A DNA stretch of 51,071 nucleotides from a virus (lineage: Duplodnaviria > Caudoviricetes), in IMG/VR virus record IMGVR_UViG_3300031260_000127, positions 1 to 51,071 of that record; one strand, written 5' to 3'. A model generated the notes under the pieces. It was not told the origin of the DNA. It saw nothing but the letters and a program-made list of their open reading frames with translations, and did no database searches. Below, piece by piece: positions 1 through 51,071 of the stretch; the stretch's first letter is position 1, and the number at the start of each line of letters is the position of its first letter. The position numbers and the translations under genes were made by a program.

Positions 1-54
1 CGCTTATATTCTGAAATGATATTCTGAAACTTGTTTTTGTGTGTATTCAGGCAT

Positions 55-87
55 AAAAAAAGAGGTAAGCTGTTTAAGCTAACCTCT
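55..87 (-). terminator. Rho-independent terminator downstream of the tRNA 3' fragment
   Basis: Minus strand AGAGGTTAGCT-TAAAC-AGCTTACCTCT followed by a T run. Confidence 0.7.
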
Positions 88-108
88 TAATTATTATCGA
101 TAAGTAGG

Positions 109-165
109 TGGTACCCGAGGCCGGACTTGAACCGGCACGCTGTAACCAGCGAGGGATTTTAAATC
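109..165 (-). other. att core: 3' half of tRNA-Leu(UAA), from anticodon arm to CCA end; not a complete tRNA
   Basis: Minus strand GATTTAAAATCCCTCGCTGGTTACAGCGTGCCGGTTCAAGTCCGGCCTCGGGTACCA has a TAA anticodon loop, long variable arm, T-loop and CCA. No D-arm or 5' acceptor strand upstream. Confidence 0.9.
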
Positions 166-397
166 ACTCGCATAATCATTTTCTAACAATAACTTGTGAT
201 TATTTTCAGAATATTTATTGCTTATTTCAGTTACTTTTGTATCTGTTTTATATACATTTTTTATTGTTTTATTCTGAAAAATTTTTGTTGAAACTGTAGT
301 AGGGAGTCGAACCCTCCTATGGTGCTTTCGTGTCCTACTATGTCCATGTATTAATTGCATATCAGCAATTTTAACTAGGACAGTGATGGACTTTTAA

Positions 398-670
398 TCA
401 CTCAAGTTGTTTAGGATATCTGGCTTTTATCTCAGAGACTTTATCTAACCATTCCTGACGTTTTTCAGATGACTGGTCAAATTGCCACTCCATGAAAATA
501 GGGTCTGACTCAAGGCGGTAAGCCTCTTTTCTCTTGACGAGGTTTTGAGCCTCTTCAAAGTCTTTTTGCTGCAGAACAGAGTCGACCTGCTCCTGAGTCA
601 TGCCAAGCGAATTCATATAGCTGCGGGTCGTGTCTGTGTGGGTTCGACCCTGAAAGATGTAACTAAACAT
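398..670 (-). CDS. Small protein downstream of the DGR RT; possible tail-fibre assembly chaperone (90 aa)
   Basis: ATG at 670 with SD AGGAGG, overlapping the RT 3' end. The C-terminus WLDKVSEIKARYP resembles small tail-fibre-associated proteins. Start revised from ORF-track 745. Confidence 0.6.
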   Translation of the reverse strand: MFSYIFQGRTHTDTTRSYMNSLGMTQEQVDSVLQQKDFEEAQNLVKRKEAYRLESDPIFMEWQFDQSSEKRQEWLDKVSEIKARYPKQLE

Positions 671-1940
671 CTGTTTTCCTCCTGAATGGCTCAGCAAAAA
701 GAGCCTTTTTAAGGTTGTAGGTGCTGGCGTGACCCGCATGGCCAAGCCAGGATTGAATGTTCTGGTTTATATTAGAGAGACTTATCTCGCCTTTAGCGAA
801 CTGGGACCGATACTTTTTAAGTTTTGTCTTGATTCGCTTGACGCTGCATTTTCTCAGTAACCTATGGCTCGAATAAATTCGATACCCGAGGAAGTCTAAG
901 CTCCTGCCGTTACTCGTTGAGATAGGGAAAACCTGCGTCTTGCTGTTCGTTTTTAATCTCAGGTAAAGGTGCAGGAACTCCTCTATATCCTTTCTCCACT
1001 GGTGCAGCACAGCCTTGTCGTGGTGAATGATGGCAAAATCGTCCATGTAGCGGATGTAGTGTTTTGCGCCAAGTGTGTGCTTTGCATATCTATCAAGCTC
1101 GTGCAGATACACGTTTGCAAAAATCTGACTGGTAAGGTTCCCCAGCGGAATGCCCACGCCCATTGATTCGCAAGGGCTGTTATCAATGATATAAAACAGC
1201 AGCTCAAGCGTTCTCTGGCATTGTATTTTTGCCGCAAGGATAGACTTCAATACTTGGTGGTCTATGCTCGAAAAGTACCGGCTAATATCCGCTTTTAACG
1301 CATACGCCTTGCCATGCTTTGACTCCACCTTCTTAATAAAATATTGAGCTCTGTCAGCGCCTTTGTGGGTGCCTTTCCCTCGTCTACATGCGTATGAGTC
1401 ATAGATGTAGGTTTTGTCAAACAGCGGTTCGATAACATTGTATATAGCCCGATGGACAACCCTGTCCTTAAAGTGCGGGGCTGATATCAGACGGCGCTTC
1501 GGCTCGAATACGTAAAAATGGTGATAGGGTGACATTTTATACATGCCCCACATCAGCTCGTTTTGTATTTCTATAATGTTCTCTTCCAGATTATTGAAGA
1601 AAACCAACGTTGCGTTCGCCTTTGTTTTTCCTTTTCGGCATGAGTATGCCGCCGATAAAAGATTCTCAAAATCAAATATCTTCTCGAATGAGCAGCCCAG
1701 TGACGCATCAATAGGCTTTATATCTGTTCCGGCTATGGCCGAGGAGGCGGCATCCTTTTCATGATTGCACTGACAGCATCCCTTGGGATGGTTGTTTCTG
1801 GCTACATCAAGAGCGGGGCGAAAACCGATGTTACTGTTCGAGTTCGACCGCGCATTGTTCAGATTGAGCGCGCCCAACCCGGCGTTCGAGCCATTGTTCC
1901 AGTTGCCCCCGCGAAGCGGGAATCGGTTCCGCGTATTCAT
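663..1940 (-). CDS. brt: DGR reverse transcriptase
   Basis: RT motifs KRRLISAPHFKDRVVH, YALKADISRYF, GIPLGNLTSQ (DGR-type SQ), YMDD and DFLGY. Adjacent to TR and avd. Confidence 0.96.
   Translation of the reverse strand: MNTRNRFPLRGGNWNNGSNAGLGALNLNNARSNSNSNIGFRPALDVARNNHPKGCCQCNHEKDAASSAIAGTDIKPIDASLGCSFEKIFDFENLLSAAYSCRKGKTKANATLVFFNNLEENIIEIQNELMWGMYKMSPYHHFYVFEPKRRLISAPHFKDRVVHRAIYNVIEPLFDKTYIYDSYACRRGKGTHKGADRAQYFIKKVESKHGKAYALKADISRYFSSIDHQVLKSILAAKIQCQRTLELLFYIIDNSPCESMGVGIPLGNLTSQIFANVYLHELDRYAKHTLGAKHYIRYMDDFAIIHHDKAVLHQWRKDIEEFLHLYLRLKTNSKTQVFPISTSNGRSLDFLGYRIYSSHRLLRKCSVKRIKTKLKKYRSQFAKGEISLSNINQNIQSWLGHAGHASTYNLKKALFAEPFRRKTDV
1812..1928 (-). repeat. DGR template repeat (TR), 117 bp, followed by IMH*
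   Basis: Aligns ungapped to 2366-2482. It has 25 adenines on the minus strand, 22 of them in 11 AAY codons. Confidence 0.96.
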
Positions 1941-2293
1941 AATGCCGTCCCCTGTTGCTTGGCATTAGCGGAGCGTATCCAGCCGCCTATCATTTTTCCA
2001 AGCTCAACCAGTTGGCCTACCCATATTTCATATCTCTTGATGTCGATATACCGTAAGTCCTTGGCGAGCCTGATTCGCCGTTTCAAGATGGCAAGCTCGA
2101 TATCTAAATCGGTCAGGGTCGTCTTCTTGTGGTATCGCTTAAATGCCGTGATGATCAATCTTTGAAGTTGCAGCATTGAAAGCCTGATTTCCGCACCTAA
2201 AACATGGCGCTCATGTTTTGGAAACTGCTTTATTGCTTGATAGCCGTACATCATCATTTCTCGGCATTTTTCTTCAATGATTAGCGTTGTCAA
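1937..2293 (-). CDS. avd: DGR accessory variability determinant (Avd, four-helix bundle)
   Basis: Motifs FPKHERHVLGAEIR and ELGKMIGGW, basic, about 118 aa, located between target and TR. Probable TTG start at 2293 after GGAGG (ORF track gives 2308). Confidence 0.92.
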   Translation of the reverse strand: MTTLIIEEKCREMMMYGYQAIKQFPKHERHVLGAEIRLSMLQLQRLIITAFKRYHKKTTLTDLDIELAILKRRIRLAKDLRYIDIKRYEIWVGQLVELGKMIGGWIRSANAKQQGTAL

Positions 2294-2314
2294 CTTGCCT
2301 CCGCACAACTAAAG

Positions 2315-2332
2315 GGCGCACTACCGTGCGCC
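2315..2332 (-). promoter_or_regulatory. DGR target-recognition hairpin/cruciform downstream of VR/IMH
   Basis: Minus strand GGCGCAC-GGTA-GTGCGCC: 7-bp GC-rich stem with a GRNA tetraloop, 21 nt past the target stop codon. Confidence 0.85.
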
Positions 2333-2353
2333 ATCCAAAGAATCAGTTAACAG

Positions 2354-3724
2354 TTACACAAAGAAAGCGGGGCGAAAACCGATGTTACCGCTCGAGTGCG
2401 ACCGCGCAACGCCCAGACCGAGCGCGCCCAACCCGGCGTACGAGCCATCGAACCAGGAGCCCCCGCGAAGCGGGAAACGGTCACCATAGTTTCTAGTGTA
2501 CAGCACCCCTCCAACAGTCTGGTCTGATGCAGTCTCTAGCAGCAGCTGTCTGAGCAGTTCAACTGGAGCATAACCGGAAGATTTTTGCAGAAGCTTGAAT
2601 CCGACAGAGTTACTATATCCAGAGTTTATGTCGTCACCGACATTACCCATGCGATTTGTCACTGTTGAATTGAGGATAGGTGAGCCGCCGGTAGTTGAAG
2701 TTGAATCGTAATACGCTGTGTGACGATTCCATCCAGCCTCTGTTAATGATGGGTTGTTATCAAGAGTTGTTATAATTTGACCGTCATCCAATTTCATCTG
2801 GTCAATCCATTCCCAGACGTTGCCGACCAGGTCACATACGCCGAACTCAGTATGATCGTGATTCCACGTTGCGGGGCCCTTGCCTGTGTCGGTTCGCCCA
2901 GTGCTACTGGTATCGCCAGGCAGTCCGTTGTCGGCACGTCGAGCGGTTTCCCACTTCGCTTCGTGGCTGCGACCATAGTTAGTATTACCACGAGGCACAG
3001 TACCATTGGCCAGAGACCAGAGTGCAATGGCGGCCCACTCGTGAATCGACATCATGTGCCAATTTGCGCCTTTGCGCGTGCACAGCTCTTTTGCTACATC
3101 GTAGTTAACGGATGTGAGCGGCTGAGAGCCGCCGATAACGGCAGAGCCGCCCGCCGCCGATGATGCCAGGTATTTGCCGACAAGGATTTCGCCACGAGGC
3201 GCTCCGTTTGTGATGAATGCAGGATGCGTTCCGGTGCCAAGATTTAATGCCGTCAGGCCGAGATCTTCAACGTTGAACCTTGGTATCACACACATGATGT
3301 TGGGATTTCCCTGTGCATCATATACGACAGTATTTCTACCCCCTGAATTTTGCTCGATCGACTTTCGATAGCCATCCGTTGCGATAATAGTTAAGTTGCT
3401 GACGTTCTGGTTATAGTCAGTCTCAAGTGTGTTAAGCGCGTCATCACAGTCATTTATCAGTTCGGATGCCTGGTCTGCCAATTTCTTGGTGTATCCCTGG
3501 ACAGGAATGATAGAGTACTCTTGGCCTGACTGAGAATTGCTTTTATAACTCGGATAAATTGATAGTGCCGAATCACTGGCAATATTCGTTATCTCATAGG
3601 TCAGCCTATCGGGGCCAACGAAGGCATCACCTACCCGGCTGTTTGCCACCCACGCAGTGCCGCTTCCGGTTACTGTGGTGGAACCATTGGTTACTGTTAC
3701 TGTACCTGTTCTGTACCATGCCAT
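2354..3724 (-). CDS. DGR target: tail fibre / receptor-binding protein with C-terminal C-type-lectin (FGE-sulfatase-like) fold
   Basis: N-terminus MAWYRTGTVTVTNGS is typical of tail-fibre anchors. CLec-type motifs DLVGNVWEW, RGGSW and IGFRPA. Carries the VR and follows J. Confidence 0.92.
   Translation of the reverse strand: MAWYRTGTVTVTNGSTTVTGSGTAWVANSRVGDAFVGPDRLTYEITNIASDSALSIYPSYKSNSQSGQEYSIIPVQGYTKKLADQASELINDCDDALNTLETDYNQNVSNLTIIATDGYRKSIEQNSGGRNTVVYDAQGNPNIMCVIPRFNVEDLGLTALNLGTGTHPAFITNGAPRGEILVGKYLASSAAGGSAVIGGSQPLTSVNYDVAKELCTRKGANWHMMSIHEWAAIALWSLANGTVPRGNTNYGRSHEAKWETARRADNGLPGDTSSTGRTDTGKGPATWNHDHTEFGVCDLVGNVWEWIDQMKLDDGQIITTLDNNPSLTEAGWNRHTAYYDSTSTTGGSPILNSTVTNRMGNVGDDINSGYSNSVGFKLLQKSSGYAPVELLRQLLLETASDQTVGGVLYTRNYGDRFPLRGGSWFDGSYAGLGALGLGVARSHSSGNIGFRPAFFV
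2366..2482 (-). repeat. DGR variable repeat (VR) at the 3' end of the tail-fibre gene, followed by IMH
   Basis: 17 mismatches to TR, all opposite TR adenines. Diverges from TR right after CGCCCCGCT (TTCTTTGTGTAA versus CTTGATGTAGCC). Confidence 0.96.
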
Positions 3725-3726
3725 TT

Positions 3727-6700
3727 TTATTGCTCCGATATTTGTATTGATGTGATGCCTGCATAATATGAGTCTGCATAGAAATCACCTGACGTAGATA
3801 TCAGCTTGACTTCATAGTTGACGGTACCAGTGCCTGTGAACGAATCAGAGTATGTTTGGGATGGGCTAAACTGGTGACGGATAGTGACTTCCCATCCATT
3901 TCCTTCATACGAAGGGGCGGTTGTAATCGCCGTTGCTGTCGTTGACCATTGCTGTATCAACACGCCATTTCTGTAGAGTCCCCATGTAAGTGTCCCAGTT
4001 TTCTCCGGTTTGAATGTGTTAAGAAACGCATTGGCTTCTGCCGAAGTTGAAAACACTTCTCGCACTGACATGATGCACGATGTGCTGATGACAATATTTT
4101 TCTGATGGCCGAGACTGTTATTGTGGTCAACTGATGCATAATTATTCGCGCCAACAGTGTGACCCCACGTATTAAATCTGACTGATGAATACAGCGTTCC
4201 AGCCGCGAGAGAACCACCGAAATAGGCGCTACCGTCTGTTTTTCTATATTCTGTCGCGTTCGCCTCAGTACAATTACTGATATCGCCAACATCTGGGCCA
4301 AACCATTGAATAAACTGGTTTGAGCTGCCAAAGCCGACTCCGAATACCTGCATTGAACCGCCATATCGCTGAATAAGAGTTTTATTTAGCAGGGTTCCTA
4401 TTAATGCAGCATTCATCATTGGCATGCCATTTTCGATGACTACAGCCGGTGTAATGCTGTTTTCATCAGTCCCATTAATGAAGCTGATATTGTCGGCTTT
4501 CAGTAATATCTCACTCGATTCTCCATTAGAACCAAGTGCTAAACCAGCCCAAACTTTTCTGCCACTAGTTGTTGTTTCCGCCTTTATTGTTACTAGTGCA
4601 TTTACGTTACCTTCTAGATCTGCCTGAGCCTGTGATACTTGTTGCACTGCTGCGGCATTTTCACCAACTGTGGTATGTACAGTATTTATCTGCTGTGCTA
4701 ACGCACTATCCGCATCAGCGCGGACGGTCTGTTCTTGCTGAATGGCCGCGGTGTTTTGTGCCACACCACTATTAGCCGTATCTGCGGCAGCTTGTGCCGC
4801 AGCAGCTGAAGCCTGAACAGTCGTTATGTTTTGAGCTAAAGCCTCATCAGCTGTAGTCCGAGCAATACTTTCCTGCTGAATCGCAGCTGAGTTGTTTTTT
4901 GACTCTGCTGATATTGTAGTAATTTGACGCGCAAGCGCCTCATCCTCTGTTGCCCTTGCTTCCTGCTCTACGCGGATCGCCGCTTTTGACTTCCAACCAG
5001 CAAGAACGTCTGCAAGGCGACCTTCGCCAGTGTCTTCCACCGTCGCCTGAACTGTATTTATTTTCCTGCCCAATACACTATCCGCATCAGCTCTGGCCGT
5101 AGCCTCGGATTGAATCGCGGCAGCGTTGTCTCCGACAGATGATTGCAATGTTGTTATGTCCTGAGCAAGAGCGCTATCCGCATCAGCTCTGGCCGTAGCC
5201 TCAGATTGAATCGCTGCAGCATTGTCTCCGACAGACGATTGCAGCGTCGTTATGTCTTGGGCTAGAGCTTCATCAGCTGTAGTACGAGCAATACTTTCCT
5301 GCTGAATAGCAGCTGAGTTGTTTTTTGACTCTGCTGATATTGTAGTAATTTGACGCGCAAGCGCTTCATCCTCTGTTGCCCTGGCCTCCTGCTCTACGCG
5401 GATCGCCGCTTTTGACTTCCAACCAGCAAGAACGTCTGCAAGGCGACCTTCGCCAGTGTCATCATCGCGATAGGCGGCGATCATGGTGTCAGTGCGTGAA
5501 GTGTTTGCTTCAAGCTTGCCGTCAATCAAATCAACAGAGTTCTGAACATCTGTCATTTTCGCCGTGAGTGCAGCTACCGCCTCACCAATGCTGGCGTAAT
5601 CTCCTACATACTCCCAATAGTTGGTATCTGTCGGCAGAGTTCCGGCAGGTATGTTGTCCTGCTTTGCCCGGTAAAGCGATACACCTGTTCCGTCGTCGTA
5701 GGTGACGAATTCTCCGCTGTTATATACCGTTGAAGCGCTCCACTCTCCTGCCCCAGTAATGTCATCCAGCTGCTGGTTTATGCTGTCAATGTTTGCCTGG
5801 ATCTGCGGTATTTTGTCTATTTCAATGTTTATGGAATCAAGGTTTGATTCGATTCCTGGTATTTTTTCAATGGGGTCAAGCAGGCTCTGGGACAGTTCAC
5901 TTTCAGATATCTGCCCAGTAAGATAGTCGAGTATGTTGCCTGCATCTGAAGACGATGAACCTTGGACATAATCAGTCCACGGACCGATATTTCCTGTTCT
6001 GTCTACAATGCGCGCCTTAAACCAAAAACTTACGCCGGCGGCCAGACCATTTAATGTATGGTTATCCAGTGGATAGGCATATTGCCCGAGCAGTGTTTCG
6101 TTAGCTCCGGTGCTGCTGGTTGCATAGTAAATTTCGGTGTAAAGCGTGTCCTCTGCTCCGGCAGGAAAGCTCCAGTTTAAATCGATGCCAAATACAATCG
6201 AGGAAGTGGTCAGGCTGGCGAGTGCCGGAGGGGATCCGGTTTTGCCGGTAACGGGTGTTAGCGCTGATTCACGATAAATAGAGGCCACATCAACAGAATT
6301 AATGGCACGTACTCTGGCGAGATAATCACCGGTATATACGCCACGTACTTCCGCGCTGGTGCTGCCAGTTCTGGGGAGTGTTACCCACTCACCTGAATCT
6401 TTACGCCATTCCACATCATACGATATCGCCCCGGTGGCGGCTGGCCAACTAATCAGCATGACAGTGATAGATTGCGTCTGTTCGATGTACGTGCGCTGGC
6501 TGATGGTGACGGATGCAGGTGGTTGCTGAACTTTCGATGGCAGGATTGAAATTGGCCTATCAATGAGTTTTGAACCATTGTCGATAGACGTGAATTTGTC
6601 AGGGTTATAGGCAATCCCGGCGATCTGATATTCAATATCGTCTGAATCTGCTTTTTTAACGGTCGTGACGCGGTAGAGCTGTGGCTCAAGGCTATCTGAC

Positions 6701-8382
6701 TCCAGCGCCCATTGTAATTGTGGTTCTGGTGTTTCACTAAATGCCGTGGATATGGTTACTACCCTGCCGTTGACACCAGTAATGGTTCTTCGCTCTGCTT
6801 TACCGGATGGCAGGTTAATACGTAATCTGTCATTAATGGCCGCCTCTGGATCGCTATCCAGCGTAATATTTAAGCCATCAATGGCAGAAATACGGCCACC
6901 AATGCGTTTACCGGCGATCAGGCTATCGGCTACGCCAATAATGTAACCAGGCAACGGGATTTGACCATCAAGCCCGACAGAAAACGATACGGTACGGTCA
7001 TTATTATTGGTGTAAATCGCCCATTTACCGCGGCGCTGTGCTTCTGACTCTCGCGTACAACCAATGGCAGATAATTCCACGGGATTATCGCCGTAACGGC
7101 GTTGCAGTTTTGCATCAGCAACAGATGTCACATCGCTGTTATATTCGTTGTAAGGGTTATCCCAACTGACTAATGCCCGGCTGAATTTGGAGCGAATGCT
7201 GGTACCACTGTAATTAAATTGCCCGCCTTTCACGTTGGCATTGGTATAGAGGAAGTCCATATCCCGTGGCAAGTCAGCAATAGTTACCATCTGCCCATTG
7301 GCCCAGTACGTCATCCCGCGATAAATTGCTGCTAAATCGCGTAGCACTTGCCATGCTTCTTTAGGCTGTTGAATGTAAACATCGCATAAAAAGCGCGGTT
7401 CCATACCGCCTTTGCCATCAGGTACCAGTTCATCACAGTATTGCGCTATCTGGTACAGGCCCCACTTATCAACCAAGTCAGCGGTAATGCGCTGGCCTAC
7501 ACTGAAACGGTCCTCAAGAATAATGTCGTAAGAAACCCAAGCAGGATTATTAGTCCAGGCAATTTTGAAACTGCCGTCCCAGGTGCCTGAATAGGTTCTT
7601 GTTTCAGGATCATAGTTGGTAGGAACGCGCACTTTGCGCAGCTTGGTTTCAACTGCAACGGTAGGAATATTGCTGAACTGGCTGGCATCAAACTCAATAA
7701 ACAGCAGCGCGGTATTAGGATAGGTAAACTTGGCATCCACGATTTCGGTAATCGCCGAAATAAACATGGTATCGCCAACGGTAGCTTTATTCTGGTTAGG
7801 TGTTATACGGCGCACCCGTACTTGCCAGCTACTGCCGGCAGGTAAATCAACGCGATGGCTGCGCTCATATTGCTGGTTGGTTTTTCCGCTTACTGACGTG
7901 CTCAATACCGTTTGGTAACTACCACCATCAGTGGCAACATCAATGGCATACGCAATGGTATAACCCACAATATCGCCATTATCTTTTTGCTGCTGGATAG
8001 TCGGCCAGCGCAAACGTAGACGCACAGCCGATAACATGCTGTTGGTTATTGACCGGATCCAATCATTATCGCTATTTAGCTCAGTGTTAACGGTAGTTTC
8101 ATTTTCAACCGAAGGAATGCCCTGAATATAGCTTTGCTGGACAGAACCTGGTCTGAATTCCCACTTAGTCCCAGGGAAATTCTCATTGCCCTGGCTGTCG
8201 ATGAGTGGCGTACCATCAAGGTAAATCATGGTGCCATCGATAGACCCTTCCCACTCACCTTCACCCAGTGCCAGCAGCATTTTGGCATAACTGGTTGATA
8301 GCAGATCATTCTTGGCTTCGGTTGGGGTACTCCCAGAGCCACCGCTCTTGCGGCCAGTAATTATCGGTACTGCTATAGTCAT
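3727..8382 (-). CDS. J: Tail tip / host specificity protein J (lambda gpJ-like)
   Basis: 1551 aa. Motifs WTNNPAW, EPRFLCDVY and GCTRESEAQRRGKW, FN3-like repeats and a coiled-coil region. Confidence 0.93.
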   Translation of the reverse strand: MTIAVPIITGRKSGGSGSTPTEAKNDLLSTSYAKMLLALGEGEWEGSIDGTMIYLDGTPLIDSQGNENFPGTKWEFRPGSVQQSYIQGIPSVENETTVNTELNSDNDWIRSITNSMLSAVRLRLRWPTIQQQKDNGDIVGYTIAYAIDVATDGGSYQTVLSTSVSGKTNQQYERSHRVDLPAGSSWQVRVRRITPNQNKATVGDTMFISAITEIVDAKFTYPNTALLFIEFDASQFSNIPTVAVETKLRKVRVPTNYDPETRTYSGTWDGSFKIAWTNNPAWVSYDIILEDRFSVGQRITADLVDKWGLYQIAQYCDELVPDGKGGMEPRFLCDVYIQQPKEAWQVLRDLAAIYRGMTYWANGQMVTIADLPRDMDFLYTNANVKGGQFNYSGTSIRSKFSRALVSWDNPYNEYNSDVTSVADAKLQRRYGDNPVELSAIGCTRESEAQRRGKWAIYTNNNDRTVSFSVGLDGQIPLPGYIIGVADSLIAGKRIGGRISAIDGLNITLDSDPEAAINDRLRINLPSGKAERRTITGVNGRVVTISTAFSETPEPQLQWALESDSLEPQLYRVTTVKKADSDDIEYQIAGIAYNPDKFTSIDNGSKLIDRPISILPSKVQQPPASVTISQRTYIEQTQSITVMLISWPAATGAISYDVEWRKDSGEWVTLPRTGSTSAEVRGVYTGDYLARVRAINSVDVASIYRESALTPVTGKTGSPPALASLTTSSIVFGIDLNWSFPAGAEDTLYTEIYYATSSTGANETLLGQYAYPLDNHTLNGLAAGVSFWFKARIVDRTGNIGPWTDYVQGSSSSDAGNILDYLTGQISESELSQSLLDPIEKIPGIESNLDSINIEIDKIPQIQANIDSINQQLDDITGAGEWSASTVYNSGEFVTYDDGTGVSLYRAKQDNIPAGTLPTDTNYWEYVGDYASIGEAVAALTAKMTDVQNSVDLIDGKLEANTSRTDTMIAAYRDDDTGEGRLADVLAGWKSKAAIRVEQEARATEDEALARQITTISAESKNNSAAIQQESIARTTADEALAQDITTLQSSVGDNAAAIQSEATARADADSALAQDITTLQSSVGDNAAAIQSEATARADADSVLGRKINTVQATVEDTGEGRLADVLAGWKSKAAIRVEQEARATEDEALARQITTISAESKNNSAAIQQESIARTTADEALAQNITTVQASAAAAQAAADTANSGVAQNTAAIQQEQTVRADADSALAQQINTVHTTVGENAAAVQQVSQAQADLEGNVNALVTIKAETTTSGRKVWAGLALGSNGESSEILLKADNISFINGTDENSITPAVVIENGMPMMNAALIGTLLNKTLIQRYGGSMQVFGVGFGSSNQFIQWFGPDVGDISNCTEANATEYRKTDGSAYFGGSLAAGTLYSSVRFNTWGHTVGANNYASVDHNNSLGHQKNIVISTSCIMSVREVFSTSAEANAFLNTFKPEKTGTLTWGLYRNGVLIQQWSTTATAITTAPSYEGNGWEVTIRHQFSPSQTYSDSFTGTGTVNYEVKLISTSGDFYADSYYAGITSIQISEQ
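4820..5460. repeat. Internal direct repeats in the J coiled coil: 215-bp copies (4820-5034, 5246-5460) around 96-bp tandem units
   Basis: Offset 426 bp with about 9 mismatches. The protein repeat DTGEGRLADVLAGWKSKAAIRVEQ... occurs twice, and a 32-aa unit ITTLQSSVGDNAAAIQSEATARADADS occurs twice. Confidence 0.9.
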
Positions 8383-8987
8383 TACTGCTGATCCTCAGCA
8401 TAAATGCCAGCACTGATAATGGCGCCACCCACACGGCGCTTGCCATAACCAATAGGTACGATGTTGCCTGCGGCAGAAGTATTAACGGCACCACCAAAGG
8501 CATAACTGGTACTGCTATCTTCATTGGACGAGGTAGATAGCGTTTGTGGTGACAGCATCTGAAATACGCCACCCGCTATCATTGAAATACCCACAGTACC
8601 AACAACGCCCCAAACCCCAGCACCTTCAGCAAATAGCGCACCGATTCCGCCAGGCCCCATATATACCGCTGCTGCAAAAAGTACGGCCCCAAATATTGTC
8701 TGAAATAGGCCTGCCCGCTTGCTGCCTTCCACTATTGGTACAATACGTAGCTCCCGGGTACCCGCCAATTCAAATTCTTTTTCTGACACATTCTCGCCAT
8801 TGCGGAAGATGGCATAGCGCATGCCGCGCTTTGACTGCAAATGAATAAATTGCTCAAACCCGGCTAGTGTGTGCTTGAGTGCTGAGAATGCTTCCCATGC
8901 TATGCCTGACTCCAAGTGCCTAATATGGGTACGGCCAAACTTAGCCGCCAGAGAGCCTGACAGCTTAATAACGGTTGGTTGAGACAT
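8382..8987 (-). CDS. I: Tail assembly protein I (lambda gpI-like)
   Basis: IKLSGSLAAKFGR start, hydrophobic Gly-rich segment, VPIGYGKRRVGGAIISAG. Confidence 0.9.
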   Translation of the reverse strand: MSQPTVIKLSGSLAAKFGRTHIRHLESGIAWEAFSALKHTLAGFEQFIHLQSKRGMRYAIFRNGENVSEKEFELAGTRELRIVPIVEGSKRAGLFQTIFGAVLFAAAVYMGPGGIGALFAEGAGVWGVVGTVGISMIAGGVFQMLSPQTLSTSSNEDSSTSYAFGGAVNTSAAGNIVPIGYGKRRVGGAIISAGIYAEDQQ

Positions 8988-9006
8988 GGAAGTTTCCTTT
9001 AGGCAA

Positions 9007-9033
9007 TAAAAAACCCCGGACAGTGCCGGGGCT
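9007..9033 (-). terminator. Rho-independent terminator after the Imm-like moron
   Basis: CCCCGG-CACTGT-CCGGGG followed by TTTTTT on the minus strand. Confidence 0.7.
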
Positions 9034-9101
9034 TAGAAATGATAAAACGGACAAATTAACTAAATAATCAAAACGTCATCTTGAAATTATCTTAGTGTTA
9101 A

Positions 9102-9590
9102 TCACACTTCTTTAGGCACAACATCACTACCACAGTGTTTACACTTTTTCGCCTTAGCCAAGATTTCTTCGGCGCAGAACGGGCACTCAACAGTCTGTTT
9201 CGCGCTCGAGCTAATCGATGGCTGCTGAGATGGTTGTGGTGTAGGATGCGTATCAGGTATAGTTTTCACAACTTCTGGCTGGTAATCCACTGAGCCAGGG
9301 TGAACCTTCAACGCCCAAACTAATGCCACAACCCAACCAACAAGCGTCCATCCTAATAAAAGGTTTAACGCAAAAATGCTGTAAAAGTTTGGTTGTTTAT
9401 GAATATAAGCTTCATACATTGGGTAAAAGTACAGCACGGGACCAGTAAGCAAAAATGAACCAGCCATGAATTGTCCAAAACCATTTAACTCATGTGCCGG
9501 GATTGTCCCAAATCCCCAACCAAGTGCTACCAACAACCCAAGCACAACTAACCTTACAATAAACATAAAAATTCCATTTTTAAAAATCAT
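9102..9590 (-). CDS. Superinfection immunity (T4 Imm-like) membrane protein with C-terminal zinc ribbon
   Basis: IFALNLLLGWTLVGWVVALVWAL motif; CPFC...CKHC. Confidence 0.8.
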   Translation of the reverse strand: MIFKNGIFMFIVRLVVLGLLVALGWGFGTIPAHELNGFGQFMAGSFLLTGPVLYFYPMYEAYIHKQPNFYSIFALNLLLGWTLVGWVVALVWALKVHPGSVDYQPEVVKTIPDTHPTPQPSQQPSISSSAKQTVECPFCAEEILAKAKKCKHCGSDVVPKEV

Positions 9591-9726
9591 GTTGTCTTTA
9601 TGTTAATTACATTTCAGCGGAATTGACAACCAGTTAATGGCGAAGTTGTGCTAACAGCGACATTATTCAGTTACCATTTTTAATGAATAGCCGCACAGCG
9701 GTTTCACCTATCATATCCCTCTTCCG

Positions 9727-9755
9727 TTGACAGCTTAGACGCATCTGACTATAGT
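9727..9755 (+). promoter_or_regulatory. Sigma70 promoter of the C4/antirepressor unit
   Basis: TTGACA-17 bp-TATAGT. Confidence 0.8.
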
Positions 9756-9764
9756 CCGCATTGA

Positions 9765-9823
9765 GGCGTCGAAACCTCATATACAGAGCGGCAATCCGCA
9801 CCCGATAGTTATGCGGATTTTTT
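9765..9823 (+). promoter_or_regulatory. c4-a1b1-like leader: upstream C4 target sites plus intrinsic terminator
   Basis: GTCGAAAC (9768-75), ATACAGAGCG (9781-90), stem AATCCGCA/TGCGGATT followed by a T run. Confidence 0.7.
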
Positions 9824-9850
9824 ATGCCATAACACTTGGCTCCCAGTTCT

Positions 9851-9932
9851 ATGCCGGGAGGCGTTAGCTATACAACACCCATAAGGGAAAGGCTAACGGC
9901 AGCGCTCTGTAGCTGTTTCGAACCTCCCGGAA
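9851..9932 (+). ncRNA. C4-like antisense RNA (P1/P7 immI type)
   Basis: Closing stem CCGGGAGG/CCTCCCGG and inner stem CGTTAGC/GCTAACG. Segments CGCTCTGTA and GTTTCGA are complementary to sites upstream (9768-90) and downstream (9955-70, at the antirepressor RBS). Confidence 0.75.
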
Positions 9933-9979
9933 CCCCATTATCGAAAGTGGGAATATTCGAAAATACAGAGGAAGCGAAA

Positions 9980-10816
9980 ATGTCACAGTCACTCATTCCA
10001 GCAGAAGCTGTTATCCGCAGCGATGGCATACTCAAAACTACTTCATTAAAAGTCGCTGAAGCATTTAATAAGCGCCATTCTCATGTGCTTCGTTCTATTG
10101 AAAATCTTGATTGCTCAGCAGAATTTACATCAGCCCACTTTTGGGTTCATGTTCAAAAAATCAGCATTGGCAATGGCGCCAGCCGTGAATCTAAGGTTTA
10201 CGAAATGACCAAAGACGGTTTTATGTTCTTGGTCATGGGGTTTACCGGTGCCAAAGCTGCCGCGATCAAAGAGGCTTATATTAATGCCTTTAACCAGATG
10301 GCGGAGACACTGAAAAACACAACAAAAACCAACAGCTATGATCGCACCTGCTTGCGCGATGCCATTAACATGTTGGTTGCCAAAAAGTCGTTGCTGTATT
10401 CAGATGCCTACAGCCTTATCCATCAGCGTTTTTCCGTAAGTCATATTGATCAACTTACCCAAGCGCAACTGCCGCAGGCAGTCGAATATGTTCACCGTAT
10501 GGCACTTGAAGGTGATTGGCTGGCACCCGCTGCATTACCGGAACCCAACTTTACCCAACAGTTTAGCTTTGATGAACTGTACCAGCTTGCCATGTTATGG
10601 CACCGCGCTGAGGTAATGCGACAATCCATTGAGCAGGTTTACCCGCTGCTGCGTGTTGCAGAACATCGCCTGGCTGGAAAATACTATGAAATGTATCGTC
10701 TGTTCAAGCTGGATATTGATAGTTCGCAGCGCTTGCTTGCCAGAGAAGTTGCTCAGGTGCAGTTACCCCATGACTATGAGTTTATGAGTAGTTTATTTGG
10801 CCTATTGCAAAGCTGA
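9980..10816 (+). CDS. Rha-family regulator / antirepressor (Rha N-domain plus P22 Ant C-terminal-like region)
   Basis: TTSLKVAEAFNKRHSHVLRSIE, YEMTKDGFMFLVMGFTGAKAAAIKEAYINAFNQM. ATG at 9980 after GAGG (ORF-track start 9836 runs through the C4 RNA). Confidence 0.88.
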   Translation: MSQSLIPAEAVIRSDGILKTTSLKVAEAFNKRHSHVLRSIENLDCSAEFTSAHFWVHVQKISIGNGASRESKVYEMTKDGFMFLVMGFTGAKAAAIKEAYINAFNQMAETLKNTTKTNSYDRTCLRDAINMLVAKKSLLYSDAYSLIHQRFSVSHIDQLTQAQLPQAVEYVHRMALEGDWLAPAALPEPNFTQQFSFDELYQLAMLWHRAEVMRQSIEQVYPLLRVAEHRLAGKYYEMYRLFKLDIDSSQRLLAREVAQVQLPHDYEFMSSLFGLLQS

Positions 10817-10828
10817 TTAATGGGTACT

Positions 10829-10852
10829 AAAAAGGCCACCGATGGTGGCCTT
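10829..10852. terminator. Terminator hairpin between convergent rha and hicA-like genes
   Basis: AAAAAGGCCACC-GAT-GGTGGCCTT. Confidence 0.7.
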
Positions 10853-11147
10853 ATTCTTCAACAGATAGCTTAACTTCATGAGGATCATCTTTAAGCTTTT
10901 TGTCGTTACAGTATTCGAGAAAAACTCGTTTACTTACTCCAGCTTGATTTGCCATAGATTTTACTAAGTCATTAGAAAATGGCGCTTTAGGGCAATCAAC
11001 CGTTACCTTAAGCATTTTACCACTTACCACTTTTTTCCAATGCACATGTGATGTGCCATCCTGTGGAAACTCTTCAAACCCCATATTCCTTAGGGCTCTT
11101 TTAACCTGCTCACAGGTAGGTGGTGCAAATTTTCTAAATAGTCCCAC
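10851..11147 (-). CDS. hicA: HicA-like toxin (dsRBD-fold mRNA interferase)
   Basis: VKRALRNMGF...GTSHVHW...VTVD...LVKSMANQAG pattern, basic, 98 aa. Confidence 0.75.
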   Translation of the reverse strand: MGLFRKFAPPTCEQVKRALRNMGFEEFPQDGTSHVHWKKVVSGKMLKVTVDCPKAPFSNDLVKSMANQAGVSKRVFLEYCNDKKLKDDPHEVKLSVEE

Positions 11148-11149
11148 TT

Positions 11150-11473
11150 TTATCTATGGACCAGTTCCATTGGTAGTACGTTGTTAAATATTCTGCAACT
11201 TTTTTTAAATTTAAGCAATTTTCCTAACATACTAACTGCTGCATATTCCATTCGCTGTGAAAGTGGCGCTTTACGATTGAGTAACTGTTCAGCGTATTCA
11301 CGATCAACAGTAAAAGCATCATGAATATAGGAATGAATCATAGATTCAAGCTTTTCCTTAGCTTCTTCCAGAGTTTCGGCTTGGGCAGCCAACGACAAAT
11401 CAACAGCAATTGCTACCCATGAATCGCCATCCTTTTTGGCGTAACACCGAATAACAAGTTGGTTTGTTCGCAT
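11150..11473 (-). CDS. hicB: HicB-like antitoxin
   Basis: WVAIAVDLSLAAQAETLEEAKEKL motif. ATG at 11473 after GGAG, directly upstream of the hicA-like gene. Confidence 0.7.
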   Translation of the reverse strand: MRTNQLVIRCYAKKDGDSWVAIAVDLSLAAQAETLEEAKEKLESMIHSYIHDAFTVDREYAEQLLNRKAPLSQRMEYAAVSMLGKLLKFKKSCRIFNNVLPMELVHR

Positions 11474-11501
11474 ACTATCTCCTAAGTGATTTAGCCCGCG
11501 C

Positions 11502-11529
11502 ATTATACGGATTTAATCTGCAAAGACAA
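11502..11529 (-). promoter_or_regulatory. Sigma70 promoter of the hicBA-like moron
   Basis: TTGTCT-16 bp-TATAAT on the minus strand. Confidence 0.65.
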
Positions 11530-11622
11530 CATTCCTGTTGTTCTTGTTGTATATCAAACGCTATCAAAGCACAACAAAAATGATATTTATTGGTTGCAGA
11601 CTCACATAAAAGATAGCAAATA

Positions 11623-12339
11623 TTAGCGATTCCTGCCTTGACAGTACCTTACCACCAACCGGGTATTACGCTGCCAGTAGCCACCATAGGGATCACGGCG
11701 AGACAGGCGGCCATAGAGATGGTGCAGCATATGGTTGTCGCCCAAATACACGGCAGCATGATTGACACGCTTTGACTGGATTTGCATCAAGATCACATCG
11801 CCTGGCTTTAAGTCGCTTTCCGGCACTGGTGAAAACCCGGCTTTGCCGTAGTTGTCGAGATACAGTTCTTGGTCACCTTCCCACCAACCATCTTCGCGGG
11901 TGAATTCTGGCAATGTGATGCCGCGTTCTAATTGATACCAGTCTTTGATCAGTGCGTAGCAGTCCCATACACCATGCACAAATGGCCTACCGAGTAACGG
12001 TGGTATTTCACCTGTGGGGACGATGGTACGCAAATCCCCTTCCGGCCAGCTGATAATATGCCAAGGCAGTGCGGTAGCTTCGCACATTGCCAGATCGTGG
12101 GCGCTCGGTTGGCTAGTTGCATCCGGGTGGCTGTGGCAGATACCAATAATAGTGCCGTTATCCTCTGCTGCAGCATAAGCTTCTGGCGCAATGCGAAACT
12201 CTTCATTTTTACTGGTGGCCACGTTATCACACGGCAGGTACTGCTCACCTTTTTGTGTAACAACGATCAAACCGCAGCATTCATGCGGGTATGCGCCGTT
12301 AGCGTGATCCCGGAACAGGTTGAGTGAAGATTGTTTCAT
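11623..12339 (-). CDS. K: Tail tip assembly protein K (JAB + NlpC/P60)
   Basis: YPHECCG, HSHPD, DCY, NHAAVYLG...LHH. Confidence 0.93.
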   Translation of the reverse strand: MKQSSLNLFRDHANGAYPHECCGLIVVTQKGEQYLPCDNVATSKNEEFRIAPEAYAAAEDNGTIIGICHSHPDATSQPSAHDLAMCEATALPWHIISWPEGDLRTIVPTGEIPPLLGRPFVHGVWDCYALIKDWYQLERGITLPEFTREDGWWEGDQELYLDNYGKAGFSPVPESDLKPGDVILMQIQSKRVNHAAVYLGDNHMLHHLYGRLSRRDPYGGYWQRNTRLVVRYCQGRNR

Positions 12340-12485
12340 TTCTGTTTTTGCTGGCTACCAGAAGATGGACGGCCACCATGACCGGAAGCGGTTGATGATT
12401 TACTTGGTTTCTTAATAACTTTTATCAAGATAGCGGCCGCGCCGATGATCACGGCCAGTAGCAATACAATGGCAATGGTATTCAT
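12336..12485 (-). CDS. Small single-TM protein (49 aa), absent from the ORF track
   Basis: GAGG SD. MNTIAIVLLLAVIIGAAAILIKVIKKPSK.... Its stop overlaps the K start (ATGA). Confidence 0.65.
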   Translation of the reverse strand: MNTIAIVLLLAVIIGAAAILIKVIKKPSKSSTASGHGGRPSSGSQQKQK

Positions 12486-12523
12486 GGTGTTACCTCGGTG
12501 GTTTGTTGCTTCTTAGGTATGAA

Positions 12524-13267
12524 TTACTTGATCATGCGAACTGCAGGGAACCCGCCAAAAGGCAGTTCTGCTGTATCGCCAAAGCGAAGTTTGCAGCCGT
12601 TAATAGTACCGCTGCACTGGTCTTGTTCTGGGTCGGTTGTAGGGTTGTCATCTTCATCAAACATAGCAGTGCCGGTATAGCCGCAATCAGGCCCGCGATA
12701 CTGGCCGCGCTGGCACCAGTAGCAATACGGTGTCATCTGGCGGCCCATCTTGAAATTGCCAACAGCGGCTGGGTTGGATAGCTGAAACTGCACATACTGG
12801 TTATTTTCGTCAGTTTTCCGATCCACCATCCAGATATCAATGTTTTCCTGTGTGGGATCGGCCTCTGGATTGCCCGCGGCGAAATTAACCGCATCAAGAT
12901 ATTTGGCTAGCGTTCGGTGAATGGTGACTTTGGCATTTTCCATATTCTGGTAGATCAGACAGACGGCTGAAATTGCGCCATCAAGATTTGCTACGGTCAG
13001 TTTTGGTGCTGATGGTGATCCGTCTGAGTTGATCTCCATATCTTTCAACTCAACCGGCCATGCACTGTATTCTTCACCTTGCCACCAGATGGATTTTGCC
13101 AGTAGTTCTTCACCCGTAGATACTGCATCGGCTATTTCAGATTCGGTGTGCGGCACTCTATGGGAGTGAAAGCGCAGTATATCTGCACCGAATGCAGAGC
13201 CATCCACTTCATAGAGGATCACTTCGCTACCGGGTTCCAGCGTTTGAATGTCGTGATTAAGTGCCAT
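12524..13267 (-). CDS. L: Tail tip protein L
   Basis: IWWQGEEYSAWP; C-terminal Cys cluster CYWC..YRGPDCGY..C..CKLRFG..LPFGGFP. Confidence 0.93.
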   Translation of the reverse strand: MALNHDIQTLEPGSEVILYEVDGSAFGADILRFHSHRVPHTESEIADAVSTGEELLAKSIWWQGEEYSAWPVELKDMEINSDGSPSAPKLTVANLDGAISAVCLIYQNMENAKVTIHRTLAKYLDAVNFAAGNPEADPTQENIDIWMVDRKTDENNQYVQFQLSNPAAVGNFKMGRQMTPYCYWCQRGQYRGPDCGYTGTAMFDEDDNPTTDPEQDQCSGTINGCKLRFGDTAELPFGGFPAVRMIK

Positions 13268-13605
13268 TAAGGGTGATATGCCTGTTCAAAGGTTACAGTG
13301 ATGCGGTAGATACCAGCGCCGAGCGGGTTGATGGAATACTTGCCAGCCGTCCATAGTGACAGTTGCCCAAGCGGTGGCTTCCACGCGAAGGATTTTGCGC
13401 CTTTATGCAGGTCGAGAAAGGCAGCAATGGCGGTGGCATCGGCTTTACGTTTGGTGAATGTGAGTGGCCACGTTTGTTTTTCATTATTGATGCCATCTGC
13501 CACTTTCTGGATGTAGCCATCGCCAAATTGGGCCGTTCTGACAGTAAAGTCCTTGTCGCCAGTGGCACTGCCATCCGGCACCCACGTGAATTCGAGAAGT
13601 GCCAT
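13267..13605 (-). CDS. M: Distal tail protein M
   Basis: VRTAQFGDGYIQKVADGIN, FLDLHKGAKSFAW. Start overlaps the tape-measure stop (TAATG). Confidence 0.9.
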   Translation of the reverse strand: MALLEFTWVPDGSATGDKDFTVRTAQFGDGYIQKVADGINNEKQTWPLTFTKRKADATAIAAFLDLHKGAKSFAWKPPLGQLSLWTAGKYSINPLGAGIYRITVTFEQAYHP

Positions 13606-16394
13606 TAGGTGTACCCTCGCATTGCCGCCCAAATCATGCCGCCCGGTTTTAGCTGTTTGGCAATTTCTTCTTGAGCACCTTGCTTGGCGGCATTAGCGTA
13701 TGCCTTAGCAACTTTGGCATTATCGGCGGTATTACCACTGTTTGATGCGGTAACATTGATATGCTGAGTGATCGTTAAACCATTGCCGCTATTAGTTGGT
13801 GTACCCGCCAGGTAGTTACCACCGACTACCCCACCATCAGCAAAGCCGCGATAGCCTTTGCGCATTGCTTCTACAGACGCCACTCCGCCATGTCTGGCAA
13901 CATCCTCCTGACTGAATACCACCTCCCCTTTATGCACAATTCCAGCAGGTTGATATTTACCGCCAGGGCCTGTGTAGCCACCTGACCAGTGTGGTTTAAT
14001 GACTGCAGCACTGGATGACGTAGTTTGTGTGCTGGTAACGCCAGCCCTATAGCCGCCGGCGGCAGATGAGACAAACAGGGAACCTAACATACCCACAATC
14101 GCTTGCCTTGCTGCAATGCGGGCTAAGTCAGCCAAAATCGATTTGGTAAAGTCAGCAAATGACAGTTTCCCGGTCATGGCAAAATTAACAATGGCATCTT
14201 CCATATTGCCAAAGGCGTTGGTAAATAGATTTTCTGTCTGCTTAGAGACGTCCCGCGCTGAATCCACATAGTTGGCAAATGCGGTGCTGGCGCCATTGCT
14301 CCAGTCCTCTCTGGCAGCATCCATTTTGGCAAAGTAATCATCTTGGTCAGCAAGGCTGGTGTTCAGATAATCGCGGTTAGCTTGTAACTGAGCTTGGTAA
14401 GTCTCGGCATTGATACCGCCGTTATTTTCACCTTTTTGGTAGGCCTCATAAGAGGCGCCATTCATTTTGAGATATTCACGTTCAATTTTCTGACGTGCTC
14501 TTAGGCGTTGTAATTCGGTACTGCCTTTGCCGAAGTTATCTAAATCATCACCATACTGTTGGCGTTGCTGTGCGGTTTTTGAGGATAGGCTGGCGATATA
14601 GGCCTGCATCTTCTGCAACTGGTCACGCTTGCGGATCTGATCTTCAAGTGCTTTGTTTTGTTCTAGGAGTGTCCGCTGCTGTTTCTCGTTTGCTAGCAGA
14701 CTTTTTTCATCTGCCGTTAGCACTTTCTTATTTTTTAGGTCAGCAATCTTCTGGTTAAATTCAATGAGATCCTGTGCAGATTTGCCAAGCTTTTGGGTGG
14801 TACCTAGTTGTTCCTGCAACACTGCATTTTGCTGCTGATACTGTTGCATCGCTTTGGTAGCCGCATCGGATTTTACATCTGGTGTTTTTGGATCTTTATA
14901 CAGATCATCAACATATTTTTTAATCTTTGCGATGCGCTCAGGGGAAATATCCTGACTATTAGGGTTATCTTTACGGATATTTTCTACATATTTATCAATT
15001 TCTTTATAAACTTTGGCGCGTTTTTCTGCAGGAGTTAAACTAGCTTCCTCCCATTTACTTAGCCCTTGTATGCCTTCAATTGCCAACTTCGCTTGAGCTG
15101 CACGTTTTTGCTGTGCATCAGTAAGCTGATCTTCTTTCTGTAAACTATCAACAATCAGTTGGGCCTGTGATTGCAGAGACTTTAGTCTATCCGCTCTACG
15201 AACAGCTTCTCCGCTGCCTTCTTCGCCTGGACCTTTAGCAACAAGATCATTAATTTCTTTATTTATATCTGCTAGCTTTTCAAGATCAGTTTCTGTACGA
15301 AAAATATTAAGCACATCATCCCATGATCTAGTCGCTCCAGATTTTAAGGCTCTCCATATCCTTTCTATTTCACCCAAATTATTGGTGATTTCACCGGCAC
15401 GCTGCGATAGTGCACTTCCAAATGAATCAAGTGCTAGTTGTACTGCTTCTGTCGTTTTTCCCTGTTTTTCTAACGCTGCGATTTGCTCATAAACCGATGA
15501 GGTGAGGACATTGTATTTTGCATTTAGCTCTACAGCAGCTTTGGCCGGGTCTTTTGCCAGTTTTTCGAATTCCTTGACGGTATCTTCCACGGCTTTGCCG
15601 GTGGTGTTTTCCATCAGGACAGCGATACCAGCCACCTGTTCAAGCTGGGATCCGGTAAATTTGCCAGTTTCAGCCACAGCCGCCAACGCGGCCGCCGCTT
15701 GGTGTTGGGTGCCGGTATATTGGCTGATACGTTTGGCAGCGTCTGCCATCTGGTTAGCACTGGAGCCAGCGGCATTACCCGTGAGGATTAATGCGCTGCG
15801 ATAAGCATCTGCCTCTTTACTGCCTTGATAGTAGGCGGCGGTGAGCGCAGCAACGGCGGCGGCAGAAATCGTCAGCGGATTCACTAGCCCAGCAATATAA
15901 GTACCCAAGGCTTTAGCCGCAGGGCCGATACCGCCGAACATATCCTTGATCTGTCCGCCCTGTTGCAGCAATACGGTCAATGGCCGTTGCCCAGCTTGCA
16001 GCGATACCACAATATCGGTGATCTGTGCTGGCATGCCGCGCATAGCCCACTGCATTTCTTTAGCAGACTTGCCATTGGCGTTAAAACCTTTTGACGTTAC
16101 ATCTAGCGCTGCGCGAGTCTCCTTAAGTTTATTAGCATAAATTTCAAAGTGTTCAGTATCAATAATGCCGTTTTTATGATGTTCTTTAAGCTGGATTAGT
16201 TGCTTATCCAGCTTCATGTATTCACCAACTAAAGGCTCTATGGAGCTGATTAGGCGGTCAGCTTCGCGTTCCTGCTGCTTTTGCTTATTCGTCAGCGCTT
16301 CCGCAGCTTTTTCAGCATCAGTCATCGCACGCTTATACTGACCAGTTTCAGCCATGATCTGTACGGTGAGTCTACCGAGGGATTTTCCTGCCAT
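13605..16394 (-). CDS. H: Tail tape measure protein (lambda gpH-like)
   Basis: 929 aa, helical. PAQITDIVVSLQAGQRPLTVLLQQGGQIKDMFGG and C-terminal GGYTGPGGKYQPAGIVHKGE. Confidence 0.95.
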   Translation of the reverse strand: MAGKSLGRLTVQIMAETGQYKRAMTDAEKAAEALTNKQKQQEREADRLISSIEPLVGEYMKLDKQLIQLKEHHKNGIIDTEHFEIYANKLKETRAALDVTSKGFNANGKSAKEMQWAMRGMPAQITDIVVSLQAGQRPLTVLLQQGGQIKDMFGGIGPAAKALGTYIAGLVNPLTISAAAVAALTAAYYQGSKEADAYRSALILTGNAAGSSANQMADAAKRISQYTGTQHQAAAALAAVAETGKFTGSQLEQVAGIAVLMENTTGKAVEDTVKEFEKLAKDPAKAAVELNAKYNVLTSSVYEQIAALEKQGKTTEAVQLALDSFGSALSQRAGEITNNLGEIERIWRALKSGATRSWDDVLNIFRTETDLEKLADINKEINDLVAKGPGEEGSGEAVRRADRLKSLQSQAQLIVDSLQKEDQLTDAQQKRAAQAKLAIEGIQGLSKWEEASLTPAEKRAKVYKEIDKYVENIRKDNPNSQDISPERIAKIKKYVDDLYKDPKTPDVKSDAATKAMQQYQQQNAVLQEQLGTTQKLGKSAQDLIEFNQKIADLKNKKVLTADEKSLLANEKQQRTLLEQNKALEDQIRKRDQLQKMQAYIASLSSKTAQQRQQYGDDLDNFGKGSTELQRLRARQKIEREYLKMNGASYEAYQKGENNGGINAETYQAQLQANRDYLNTSLADQDDYFAKMDAAREDWSNGASTAFANYVDSARDVSKQTENLFTNAFGNMEDAIVNFAMTGKLSFADFTKSILADLARIAARQAIVGMLGSLFVSSAAGGYRAGVTSTQTTSSSAAVIKPHWSGGYTGPGGKYQPAGIVHKGEVVFSQEDVARHGGVASVEAMRKGYRGFADGGVVGGNYLAGTPTNSGNGLTITQHINVTASNSGNTADNAKVAKAYANAAKQGAQEEIAKQLKPGGMIWAAMRGYT

Positions 16395-16726
16395 TATTCT
16401 TGCCCTGACGTTGTATTGGCCTGCAGATAACCGAGCACATCATCGAAAGAAGCTTCCTCTTCTTCACCGGGTGACCCAGAGAAGACCAAGAAGTCTTCAA
16501 GTTCTGCTTTGCCGCCATTGATAGTGTTGAGGTGGAACATCTGGTGAGCTGCGTACCATTCGCTACGGATTTGCATAGAAAGTGGGCCGTACTTGGCCCG
16601 GTATGCCATCCATTGCAGGACTTCCGTGTTAGTTAATTGGCTTTGCGCTTCCGCGATGGTTTTTCCGCCGATGCCGGCGAGGATGAGGTCGCACCAGAAT
16701 TCGTCGTCAGGGCTGAGGTTTTTGGG
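16394..16726 (-). CDS. Tail assembly chaperone GT, frameshifted C-terminal (T) part
   Basis: The -1 frame reads PKNLSPDDEFWCDLILAGIGGKTIAEAQ...WMAYRAKYGPL, open from the slippery site to 16394. Confidence 0.8.
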   Translation of the reverse strand, partial: PKNLSPDDEFWCDLILAGIGGKTIAEAQSQLTNTEVLQWMAYRAKYGPLSMQIRSEWYAAHQMFHLNTINGGKAELEDFLVFSGSPGEEEEASFDDVLGYLQANTTSGQE

Positions 16727-17079
16727 TCTGGTAGTTCTCCGAGATTATTCACCTCGTAGATGGCATACCAGAGCGCCAACCCAAGTCCATCACAGATAGG
16801 GCCATGCTCTTCATTACCCGCGAGATCACTGAGGGTAAAAATGGGGTTTCCCGTTTGCAGGTCCACTATCCCCGCTGAAATTTCAGCAGTGAGAATGTCC
16901 GGGCTACCTTTTGCCATAGCATCACGTACCGCCATTGCTGTCACAAACGACATAGGACGGACGCCAACGGTAGCCGTAAATTCTTTACCGGCATCATTGA
17001 GCCAGGTGATCTCTTTGGGGATCACCTTTGCGCGGGTAAAGGCCCCGGATGATTTAAGTGTTTCTAGGTTGAACTCCAT
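16633..17079 (-). CDS. Tail assembly chaperone G
   Basis: Located between tail tube and tape measure genes; contains the slippery heptamer. Confidence 0.85.
   Translation of the reverse strand: MEFNLETLKSSGAFTRAKVIPKEITWLNDAGKEFTATVGVRPMSFVTAMAVRDAMAKGSPDILTAEISAGIVDLQTGNPIFTLSDLAGNEEHGPICDGLGLALWYAIYEVNNLGELPDPKTSALTTNSGATSSSPASAEKPSRKRKAN
16720..16726 (-). other. Programmed -1 ribosomal frameshift site C CCA AAA
   Basis: XXXYYYZ heptamer in the correct phase of the G ORF, joining it to the T ORF. Confidence 0.8.
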
Positions 17080-17087
17080 AAATCACC

Positions 17088-17579
17088 TTAGGCGGCTGCT
17101 TTGCGAGATGGGGTAATGGCGCCACTCAGTTGGATGGTACAGGCAGACTTAACCACATCGTTCAGCGCGAAGGAGAACGGGAAGTTTTGCAGGTTGCCTT
17201 TGAATGCCAGCCATGTGCGGGTAGTTGGCAGTGTGACAGCGCTGGTACCACTATCGTACGTTGGCACAATGTCTTTTCCGTCACCCCACCCCAGATACCA
17301 TTGCAACTGAACACCAGCTTGTTTCAGCTCATACAACCGATAGTGGTTTTCAGTTTCAGCTTCATCAAAGTTGGTATTGACACCAAATGATGCCTGCCCA
17401 GGCGTTGCCAGACCGGATAGATATTCACGGTCATCACCTTCTAGTGGCGTAGTCTCGATTTGGTCATTGGGTGAGTCAATGCCATCGATACTGGTAGTGT
17501 TGGCAACTTTTAGAATGGCACTATTCTCTTCATCCAGAAAATAGAGTTGTGTGCCTTGTGTTTTTTTGGCTTTACCCAT
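17088..17579 (-). CDS. Major tail tube protein
   Basis: KTQGTQLYF, IETTPLEG..EYLSGLATPG, FPFSFALNDVV; synteny. Confidence 0.88.
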   Translation of the reverse strand: MGKAKKTQGTQLYFLDEENSAILKVANTTSIDGIDSPNDQIETTPLEGDDREYLSGLATPGQASFGVNTNFDEAETENHYRLYELKQAGVQLQWYLGWGDGKDIVPTYDSGTSAVTLPTTRTWLAFKGNLQNFPFSFALNDVVKSACTIQLSGAITPSRKAAA

Positions 17580-17602
17580 GGGTTTTACTCCTGTTAAGGC
17601 AA

Positions 17603-17627
17603 TAAAAAACCCCGGGCAAGCCGGGGT
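17603..17627 (-). terminator. Intrinsic terminator/attenuator upstream of the tail tube gene
   Basis: CCCCGG-CTTGC-CCGGGG followed by TTTTTT. Confidence 0.6.
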
Positions 17628-17650
17628 ATCTGGTTGTGTTAAATTGGCAA

Positions 17651-18019
17651 TTAGCCTGTGACTATCCAGCCAACATCGAAGCTGAAGTAAAAATCACTCG
17701 TTTGTGCATCACGGCCATCGCCGTTGTAATTCAGTACGTAAGCGTGTTCCTGTATTGCCTGCATGATGGCATTTGCACCCGCTATGACAGTGGTATCGCT
17801 TTCAGCATAGACGTTTACCTGTATTTGGTAGTCATCAAGGTTAGAGGCATCTGCCAGATAGTTTTCTGGATTACCGCTGATAACCTGCCAAGTAGCATAT
17901 GGCCGAGTAACGCCTTCATCTGCCTGCCCATAGGGATAGATCCGTGTTGGTAATTCACCAAAAATGGCTTTTACGCCATCATCACCAGCGCAGATGGTAA
18001 AAAACGGTGCTTGGTTCAT
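17651..18019 (-). CDS. Tail terminator/completion protein (DUF3168-like)
   Basis: RIYPYGQA...PYATWQVISGNPENYL; synteny. Confidence 0.8.
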   Translation of the reverse strand: MNQAPFFTICAGDDGVKAIFGELPTRIYPYGQADEGVTRPYATWQVISGNPENYLADASNLDDYQIQVNVYAESDTTVIAGANAIMQAIQEHAYVLNYNGDGRDAQTSDFYFSFDVGWIVTG

Positions 18020-18483
18020 AGTGAAAGCTTATTCAGTGACGATTGCAGCTCAACGACGATTGCGTTTAATGCCGGATTGATATTGTTGGCCAGTGCTGGC
18101 CGCATAAACGGGTGTGATCTGGCATGTTGGGTACCAAACTCCACCAGATGCCAATGCGGGGTATTGCCGTGAGGCCCAGTATCTGCGTTTGGCCTAGGAA
18201 TGCGACCACGTTCTGTGGCAACCCCAATCCTGTACATGACTACATCGCCATTAGTACGCCGGAAGACTCGGCTGGCGTACTGGTAGCTGATGTTATCCGC
18301 AATTCTCCGCGCCGTAGATGGGTCATCCACCAGTAGCGCATTGTCATAAGCGGCCTTTTTCACCAGTTCTGCCGCCTTTTTTAAGGCGTTTCTGGTAGCT
18401 TTATGGGCAATTTCATCCGACACTGTCGCCATGCGCTTTTTGATATCTGCTAATCCCGTGATGGAGAAAGTCACTGAGCTCAT
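18016..18483 (-). CDS. HK97 gp10-family tail component
   Basis: HWHLVEFGTQHARSHPFMRPAL. Confidence 0.88.
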   Translation of the reverse strand: MSSVTFSITGLADIKKRMATVSDEIAHKATRNALKKAAELVKKAAYDNALLVDDPSTARRIADNISYQYASRVFRRTNGDVVMYRIGVATERGRIPRPNADTGPHGNTPHWHLVEFGTQHARSHPFMRPALANNINPALNAIVVELQSSLNKLSL

Positions 18484-18498
18484 AGCGGTATTACCTGA

Positions 18499-18672
18499 TT
18501 AGCTCTTATCTGCTACAGATGTAACAACTTCAACAACGCCAGTCGCGGCGAGTTTTTTAGCCCGGTCTTCATCCATCAAAAATGGCGAACTGTTGGGAGT
18601 GTGGGTTTTACCAATTTTCACGTCAGTGAATGGTTTTTTGCACTTAACAGTGACTTGTTTGATCGCTGCCAT
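18499..18672 (-). CDS. Small head-tail region protein (57 aa), absent from the ORF track
   Basis: AGGAG SD. MAAIKQVTVKCKKPFTDVKIGK...RAKKLAATGVVE. Fills the intergenic gap. Confidence 0.7.
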   Translation of the reverse strand: MAAIKQVTVKCKKPFTDVKIGKTHTPNSSPFLMDEDRAKKLAATGVVEVVTSVADKS

Positions 18673-18680
18673 GATGGCTC

Positions 18681-19004
18681 CTAAATATCCTGTGAGACTG
18701 GAATGGTTAAAGACTCTCGCCCGCTTTTTTCGTCAGGCAAAAATCCGTGAATTTTGTAAATAATTCCGCGCCAGAGAAGCCGATAAACACCTGGTTCAAT
18801 ATCACGATAACGGATGGTAAATTTTCCGCTGATTTGGCTTTTCGCTGCAGAGGCTGCAATAAAGTCGCGTACTGATAACGCTTGGTATTTTGCTAAGGTA
18901 GTGAATGCCAATTGCCATTCAACTTGCTCGGCACCAGAGCTGTTTTGCCCGGTCACTACCTTGCGCTTAACTTCAATTTTGTGACGGTATGCGCCTGCAC
19001 TCAT
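18681..19004 (-). CDS. Head closure / head-tail adaptor
   Basis: MSAGAYRHKI..., FTIRYR; synteny. Confidence 0.85.
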   Translation of the reverse strand: MSAGAYRHKIEVKRKVVTGQNSSGAEQVEWQLAFTTLAKYQALSVRDFIAASAAKSQISGKFTIRYRDIEPGVYRLLWRGIIYKIHGFLPDEKSGRESLTIPVSQDI

Positions 19005-19006
19005 AG

Positions 19007-19369
19007 TTACCCCAATGTATGGCTGCGGGAGTCAAATATCAGGGCTTCAAATGCCTGCGGGATTTCGTGCTGAGTATCGCGGCCAACGGCTTCACGGTTG
19101 CTAAACCAATGTCCAACCAGCAATAGCGCAGCTAATACCAGATCTGGTTCATCTGATACTAAAAACGGATTGGCTGGTTGTAGATCCATTGCAGCCAACG
19201 CGGCAGCATCCGCCACAAAGGTGGCTAGATTGCCATCATCATCCCGTAACCGTTTAGCAAGATGCCGTTCTGCCGCAGCTGATAGCTGGTTCAGATAGGT
19301 ATCAAATTCCGTTTCATCCGGCAGCAGATTCACCTGCTGCCGCACCTGTTCGATAGTCAGCAATGACAT
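19007..19369 (-). CDS. Head-tail connector (HK97 gp6-like)
   Basis: AALLLVGHWFSNREAV motif. Confidence 0.88.
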   Translation of the reverse strand: MSLLTIEQVRQQVNLLPDETEFDTYLNQLSAAAERHLAKRLRDDDGNLATFVADAAALAAMDLQPANPFLVSDEPDLVLAALLLVGHWFSNREAVGRDTQHEIPQAFEALIFDSRSHTLG

Positions 19370-19374
19370 AAGGA

Positions 19375-19551
19375 TTACTTAGTCTCGTCTGCCGCTTTTT
19401 TGGCGGTGGCGGGGTCAATCGCCACTTTCAGTTTGTCTTTCAGTTTAGTGGCCTGTTCTTCAGGAAACCCTGCAACATCCCCTTTGCTGTAACGGCCATA
19501 AGGTTTGGTGAATTGAACGGATACCAGTTTTTCGGTGGTTTTGCCTGCCAT
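19375..19551 (-). CDS. Small capsid-adjacent protein (58 aa), absent from the ORF track
   Basis: GAGG SD. MAGKTTEKLVSVQFTKPYGRYSKGDVAGFPEEQA.... Fills the gap after the capsid gene. Confidence 0.7.
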   Translation of the reverse strand: MAGKTTEKLVSVQFTKPYGRYSKGDVAGFPEEQATKLKDKLKVAIDPATAKKAADETK

Positions 19552-19583
19552 GATGCAGCCCTCTTATGAATTACGTGAAATAC

Positions 19584-19609
19584 AAAAGCCGGGATAACCC
19601 CGGCTTTTT
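19584..19609. terminator. Terminator hairpin after the major capsid gene
   Basis: AAAAGCCGGG-ATAAC-CCCGGCTTTT. Confidence 0.7.
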
Positions 19610-19622
19610 ATTGTCTGGTCGA

Positions 19623-20894
19623 TTACCAGGTAACGGCGGTACCCAGCACCAGACCTTCAGGATGGCGGAAGCCAACATCGTGCTCGGTGACCACGCGGAT
19701 CAGTGACTGGTCGCGTGAGAATGCGCTCACAAGATTACCTTCACCATCTTTGTAGGTAGCTTCAGTAGAAAAGTCGATACGGTAAATGCCATCTTCACCG
19801 ATCACCATGTCGTTGAAATCAGCGAAGTAGATTTCTGACTCGTTTGAACCCGCACCAAGGTTCACTGGAATGGCATTGGTATTCTGGATTGGATATCCCT
19901 TTAACATACCAGTAGCCATTTCTGGATAGACCTTATTGCCATTACCATCGCGCAAGCCAAACAGTTTCATCCAGCTACGGGGCGACATTCCCCACCCACA
20001 GTGGATCATCATGGAGTTGGATGACATCAGCGCTAACATTAGGCTATCAAGGTAAGCATCGATGGTTGCTAAATCGGCAGTGCCAGCCCAAGGAACTGTG
20101 CGATTGGCCGCGGTGGCTGTTGCTTTAAAGCCTATTGGTGTGTTGTTGGTACCATCATCACGCAGGAAGGCTTTGTCTTCACGTACCGCTACGGCATTAA
20201 TACAGTCTGCCAGCACTAACTGCTCAACATTAAACCCTGCGCGACCAATCAGTTGATTACTGATAGGTACCAGTGCAATGAGCTTTTTAGCTGACAATTT
20301 CACATCATCAAATGTGCCTTCAGAAGTCACAGCGTCTGCACCTTCACCGGTATAGCTGGCAGTGGCACCACCACTCATACGTGGCATGCTCATGTTACCA
20401 TTTGGCAATGGTACTGAACGGGCACCCAAGCGGCGCACAATAGTACGATCGCGCAGCAGTTCAATGACTTCATTAGCGGTATTTTGTGGGATCAATGCCC
20501 CACCACTGCCAGCGCTGGTTTCGATGGCCATAGCAACTTCGCTATCGCCAAGCTTGTCACTGGCAAATGCCGCAGCCTTATCCAAGTCACCTTTTGCCGC
20601 AGCAATTGACATTGCAGTACGGGCAAAGGCTGCACCTTTATACTGCTGCGCTTCTTTTTTGGTGTGAACAGCCGCCGCGCCGATTTTCTCAATCGGTTTT
20701 GCGTGCTGGGCATTCATCCGTTCTGCGGCTTCCAAGCGGCCAATTTGTGATGATAGCTTTTCGAAATCACCAGACAGCGTGTTGAATTCGGTCAGCTGCT
20801 CTGCTGAAAGACCTGTTTCAGCGTCAATTTGTGCCAGCGCCTGGATCTGAGCGTTAATCTCGGCGCGTTTGCGGCGTAGTTCTTCGATAGTCAT
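19623..20894 (-). CDS. Major capsid protein (HK97 fold)
   Basis: Coiled-coil delta domain, SGGALIP, VKLSAKKLIALVPISNQL. Confidence 0.95.
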   Translation of the reverse strand: MTIEELRRKRAEINAQIQALAQIDAETGLSAEQLTEFNTLSGDFEKLSSQIGRLEAAERMNAQHAKPIEKIGAAAVHTKKEAQQYKGAAFARTAMSIAAAKGDLDKAAAFASDKLGDSEVAMAIETSAGSGGALIPQNTANEVIELLRDRTIVRRLGARSVPLPNGNMSMPRMSGGATASYTGEGADAVTSEGTFDDVKLSAKKLIALVPISNQLIGRAGFNVEQLVLADCINAVAVREDKAFLRDDGTNNTPIGFKATATAANRTVPWAGTADLATIDAYLDSLMLALMSSNSMMIHCGWGMSPRSWMKLFGLRDGNGNKVYPEMATGMLKGYPIQNTNAIPVNLGAGSNESEIYFADFNDMVIGEDGIYRIDFSTEATYKDGEGNLVSAFSRDQSLIRVVTEHDVGFRHPEGLVLGTAVTW

Positions 20895-20967
20895 ATCGAC
20901 TTCTCCAATTTTAGAAACAAAAAAAGCACCCTATTGGGTGCTTGTGGTGGTTAACTCCGCCGCGTGG

Positions 20968-21957
20968 CTAGAGTTTGGTTGCAATATCCATCGCTTTGGC
21001 ACGAGTGCTTAAGCGGTTGGATGATTGGCGCGGTGACGCCGGTTGCAAATAAGGTTTGGCGATGCTGCTGATCGCGGAAGTTGGGTCCATCATTTCATCA
21101 GCGAACCCTAAAGAAATGGCCTCTTGTGCATTCAACAGACCGGCTTGGGTATCAATTACACGTTGCTTATCGATACCGCGGTACTCTGCCACGGAATTGA
21201 CAAATAACTCGTAGGCATCATCCAGACGTTTGTTTAGTACAACTAATGTCTGGTCAGTGATTGGCTCATGTGGTGAACCATCGTTTTTATGGTCACCGCG
21301 ATAAAGTGTGGTGAACTTGATGCCGATTTCTTCTTCCCACTTGCTGACTTCCATGTGCTCGATAATCACCCCAATAGAGCCAACACCTGAGGTTTGCGAC
21401 ACAATGATTTTGCTGCACGCAGCTGCCAGAAAGTAACAGGCAGAATATGCCGAGAAATTGATAATGGCCGTAATGGGTTTGGTAGCTTTGGCTTGATTGA
21501 TGAAATCGGCTAACTCTTTACAGCCAATAGCCATGCCACCACCGGAATTCATATCTAGTACAATTTCTTGCACCATGTCGTAGTCAAGCGCCCGCTGGAT
21601 GTTATTGCGGATGCGTTCGTAACTGTTGATCTCGGTGCAGTTTGCGTCGATATTGCCACGGCGAGACATCAAAAGACCATGCACTGGAATTATGGCAATG
21701 TTGTCTTTAGCAATGGTGTACATACCATCGCTATTACAAGGAGCGGCTGGCTTTGATGGAGCCCAATCATCATCTTCCATCGCCAATACTTCACCTGGCT
21801 GATGCAGTTGAATGATATCGACAGGTGTAATTGCACCAATCCCTTGCATACGTGGGATAAGTACCGATTTCACGGCATCTACAGCAATTCTGGTTGCATA
21901 AAGCGGCGTACTGAACACCATGCTGGCAAGATGTGGGTAGTTAATCTGTTTGGCCAT
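20968..21957 (-). CDS. Prohead protease, S49 (SppA-like) family
   Basis: LDMNSGGG, AYSACYFLA, GVGSIGV. Confidence 0.9.
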   Translation of the reverse strand: MAKQINYPHLASMVFSTPLYATRIAVDAVKSVLIPRMQGIGAITPVDIIQLHQPGEVLAMEDDDWAPSKPAAPCNSDGMYTIAKDNIAIIPVHGLLMSRRGNIDANCTEINSYERIRNNIQRALDYDMVQEIVLDMNSGGGMAIGCKELADFINQAKATKPITAIINFSAYSACYFLAAACSKIIVSQTSGVGSIGVIIEHMEVSKWEEEIGIKFTTLYRGDHKNDGSPHEPITDQTLVVLNKRLDDAYELFVNSVAEYRGIDKQRVIDTQAGLLNAQEAISLGFADEMMDPTSAISSIAKPYLQPASPRQSSNRLSTRAKAMDIATKL

Positions 21958-21958
21958 G

Positions 21959-23218
21959 TTACATCCTTAATATCTGTTCAATTTGGTTAAGCTGCTCAGG
22001 TGTTGCCTCCATGGATTGCTGTAATTGCTTGGAGTCCACCATGTTCAGTGGTGTGAGATAGCGATTACCACCGGGGATTGGCGGCATATTTTCCAGACGA
22101 CGGATATCATTGACGGATAACCAGCCCCACTGACGGCCAATGGCATAGGATTCGTAACGGGATTTTTGGTCACCACGGAGCAACCCTTGTACGTTGAATT
22201 CGATGTAGTATTTACCGCGTTCTGATGGCAGCAGTAGATCGCGTGTTTGTGCTGCCTCAATGCGTTTTAACCAGGGTAATAGTGTGTATATCACGAACCC
22301 AAGCGACATGGATTCGATGCCAGAGCCCCAAGAAGTGGTTTTGTCATTCAGTTGCACCATGTGCAGTGGAATTTTATAAAGGCGGCAAATTTCTTCTACG
22401 CTGAAACGGCGAGACTCAAGCAACTGGGCCTTTTCGTTATCCATAGATAACTGTCTGTAGGTCATGCCCTCTTGCAGCAGTGCTACAGAAAACGCATTAC
22501 GCAGCCCTGAATGACGTTCTTTCCATTTGTTGAGTAACTCATCGACTTTTGCCTGTGACTCAATAGATCCAGATTCCTTTGGCCGTTCAATCACGCCACT
22601 CATGGTAGTGCCATTGGCAAACACGCCGGAGGCATGTTCTTCTGTTGCTAATGCCAACCCTAATGTGTCCACGTTGGTTTGAATGGGTGACACACCAACA
22701 AAGCCATCAAAACTAAACGCCTTGATGTGGTGCATCATCCGCATTGGCAACGTTTCATTGACTTCTGTCAAATGGTAATACGGCAGACCATCCGGGCCTT
22801 TCAGCACCATGACCTTATCTGGATGGATGGGGATCAGCTCTTTGATATTGGCGTCAGCATCACGTTCTATCAGTGCAAAGTGGTTACCGCGGATCCCAAG
22901 GCAGCCCATACCCTGCTCGTAATATTCAAAGCTGGTATCTTTCTGGTTTGGCTGGTTATGGATCAGGTCATAAAGCGGGTGATCGGTTGCGCGTACCCGT
23001 CCTTCTCCTTCCCGGCGATAAAGCTCGCAAGGCAGTTGTGCTACTGACTCGGCCAATAACGTTACACAGGCACGAACGGCACCAAATGCCATGGCTTTTT
23101 CTGGAGTGATAAATACGCCAGCTTTTGAACTACCACCAGTGATTGAACTTATCCACCGAGACCAGTCTTGCCCAGTACCGTTAGGACTGGTAGTGCGGAA
23201 CATTTGTGGAATAAACAT
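21959..23218 (-). CDS. Portal protein, HK97 family
   Basis: AVRACVTLLAESVAQLP, EICRLYKIP, LLRGDQKSRYESY. Confidence 0.95.
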   Translation of the reverse strand: MFIPQMFRTTSPNGTGQDWSRWISSITGGSSKAGVFITPEKAMAFGAVRACVTLLAESVAQLPCELYRREGEGRVRATDHPLYDLIHNQPNQKDTSFEYYEQGMGCLGIRGNHFALIERDADANIKELIPIHPDKVMVLKGPDGLPYYHLTEVNETLPMRMMHHIKAFSFDGFVGVSPIQTNVDTLGLALATEEHASGVFANGTTMSGVIERPKESGSIESQAKVDELLNKWKERHSGLRNAFSVALLQEGMTYRQLSMDNEKAQLLESRRFSVEEICRLYKIPLHMVQLNDKTTSWGSGIESMSLGFVIYTLLPWLKRIEAAQTRDLLLPSERGKYYIEFNVQGLLRGDQKSRYESYAIGRQWGWLSVNDIRRLENMPPIPGGNRYLTPLNMVDSKQLQQSMEATPEQLNQIEQILRM

Positions 23219-23388
23219 CAATCACCCGTTGGTTTAGGAATAGACATGGCTTTTGCCATCAGAAATGACCACACCAGGCACAAAACACCACCGGTAATGA
23301 ACCCCAGCGCTGGCAGCAGTAACCAGGCACCATATGCCAGCAATAACGCGCCGATAATGCCGACAATAAAGCAGATTGCATTCAACAT
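23218..23388 (-). CDS. Small two-TM protein between terminase and portal (56 aa), absent from the ORF track
   Basis: [34 protein letters not shown].... Overlaps the terL stop and the portal start (TGATG). Confidence 0.7.
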
Positions 23389-25109
23389 AAAACGTCCGAG
23401 GTATCATAAATGGATTGTTGGTTATGGCCTTCGGCACCTTCTGCCGTACCAATTGCCATTGCAGCCGCCACTACGCCATCAATGCGGCCAGTGGCTTTTT
23501 TCTTATTGAAGATCCGGTTGTCTTTTGGATCTGCTTCCAGCACTGCGCTGGCCGCATTCCAACGCAACACTGGATTTGTTCTAATTTCTAAATCGCCTGA
23601 CTCGATAAGTTCTTCAAACAGCTCGATAGAGTGCGGCATCCAGAGGTTTGACTCACCCGCTTTGTAGTAACCTTGTCCGTGAGGCACCAACTCAAGTTCT
23701 ACCCCTTCGTTTTGCAGTTCATCCAGCAGATATGGGATGCGATAGCGGTCAAAACCAATACGCCGAATATCGAACATGAGTGCCAATTCAGCCAAGCGAC
23801 TGGCAACAAAGTTGTATTTAATTGCGGTACCAGGCGTTGCGGTAATAAAGCCGTCTTTTACCCACTGGCGGTATGGCACGTTGTCGGTTTTTTCCCGGTC
23901 GCCAAGCGTGTCGGCTGGCGTCCAAAATTCTGCCAGCAAGCGTTTTAACTGCGGGAAGTACAGCACTAATGCGGTAAGGTCTCGAGTACCAGATAGGTCA
24001 AGCCCGCCGTAGCACTCTTCGCCGATCAATTCTTCTAGGTCAAAGTCAGCTTCGCAGTTAAGCCAGGTATCTGCCGATAGCCAAGGCGAACCAGATTCTA
24101 CCCATTGGCAGAAATTTAACCTGCGGACAATGGCCTCTTTTGATGGCATCCCCTTGGCCTGCGTGACTTGCTCTTCAAGATACTGTTCTGTGAAGGTATG
24201 CCCTAGCGATGGGTTTGCTTTGGGCCAACAGCTTTTATCCTTTAACGGATCATCACCTTCATCCAGAGAACAGATAAAGGCGAAGAATGCGTCATCTTCT
24301 TTGGTACCAGCACAGATAGCTTTTCCGTATTCATGATATTGATAGCAAACGCTGGTGCGATCATGCCCGGAGTTGGTGATCATGAATATCAGTGCTTGGC
24401 GCCGGCCTTTGGTACCAGCGCGCATCATTTCCACTGTGGTGTTGTTCTTGTGTTCGTGGATTTCGTCAATGAGCGCGATGTGCGGCCGCGGGCCTGACTG
24501 GGCATTATCTGAACTGATAGGCCTGAAAAAAGATCCTTTCTGTTCATAAGCCAAATTCCAGGTACGTAATCCAGTACCTGATTTTGTGAGCCTAGCATCA
24601 AGTTCTGGTGACTGATCCACCATGGCTACGGCATCACGGAACAGGATCATTGCCTGGTCTTTTTTGGTAGCGGCTGAGTAAATCTCTGCCCTTGGCTCGT
24701 TATCAGCAACTAGGCCATAAAGCCCAATCCCGGCGGATAAAGGTGATTTACCAGAACCTTTGCCACTTTCAACGTAGGCCATGCGAAAACGGCGGTAGCC
24801 ATTTTTACCTTTCCAACCAAATAGGCAACCAACAATGAAGGCTTGCCAATCCAACAGTTCAAAGGGTTTACCTTCAAATTCGCCGCCATTGAGCTTGAGC
24901 ACTAGCGGGAAGAAATTGATAGCACGGTTGGCGGCGGTTAAATCCCATGACAGACCACGTTTATACCCATGTTCAAGATCGGCCAGATGGCGCTTACAGG
25001 CGTTGCGAATATCTGGCCCTGCCAAGATAGCGCCTGAGACAACCGCCTTGGCGTAGTCTGTTGCCCTATCCGAAGTAGCTGTCGATTGGATTTTCTTTTT
25101 TCTTGCCAT
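23382..25109 (-). CDS. terL: Terminase large subunit
   Basis: Walker A GKGSGKS, Walker B LIDEIHEH, nuclease GGLDLS and GRIDGVVA. Confidence 0.96.
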
Positions 25110-25587
25110 CGCCGCTACTTATCTGAATTTTACTCCTTGCCGCTGGCGTTAGCCCAAACTCCACAAGATAGGCTTTGAAGCGCCGGTCAGCATCAGCCAG
25201 CATTGCCACGGCAGGATTGGGCTTGATTAGGTACTGTTCCATTGCTACCGGGCCAGATGTACCTTCATCGTGATTCGGTGTGGGTATATCATCCATTGGC
25301 CGCAGGCTTTCATAGGTTCTGCCGTTTTTTTTGATCTCTTTTTGCAGATCCAATATTTCGGCATAAACATCGCAAAGCCGTTCGAGGGCCAAGCCATCAG
25401 CGAGGGTTAATACCCCCATGTCGCCAAGGATCTTGCAGAGCTTTTTCCATGCGGCCTTACCTGCTGGTGTCAGGTGTGAAGGCATTCTTGGAATACCCGT
25501 TGGCGGCGCTGGTTCTTTGGTATTTAGTGGCCTGTTTCCTGGATTGCCGGTAACGAGTTTTAGTTGTGTCGGTTTTGGCCTTGCCAT
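25066..25587 (-). CDS. terS: Terminase small subunit (P27 family)
   Basis: PKPTQLKLVTGNPG, EFGLTPAARSKI. Confidence 0.92.
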   Translation of the reverse strand: MARPKPTQLKLVTGNPGNRPLNTKEPAPPTGIPRMPSHLTPAGKAAWKKLCKILGDMGVLTLADGLALERLCDVYAEILDLQKEIKKNGRTYESLRPMDDIPTPNHDEGTSGPVAMEQYLIKPNPAVAMLADADRRFKAYLVEFGLTPAARSKIQISSGDGKKKENPIDSYFG

Positions 25588-25590
25588 GCA

Positions 25591-25929
25591 CTACCCTCGA
25601 TACCATGGATGATTGGCATCGAGTGGCATTCCTGATTCATCGGCACCGGGTTTCAATCCAGTGTTTTCGATGCGCTTTTTATGGCTGTCATGATGAAATT
25701 TGCAAAGTGACTGCCAGTTGTTGGTGTCCCAGAATAGCTTTTGATCACCCTTGTGAGGGATTTTGTGGTCAACCACTGTGGCGGCAACAGACTTACCTTG
25801 TTCAAGGCAGAAAACGCAGAGCGGATGTTTTCTGAGAAATGTCGCTCTAGCTGTTCGCCAACGGCTGTTATAGCCGCGTTCTGATGCATTGCGCTTATCA
25901 TCACGCCAGCTTTTTGCCACTTCAGTCAT
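25591..25929 (-). CDS. Packaging-associated HNH endonuclease (HK97 gp74-like)
   Basis: LCVFC...VVDHKIPHKGD...NWQSLCKFHHDS, adjacent to terS. Confidence 0.9.
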   Translation of the reverse strand: MTEVAKSWRDDKRNASERGYNSRWRTARATFLRKHPLCVFCLEQGKSVAATVVDHKIPHKGDQKLFWDTNNWQSLCKFHHDSHKKRIENTGLKPGADESGMPLDANHPWYRG

Positions 25930-26113
25930 CTAGGAAACCCGAATTTTCTGGCGGTTCTGTCGCATTCTGTGCTGTCAGTTCTTCAACCATATCGGCCATG
26001 ACACCTGACATAGTGGCAATCGCAGAGGTGAGATTCTTTATTTGTTCACCTTGAGCGGCAATGCCTTTCTGCTGTTCTGAGATAGCTTGAATAAGTTCTT
26101 CAGTTTTGGTCAT
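25922..26113 (-). CDS. Hypothetical protein
   Basis: 63-aa ORF overlapping its neighbours in the operon. Confidence 0.6.
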   Translation of the reverse strand: MTKTEELIQAISEQQKGIAAQGEQIKNLTSAIATMSGVMADMVEELTAQNATEPPENSGFLDD

Positions 26114-26388
26114 AGTTCTTCCGGCCTAATGTTTGGGATATATCCATCTTTTAGCGCCGCTAACCTTGCAGCCTGGTATTCCTCATCCATTTTTATTGCG
26201 CGCCGATAACGCCTCATCTGGATAAGGCCAAGCAAAATAGTGAAGAAAATACCAATCAGGAGCGCAATGGTATTCAGTGACAGATATCCACCAATTGCGG
26301 TAGCGATTGACACGATATAACTCCACACTGTGGTTGCTGTTTTATCCATAATGACTTTCTTGAGTTGTTCCATAGATAAAGCCCTCAA
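26110..26388 (-). CDS. Putative holin
   Basis: Hydrophobic segments followed by a basic C-terminus (RRYRR); lies within the lysis cluster. Confidence 0.65.
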   Translation of the reverse strand: MRALSMEQLKKVIMDKTATTVWSYIVSIATAIGGYLSLNTIALLIGIFFTILLGLIQMRRYRRAIKMDEEYQAARLAALKDGYIPNIRPEEL

Positions 26389-26684
26389 TCATTGGGCTGG
26401 ATATTCGCTTTGTGCTCTTCCATCCACTGATGTAATGACGCCCAGTCCACATTGCAGCGTTGCAACTCGCGGATGAGTAACAGCGTATAATTCAGATGGT
26501 CAGAATTGGTACTTCCGGTGAACTCCGGGATCCGGCAACTGGAAACCAGTTGCTCCGGTGGGGTTACATATTGGGTCTTCCACATTGTTACTGTTTGCAC
26601 AATGGGAGGTTCGCTTGAGCAAGCCGGCAATATCAGCAGGCAAATGCTCAATAGCAAAAGCCTTAGTTTGTTCATCACCATCAT
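26385..26684 (-). CDS. o-spanin (Rz1-like lipoprotein)
   Basis: Lipobox LILPAC, Pro-rich, C-terminal RCNVD, overlapping the i-spanin gene. Confidence 0.8.
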   Translation of the reverse strand: MMVMNKLRLLLLSICLLILPACSSEPPIVQTVTMWKTQYVTPPEQLVSSCRIPEFTGSTNSDHLNYTLLLIRELQRCNVDWASLHQWMEEHKANIQPND

Positions 26685-27003
26685 GGATAACCTGCTCAAC
26701 CTGTTTATGATCTGCAATTGATTGCTGCACCAATTTAGCTCTTTCAGCATTCCTTTTATCGAGTAAATCAGCATTGAGTTGCGCTTCCTTGCGCCAGCGC
26801 TCCGATTCTTTTTGTGCCGTTTTCAGATCATCAGTAAGGGAATTAACATTTCCCTGTAAAAGTGCTTTTTGACCCCTTAATTGATCTAGTTTTTGATCGG
26901 CTTTATCTAGCTGAGATTGTAAGGAGCATGATTTCAGCGAAAGCAGCGCCACCACTATGATTGAGGCAATCATCAACCAGGTTAAAATGCGCTCTTTTAA
27001 CAC
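26500..27003 (-). CDS. i-spanin (Rz-like)
   Basis: N-terminal TM helix plus coiled coil; overlaps the o-spanin. Confidence 0.8.
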   Translation of the reverse strand: MLKERILTWLMIASIIVVALLSLKSCSLQSQLDKADQKLDQLRGQKALLQGNVNSLTDDLKTAQKESERWRKEAQLNADLLDKRNAERAKLVQQSIADHKQVEQVIHDGDEQTKAFAIEHLPADIAGLLKRTSHCANSNNVEDPICNPTGATGFQLPDPGVHRKYQF

Positions 27004-27009
27004 TCAAAA

Positions 27010-27112
27010 AATCCCCAAAAAAAAGTTTTCGATCTGCGGTTGTGCGTAAAAATGGCCGCGCACGGTCGATAAGGTTGAAACCCGTAGAGTTTTAGATACC
27101 CCCTACCGGTTA
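27010..27112 (-). other. cos-region-like sequence
   Basis: Minus strand GGTAGGGGGTATCTAAACTCT...GACCGTGCGCGGCC-ATTTTTACGCACAACCGCAGATCGAAAA resembles the layout recalled for cos regions of HK97-type 3'-cos phages. Confidence 0.5.
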
Positions 27113-27138
27113 AATTTAAATGTATTTATATCAGTAAT

Positions 27139-27648
27139 TTAGTTTAACTGACTGATGCAGATGGCATGGCGTTTCTGCGCCCGAGTCCAGACCCCATAGC
27201 AGCGCTTGTTGCCTGGTGTCGAGCAGTCATATCCGGCTACTGTCCGGTACTGCGGCAATAGCAGTGCATCACATGCGGCGGCGTGGTCACCAGATAACAG
27301 CGATTTACGCATAGGTGAGTTGATCCACCTTCCTATGCCGTATTGATAAACCCAGTCGATGTAGTTGTCGTACTCTTCTTGTGTCATTTCGACACCTGGA
27401 AGCGAGTCGCGGAACTGCTGTTCGTCTGCAGAGATATGGGCTTGAGCTGTTTTAAGCGCCTGAACTGGCGTCATTGTATCTCCCAGCTTTACCGGCGTTC
27501 CGTCAATGTGATAAGTGGAACCAAAGCCAACGGTTGGCCGATCGCCTTTTACTGGAATAGTGGCCACTGGAGTAAACCATTCAGACACAACCAGTGTTAC
27601 CAGTGCAGCAGCTGACATACTCAGACTAGCAACACCGATGCGTTTCAT
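27139..27648 (-). CDS. Endolysin, GH24 lysozyme with SAR-like N-terminus
   Basis: Weakly hydrophobic N-terminus, then E...GDRPTVGFGST; CYGVWTR. Confidence 0.88.
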   Translation of the reverse strand: MKRIGVASLSMSAAALVTLVVSEWFTPVATIPVKGDRPTVGFGSTYHIDGTPVKLGDTMTPVQALKTAQAHISADEQQFRDSLPGVEMTQEEYDNYIDWVYQYGIGRWINSPMRKSLLSGDHAAACDALLLPQYRTVAGYDCSTPGNKRCYGVWTRAQKRHAICISQLN

Positions 27649-27675
27649 TGATTAAATTCTCAGAGTCAAGATAAG

Positions 27676-27702
27676 AAAAAGCCCCAGCGAATGCTGAGGC
27701 TT
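27676..27702 (-). terminator. Intrinsic terminator just upstream of the endolysin
   Basis: AAGCCTCAGC-ATTC-GCTGGGGCTT followed by TTT. Confidence 0.7.
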
Positions 27703-27836
27703 AAAATTAATTAGAGTATTAGATAACACGGTTACCGAATGACTATGCCATCTGATAACTCAATTTGTTTCGTCGATAAGAACATATCAGGATAAAACAA
27801 CAACTACAACAAAAGATCCATCAACGTAATAAAACT

Positions 27837-27863
27837 AAAAAAGCCACTCGTATTGAGTGGCTT
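27837..27863 (-). terminator. tR'-like terminator in the late leader
   Basis: AAGCCACTC-AATAC-GAGTGGCTT followed by TTTT. Confidence 0.75.
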
Positions 27864-27893
27864 CAGATTGTGGATTACCCCATCTTGGGTGCA

Positions 27894-27922
27894 AAAGTAA
27901 AACACTTTTTTTTTAATGTCAA
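27894..27922 (-). promoter_or_regulatory. Putative late promoter (pR'-like)
   Basis: TTGACA-17 bp-TACTTT, followed about 30 nt later by a terminator, upstream of the lysis/morphogenesis operon. Confidence 0.6.
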
Positions 27923-27985
27923 ACTTTCAATAGCTTATTGATGATGTGTTTTGTGGCTTTTTTATAGTGATAGTTGCTATCCACA

Positions 27986-28198
27986 CTAAATATCTCCTGG
28001 GTATTTGATATCTATAATCCTTTCGTGAAACACCAAGAAAATTTCGTTTTTAATTAATGTATCCCCGTGAACACTAGGATGACATAAATGCGTTTTCCCA
28101 TCCGGATCGCTTATATAGATTGAACGCCCTGATTTACGCACAGTAAATACTGAGCCATTTTCACCTACTGCAAAAAACATTAGTTGTTTTGTAGCCAT
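27986..28198 (-). CDS. Hypothetical protein (AT-rich moron)
   Basis: 70-aa ORF with AGGAG SD. Confidence 0.65.
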   Translation of the reverse strand: MATKQLMFFAVGENGSVFTVRKSGRSIYISDPDGKTHLCHPSVHGDTLIKNEIFLVFHERIIDIKYPGDI

Positions 28199-28269
28199 AT
28201 CAGACTCCTTTCAGATTAAACAGCCTCTTCCTCTATGTAGGAGGAAATCAAACACCTGAAAGCCAGCTA

Positions 28270-29502
28270 TTATGCGGCTTTCACGGCATCACCTTTAAAA
28301 GTGCATCTTGGGATTATCTTGGTCTTGAATGGGTTGTTTATGCCAATAAGATGCTGGTGCCATAACTCAATTGCGGCCCGTTTCTGGGTTTCCATGTAGG
28401 TGTGGATGTAGGCCTTATCAAGCTTTGTCATACTGTGGTTTAGCAGTTGCTCTGCTACCATATAATCCACCCCAAGATCTGCCCAACAAGTACGGGCAAG
28501 CTTACGCAGGTCGTGGGCCGTCCAATCACCTTTACTAACACTCTTTACAGAGGCAGATGCAATACGGCTGCCCATCGCCGCTTTGATGTTCACAGATGGG
28601 AATAACCAGTTACCCGCTACTTCTTCCCGGTACCAGCGCAGCACCGCAATCATCCAGTCAGATAATGGCAACACATGCTCAACCCGCGTCTTAGTGATAT
28701 CAGCAGGAATGATTAAGCGCTTTCCGGCGATATCGAAGTATTGCCATTGCAGGTGGCGGGTTTCCCCAATGCGGGTACCCAATGCCAACATGATGAACAA
28801 CAGCATTGCCTCTTTTGGTTCTGCGGCGGCGATGGCATCCAATACCATAGGCAGATCCTTCGGCTGCAAGCTTGAACCCTTTGGCTTAATAGTGGCATCA
28901 GTAAAATCGCTGAACCTAATACCTGCTAATGGGTCATCTGCAATACAGCGCAATACTGACGCCTGTTTAAAGGCTTTTTTCAATACAGCAAAGTGCTGCC
29001 GTACCGTGCCCAAGGTATAGTTACGCTGTAGTGGCCACAGCAAGAATTCATCAAGCTCTTTGCGGCCGATACCGTCCAACGCAATATTGCCAAGCAATGG
29101 CAGTAGGTGCTTATCGATGCTGCACTTGATGTTTTCCTTGCGCTTATCAGAGAGACTTCTGTCCGCCAGCGCACGATCACGGTACCAGCGCAGCACACCA
29201 CCGCAGTTTGACCAGGTGCCAATGGCAGTGGCTTCACCGTTTCGGCTTTCCATCGTCAGTCTTGGCAGTTCATCAATCATCGCTTTGGCGCTATTGGCTG
29301 GCCACTCGCCCACCTTCCGCCATTTAGCCGTGCCGTTCTGGTAGGTAACCAGATGCCAACTGCCACCGTTGCGACGAGTATTAAACCGCAATTTCAACGG
29401 ATAGCGGGCGTCCCTAACTTCATCCACATGGCTAGCCATTGCAGATCGTATCGCCGCATCAGAAAGGCGGATTTCAGCAGATACCCTGCGCCCATCATTC
29501 AT
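28270..29502 (-). CDS. Second tyrosine recombinase with N-terminal arm-binding-like domain
   Basis: Catalytic set GTRIGE (R), ITKT (K), HDLRK (H,R), LLNH (H), KAYIH (Y). Confidence 0.9.
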   Translation of the reverse strand: MNDGRRVSAEIRLSDAAIRSAMASHVDEVRDARYPLKLRFNTRRNGGSWHLVTYQNGTAKWRKVGEWPANSAKAMIDELPRLTMESRNGEATAIGTWSNCGGVLRWYRDRALADRSLSDKRKENIKCSIDKHLLPLLGNIALDGIGRKELDEFLLWPLQRNYTLGTVRQHFAVLKKAFKQASVLRCIADDPLAGIRFSDFTDATIKPKGSSLQPKDLPMVLDAIAAAEPKEAMLLFIMLALGTRIGETRHLQWQYFDIAGKRLIIPADITKTRVEHVLPLSDWMIAVLRWYREEVAGNWLFPSVNIKAAMGSRIASASVKSVSKGDWTAHDLRKLARTCWADLGVDYMVAEQLLNHSMTKLDKAYIHTYMETQKRAAIELWHQHLIGINNPFKTKIIPRCTFKGDAVKAA

Positions 29503-29743
29503 CGTTCGCAGCCCTCATAACAGTGATCAGCACTAACCCACGTTTTTTCTTACGCACGGCCATAATGAAACGACCATTGCGCAACAAGTACCCATGATGT
29601 TTAGTGCGGTCTTTCATACGTATCCCGGTACGAACCAGATAAATGAGTCGCCCATCAACGCCACTGCCGGCAGCCTTGAAGTCCAGATAAAATCGCCTGG
29701 CATATTGGTGGCGAGCATGATCAGTTATATAAACGTTCATCAA
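29495..29743 (-). CDS. Hypothetical protein
   Basis: 82-aa ORF coupled to neighbours; ITDHA..Y..R and LITV motifs. Confidence 0.6.
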   Translation of the reverse strand: MMNVYITDHARHQYARRFYLDFKAAGSGVDGRLIYLVRTGIRMKDRTKHHGYLLRNGRFIMAVRKKKRGLVLITVMRAANDE

Positions 29744-30315
29744 GCCACCTCTTGCTCAGTCAGGTTTAGCATTTTCCGGCACTGCCTGGCGGCCTCACCC
29801 TCTTCACGCGACAGCGTATCAATGGCATCCATCAGGCGATCATAGTAGAGGTTACGAAAGTCCTCGGTTGAGCAAGAGCTCTTTGTCAGCAGCGCAAACC
29901 AAGTGGCATAGTCGCGCATCTTTGGGAAGTGATCGCCGGTCCCTTGGCAACGGCCGCATTTGAATATCCGGTTATATCGCATACTGTATGACTCACCAGT
30001 ACCGTGGCACTTCTCGCACTTGCCTGTACCGCAAACATCACTTACTGCAATTTCGGCAATCGCACGGCTGGCAGTAGGTGCCATACCTGCAGATATCAGT
30101 GAGTCTGTCACCGCCCCAATCAATAACAATTTTGACCCGCTATTGCCGCCAATCTTGGCTTCCAACACCCGAATGCCAACTGCATACCCCAAGTGCTGTA
30201 CTTGCCCTAGCAACCCGGCGGCATCTTCTGTGCTGAATAGTCCCTTCCCGGCAATAGGTTCAATACTGATCGCCTTTGGCGAAATAAGGCTTAACAATCG
30301 CTCAATGCTGACCAT
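29740..30315 (-). CDS. Late antiterminator Q-like protein with zinc finger
   Basis: CEKCHGTG...CGRCQGTG; position at the end of the delayed-early operon; AGGAG SD before ATG 30315. Confidence 0.7.
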   Translation of the reverse strand: MVSIERLLSLISPKAISIEPIAGKGLFSTEDAAGLLGQVQHLGYAVGIRVLEAKIGGNSGSKLLLIGAVTDSLISAGMAPTASRAIAEIAVSDVCGTGKCEKCHGTGESYSMRYNRIFKCGRCQGTGDHFPKMRDYATWFALLTKSSCSTEDFRNLYYDRLMDAIDTLSREEGEAARQCRKMLNLTEQEVA

Positions 30316-30775
30316 GCGCACTCCTGTACCAGCTATCGAATAATCGTGATGTTTGAATAGCGGTCCGTGCTTCATAGAATTCCACTTGCGTTAGCGCAGC
30401 GCCTGAACCTTCTCCATAACGGCGCGGTTGGCCTTTATTCAGTAGTTTGTTTCGGTCTTTTTTAGGATTAATGCCGAGCTGCTCCAGCCGAGACTTAAGG
30501 CGAGAGACAGAAACACCACAGTGGCTGGCACATTTACACAAGCCAAGGCTGGAAGATCTGAATAGTGCAACGGCGTTATCAAGCCTAAATTCATTCTGTT
30601 TTGTGTCAGCAGCCAGGTAATGCACCATGCTTTGGCGTTTTACACACTCAACGCAGTTGCAGTTAGACACATAGCGAATACATGACTTACACACACGGCA
30701 CGGCACCGATGAACTAAAGGTCTTGGCTTCTGGATCCGCCAACTTGGCAGCAATGGCTTCTTGTTTAATACTCAT
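30302..30775 (-). CDS. Hypothetical Cys-rich protein with possible HTH
   Basis: CRVC..RYVSNCNCVEC; operon overlap. Confidence 0.6.
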   Translation of the reverse strand: MSIKQEAIAAKLADPEAKTFSSSVPCRVCKSCIRYVSNCNCVECVKRQSMVHYLAADTKQNEFRLDNAVALFRSSSLGLCKCASHCGVSVSRLKSRLEQLGINPKKDRNKLLNKGQPRRYGEGSGAALTQVEFYEARTAIQTSRLFDSWYRSAHGQH

Positions 30776-31284
30776 TGCGACCTCCTGCCGTATAGCGCAA
30801 TTAACGCCGCGTCCCGGGTATCTTGGTTACTCTTACCCACCCAGCCAGTGAGTTTATTGAAATATGCCCCGTTCTTTTTTGCCTGCTGTTTTACCGGGCC
30901 TTTTAACGGTGCAACCTTAATCACCTCAATGCCCTTGGCATTGAGCAGTTCGGCAATCAGTCTTGCCGCCGCTTTCACATTGCCAACGTTCTGGGCAATT
31001 CGTTCACGCTTACGGCGGTTATTAGTGCCGTGATAAAACACAGGCTTGTTAACTTCCGGGTCTTCCATCAGCACAGCCACGGCATTACCCGCTATAGAGC
31101 AAGCAACCACAGCCGAATGAATAAACTCTACCAAGTCATTAATGGGCTCATTGCGCAAGTGCATCAGCGATCCGTTAGCTACTATCGCAACGCCAGATGC
31201 CACCAAATCAGGATCAATCCCTATGGCAATATCACTGCATGGTTTGTAAGCAGTGATCAGTTCAGCAGCGCTTATCTTTCCCAT
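30772..31284 (-). CDS. RuvC-like (RNase H fold) Holliday junction resolvase
   Basis: IGIDPD..SGVA, LMEDP, NQDTRDAALIA. Confidence 0.65.
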   Translation of the reverse strand: MGKISAAELITAYKPCSDIAIGIDPDLVASGVAIVANGSLMHLRNEPINDLVEFIHSAVVACSIAGNAVAVLMEDPEVNKPVFYHGTNNRRKRERIAQNVGNVKAAARLIAELLNAKGIEVIKVAPLKGPVKQQAKKNGAYFNKLTGWVGKSNQDTRDAALIALYGRRSQ

Positions 31285-31682
31285 CTGCTACTCCTGCGAT
31301 ACTGCTTTGCCAAGGCATCCAGCCAACTATTAGCCTGGCGCCGACGGTCACCGTCCTTTGCTGTTAAATAAAGTTGCTCGTATTCCACACACACCTTATG
31401 GCGCAGCAACTTATCCTCAGGAAAACAGGCAAGCCGTTGCTGTATCCAGTGCAGATCAGACACATGAGAACGCCCATAATAGAAAATCGGATATGTTCGG
31501 TATGGGTTTGATTTCGAGCCAATATCCGCCGGAATAAAACAATCCGGGATCAGCAGTGGTTCATCATTGGCCGCAGTCCCCGCAGCGCTGTTTGCTGCCT
31601 GCAAAAACTCAAAACCGTCAGGCGCATCGGATGGTAAACGTTTAGCGAGCATTTGCGGCCCTCCGGTACTTGAACGTTTCAC
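31272..31682 (-). CDS. Hypothetical protein
   Basis: ORF overlapping P and the resolvase gene. Confidence 0.6.
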   Translation of the reverse strand: MKRSSTGGPQMLAKRLPSDAPDGFEFLQAANSAAGTAANDEPLLIPDCFIPADIGSKSNPYRTYPIFYYGRSHVSDLHWIQQRLACFPEDKLLRHKVCVEYEQLYLTAKDGDRRRQANSWLDALAKQYRRSSRWER

Positions 31683-32367
31683 CGCGGCCTTTCGTGCGAT
31701 TCTGCTGCCGCAGCGCTGCCATGCGTTGCTCGATACTTGTTAACGGTCGATTTCCATCAGCCAGGCGCTTGTTAATTTCATCCTCAACGTAATCTCTGGC
31801 GCTAGGTGCCTCGTTGGCGATCATCTTCACGTTGCGACTTGGTAGACGTTCACCGCGCTGGGCCATTGCCAACTTGCGCAGATATACGGTCTTGAACAGT
31901 TCGAAGTCCTTGCCTATTGGCAGCCGTCGGCACTCGAACCCAACGTCTAACCAAGCGGCGTACTCGATATCATCGGCATATGGCTGTTTGCTGCGGCAAC
32001 GGTCGAAAGCGGCGCGGATCTGGTCATCGTTTGAATTGACCCCAAGGCACCAGTTGACTATCTGACCAATTGACGGCCAGAACGCGCTGTCATCAGCCCG
32101 GGCGGCAATCAGGCACCGTTCAATCTGTGCCAGCGAGTGAATCCCGTTTTCTTCCATTGCCTGGCGCATCTGGGCTTTCCAGCGTTTGACCGATTCTGTT
32201 GTCGGCAATGCCTGTTTCCAAGCTGGGCGGATATCGCGAAGTTGTTTTGCTAGTTCGCTCAGAACGGCATCGATTTGGCTGTCAACCGCATGGGTTGCCT
32301 GAGGTGCATTCTTCGCTGAATTGATAGTCTGCATAGCACCTGTCATCGCTTGATTCATGTCTTTCAT
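31642..32367 (-). CDS. Replication protein P-like (helicase loader)
   Basis: PAWKQA...AMEENGI..FWPSIGQIVNWC; ATGA overlap with the initiator gene. Confidence 0.8.
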   Translation of the reverse strand: MKDMNQAMTGAMQTINSAKNAPQATHAVDSQIDAVLSELAKQLRDIRPAWKQALPTTESVKRWKAQMRQAMEENGIHSLAQIERCLIAARADDSAFWPSIGQIVNWCLGVNSNDDQIRAAFDRCRSKQPYADDIEYAAWLDVGFECRRLPIGKDFELFKTVYLRKLAMAQRGERLPSRNVKMIANEAPSARDYVEDEINKRLADGNRPLTSIEQRMAALRQQNRTKGRGETFKYRRAANAR

Positions 32368-33242
32368 GACACAACCTCCCCGTCGATTACGTGACTGTCG
32401 TTGAATTGCTGATCTGGCTGGTTGTCGAAAATTGAAACATCCCAATCGATGTCTGGCGGTCGGTATCCACGGGATCCACCGCTATGCTGTGCAGGTGCCC
32501 TGTTTTGAGATTTGCTTAGCCAGCGCGTGATAAACGCCTTGATGCCAGTGCGTGTTTTGCGGTTAGTGGGATTTGCATCAAGCCATGCCAGCATCTGCCG
32601 TAGTTCCTGCATGACGTCCAGCGCTGGGTAACACTCGATGTATTTCTTAAAGTCAGATTCTGGGACTTGGTACTCACCGTCTTTCGCCGTTAGCGGCAAA
32701 ACAATCACGGTTTTTTCTTCGGGGGGTGGCGGCGAGTTTTTTAACTCGGCGCAAGATCCTTTATTCCCTTCCTTTTCCCTTCCCTTCCCTTCCCCTTCCA
32801 CTGAGTAATTTCCGTGACGCGTGGTTGACGCGTGGTTGACGCGTAAATCTTCATCGTTGTCTAATGCGATAGAATCAGTGTTTGCTGGCAATTCTTCGAT
32901 ATATTCTGGTGGTTCAGGGATATCACTCGCCTTTTCCCGGTTATTAACCACCTGATGACGCGTAAATGAAGGTATGCAACCATAGTTCACGCCTTCAACT
33001 GAATACTTACGAATAAAACCACGCGTCATTAACGCGTCAAGCACGCGTGAAAAGTCAGTGTTATCCCATGGCAAAACATCGAGTTTAAGTTGGCGAGGCT
33101 TCCATACAAAACGCCCTTCACGATCGCAACATGTAAACAGGCCAATAAACGCCAGTCGAAGCGGCAACTCTGTTTCAACTTCGGCTTCATATAAATCTTC
33201 ATGCCTGAAAAGGTCTGGTTTAACCGTTCTAATACGTGCCAT
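32364..33242 (-). CDS. Replication initiator (O-like)
   Basis: MARIRTVKPDLF N-terminus, C-terminal WLDANPTNRKT..FITRWL, internal iteron-like repeats. Confidence 0.82.
   Translation of the reverse strand: MARIRTVKPDLFRHEDLYEAEVETELPLRLAFIGLFTCCDREGRFVWKPRQLKLDVLPWDNTDFSRVLDALMTRGFIRKYSVEGVNYGCIPSFTRHQVVNNREKASDIPEPPEYIEELPANTDSIALDNDEDLRVNHASTTRHGNYSVEGEGKGREKEGNKGSCAELKNSPPPPEEKTVIVLPLTAKDGEYQVPESDFKKYIECYPALDVMQELRQMLAWLDANPTNRKTRTGIKAFITRWLSKSQNRAPAQHSGGSRGYRPPDIDWDVSIFDNQPDQQFNDSHVIDGEVVS
32764..33048. repeat. Putative replication origin: iteron clusters with ACGCGT core
   Basis: ACGCGT at 32817, 32828 and 32839 (11-bp period), at 32958, and at 33021, 33032 and 33043 (11-bp period, opposite orientation). 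(TTCCC)n tract at 32764-32799. Confidence 0.75.
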
Positions 33243-33250
33243 ACAACCCC

Positions 33251-33538
33251 CTAAGCCACGCTGTTTGGTTCTGGCAGTTCACAGCCAGCGTCATAAAGCA
33301 ACGTAGCAATGGCTTCTGCTGAGGTAGTTGGCGAAGTGCGGATCACCGCGGCCAATTGATCAATGGCATACTGGCGCCGCTGTAGCGCACTTAATCGCTT
33401 GCGCTCGACACTGTTATCCATCAACCGCTCAAATGCTTCGCGTTCTTCTGGAGTTTCAATGGCTATTTTTACCGTGCCTTCTGGGGTTCCAACGGCAATT
33501 TTTGTTGTTCCGTGTAAGGGAATAATGTTGTTGTCCAT
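33251..33538 (-). CDS. Hypothetical protein
   Basis: ORF in operon with GGAG SD. Confidence 0.6.
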   Translation of the reverse strand: MDNNIIPLHGTTKIAVGTPEGTVKIAIETPEEREAFERLMDNSVERKRLSALQRRQYAIDQLAAVIRTSPTTSAEAIATLLYDAGCELPEPNSVA

Positions 33539-33903
33539 CAGCGTCTCCTTCTGCCTATCATGATGTTGGCAAAATGGTGCTTAAATGATTTGACCAGCTC
33601 GCGTTTAAGCCGAATAGTGGCAATCCACAGGGCCTGATCCTGTTCAAGCAGTTGAATACGGCAATAAAAACTCTTGGACGATTGGTTAAGCGTGGTGATC
33701 ATCAAAGATTTACGGGGACCGTCCACCAGCGTTTCAATGTACTGCGCTAGATCCTTTAAATGACGGTAATGCCCATCTAACATGCGATCGCGTATGCCTG
33801 AATCAATTGCAGCCTTATAGGCTTCATCGATATGACGCTCAATCGTCACCCAGCATCTCGAGTCACAGGCCATCTGTATGTCGATATCATCCATACTGAT
33901 CAC
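33538..33903 (-). CDS. Hypothetical protein
   Basis: ORF coupled to cII and to the next gene. Confidence 0.6.
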   Translation of the reverse strand: MISMDDIDIQMACDSRCWVTIERHIDEAYKAAIDSGIRDRMLDGHYRHLKDLAQYIETLVDGPRKSLMITTLNQSSKSFYCRIQLLEQDQALWIATIRLKRELVKSFKHHFANIMIGRRRR

Positions 33904-34388
33904 CGGTTCCCAATTGAACGCACTTGGCTGGATACCACTGCGTCAAACTTCAATACTTCGCCAATCATGCGTTGCAGTTCAAAACGGATCTGCTCCATCT
34001 CAGAATGCGTAATAACGCCGTCTGATCTCGCCTCTTTTACCGTTGCTAGCGCTTTACCCAACTGTTCATTCAAGGCTAACAGTTGTTCACTCAGATCCTC
34101 GTCACAGGCAACCCCGGCGGGCACCGGTACAAATAGTCCACCAGCTTTCAGGCACCAGGCTTCTAATATGCTAGTGTCGCCGGTGTCAGCGGTCATAAAT
34201 ACCGCTTCACGCAGTTGCAGGTGATTGGATTCGTTTTCCGGGTTGAGCTTGTTATACATCACGCCTTCCGGCGTATTGGTAATCGTGGCCAGATGTTTAA
34301 CGCCATGACGGTGCCCAAAGGTATAGGCAGCTATCAGTGGATCGTTGCATGAGGCCAACCTTCTATTTAATGAGCGCTTATCATCCAT
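33900..34388 (-). CDS. CII-family regulator
   Basis: MYNKLNPENESNHL, ARSDGVITHSEM; directly downstream of cro. Confidence 0.78.
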   Translation of the reverse strand: MDDKRSLNRRLASCNDPLIAAYTFGHRHGVKHLATITNTPEGVMYNKLNPENESNHLQLREAVFMTADTGDTSILEAWCLKAGGLFVPVPAGVACDEDLSEQLLALNEQLGKALATVKEARSDGVITHSEMEQIRFELQRMIGEVLKFDAVVSSQVRSIGNR

Positions 34389-34408
34389 AGTGGTTATCCT
34401 GATTTCAG

Positions 34409-34600
34409 TTAGCTGGCAGTTTTTAGGTGATCAATGCCTTCATCAAACTTCAATTTGCCATTTGAAAGGCGTTCAATTTGATATGCCCTTCTTGGGGGAA
34501 CATGGTCTCCCCATTGACAAATTGCTGAATGTGTAACACCGAGCGCCTCAGCCAACTTCACTTTGTTGCCAAAGAAGGAAATAGCATCAGATGTTTTCAT
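34409..34600 (-). CDS. cro: Cro-like repressor
   Basis: AISFFGNKVKLAEALGVTHSAICQWG..P.RRAYQIE; divergent from cI. Confidence 0.9.
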   Translation of the reverse strand: MKTSDAISFFGNKVKLAEALGVTHSAICQWGDHVPPRRAYQIERLSNGKLKFDEGIDHLKTAS

Positions 34601-34613
34601 GTCACCCCTTAAC

Positions 34614-34675
34614 ATTAGTTTTCTAACATTTTGACATACAGGAATCTAATGTCAACTAAATGTAAGATAACTAAC
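34614..34675. promoter_or_regulatory. OR operator region
   Basis: ATTAGTTTTCTAAC (34614-27), TACAGGAATCTAAT (34637-50), GTAAGATAACTAAC (34662-75); same motif as the OL sites. Confidence 0.75.
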
Positions 34676-35398
34676 ATGGAAGAAGAATCTATTGGAGCCC
34701 GCATTAAGCGGATCCGAAAAAAAGAAAAACTCACTCAAAAGCAGGTTGCTGAAGCTGTTGGCGTAAGTGCTGGCGCCGTTACACAGTGGGAACTCGATAT
34801 GACTCAGCCGCGAGGGGCAAACCTAAATGCGCTGGCTTATACATTGAAGTCGTCACCATCTGAAATTATTGAAGGCATAAAGGAAGAAGGTTCAACATAT
34901 GCGACTAAACAGCATGAGATTGAACCGCTAGACGGATTCGATCTGTGGGACGACGATACACCACTTAGGGATGATGAGGTGAAAGTGCCAATTTTTACCG
35001 ATGTTGAACTTTCTGCCGGTGTTGGCAGTTGTTTGGTTATGGAGACCAAAGGCCGGTTTATCCGCTTCAGCAAGCGTACCCTACGCGACAACAACGTAGA
35101 TAAATCAGCGGCTGCTTGCGCCAAGGTTCACGGAACCAGCATGGAACCGCTAATCATGGATGGCGCCACAGTGGGTATTGATACCTCCAAGAAGATGATA
35201 AAAGACGGCCGCATATACGCCATTAACCACGCAGGAATGATGCGGGTTAAGTATCTTTACAACATGCCAGGTGGCGGTTTGCGCATTCGCAGCTTTAACC
35301 AGGCGGAATACCCAGATGAAACACTGACTGCCGAGCAGTTAACACAAGTCGAGATCATCGGCTTTGTGTTCTGGTGGTCAACCATCAACAAGTGGTAA
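34676..35398 (+). CDS. cI: CI-like repressor (HTH + S24 peptidase)
   Basis: IGARIKRIRK..LTQKQVAEAVGVSAGAVTQWE; GTSMEP and RVKYL catalytic motifs. Confidence 0.95.
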   Translation: MEEESIGARIKRIRKKEKLTQKQVAEAVGVSAGAVTQWELDMTQPRGANLNALAYTLKSSPSEIIEGIKEEGSTYATKQHEIEPLDGFDLWDDDTPLRDDEVKVPIFTDVELSAGVGSCLVMETKGRFIRFSKRTLRDNNVDKSAAACAKVHGTSMEPLIMDGATVGIDTSKKMIKDGRIYAINHAGMMRVKYLYNMPGGGLRIRSFNQAEYPDETLTAEQLTQVEIIGFVFWWSTINKW

Positions 35399-35401
35399 AG
35401 G

Positions 35402-36127
35402 ATGCTAAATGTGGTTGAAATAAAGGAAATTATAAGACCTCTTGCTCAAGGATTCACACAACCATATCTGTGTCGAGGTGCCGATGGAATCCAGTATGTT
35501 GTCAAGGGAAATGATGCCACAAGGGAAGGACTGATAAACGAGTGGGTATGCGCCAACATTGGTATTAAATTCGGCTTACCCATCCCCGCGCCGGTGATTG
35601 CTTCAGTGCCAACCATGTTCACTGAATATAGTGAATACCCTAACCTCTCTATTGGTGAGTGTTTTGGCTCCACCTACATCAACGGGCTATCAGAAGTTAT
35701 CTATAGCCAACTAGATCAGTTAGACAGAGAAACATTGCTAGATCTATATGTCTTTGATTATTGGATTAAGAATGGAGATAGAAGCCTAACCGAATTAGGT
35801 GGTAACCCAAATTTCTTTGTCGATGTGAAACAACAATCAGCCGTGGTTATTGACCATAACCTAGCATTCGACAACCAGTTTTCAATCAACACGCACAAGC
35901 AAAGCCATGTATCGAGTAAGTTTTGGAATGGCGATCAAACAAGAATGTTCGACTTTCCAGTCTATGAGAACAAGTTCAAACATGCCTTGAGCTGCTTTGA
36001 CCAATGTATAGAGCAAATTCCAGATATTTGGTTTCACGATTTAAACCATAAAGCTGGTGTAGTTAACCGACTCAAGCTAACATTATCCGCATATGAACAG
36101 GCTGACTTTTGGGAGGGATTAAAGTGA
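35402..36127 (+). CDS. HipA-like (HipA_2-type) kinase
   Basis: QGFTQPYLC, YVVKG, NEWVC, FDYWIKNGDR, NPN, VIDHNLAF. Confidence 0.85.
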   Translation: MLNVVEIKEIIRPLAQGFTQPYLCRGADGIQYVVKGNDATREGLINEWVCANIGIKFGLPIPAPVIASVPTMFTEYSEYPNLSIGECFGSTYINGLSEVIYSQLDQLDRETLLDLYVFDYWIKNGDRSLTELGGNPNFFVDVKQQSAVVIDHNLAFDNQFSINTHKQSHVSSKFWNGDQTRMFDFPVYENKFKHALSCFDQCIEQIPDIWFHDLNHKAGVVNRLKLTLSAYEQADFWEGLK

Positions 36128-36969
36128 ATATCTTATGTCATTATGCCATCGTTCGCTTTATGCCGTTCCTCGAAACGGAAGAGTTTGCCAACGTAGGTAT
36201 TATCCTGTTTTCTCCACATACTGGCTATGCAGACTACAAACTCGCGCCTAAGCGATTTGGTCGAGTTAGCCAATTTTTTGATGACTTAGATGGCAAACTG
36301 TACAACAACGCAATAGATACTTTCTGTCAAGAAATGCAGCGTGTAACTGAGCTAGGCCAAACACTATATGGCAAAGAACAACTTAGTTACTTCAAAGAAG
36401 TCACCCGCCTGCGCGAGAGTCTATTACGTTTTGGCGAGCTAAGAACCATTGCCGTAGATAACCCAGACCAAGCACTGGATAAACTTTACGAGCATTACGT
36501 TGGTCGAGCATTTGTCACTAAAGAATACCGCGAAGAGTTAATGGTAAAAGCATTAAAGAGAGATCTTCGCAAGCATGTGAACGGCGTAGCGTTTAAACAA
36601 CAGATGCTAGTTGGTGAGTTTGATACAGAGGTGACACTGCCGCTTGTAGCAACGTTTAACGATAGCTACAAGGCAATTAAGCCTATGGCGTTCAACCAGC
36701 CAAAGCCGATGAACTTGCTAGAACATGGTGAAAAATGGATACGCCGTATTAAACGCCTGATCAATGCTGACACGGTAAGCCCAGAGCAGTTTCTATTTGC
36801 GGTAGAAGGACCTAATTCAAAGGATCGCGCACTTAATTCTGCCTATGGTGATATTAAAGACCAGTTAGCGCGGCTAAATGTAAATGTTTTACCGTTTGCA
36901 GATAAGCAAGAGATCTTTAGATTTGCAAGAACTGAAATCAAAGAGCCGATATTCACCTTGAGATCTTAA
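36124..36969 (+). CDS. DUF3037-domain protein
   Basis: YAIVRFMPFLETEEFANVGIIL N-terminal motif; GTGA overlap with the kinase stop. Confidence 0.8.
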   Translation: MNILCHYAIVRFMPFLETEEFANVGIILFSPHTGYADYKLAPKRFGRVSQFFDDLDGKLYNNAIDTFCQEMQRVTELGQTLYGKEQLSYFKEVTRLRESLLRFGELRTIAVDNPDQALDKLYEHYVGRAFVTKEYREELMVKALKRDLRKHVNGVAFKQQMLVGEFDTEVTLPLVATFNDSYKAIKPMAFNQPKPMNLLEHGEKWIRRIKRLINADTVSPEQFLFAVEGPNSKDRALNSAYGDIKDQLARLNVNVLPFADKQEIFRFARTEIKEPIFTLRS

Positions 36970-37019
36970 CACCTTTCTACTAACCCGCTTCTGCGGGTGT
37001 TTTCATTCAAGGAGAGAAT

Positions 37020-37544
37020 GTGAAACTTCCCATCATTATCATTGCTGCCACCATCCTCGGTACTGGTTGTGCAACAATGTCATTAGCACCAAAAGAAGTC
37101 ACCTTGACCTCAACGTTTGATAAAGCACAGGCCGAGAAGATGCTGCTGCCGGGTAAAAATCAGATAAAAGGCAGTGCGTTAATCAGGCAAAGAGGTGGTG
37201 GAGTTGTGACTTGTGCCGGAATGCCTGTAACACTGATCCCTGCTACCACTTATGCTACAGAACGCATTAAAGCCATTTACACTATAGATAGCGATGCATT
37301 TTCACCAGTGAGAGGTTTTGGTGGTGTCACATTCAGTCCTGAAAATCTCGAATATGAATCGCTAGTTAAGACCACAACCTGTGACGCACAGGGATATTTC
37401 AAGTTTACCGATGTCGCCGATGGCACATTTTACATAAACTCTAGAATAATATGGTCGGTAGGTTATTCTCAGCAAGGTGGTGATTTGATTAAAAAAATTG
37501 AAGTGAAAAACGGTAACTCTTATGAAGTAGTTTTATCTTTTTAA
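37020..37544 (+). CDS. Lipoprotein (possible superinfection exclusion)
   Basis: Lipobox ILGTGC; TTTCDAQGYFKFTDVADGTFY beta-sandwich motif. Confidence 0.75.
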   Translation: MKLPIIIIAATILGTGCATMSLAPKEVTLTSTFDKAQAEKMLLPGKNQIKGSALIRQRGGGVVTCAGMPVTLIPATTYATERIKAIYTIDSDAFSPVRGFGGVTFSPENLEYESLVKTTTCDAQGYFKFTDVADGTFYINSRIIWSVGYSQQGGDLIKKIEVKNGNSYEVVLSF

Positions 37545-37570
37545 TCAATGTCTAATATTATGGGAATCTA

Positions 37571-37912
37571 ATGGCTGAAGTAAAGTTTTGCACTAAGTGC
37601 GGTGGTAGTCTTCCTAATGATGCTAAGTTTTGCCCAGGATGTGGCATAGCCACCAAAAAATCATATCGTCCGGGTGTTGGATATTATTTGTTAGTAGCAG
37701 TGCTATTGATAGGTTGCATATTTGCATACGGATTGATGAGTTATAACACTATGACACCGCAAGAGCGTGCCCACTTCAATGCCAAAGATAACGCGCAAGC
37801 GTGCTGGGATGAGTATCATGATAAAGTGAATGATCCTCGGATGAGCAAGCAAGAACTTGGTATAATTTACGGTGCATGCAAGTTACTTGATGAACGCGCA
37901 AAGAATCGCTAA
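37571..37912 (+). CDS. Zinc-ribbon membrane protein
   Basis: FCTKCG...FCPGCG plus one TM helix. Confidence 0.75.
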   Translation: MAEVKFCTKCGGSLPNDAKFCPGCGIATKKSYRPGVGYYLLVAVLLIGCIFAYGLMSYNTMTPQERAHFNAKDNAQACWDEYHDKVNDPRMSKQELGIIYGACKLLDERAKNR

Positions 37913-37930
37913 CTCACAATCACCATATTC

Positions 37931-37953
37931 GCCCGCCACTTAGCGGGTTTTTT
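37931..37953 (+). terminator. Terminator of the immunity operon
   Basis: CCCGC-CACTTA-GCGGG followed by TTTTTT. Confidence 0.75.
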
Positions 37954-37971
37954 ATTGCCAAGAATAAAAAT

Positions 37972-38040
37972 GTAAGTTTTCTAACTTTGCTGTTGACATG
38001 AGTATGTTAGTTTTCTAATATCAAACCATAGATTACTAAC
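37972..38040 (+). promoter_or_regulatory. pL/OL: early promoter with three operators
   Basis: TTGACA (37993-98)-17 bp-TAATAT (38016-21); operators GTAAGTTTTCTAAC, GTTAGTTTTCTAAT, CATAGATTACTAAC. Confidence 0.85.
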
Positions 38041-38063
38041 TCACCACACGAAGGAACACTACC

Positions 38064-38504
38064 ATGTCAATGAATACTCAATACCCACGCGGCGCGTTTG
38101 CAGATGGATGCGATGATCACGATAGCGGATTCCGCATCTTTGATAACCCCTTCAACCCCATCACAGAATCTGCAGAGTTTATGGCATGGCATGCTGGCTA
38201 TGTTTACTCCGCTACCAGAGCAGATGCCAATCCAGAAAGCTATGATTCCATGCTGGAATATCACGATTCACAGCGCTGTGAAGACGACATAGAGCCTGAA
38301 AATGAATTTGCTTACGCTGCCGGACTGAAGGCATTTGAGTGGGACATGACTTGTGCCGATAACCCATTCTCTCGCACTACCGATAACGATAATCACTTGG
38401 CTTTTAAAGCGGCCATCCGCGATTCACTAGCAGAAGAACGCAATTTCCAAAGAGCCTCTGCGCGAAAATTGCTGACCACAGAAAAATTAGCACCATCAGC
38501 CTGA
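38064..38504 (+). CDS. Hypothetical acidic protein, first pL gene
   Basis: AAGGA SD; internal duplication DNPF...W/F. Confidence 0.7.
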   Translation: MSMNTQYPRGAFADGCDDHDSGFRIFDNPFNPITESAEFMAWHAGYVYSATRADANPESYDSMLEYHDSQRCEDDIEPENEFAYAAGLKAFEWDMTCADNPFSRTTDNDNHLAFKAAIRDSLAEERNFQRASARKLLTTEKLAPSA

Positions 38505-38596
38505 CACTCTGCAATTGATCCGGTTTTACAAATGCCATTCACAGGCCCTATAGCGGCATCGGTGAGTGGCATTGATAAAACCCTATTGCGGTTTAT

Positions 38597-38608
38597 TGCT
38601 CTTTAACA
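38597..38608 (+). promoter_or_regulatory. boxA antitermination element
   Basis: TGCTCTTTAACA, the rrn-type consensus. Confidence 0.75.
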
Positions 38609-38949
38609 ATCTGGCCCTATGAACGAATAACTTTGGCCCCCTCACTAATGAGGGAACCAAACTAGGTCACCCCGAGGGAGAAGTAGATTAACCAGCAGCG
38701 GGGAAAATGAAGACTGCTGAATAGAACCATACGCCTCTGCTGGCGACCGGGTATCAGATCACCTTGGCGGTGAGCAACTGCGGAGAAAACTCCAACGGCT
38801 GATATTTGCTGCAATGGCTTAACTGTGTGAATGACCCAGTAAGCGTATGGAAAGGCCACGTTCCGGCTATTGGTAGGAACAGGTTTTACAGCTGGCTCTT
38901 TCGCACCTACTTCGCGAGAGTCAGCGATAAAGCCACTAAGGAGAAACAA

Positions 38950-39105
38950 ATGTCTGAATTAAATCGACTAACATGGGCTAGAGATGGATTTGGAAGATGT
39001 TTTGTAGTTCGTATAGGTGATTTTAGCAATATTTTGTATTGCGCATTCAACGCTAGCGCAGCAATGTCATTTATTAGGGAGTATGAAGAATTCCAAACCA
39101 TCTGA
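38950..39105 (+). CDS. Hypothetical protein (51 aa)
   Basis: AAGGAG SD before ATG 38950. Confidence 0.55.
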   Translation: MSELNRLTWARDGFGRCFVVRIGDFSNILYCAFNASAAMSFIREYEEFQTI

Positions 39106-39802
39106 AAACATATCAAATAGAACACAATGTTCCTGTTATCAGGGCGCATTGGGAAGGTGATTGAATAGTAAGACTCGACTACCGATTGCGCTAACGTGTT
39201 GCTATAGGCTTCACCCTTTCGGTAACTGGAAATGAGCGCCAGTCAGTCACCTTCACCAATGCGATTACATCGAGAACAGATGATGGACGAAATCGCGTGC
39301 TAACAAATTCCGAGGTGGAAACACGCGCAGGTGACGCGCTGGTTCAAGAGAAGACAGCACCATCAATCGCATTACCGGGTGACGCGGTTATCGGTCTGAT
39401 GTTCACGGAGCAACGAGGCGGCGCCGTGAATGTCGATCCCGCCTAGAGCCCACACAACGTACCAAGCAGTAACACGTTGGTTCAAGCTCCGCGCAGGCTG
39501 GGAGGTCTGCACTCTACAAGTGCTACTGGCAGCATCCAGCCAGAAACCCCAACGAGGAAATCCCCATGTGACTAACAAGCCGTTAGAAGCGGCCACCTAT
39601 GTGCGCGTGTCATGATCGCGCCCCGAGTCGAGCATTGTTCTTGAGCCAGCTTTGCACCTGGTCAGGGTTAATAAAAAAGAAGCACTGGTAAAGCAGCTGA
39701 AACGCCTGAAAGTTCAGCACCAGTTATTAGCGGCTGCGGCGACACGAACGGGTTCAGGCCGCCGGATGACGTAACCGGCACCAATTCAAATATGGAGAAC
39801 TC

Positions 39803-40021
39803 ATGCGTATAAAACGTTTCTGGATATCAGGATGGTGGACGGCGATCATTAGCTTTGTCTGGATGGTTGCTAGCATCATTGCGGCGAAGTTTGATTGCTT
39901 CGCGTTCGGCTTTAAGCTTTCTGACTTTGTTAACGGAATTGCGATACTCCTTTTTACCTTTCAACTTGTCATCGTAGTAGCGTTTATCATCACGAATAGC
40001 CTTAATCAACAAGATGAATAG
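39803..40021 (+). CDS. Small two-TM protein
   Basis: GGAG SD and hydrophobic sequence; overlapped by an antisense ORF. Confidence 0.45.
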   Translation: MRIKRFWISGWWTAIISFVWMVASIIAAKFDCFAFGFKLSDFVNGIAILLFTFQLVIVVAFIITNSLNQQDE

Positions 40022-40186
40022 CGCAGCAATAACAGCCATTAATATGTAATTAATTGGATTACCTTGGTCAGTAAACATCTGCTTTATGAGCATGAATAGG
40101 ATAGAAGCTATTGTAGTTAGAGTAATTGCAGTGAGCCGATATCTTTTCGACACATGACTAACCACGCTCTTAATATTCTTGAGCAT
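39827..40186 (-). CDS. Counter-oriented membrane protein (possible moron, 119 aa)
   Basis: AT-rich, two TM segments plus a basic coil; ATG at 40186. Confidence 0.45.
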   Translation of the reverse strand: MLKNIKSVVSHVSKRYRLTAITLTTIASILFMLIKQMFTDQGNPINYILMAVIAALFILLIKAIRDDKRYYDDKLKGKKEYRNSVNKVRKLKAEREAIKLRRNDASNHPDKANDRRPPS

Positions 40187-40458
40187 AGATTTCTCGATTG
40201 GTTGTGTAGGAACTCCAATCGTACCACGAAGCCCAACGTGGATAAAAAACGGGCACCCATTCAAATGCAATTTCCACTCACCACCACCTGTATGGCACAT
40301 GCATGCAGCAGAGTACCGCTTGAGCGCTATTCCTTCGGCGCGAGGACTTCTGGACCCTGAATAATGTGCAAGCCGCCGTTTGGGTTCACGGGCATTGCTG
40401 GTAACCGCGCCAGTGGCGACAAAGCGGTCCTCTATTCTCAAAACATAAGGACATCACC

Positions 40459-40839
40459 ATGAAAACTGCAATAACACCAATGCAGCAACTTGTTGCGGAT
40501 AAAAAGCACCTGCCGCTGGCCACACTGGCAACAGATGACAAAAGCCAAAAGGAGTTTGCTCTGCTCATCAACTTGCTACTTGCCTGCTTAATGGCCCAGT
40601 GTGTTGACGTTAACACCAATCCAAACGTGCAGAGCAAAATCAAAGATATTGAAAGCTATCTTGCCAGTGGCTTCCCTTCCAAAGAGTTTGAGCGCCGCTT
40701 CATTGATAGGGCCGGCGGCATAGGCAGCGGTTTTCTGTTCCGTATCAGCTATAACAACTTCATTGGCGTGGTTACCCGGGAACGTGCCACCAGCAATGTT
40801 ATTTCAATTCTCGGAGACCATCATGCGGCAAATGAATGA
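40459..40839 (+). CDS. Hypothetical protein
   Basis: AAGGA SD; 126 aa. Confidence 0.65.
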   Translation: MKTAITPMQQLVADKKHLPLATLATDDKSQKEFALLINLLLACLMAQCVDVNTNPNVQSKIKDIESYLASGFPSKEFERRFIDRAGGIGSGFLFRISYNNFIGVVTRERATSNVISILGDHHAANE

Positions 40840-40898
40840 TGGTATCGACCTGCTCCTAGAGCTGCTTGCCAACCTCCTGCAAAAATTTGGATTCTGAC

Positions 40899-41207
40899 AT
40901 GCCATCACCATTAACCACAGCTTACGCAGTAGCCCATGAACTAGCGCTTCAGATAACTGAATCCAACCACCAAAACTTTGAATTGCAGCAACAGGCAAAC
41001 CAATCATCACAGTCGTTGTTATCCGTGAATGATGCCATTTCAAACGGTTTTGCCGTGTCCAATATTTGGCTGGAAAGCTGCGACAAAGAAGTTGAAAAGT
41101 GGCAATGGATGAAACGGCACTACCCCAACGAGTCTGCTACTTGCGACAAAATGATCGCTGGCTGGCAGCGCACTAAACAACGCCTTATCAACCAGCAGCA
41201 CGAATAG
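40899..41207 (+). CDS. Hypothetical protein
   Basis: ORF in the early operon; ATG at 40899. Confidence 0.55.
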   Translation: MPSPLTTAYAVAHELALQITESNHQNFELQQQANQSSQSLLSVNDAISNGFAVSNIWLESCDKEVEKWQWMKRHYPNESATCDKMIAGWQRTKQRLINQQHE

Positions 41208-41215
41208 AGGCCCTC

Positions 41216-41374
41216 ATGATCGACTCAAACACTTTCAACCCACATCGATTTGCTGACGGTTATCGCCAGCGCGATACCAAAGTCACCGACGAAATGAAGC
41301 GCCGCGCTGAAGTCCGGCGCCAGATTGAAGATAAACGCCAGCAGCTCGAGTTAGAGCGCATGTTTAAGCTGTAA
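41216..41374 (+). CDS. Small basic helical protein (52 aa), absent from the ORF track
   Basis: GAGG SD; ...KRRAEVRRQIEDKRQQLELER. Confidence 0.6.
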   Translation: MIDSNTFNPHRFADGYRQRDTKVTDEMKRRAEVRRQIEDKRQQLELERMFKL

Positions 41375-41379
41375 ACAGG

Positions 41380-41679
41380 ATGAATACCATGGAAAAGTGT
41401 ACTTGTTTTGATGATGTTCTGGAAAGAGTGAAAACCCATATCAAATCGAAGTTGCCAGAAAATGCAACTGAGTTTGAGGCCAATTGGCAACACATGTCTT
41501 TCGTTCTCTCTAACGGCGATTACCCTCTTGTAAATCCACAAATTGAGTTTTCATATCGCCAAATGAAACGCGATGGCACCCCTGCTAAAAACCTCACCAA
41601 GGATAGCGTCACGATGTTTTGCAGCTATTGCCCTTTCTGTGGTCGCAAGTATGAAAAAGACAGCAAGGAGGCGGCATGA
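41380..41679 (+). CDS. Hypothetical Cys-motif protein
   Basis: CTC...YCPFCG; ends in EAA, a junction typical of lambdoid early genes. Confidence 0.7.
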   Translation: MNTMEKCTCFDDVLERVKTHIKSKLPENATEFEANWQHMSFVLSNGDYPLVNPQIEFSYRQMKRDGTPAKNLTKDSVTMFCSYCPFCGRKYEKDSKEAA

Positions 41680-41918
41680 CAGTCATCCGCATAAAAGCCC
41701 CAAAGACTTGCCACGTTGATCCTAAAGGCTCTTTGGTTATGTACATGGATTACCGGAGGCTTGAACTGCAACGCGATAAGTTAGTTGAAGCGCTTGAAGC
41801 CGCTAAGGCCGGATTACTCTGGTACCAAAGCGAATATCCAGACCAAGTTAACGGCTGTGATGATGAAGCCATGCAGCTAATTGATGCAGCGCTAGAAGCT
41901 GCGGGTGGTGAGGCATGA
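41676..41918 (+). CDS. Hypothetical protein
   Basis: ATGA-coupled ORF. Confidence 0.65.
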   Translation: MTVIRIKAPKTCHVDPKGSLVMYMDYRRLELQRDKLVEALEAAKAGLLWYQSEYPDQVNGCDDEAMQLIDAALEAAGGEA

Positions 41919-42580
41919 AAGAACGTCCAATCATCTTCAATAGCGACATGGTGCTAGCAATTCTTGAAGGCCGCAAAACGCAGACACGGCGGCCAGTGAA
42001 TCTACCAGTTATTGATAAAGATTGGTTGATAGAACTGGCTCCATGCGAACTCGCAGGTGAAATTAACAATGGCAACCTAACTAATAGTAAATACGGCAGA
42101 GTTGGTGATCTACTCTATGTCAAAGAGTCGGCATGGATGTGGTGTGAACGTATCCCGAACGGCACTACACCGACAGGCCGTGCCAAGTACCGCAACAAGC
42201 CGCTGCGCAGCGCTCCGATCTATTACGTTTCTGATCACCCTGATAAGCCAGATACCGATGTGGTTAGCCCTAATACTGGAAACAAATTCTGCTGGTGCTA
42301 TAAAGCGGCGAGGTTCATGCCACGCTGGGCATGCCGCATAATCGATGGAATCACTAACGTTCGCGTTGAGCGGTTGCAGGATATCAGCGAGCAAGATGCT
42401 ATTGCAGAGGGGTGTTTGAATAGCATTCATCTGCAAAACGCCCACCTTGCATATGAAAACTTCTCTTGGCTTTGGCAATCAATCTACGGCGATGAATCTT
42501 GGTCATCGAATCCGTGGGTGTGGGTAATCGAGTTCAAGGTGTTAACCACCAACGGCCAAATACCACAGGAGGCAGCATGA
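41915..42580 (+). CDS. ASCH/PUA-like phage protein
   Basis: MKERPIIFNSDMVLAILEGRKTQTRR, MPRWACRI, NPWVWVIEF. Confidence 0.8.
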   Translation: MKERPIIFNSDMVLAILEGRKTQTRRPVNLPVIDKDWLIELAPCELAGEINNGNLTNSKYGRVGDLLYVKESAWMWCERIPNGTTPTGRAKYRNKPLRSAPIYYVSDHPDKPDTDVVSPNTGNKFCWCYKAARFMPRWACRIIDGITNVRVERLQDISEQDAIAEGCLNSIHLQNAHLAYENFSWLWQSIYGDESWSSNPWVWVIEFKVLTTNGQIPQEAA

Positions 42581-42906
42581 AAGAGTTTGATTACATCAAC
42601 CAACACTACGGTGTTAACGCTTGTATTGGGCGCAAAGTGGTTGTTGATGGCAAGTCAGGCATCATATCTGCTGGCCGTGGCAACTACATTGGTGTCAACT
42701 TCGACAGCGATAAGCCAGGTACTATCTCAAACTGCCACCCAACGTGGCGTGTTCAATATGGCGAAATTGGCAAAGTACGCATGCCAACCAAATCTCAGCA
42801 ACGCTATCAACGCTTTCTTGAATATGGGGATTGCTTCGATAGCTTTATCAGCTTTTGTCGTTGGGACGCATTGCCAGAACGCGAGTGGAATGGAGTCAAA
42901 GCATGA
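42577..42906 (+). CDS. Hypothetical phage protein
   Basis: YGVNACIGRKV...CHPTW; ATGA-coupled. Confidence 0.7.
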   Translation: MKEFDYINQHYGVNACIGRKVVVDGKSGIISAGRGNYIGVNFDSDKPGTISNCHPTWRVQYGEIGKVRMPTKSQQRYQRFLEYGDCFDSFISFCRWDALPEREWNGVKA

Positions 42907-43523
42907 ACCACCCAACCGCAGAAACGTTTTTAAAAGACGTTGATAACCACAAGCTGCATGTTCTCCGGGATGACGGCGTTTATCGTCATCTGGAGTTAAC
43001 ACAAGGCTACTTCGAAATGCGTTTTGAAATCATCACTTGGCCTAATTACCTGTGCATTAGCGGTGATATGGGTTGTTATGTGTTCTCACGATGTGAAGAC
43101 ATGTTTCAGTTTTTCAGACGAACAGAACTGAGTATCAATGCTGACTACTGGTCGGAGAAAGTCCAATCGGAATGTACTAGCAATGGACTCAAGAAATTCG
43201 ACATCACCCAAGTACATGAGCGTTTAGATTACTACCTGGAATGCTTCAAAGAAGATTTTGATGCTGACGGCGAAGAATATGCCGATTCTATCGCAGCCGC
43301 TACAGAATCTGTAAACGACTTCAAAGCGAAGCGTGAATATTCTGAATTTGACGCAGTGATCCACCTCGATAATTGGGATGTTGATAATGCCGGCGGTATG
43401 TCACTCGATGACTTTTGGGACGGCGGATTTGAAACGTTCACATACAGCTTTATCTGGTGCTGTTACGCCATCGTTTGGGCAATCCAGCAGTATGACGCTT
43501 TAGAGCGTAAGGAGGCAGCATGA
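42903..43523 (+). CDS. Hypothetical phage protein
   Basis: DDGVYRHL, LCISGDMG, WCCYAIVWAIQQYD; ATGA-coupled. Confidence 0.75.
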   Translation: MNHPTAETFLKDVDNHKLHVLRDDGVYRHLELTQGYFEMRFEIITWPNYLCISGDMGCYVFSRCEDMFQFFRRTELSINADYWSEKVQSECTSNGLKKFDITQVHERLDYYLECFKEDFDADGEEYADSIAAATESVNDFKAKREYSEFDAVIHLDNWDVDNAGGMSLDDFWDGGFETFTYSFIWCCYAIVWAIQQYDALERKEAA

Positions 43524-43807
43524 GCGAGTTACAAAAAGCGCTCATCCAAGGCATGGAACCCGCCGAGAAAATCGACATTCTTATTGGTCTGACTGATATC
43601 AGCAGCGAAGATAACATCATTGCCCTGCACCGCCATTACGTGAACGGCTGGCCGATAACCACCGCAGCAGAATCCCGTAGCCTGGATGAAGCCAACTTTC
43701 GTAAAACCGTTAAATCGCTCGAAGCCATTGCTGTAAAACTCGAACGCTACAAAGAAATCGAGTGGGCACGTTGGGGATATAAATCACCGTGCGTGACAGG
43801 TGAGTAA
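43520..43807 (+). CDS. PapB/FocB-like regulator
   Basis: ILIGLTDISSEDNIIALHRHYVNG pattern. Confidence 0.5.
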   Translation: MSELQKALIQGMEPAEKIDILIGLTDISSEDNIIALHRHYVNGWPITTAAESRSLDEANFRKTVKSLEAIAVKLERYKEIEWARWGYKSPCVTGE

Positions 43808-43876
43808 ACACACCTGAATAAACGGTAAAACACTCCCGCTAGCTAATCCTCCTGTTTAAAAATCAAAGGTGTTTAA

Positions 43877-44500
43877 ATGAACAACTACGCCGCACAACTC
43901 GCTGCGCTTAAGGCACAGCCTTGCCACAAACTCAGTGAGGTAGGCGACCAATGGCGCACTCCTGACTGGCTTTACTGGGGAATCTTCGCCGCATTTGGCC
44001 CCTTTATTCTTGACCTGTTCAGCGATGGCACAAACAGTAAGTGCCAGAAGTTCTTCACCGTGGAAGATAACGCACTGGCGCAAGACTGGGCGGCAGCACT
44101 TAAAGGGGGAAAAGCCTTCTTCAACCCTCCCTATTCCCGCAGCAGCTATGACGATGACGGCACGGCCATTACTGGCATGCGCAACATCATTGCTAAAACG
44201 ATGGCAGAACGCGAAAAAGGCGCTCGCATGGTCTGCTTAATCAAAGCGGCCACTTCTGAAGTTTGGTGGCCTGAAGAAGCTGACCACATAGCGTTCATTC
44301 GAGGACGTATCAGTTTTGATTTACCCGAATGGTACGTGCCAGCCGACAAGAAGCAGGTGGCAGCAAGCGCCGGGTTCGCCTGTGCAATAGCCGTGTTTGA
44401 TAAGTCATGGCAAGGCAAGCCAATGAGCTATATCAGCCGCGAACAGTTGAAAACGGATGGTGAAACGATGATGCGGTTAATGAATAAGGAAGCGGCCTGA
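43877..44500 (+). CDS. Phage N6-adenine DNA methyltransferase (Dam-like)
   Basis: DQWRTP, LDLF, FNPPYS, IRGRISF. Confidence 0.9.
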   Translation: MNNYAAQLAALKAQPCHKLSEVGDQWRTPDWLYWGIFAAFGPFILDLFSDGTNSKCQKFFTVEDNALAQDWAAALKGGKAFFNPPYSRSSYDDDGTAITGMRNIIAKTMAEREKGARMVCLIKAATSEVWWPEEADHIAFIRGRISFDLPEWYVPADKKQVAASAGFACAIAVFDKSWQGKPMSYISREQLKTDGETMMRLMNKEAA

Positions 44501-46293
44501 TGGGAATCTATCGCGGAAAAACGCAGTTTGAGCTGGGAATAGACCAGCGAGAGTTAATCGTGGACAACTTTGCCGGGGGCGGAGGTGCTAGTTCTGGTAT
44601 TGAGGATGCGGTAAATCATCCGGTCGATATCGCCATCAATCACGATCCTGATGCCATTGCGATGCACAAGACTAACCATCCACTGACAAAGCACTACTGC
44701 GAAAGCGTGTGGGATGTGGATCCGGTTGAAGTATGCGATGGTCGTCCGGTTGGGCTGGCGTGGTTTAGCCCGGACTGCAAACACTTTTCAAAAGCCAAAG
44801 GCGGTAAGCCTGTCGAAAAATCCATCCGGGGACTGGCGTGGATCGCCGTTCGCTGGGGTTCCTTGGTAAAGCCAAGGATCATAATGTTGGAGAACGTTGA
44901 AGAGTTCACCACCTGGGGCCCAATAGACGAACAATGTCAGCCGATCAAAGCACGCGCAGGTGAAACATTTGCAGCATTTAAGCTGGCACTATCGACTGGA
45001 TTACCAATTTGTCACGCTGGTTGGTCTGATGTTTATCACTCGATGATGCGCTGCAACTATGACTTACACAAAAAGCTCAGATTGTTCAAAGCGATTAAAC
45101 ATGGATTGGGGTATAGCATTGATCACCGTGAGTTGAGAGCTTGTGACTATGGCGCCCCAACCATCCGCAAGCGTTTTTTCTTGATCGCCAGATGCGATGG
45201 TCAGCCAATCGTGTGGCCTGAGCCAACCCACGGTGATCCCAAGAAGCCAGAAACAAAAGTGAAAAAATTAAAGCCTTGGCGCACAGCTGCTGAGTGCATT
45301 GACTGGTCAATCCCCTGCCCATCGATATTCGAGCGGTCGCGGCCACTGGCTGAAAACACACTGCGGCGCATCGCTAAAGGCATCCAGAAGTTTGTGATTG
45401 AGTCCAACGAGCCATTTATTGTGAAGTGCAATCACACGTCAACAAAAACGCGCTATGAGGCATTCAGGGGGCAGACAGTAAACGAGCCACTGCAAACAGT
45501 AACTCAGTCACCTGGTTTTGCGATTGTTGAGCCGACATTAGCACCATTCATCACCGAACATGCAAACGCTAGCAGCCAGAGAAACATGCCGGCAGACGAA
45601 CCACTGAGAACAATTTGCGCTCAGGTTAAAGGCGGACATTTTGCAATAGTCGCACTCGTCATCGCTCGCCAATTTGGCAACAGCACGGCTAACGACATAA
45701 CCGATCCACTCGGAACCGTCACCGCTGGCGGAGGAGGTAAGTCACAACTGGTGGCTGCATTCCTAGCCAAGCATTACGGCGGCAACTATACCGGTGCTGG
45801 TTCAGCAATTAATGATCCGCTGCATACGGTGACCACAACGGATCACAATGCGCTAGTAACAAGCCACATGATCAAGCTACGCGGTACCAACATCGGATCA
45901 CCCATTACCGAGCCAGTACATACGGTTACTGCCGGCGGGTTGCATCTAGGAGAAGTCCGGGCATTCCTGATCAAATACTACGGGACCAACATCGGGCATT
46001 CGCTCAATGAGCCACTTCAGACGATAACCGCCAAACATCGCTTTGGCCTGGTCATGATCCACGGTGAGCCATACCAGATAGTTGATATTTGCATGCGAAT
46101 GCTTGAGCCACATGAACTGTTCGCTGCTCAAGGATTTGCTAGCAACTACATCATCGATGTTGACAGCACTGGAAAGCGGTATCCAAAGGCAAAACAGGTA
46201 GCACGTTGCGGAAACTCAGTACCGCCACCGCTGGCCACTGCATTAGTGCGAGCAAACTATACTGAGAAAAACAGCATATCTATTGCCGCCTAG
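44500..46293 (+). CDS. C5-cytosine DNA methyltransferase
   Basis: DNFAGGGG, FSPDCKHFS, LENVEEF, RKRFF, CGNSV; repeated (D/E)PLxTVT units. Confidence 0.92.
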   Translation: MGIYRGKTQFELGIDQRELIVDNFAGGGGASSGIEDAVNHPVDIAINHDPDAIAMHKTNHPLTKHYCESVWDVDPVEVCDGRPVGLAWFSPDCKHFSKAKGGKPVEKSIRGLAWIAVRWGSLVKPRIIMLENVEEFTTWGPIDEQCQPIKARAGETFAAFKLALSTGLPICHAGWSDVYHSMMRCNYDLHKKLRLFKAIKHGLGYSIDHRELRACDYGAPTIRKRFFLIARCDGQPIVWPEPTHGDPKKPETKVKKLKPWRTAAECIDWSIPCPSIFERSRPLAENTLRRIAKGIQKFVIESNEPFIVKCNHTSTKTRYEAFRGQTVNEPLQTVTQSPGFAIVEPTLAPFITEHANASSQRNMPADEPLRTICAQVKGGHFAIVALVIARQFGNSTANDITDPLGTVTAGGGGKSQLVAAFLAKHYGGNYTGAGSAINDPLHTVTTTDHNALVTSHMIKLRGTNIGSPITEPVHTVTAGGLHLGEVRAFLIKYYGTNIGHSLNEPLQTITAKHRFGLVMIHGEPYQIVDICMRMLEPHELFAAQGFASNYIIDVDSTGKRYPKAKQVARCGNSVPPPLATALVRANYTEKNSISIAA

Positions 46294-46553
46294 TCATCTT
46301 TCATCTGCATAGGCATTATCTCTGTTTGAAACCGCACATGCTTTGCCAGCATGAAATCCTCACTTTTGTAGTTAATCACCGGGTATGCAAACGTTAGATA
46401 AGCCTCGTTACCGCAACTATAGCATTGGTGCTGCCACTGCTTTGGGTTGCTGTGAATAACCCGGCCACCCTGCACTACCCGCATATAACCGCGCTTGCAT
46501 TCATCGCATAGGAATTCAATTAGTTCCGCCTGTATTTGTTTGGTCTTTCTCAT
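46290..46553 (-). CDS. Counter-oriented small zinc-finger protein (moron)
   Basis: CDEC...HQCYSC; inserted between two MTase genes. Confidence 0.55.
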   Translation of the reverse strand: MRKTKQIQAELIEFLCDECKRGYMRVVQGGRVIHSNPKQWQHQCYSCGNEAYLTFAYPVINYKSEDFMLAKHVRFQTEIMPMQMKDD

Positions 46554-46737
46554 GGACCCGACTCGGTGATTGCTTTTGACAAACTTTATCACGCATAGGG
46601 ACACGCCATGCAACAAGACGATGACGGGAAAATCGAGTGGTCGCTAACAGCAATATTGCTATCAGCAATTTTGATACTTGGCTATTGCGGATTGGTGGCT
46701 GTTGGTGTCGATTCTTGCGATTTATTAAGGTACATAT

Positions 46738-47847
46738 ATGAAAATTTCTGAAAGCCAAGATCAATTACCACTTGGCTATTATCCAGTTGATGGCTGCCGT
46801 GTGCTGATTGGTGACTGTATCGAGCAAATGCGGCAGTTACAGGCTCAGTCTGTCCATTGCTGCGTTACCAGTCCACCATATTACGGTCTGCGTGATTACG
46901 GCGTTGATGGTCAGATTGGGCTGGAGCCAACGCCGGAAGAATTCATTCAAAAGCTGGTTGAAGTATTCCGCGAGGTTCGCCGCGTTCTGCGTGATGATGG
47001 AACTCTGTGGATAAATATCGGTGATAGTTATGCTGCCAATGGTATTCCAGGTAAAAGTAATCTAGCCGATTTAGGTCAGAAATATCGTGGCGGCGGTGTA
47101 AAGCGTGACACTATCGAAAAGCCAAGAAAGCACCTAACTGGCAACCTCAAGCAAAAGGACCTACTTGGCATCCCGTGGATGCTAGCTTTTGCGCTCCGTG
47201 CAGATGGTTGGTATCTACGGCAGGACATTATCTGGAACAAGCCAAATGCAATGCCTGAAAGTGTTCGTGACCGATGTACAAAAGCGCATGAGTACATGTT
47301 CTTGCTGTCGAAATCAAAGCGCTATTACTTCGATCATGAATCCATCAAAGAGCCTGCCAATCTCACAGGTAAAGGCAATGCCAATAGCTTTCGTGGTGGA
47401 GCATACGTCAATAACAGCACATTTGATAATTCTGCAGGCGGCAAACGAACTGTAACCGGAAATACCCGCTCTCGCCGCGACTCATTCAAGCGTGAAGGCA
47501 GCAAGCGAGAACAACAAATCCCTGGGCAGAACTACGGTACACATCGGCAGGAGCGTGACGAATCAGCTTGGGATTTATCAACTCGTAATAAGCGCAGTGT
47601 ATGGAACGTGGCAACACGCGGATATAAAGAGGCCCATTTTGCCACTTTCCCGCCAGCACTAATCGAGCCATGTATTTTGGCTGGCTGTCCAGTGGGAGGA
47701 ACTGTGCTTGACCCATTTGGCGGCAGCGGCACCACGGCAGGCGTAGCGCTGGCAAATGGCCGCAACTCCATCCTATGCGAACTTAATAACGAATACGCCG
47801 AGCTGATGCCGTCACGCATCAAGAGCATCTACAGCGACGCCGCCTAA
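46738..47847 (+). CDS. N4-cytosine/N6-adenine DNA methyltransferase (beta class)
   Basis: TSPPY precedes DPFGGSGTT; HFATFP. Confidence 0.92.
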   Translation: MKISESQDQLPLGYYPVDGCRVLIGDCIEQMRQLQAQSVHCCVTSPPYYGLRDYGVDGQIGLEPTPEEFIQKLVEVFREVRRVLRDDGTLWINIGDSYAANGIPGKSNLADLGQKYRGGGVKRDTIEKPRKHLTGNLKQKDLLGIPWMLAFALRADGWYLRQDIIWNKPNAMPESVRDRCTKAHEYMFLLSKSKRYYFDHESIKEPANLTGKGNANSFRGGAYVNNSTFDNSAGGKRTVTGNTRSRRDSFKREGSKREQQIPGQNYGTHRQERDESAWDLSTRNKRSVWNVATRGYKEAHFATFPPALIEPCILAGCPVGGTVLDPFGGSGTTAGVALANGRNSILCELNNEYAELMPSRIKSIYSDAA

Positions 47848-47853
47848 GGAGTA

Positions 47854-48330
47854 GTGATGAAAATTTCTGATGAAGAACTGCTGCGCATGATTTGGCACAA
47901 CCAGTTGCTGCTAGCAACCGAAGCTGTGCTTTGTGAGTACGTGGGTGAGCGTGTCGGGCTGGTAAATATTCAGGCAAATTTTTGGATGCGCGCAGCAATT
48001 CGAGTCCCGCTATCACAAATTGGGAAACTGAATGCACCCATCTGCGACCAGCAACTGCTCTACAGGCTGCACGAACTAGCCAGGCAGCAACGCATTGTAA
48101 TCGACAGATACCGGCGGTCTTTTTACATCGACTCCCATACAGCGCGTGAGGCCGTGCGCTGCGCGTGGGAATTCTACTTCCGCGCCGGGATACCAGATGG
48201 CTATGACGCTGATAACCGCTGCATGCGAACAGCAACAGTGCCATATCTCAACGCGCTTAAATCATCCTGCCAGCGCCATGTAATGCAGCGCTTTGGCGAT
48301 ATCAGTTTGCAGTCGCTGAAAGCGGCGTAG
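47854..48330 (+). CDS. Hypothetical protein
   Basis: AAGGAG SD; 158 aa. Confidence 0.65.
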   Translation: MMKISDEELLRMIWHNQLLLATEAVLCEYVGERVGLVNIQANFWMRAAIRVPLSQIGKLNAPICDQQLLYRLHELARQQRIVIDRYRRSFYIDSHTAREAVRCAWEFYFRAGIPDGYDADNRCMRTATVPYLNALKSSCQRHVMQRFGDISLQSLKAA

Positions 48331-48332
48331 GA

Positions 48333-48671
48333 GTGAGTATGAGTGAGTTAAAAGTAGCAGAAGCATTTAAAAATATGCTTATAGAGGCTTCAACACCTCT
48401 TATTGCGCCGCATATTGAAGGTGTGTTCGCTGTATTTCAATTAAAACATAAGCCACAAACAAGCTGGATTAGTGTCGATGAACAGTTGCCATCTGAGTCC
48501 GGTAGATATTGGTGTTATGTGGAATATCAGAGTGATTTGGCTAAATCAAGCTATCAATGGAATTGCTTCTTTGGCGTTGTTGAAAAAGTCTTTCATGTTG
48601 ATGGATGTGGAGGTCGTGTGACCCACTGGATGCCATTACCTGAACCACCACTGAACAAACAGGATAGATAA
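48333..48671 (+). CDS. DUF551-like protein
   Basis: WISVDEQLP...VTHWMPLPEPP. Confidence 0.8.
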   Translation: MSMSELKVAEAFKNMLIEASTPLIAPHIEGVFAVFQLKHKPQTSWISVDEQLPSESGRYWCYVEYQSDLAKSSYQWNCFFGVVEKVFHVDGCGGRVTHWMPLPEPPLNKQDR

Positions 48672-48673
48672 TC

Positions 48674-49027
48674 ATGACAGACACAAAAACTATGGTGGCC
48701 GCGCTGAATGTAATCGCTGACGAGCTTCAAGCGATGGAGGGGGTCATTCAGGCCCAGTGTGTACGTGATGCTGCGGTTAAGTTATCGCAGTCTAACGAAG
48801 ATGTTGATCGCCTTAAAAATTCCAACACATTCCTCAAAAACGAACTTGAACAACTCGCCAACTTCAATCCAGATTGGGACCGACTACAAGCCTTAACTGA
48901 AAGTCATCGAGAAGTGTGTACGAAGCTTTCCGCTTATCGTGAATGCTTGAGCGAATGCAATCGGCTTTCAATGGAAGATGGCGGATTAAGTTACGAGTTT
49001 GATAACTACTTCAAAACTGTTGTTTAA
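48674..49027 (+). CDS. Hypothetical coiled-coil protein
   Basis: ORF in operon. Confidence 0.65.
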   Translation: MTDTKTMVAALNVIADELQAMEGVIQAQCVRDAAVKLSQSNEDVDRLKNSNTFLKNELEQLANFNPDWDRLQALTESHREVCTKLSAYRECLSECNRLSMEDGGLSYEFDNYFKTVV

Positions 49028-49053
49028 CCACTTCTTGAAGGTGAGGATGGTGA

Positions 49054-49371
49054 GTGATGTCACTAACACCAGAGCAATACATCGACCGTAATATAGAAGC
49101 TATTTTGTCGAAGATAAAACCATCTGAAAGAGTTGGTGCCATTGGTCCAACACATATTCAAAGAATCCTGCGCATTGGATACAACCAAGCATGCTATACG
49201 CTAGATGAAATGAAGCGGCGTGGATTAATTAAGAATAATAAACCTTGGAATTACGAGTGGGTTGTCATTCCAGGAAGAAAATGTATTTCGACTAATTGTT
49301 GGAACTGCAACGGTACCGGATTCGATAAAGAAGGGAAAGAATGCACTTTCAATGATCAACCTCCTTTCTAA
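49054..49371 (+). CDS. Stand-alone FtsK-gamma-like winged-helix protein
   Basis: IQRILRIGYNQACYTLDEMKRRGLI resembles the FtsK gamma motif QRxxRIGYNRAxxxxxxMExxG. Confidence 0.65.
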   Translation: MMSLTPEQYIDRNIEAILSKIKPSERVGAIGPTHIQRILRIGYNQACYTLDEMKRRGLIKNNKPWNYEWVVIPGRKCISTNCWNCNGTGFDKEGKECTFNDQPPF

Positions 49372-49384
49372 TTTTACGAGGTGA

Positions 49385-49699
49385 GTGATGGCTGAATTAA
49401 AACCATGTCCATTTTGTGGTTCTACAGATGTTGGCGGAAGTCAATGCAAAATTTACTGCTACGTCTGTAATGCTGAAATTAGAGGAGAAACCACAGAACA
49501 AGCAGCAGTTAAATGGAATACCCGCGCACTAACACCAGCACAGCAACATGCTGATGAAATGTACCTGTGTTTACAGGAAGAATTAGAGTTAATCCAAGAT
49601 GCAATATCACAGCTAACGCTAAAATCCGCGCTGTTTAGTTCTGTTGTAGAGCGCATTGTTAAGGATGATGAGCTACTAACCAAAGCGCGAGGTGACTAA
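49385..49699 (+). CDS. Lar-family restriction alleviation protein
   Basis: ELKPCPFCGS...CYVC...AVKWNTR. Confidence 0.75.
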   Translation: MMAELKPCPFCGSTDVGGSQCKIYCYVCNAEIRGETTEQAAVKWNTRALTPAQQHADEMYLCLQEELELIQDAISQLTLKSALFSSVVERIVKDDELLTKARGD

Positions 49700-49827
49700 T
49701 GGCCTACGGAGAAAACACTAAAGTTTCGCAGATGGGCAGCATCAGTGAAATTGAACGCACGTTACCCTGGATTGACCACGTAATCAGCAGCGGTTCACTA
49801 CCGCCGCTATTACCGAATTTGGAGTGA
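49699..49827 (+). pseudogene. 42-codon ORF, possibly an internally deleted phage gene
   Basis: MAYGENTKVS..SEIERTL joined directly to PWIDHVISSGSLPPLLP; GAGG SD; TAATG overlap. Confidence 0.4.
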
Positions 49828-49830
49828 GTT

Positions 49831-50049
49831 ATGGCAGAACCAATTCCAGAAATGACGTTTCTCACAGAGCAAGACATTGAGTACATTACCGGGGCCAAAC
49901 AAGCCGCTCAACAAATTGCTATCCTTAACAGAAATGGCATTTCTCATATCGTGGACAAACACGGTAAACCAAAGCTAACTTGGTACCACCTTAATAATCC
50001 GCACCGGTTAACTGCGGCTAACGATGGTCCAGACTTCACAAAAATTTAG
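49831..50049 (+). CDS. xis: Excisionase-like protein (DUF4224-like)
   Basis: FLTEQDIEYITG..Q..L..NGI...GKPKLTW; directly upstream of int. Confidence 0.75.
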   Translation: MAEPIPEMTFLTEQDIEYITGAKQAAQQIAILNRNGISHIVDKHGKPKLTWYHLNNPHRLTAANDGPDFTKI

Positions 50050-50057
50050 GTGTTGCT

Positions 50058-51071
50058 ATGGCTAGGACACGAACAAATAAAGCTGATAATAATCTTCCTA
50101 AGCGCGTATATCGAGGAAGAAGCGCTTATGAGTGGAAGCCAACACCATCTCAGACTGTAAAACTCTGTGGACTAGATGCGCCAATATCTGAAGTTTGGCG
50201 CTGTTGGGAAGAAGCGAGTAATGAGGCTTCTGAAAAGTCAAAAGTTCATAGCCTTATTTCACTATTTATTGGCAGCGCTGACTTTAAAGAGCTAAGCCTT
50301 GAAACTCAGAAAGACTACCGCAAATACTCTAAAAATATTCTGGCTGTATTTGGAAAAATGCACGTTGATAAAGTTGAGCCGCAGCATGTACGCATCTATA
50401 TGGATAAACGTGGTTTAAAAAGCCGCGTTCAGGCTAACAGGGAACACGCTTTCTTTAGTCGCTGCTACCGCTATGGTTATGAGCGAGGATTATGTAAAGG
50501 TAACCCATGTAAAGGCGTGAGAAAGTTTAAAGAGAGCGCCAGAACTCGTTATGTTACTGATATCGAATATCAGGCACTTTACGATCATGCGGATGATGTT
50601 GTTAAGGTCGCTATGGAATTAGCATATCTCTGCTGCGCTCGTCAGCAAGACGTATTATCTATGCGCACCAGTCAAATACTTGATCATGGTATTTTCATTG
50701 CTCAAGGTAAAACTGGTGTTCAGCAAGTAAAGCTATGGACTACCCGCTTACGTTCAGTAATTAAGATGGCAAAAACCTTGGCTAACCCTGGTATAAGTTC
50801 AACTTATGTACTGTGTAAGCCTGACGGTGGTAACTGGTCAAGGGATGGTTTTAATAGTCGCTGGGCAAAGGCTAAAAGCAATACTAGGTTAGCAACAGGG
50901 TTACCGATAGACTTCACTTTCCACGATCTAAAAGCAAAAGGTATTAGTGATTTGGAAGGTAATCTACAGGATAAACAGGCGATATCAGGCCACAAAAATA
51001 TTGGTCAGACCGCAAGATATGATCGCAAGGTAAAAGAGGTCCCGGTAGTTGGTGGAGAGCTAAAAAAGTAG
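50058..51071 (+). CDS. int: Phage integrase (tyrosine recombinase)
   Basis: CARQQD (R), QGKTG (K), FHDLKAK, SGH, RYDR. Stop TAG is the last three bases of the window. Confidence 0.93.
   Translation: MARTRTNKADNNLPKRVYRGRSAYEWKPTPSQTVKLCGLDAPISEVWRCWEEASNEASEKSKVHSLISLFIGSADFKELSLETQKDYRKYSKNILAVFGKMHVDKVEPQHVRIYMDKRGLKSRVQANREHAFFSRCYRYGYERGLCKGNPCKGVRKFKESARTRYVTDIEYQALYDHADDVVKVAMELAYLCCARQQDVLSMRTSQILDHGIFIAQGKTGVQQVKLWTTRLRSVIKMAKTLANPGISSTYVLCKPDGGNWSRDGFNSRWAKAKSNTRLATGLPIDFTFHDLKAKGISDLEGNLQDKQAISGHKNIGQTARYDRKVKEVPVVGGELKK

Follow-up and report, generated by a model that had tools for sequence, protein, structure and literature searches.

Does the stretch of DNA analysed here (51,071 nucleotides of the IMG/VR record IMGVR_UViG_3300031260_000127, called the window below) carry an intact DGR, and if so, which tail protein does it diversify and where did the cassette come from? 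We think it probable, at about 80%, that this is an intact DGR of the VHML/VP58.5 lineage with the gene order target-avd-TR-RT, a CLec-type VR and an FGE-like target, which has been recombined onto a side-fibre anchor. Target gene, hairpin, avd, TR, spacer RNA and RT are all present on the minus strand, in agreement with an initial annotation that had described a complete, intact DGR of the BPP-1 architecture.

The template repeat (TR, 1812–1928, minus strand) and the variable repeat (VR, 2366–2482, minus strand) align over 117 nt without gaps and with 17 mismatches, and all 17 of these are at TR adenines. There are 25 adenines among the 117 nt of TR, and the probability of all 17 differences hitting these sites by chance is 9.0e-15 (4.2e-14 without the first position). 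The pair was also recovered independently by a repeat search (family D3, 86%), and the whole record holds no further TR or VR beyond one of each. VR codes for the last 39 residues of the variable region, after which come FFV and the stop codon. Read in frame from the sequence, TR contains 11 AAY codons and one each of CGA, AGT and ATC, and the 11 AAY codons allow 15^11 (about 8.6e12) variants. The initial annotation had listed the same ungapped alignment, adenine mismatches and codon arithmetic, all of which were reproduced, and its peptide readings of TR and VR are both exact.

Variation among relatives is likewise restricted to adenines. Nine TR/VR pairs together have 126 mismatches, 119 of them at TR adenines, and a comparison of VRs among relatives, which had been proposed with the initial annotation, found that 24 of 25 TR-adenine sites vary among 11 related VRs versus 7 of the 92 other sites; stop codons are present in none of these 11. 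The window TR itself differs from those of its relatives at only 1 to 4 of 117 positions (eight relatives with a TR were compared). TR index 0, an A in TR, may not belong to the mutagenised tract, or selection may act on it, because it is G in 10 of the 11 VRs and because sister elements are credited with 24 A in a published table (PMC5758913, Supplementary Table S1).

The protein-coding parts of the cassette are those expected from the earlier reading, which had noted Avd and an RT with LGNLTSQ and YMDD motifs. The accessory variability determinant gene, avd (1937–2308, minus strand), matches Pfam bAvd over profile positions 1–106 of 107 (6.8e-31) and phrog_3206, “Avd protein of DGR” (3.2e-47), and its likely start codon is the TTG at 2293 that follows a GGAGG in the sequence. 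The avd stop is overlapped by the ATG of a 425-aa reverse transcriptase ORF (663–1940, minus strand; Pfam RVT_1, 1.3e-19), the translation of which contains both motifs. The RT domain proper is residues 86–410 (711–1685), and these align unbroken with residues 10–315 of the 328-residue chain of BPP-1 bRT (8ub7, E 4.5e-59), while TR and the spacer are in frame within the 5′ part of the ORF. This frame is open from an ATG upstream of TR in 13 of 14 elements (the exception is the VHML record), and the stretch from the spacer to the RT domain contains no canonical start codon. A small 90-aa ORF (398–670, minus strand), with its ATG at 670 after AGGAGG, encodes a putative protein without family function that matches phrog_5714 (8.4e-32) and has no match in Pfam, PDB or Atlas families. 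This protein shares 87% identity with VHML ORF38 and VP58.5 gp21 and 56% with the ACA1/ACA2 protein, and its ORF travels with the C-terminal module of the fibre, lying directly after the fibre gene in relatives that have no DGR.

The 3′ end of VR (2366–2382, minus strand) is A-free, GC-rich and identical to TR 1812–1828 (TR has its last adenine at index 99), and it is a candidate IMH core. The IMH/IMH* divergence claimed by the initial annotation stands insofar as this identical 17-nt end gives way to unrelated flanks. The GRNA-loop hairpin that had also been annotated is at 2315–2332 (minus strand), 33 nt past the end of VR, where a 7-bp GC-rich stem carries the loop GGTA, which fits the GRNA rule as given, with VHML as an example, in PMC3240598. 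The folding energy of this hairpin is unexceptional for a single sequence (z −1.86; 13 of 200 shuffles fold equally well) and it also scored as terminator-like in a scan. Its support comes from its conservation among relatives rather than from single-sequence energy: it is found at the same spot in 10 of 10 DGR-bearing relatives (seven different sequences; the loop is GGTA or GATA) and in none of eight DGR-less relatives, four of its seven pairs show a compensatory change, and 100% of cells pair versus 84.2% in shuffles (0/500). Downstream of TR, RNAalifold predicts from nine sequences an Sp-like structured spacer RNA (1694–1814, minus strand) of 31 pairs, with hairpins at 1768–1800, 1729–1742 and 1694–1717. 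Its pairs are kept in 96.1% of cells versus 86.8% in shuffles (0/500), and compensatory pairs number 12 where 5.9 are expected (0/500; slid controls 0–3). The 3′ end of TR (1809–1814) is predicted to pair with 1750–1756, and these two sides never vary together. Promoter-like sites are not in excess, with 7 found and 7.2 expected by chance.

The target gene (2354–3724, minus strand; 456 aa), whose ATG is 2 nt past the gpJ stop, encodes a side tail fibre that is a chimera: residues 1–112 are matched by PHROG tail-fibre families and residues 77–455 by phrog_2889, and each half has its own set of relatives. Residues 1–92 (3449–3724, minus strand) align with residues 1–92 of PDB 25ve_A (E 5.2e-22) and form an N-terminal anchor homologous to the OB domain (about 50% identical) and the beginning of the stem in PyoF13, the F2-pyocin side fibre; this supports the earlier suggestion of a fibre separate from the gpJ tip. 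The first residues of the fibre, MAWYRTGT, are conserved in 27 aligned fibres (the A in at least 90% and the other seven residues in all), and the anchor occurs with other C-termini at 37 loci, 16 of which have a gpJ match upstream. Residues 115–455 (2360–3382, minus strand) are a C-type-lectin-fold variable-protein domain of the FGE subtype that matches TaqVP (PDB 5VF4, E 2.4e-58), itself described as a CLec-fold DGR variable protein (preprint 10.1101/432187), and 8 of 9 TaqVP variable residues, read by eye from the alignment, are aligned with variable codons here. The joining of an F2-pyocin-type anchor to a TaqVP-like domain is new here.

The gpJ-like central tail fibre (3727–8382, minus strand; 1551 aa; Pfam FNIII-A_GpJ 4.5e-46 and Phage_Tail_Tip 5.9e-16) consists of a hub, FNIII domains, a long coiled-coil shaft and a Phage_Tail_Tip domain. 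Among solved structures it is closest to the F2-pyocin central fibre (25vf, E 0; query residues 8–1092 to chain residues 5–1070), with lambda J 8iyk (8.3e-112) behind it. The F2-pyocin side fibres are reported to dock at a kink in the central-fibre shaft (PMC13455828), and in the alignment pyocin D953-D954-G955-N956-G957 of this kink stands opposite gpJ D-T-G-E-G (residues 975–979; 5446–5460, minus strand); R43, D45, G48, G50, D54, G58 and W59 of the kink segment are invariant in 10 of 10 aligned gpJ segments. These homologies suggest that the target fibre attaches to gpJ. A second DTGEG copy (residues 1117–1121; 5020–5034, minus strand) belongs to a recent internal duplication of the shaft, in which the residues after DTGEG are identical at both copies and the direct repeat (4820–5037 and 5246–5463) is 95% identical. 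Two copies are present in two relatives (L007 and L028) and one in two others (L006 and L068), and the cut contig of L005 shows one copy plus neighbouring repeats.

Several observations bear on recent diversification. Each of the four siphovirus-type copies has its own distinct VR, and their target genes differ at 52–72% of TR-adenine sites, at 0–2.2% of VR non-A sites and at 6.1–8.9% of the rest of the gene. Three of the seven variable non-A VR sites (indices 47, 51 and 56) carry a change that the same element's own TR shares; index 51, for example, is T in the window and C in both TR (1877) and VR (2431) of metagenome runs X2, X3 and X4. These runs, from two studies, were compared as Logan contigs, and they hold relatives of the window phage rather than the exact phage (35 differences in 522–2382). 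One flanking contig stops exactly at 2382 in all three runs, X2 and X4 have two alternative contigs across 2353–2491, and X3 has several contigs at VR sites, four of them at 2389. Co-occurring strains, instead of diversification in place, could account for such alternative contigs. The VR variation, TR-mirrored changes and split contigs are together evidence for a DGR that has probably been active recently, and the VRs of the relatives and the split VR contigs in other metagenomes back the earlier claim that the element has acted on the present VR.

The carrier is a siphovirus, as annotated (lambda/HK97-type), with an HK97-type head and tail-tip genes of the lambda M/L/K/I/J type; a scan of 56 ORFs turned up neither sheath nor baseplate genes. 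The block 465–3415 is common to the window phage and the Vibrio myoviruses VHML and VP58.5 (blastn matches 483–3415 to VP58.5 at 90.0% over 2959 nt and 465–3416 to VHML at 87.6%). Compared in 100-nt steps, the avd-TR-RT part is 97–100% identical in DNA to that of VP58.5/VHML, and the RT protein is 99% identical to that of VP58.5; fibre segment 2500–2780, immediately ahead of VR, is only 47–63% identical to VHML and VP58.5 and resembles the version in L013, L017 and L062. Beyond this block the search covered the structural region 3800–28000, where megablast gave no match to VHML/VP58.5. In an avd-RT tree the three siphovirus rows are inside a 100/100 clade with five myovirus rows, and the deeper branches are all from myovirus contexts except one (L026, context not assigned); among 31 CLec-module loci, 26 have a myovirus context, 3 a siphovirus context and 2 no assigned context. 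The DGR is not a new element, since the VHML/VP58.5 cassette is already in a published curated DGR set (PMC5758913), but the carrier, an HK97-head, lambda-tail provirus, is new here.

The relatives also show what looks like a lineage prone to decay: the RT frame of VHML is broken in its record and its avd is listed with two stop codons (PMC5758913, Supplementary Table S1), L008 and L024 are deletion remnants that retain RT remnants only, and the fibre stands without avd or RT at 10 informative loci. The window cassette might then be a recently inactivated relic that no longer homes, whose VR differences predate or just postdate its transfer. We consider this unlikely, as all ORFs and cis elements are intact in the window, the four siphovirus-type copies have different VRs with the low non-A divergence given above (against 6–9% in the rest of the gene), and alternative VR contigs are present within single runs. 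That the VR differences come from gene conversion or ordinary recombination between alleles of the fibre, rather than from reverse transcription, is very improbable; the fibre body is indeed mosaic at 2500–2780, but such exchange does not limit changes to TR adenines, where nearly all the mismatches of the nine pairs and the variable sites of the 11 VRs are concentrated (above).

Two further alternatives concern what the target is and where it sits. RefSeq product names of the VHML and VP58.5 targets and a Pfam FGE-sulfatase match (E 1.9e-07) point to an enzyme of the SUMF1/EgtB/PvdO (FGE) family, an identity we find scarcely credible, since that match is partial (profile 89–191 of 255), the whole domain matches the non-enzymatic TaqVP, and the gene is in a tail-fibre position in both phage types. 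It is a more serious possibility, though still an improbable one, that the DGR is active and its target sits elsewhere, at another tail-tip site or as the distal receptor-binding piece of the central fibre: PMC13455828 suggests that separate gene products supply the receptor-binding part of the central fibre, and the PyoF13 match is limited to residues 1–92, with a different stem and C-terminal domains. The identity of the anchor to the PyoF13 OB domain, the closeness of gpJ to the pyocin central fibre among solved structures with the kink motif kept, and the gpJ match upstream of the anchor-type fibre at 16 of 37 anchor-only loci all favour a side fibre.

With an intact DGR recombined onto a side-fibre anchor as the preferred reading, a prophage with an HK97-type head and a lambda-type tail would have acquired, by recombination with unrelated P2-like myoviruses (Vibrio or marine), a 2.95-kb module that runs from the fibre stem and CLec domain through hairpin, avd, TR, spacer and RT to the 90-aa ORF. 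The junction would lie within the helical stem of the fibre, and the variable domain would now be carried on an F2-pyocin side-fibre-type anchor that, by homology, would dock as trimers on the kink of the gpJ coiled-coil shaft, whose motif is duplicated in the window phage. From work on BPP-1 we infer that an RNA with the avd 3′ end, TR and structured spacer would bind RT and Avd, and that RT would copy TR into cDNA with misincorporation opposite adenines. The cDNA would then replace VR, guided by its A-free GC-rich end and the downstream GRNA hairpin, and up to 13 residues (the 11 AAY codons plus AGT and ATC) would be recoded on the C-type-lectin ligand-binding face. Retrohoming of this kind presumably takes place in the window phage, and diversification of the target may alter host range or tropism.

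How does this system compare with those already known? VP58.5 and VHML (genus Vhmlvirus), classed as TG-AVD-TR-RT, CLec1 and FGE-sulfatase in Supplementary Table S1 of PMC5758913, have the same target C-terminal module, hairpin, avd, TR (1 of 117 nt different from the window TR), RT and downstream small ORF. However, they are P2-like myoviruses with a tail fibre split in two, and their target, encoded between the gpI/fibre-N genes and the sheath gene, is its distal half; in the window the first ~103 target residues are replaced by the siphovirus side-fibre anchor. Pseudoalteromonas ACA1/ACA2, as described in PMC10612066, share the antireceptor, avd, a TR placed in frame where the RT ORF begins, and a small third protein, and that paper reports the kinship of their module to Vhmlvirus and its movement apart from tail genes; they differ in being of a P2-like myovirus with the fibre N-terminal part as a separate polypeptide. 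Bordetella BPP-1 (mtd-avd-TR-brt) has the same gene order, adenine-specific TR/VR differences, GC-rich VR end, GRNA hairpin downstream of VR (reported in PMC3240598) and structured RNA after TR (preprint 10.1101/2023.10.23.563531), whereas here the target is TaqVP-like rather than Mtd, TR and spacer are inside the RT reading frame, and the 33-nt distance from VR to hairpin is at the far end of the published 4–34 bp range. The Bacteroides Hankyphage, as portrayed in PMC6199706, is also a temperate DGR carrier with a flexible siphovirus-type tail, but it belongs to an unrelated lineage. Thermus aquaticus TaqVP (PDB 5VF4) has the same FGE-subtype CLec fold with VR at the C-terminus, but it is described as a monomeric single domain without a fibre anchor, possibly intracellular according to its authors (preprint 10.1101/432187). 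Finally, F2-pyocin PyoF13 (PDB 25ve/25vf; as given in PMC13455828) has the same N-terminal anchor, central fibre and docking kink motif; it ends in an R-pyocin-like receptor-binding domain that is not diversified, whereas the distal part of the window fibre is a CLec domain diversified by the DGR, and the central-fibre shaft of the window phage has the motif in duplicate.

The template repeat (TR, 1812–1928) and the variable repeat (VR, 2366–2482), both on the minus strand, align without gaps over 117 nt and differ at 17 positions, all 17 of which are among the 25 TR adenines; the chance that 17 of 17 differences would fall on 25 of 117 sites is 9e-15. Realignment and an independent repeat search recovered the same pair that the initial annotation had described as ungapped with every mismatch at a TR adenine, and the peptide readings of TR and VR quoted there are exact. 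No further copy of either repeat is present in the whole record. Read in frame, the TR contains 11 AAY codons plus CGA, AGT and ATC, and 9 nt separate the end of the VR from the target's stop codon (2354–2356). The 3' end of the VR is a 17-nt adenine-free stretch identical to the TR, beyond which the flanks are unrelated, and this is by its sequence a candidate IMH/IMH* region. Comparison of VRs among related prophages had been suggested as a check, and the same specificity was found there: TR adenines are the site of 119 of the 126 mismatches in nine related TR/VR pairs, and in 11 VRs compared, 24 of 25 TR-adenine sites are variable versus 7 of 92 other sites (at three of these seven the change is also present in the element's own TR), with no stop codon in any VR. 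The first TR position is an adenine but is G in 10 of 11 related VRs, and 24 adenines are counted for the sister elements of VP58.5 and VHML, Vibrio myoviruses of genus Vhmlvirus, in a published table (PMC5758913, Supplementary Table S1), so this site may be conserved by selection or may not belong to the mutagenised tract.

The genes of the cassette all lie on the minus strand, in the order gpJ (3727–8382), target fibre (2354–3724), target-site hairpin (2315–2332), avd (1937–2308, with its likely start at 2293), TR followed by a spacer between avd and the RT domain, RT ORF (663–1940), and a small ORF of 90 aa (398–670). The avd product matches Pfam bAvd over nearly the full profile (6.8e-31) and phrog_3206 (3.2e-47), and the RT ORF matches RVT_1 (1.3e-19) and the solved RT of phage BPP-1 (bRT, 8ub7; E 4.5e-59, residues 10–315 of the 328 in the chain); its translation contains LGNLTSQ and YMDD, so that the catalytic motif is intact, and both proteins are thus present as the initial annotation had read them. 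The TR and spacer (1685–1940) are in frame inside the RT ORF, whose ATG overlaps the avd stop codon. In 13 of 14 related elements an ATG ahead of the TR likewise opens a frame that runs unbroken into the RT, and no canonical start codon lies closer to the RT domain. The paper on the Pseudoalteromonas phages ACA1 and ACA2, which carry the same module, likewise places the TR in the RT reading frame and states that the TR-encoded peptide is an RT extension (PMC10612066). A promoter-like hit, TTGACA-16-AAAAAT at 2293–2266, was dropped: its position is that of the likely avd start codon, and the overall number of hits is at chance. With no excess of promoter-like sites over chance, the promoter scan gives no support for transcription of the cassette.

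The target-site hairpin is predicted 33 nt beyond the VR, with a stem of 7 bp and the loop GGTA. Its folding energy is unexceptional for a single sequence (z −1.86). A hairpin is found at the same place in all 10 DGR-bearing relatives (seven distinct sequences), with a GGTA or GATA loop; four of its seven pairs have a compensatory change (0–1 in slid controls), and pairing is seen in 100% of cells versus 84.2% in shuffles, none of 500 being as good. None of the eight DGR-less relatives examined has such a hairpin. The published rule for DGR target sites, a GC-rich stem of 7–10 bp with a GRNA loop 4–34 bp from the VR, lists VHML among its examples (PMC3240598), and the predicted hairpin in the window fits it; the GRNA-loop hairpin noted initially is thus supported by conservation and compensatory changes in relatives.

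The spacer RNA is predicted to form three hairpins within 120 nt downstream of the TR. In nine sequences, pairing is seen in 96.1% of its cells versus 86.8% in shuffles (0 of 500), and 12 pairs have compensatory changes where 5.9 were expected (0 of 500; 0–3 in slid controls); a predicted helix between the TR 3' end (1809–1814) and 1750–1756 has no compensatory change in the nine-sequence alignment. Changes at the three codon positions of the spacer, in one example, number 6, 5 and 16 versus 65, 35 and 179 in the RT body, a mild third-position enrichment that is weakly coding-like, and the conservation of the spacer is better explained by RNA structure than by translation. At gathering thresholds no Rfam family matched in the DGR region. 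In BPP-1 a structured RNA downstream of the TR is reported to wrap RT-Avd and to prime cDNA, and in the same preprint putative Avd-binding stem-loops are reported immediately after the TR for 207 of 278 DGRs (10.1101/2023.10.23.563531); the window resembles BPP-1 in having a structured RNA after the TR, whose hairpins are candidate counterparts of the BPP-1 elements. An RT, an adenine-only TR/VR pair, a CLec target with the VR at its 3' end, avd, a target hairpin and a structured TR-flanking RNA were all found, and the cassette is a complete target-avd-TR-RT unit.

Does the element work? Among four siphovirus-type fibre genes, differences are seen at 52–72% of the A sites, at 0–2.2% of the non-A sites of the VR and at 6.1–8.9% of the rest of the gene; such low non-A divergence within the VR relative to the rest of the gene would be expected if each VR were repeatedly overwritten from a conserved TR. 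Population data came from assembled contigs of four public metagenome runs (X1–X4), not from raw reads. The contigs of X1 are identical to the window but were left out of the count, since that run may be its source. X2, X3 and X4, which come from two studies and hold relatives rather than this exact phage, each have a single contig over RT, TR and avd that stops at 2382, the final base of the A-free stretch in the VR; two different contigs span 2353–2491 in both X2 and X4, and X3 has several contigs at VR sites, including four at 2389. In the X2–X4 contigs the TR and VR carry the same non-A change, at 1877 and 2431. These split contigs support a VR that is variable in populations; co-occurring strains could give the same contig picture, so they support variability without proving activity in place. 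The initial annotation held that the DGR had acted on this VR, and the A-site-focused variation among relatives, together with non-A changes mirrored in TR and VR, argues that it did; the element would seem to work, or to have worked very recently. For mutagenic retrohoming as such, the mirrored non-A changes and the split VR contigs are indirect evidence.

The record is a 51-kb provirus with genes for an HNH endonuclease, terminase, portal, protease and HK97-type capsid, and with lambda-type tail genes for the major tail protein, chaperone, tape measure, M, L, K, I and J. The 56 ORFs scanned include none for a sheath or a baseplate, in agreement with the lambda/HK97-type siphovirus that had been proposed as carrier. 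The capsid protein is 68–69% identical to those of Yersinia phage PY54, Klebsiella phage phiKO2 and Marinobacter phage AS1. Megablast with the 24-kb structural-gene region gave no match to VHML or VP58.5, the sole match being 700 bp in a Pantoea phage, and the GC content has no break at the cassette.

Several other features of the provirus were observed. A moron cluster at 9102–11503, between tail genes K and I, contains a superinfection-immunity protein (9102–9590), a Rha/P22-antirepressor-like gene (9836–10816) whose 5' end matches Rfam sRNA-Xcc1 (9853–9939, 60.3 bits), a HicA-family toxin (10851–11147) and an ORF of no assigned function (11150–11503). A tyrosine integrase gene (28270–29502) lies in mid-prophage between the lysis genes and a Q-like antiterminator, with no convincing repeats flanking it, and a second one (50058–51071) is truncated where the record ends on the right. 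The CI-like repressor gene is immediately followed, at 35402–36969, by genes for a HipA_2-like kinase (E 9e-71) and a DUF3037 protein, which may be a prophage-borne defence or toxin pair, and at 43877–47847 three consecutive ORFs match DNA methyltransferase PHROG families, the best match of the first being a PAPS-reductase-like family. Two minus-strand stretches at ~100–170 and 300–350, adjacent to where the provirus ends on the DGR side, look by eye like 3' tRNA-gene halves, as remnants of an attachment site would; ARAGORN found no complete tRNA in the window.

The diversified fibre is chimeric. Its N-terminal OB anchor, residues 1–92, matches PyoF13, the F2-pyocin side fibre (25ve_A; E 5.2e-22), and the match stops at residue 92; in 27 aligned fibres seven residues of the starting MAWYRTGT are the same in all, and its A is present in at least 90%. 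Of 47 phage records with this anchor, 46 are from Pseudomonas phages, and in 37 loci it is carried by fibres with unrelated C-termini; a match to gpJ lies upstream in 16 of these 37, and in none of them was RT or Avd matched. The target is the only gene product in the window with a PyoF13-type anchor. Residues 115–455 match the Thermus aquaticus DGR variable protein TaqVP (5VF4; E 2.4e-58), whose crystal structure is described as a C-type-lectin fold of the FGE subtype with nine solvent-exposed variable residues (preprint 10.1101/432187). As read from the alignment, eight of these nine align with variable codons of the target, and the conserved Trp aligns with W424. The junction between anchor and CLec module lies in a helical stem near residue 103, and the fibre body is a mosaic, with the segment preceding the VR of the type found in the related loci L013, L017 and L062, not of the VHML type. 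Relatives of the two fibre halves are found in Vibrio, Shewanella, Aliidiomarina, Paraglaciecola and Pseudomonas, among others.

Other identities for the fibre were considered and set aside. An R-pyocin-like distal receptor-binding domain was not found, the distal part matching TaqVP instead; none of the six PDB matches (E up to 1) in a sequence search is named a lambda side fibre, so kinship to a solved lambda Stf-type fibre was not seen there; and the FGE-sulfatase match covers profile positions 89–191 of 255 and so is not a full-length FGE/SUMF1 enzyme domain. As to TaqVP itself, its authors regard it as possibly intracellular (preprint 10.1101/432187); it is a close relative of phage tail-fibre tips (E 2.4e-58), with a genomic context that may be a prophage remnant.

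The best solved relative of gpJ, ahead of lambda J, is the F2-pyocin central fibre (E 0, residues 8–1092 to 5–1070). In the F2-pyocin, the reported docking site of three side-fibre trimers is a kink in the coiled-coil shaft (residues 953–956, G955), to which they bind by OB domains and stem helices, and not the distal tail protein (PMC13455828). The pyocin DDGNG (953–957) aligns with gpJ DTGEG (975–979), and the motif around it is the same in all 10 gpJ segments compared, which come from loci whose fibres are of the anchor type. It is therefore probable, judging from these homologies, that the diversified fibre is mounted on the gpJ shaft kink in the F-pyocin manner, and the initial annotation's view of a fibre separate from the gpJ tip fits an anchor homologous to one that docks on the central-fibre shaft. 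DTGEG occurs twice in gpJ, at aa 975 and 1117, inside an internal duplication (4820–5037 and 5246–5463, 95% identical) that is also present in loci L007 and L028 and is represented by one copy in L006 and L068. With two copies of the docking motif, hypervariable side fibres may be mounted in two tiers on this phage.

The small ORF has no Pfam family, its best PDB E-value is 0.49, and an Atlas search gave unnamed clusters only; XkdW is found on 32% of one such cluster (score 0.90), which is a lead. It is found in 61 phage records. It travels with the C-terminal module of the fibre and lies directly after the fibre gene in DGR-less relatives, and in MT838106 (L082) an unrelated fibre of the anchor type has after it a homologue of the small ORF's C-terminal half. 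The small ORF product may help the fibre to assemble or be an accessory protein. In ten informative loci the fibre is present and both avd and RT are absent; in eight of these (L010, L015, L020, L021, L025, L063, L065 and L066) the small ORF is next after the fibre, 13–30 nt past the fibre stop in five of the eight. In L020, L021 and L065 the sequence after the stop resembles two hairpin arms split by other DNA, a pattern that looks as if a DGR had been lost or gained at the hairpin. Elsewhere the avd and RT frames of VHML are broken (Supplementary Table S1 of PMC5758913 gives two stop codons in its avd), and L008 and L024 are deletion remnants, avd residues 1–63 adjoining RT residues 386–425 in L008. 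The DGR lineage, to go by these copies, is one that decays.

In a maximum-likelihood avd-RT tree of 16 rows, three siphovirus-borne copies group with five from myoviruses in a clade supported at 100/100, within which the siphovirus rows do not resolve into a single clade; when the tree is rooted on the most distant pair the deeper branches are all of myovirus context but one (L026, left unassigned). Of 31 CLec-module loci, 26 have myovirus markers, three have gpJ and the siphovirus anchor, and two were left unassigned. Given this placement and the 26 of 31 myovirus loci, the simplest reading is that the module would have moved from a myovirus to a siphovirus. A fuller reading is that the DGR, the CLec domain and the 90-aa ORF constitute a self-contained plug-in that passed from contractile to non-contractile phages by a single crossover in the helical stem and is displayed on an F-pyocin-type anchor around the shaft, possibly in two tiers; this is tentative, and we would put its probability at about three in ten.

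If it is true, a fixed gpJ tip would be combined with many copies of a self-rewriting receptor binder. The case shows that exchanging an adaptor of ~100 residues is enough to carry a complete DGR, variable domain and cis elements included, from one tail type to another, and it offers a model from nature for building self-diversifying receptor binders into other phage or tailocin scaffolds. It also ties the recently solved side-fibre attachment mode of F-pyocins to real prophages and to a hypervariable fibre, and the family, small and well sampled with intact, decayed and DGR-less members, is suited to studying DGR gain and loss. Worth recording are the covariation support for the target hairpin and spacer RNA in this DGR family, the occurrence of intact, decayed and DGR-less copies side by side in one family, the move of a whole module across tail types, and the F-pyocin-type anchor with a duplicated docking motif on gpJ. 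Knowledge of how DGRs work is unchanged by this case.

The initial annotation's observation of a DGR on a siphovirus side fibre, and its interpretation, were correct, and the element itself was already catalogued. A search of 50,697 phage records with 600–3800 matched two phages, each in two records, namely VP58.5 (93.8% over 79% of the query) and VHML (91.4% over 80%), and no match to 600–3800 was found in E. coli genomes. The block common to the window and these two phages is 465–3415; relative to VP58.5, avd-TR-RT is 97–100% identical per 100-nt window, the RT protein is 99% identical and the TRs are the same at all but 1 of 117 nt. Both phages appear as TG-AVD-TR-RT with a CLec1, FGE-sulfatase target in a curated collection of DGRs (PMC5758913, Supplementary Table S1), and the window element is a close copy of this catalogued DGR. 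Abundant horizontal transfer of DGRs is reported in the same paper, and the 2023 paper on ACA1/ACA2 describes the module in another P2-like phage, with a third small protein of unassigned function (PMC10612066). A full-text literature search for DGR with "side tail fiber" returned no paper; Hankyphage is one known siphovirus-type phage with a DGR (PMC6199706). The window shares with the Vhmlvirus-type module a near-identical avd-TR-RT and the downstream small ORF, and differs from it in placement: VP58.5 and VHML are P2-like myoviruses whose target lies between a short fibre gene with gpI and the sheath gene of a contractile-tail set, whereas in the window the target follows gpJ in a lambda-type M/L/K/I/J set.
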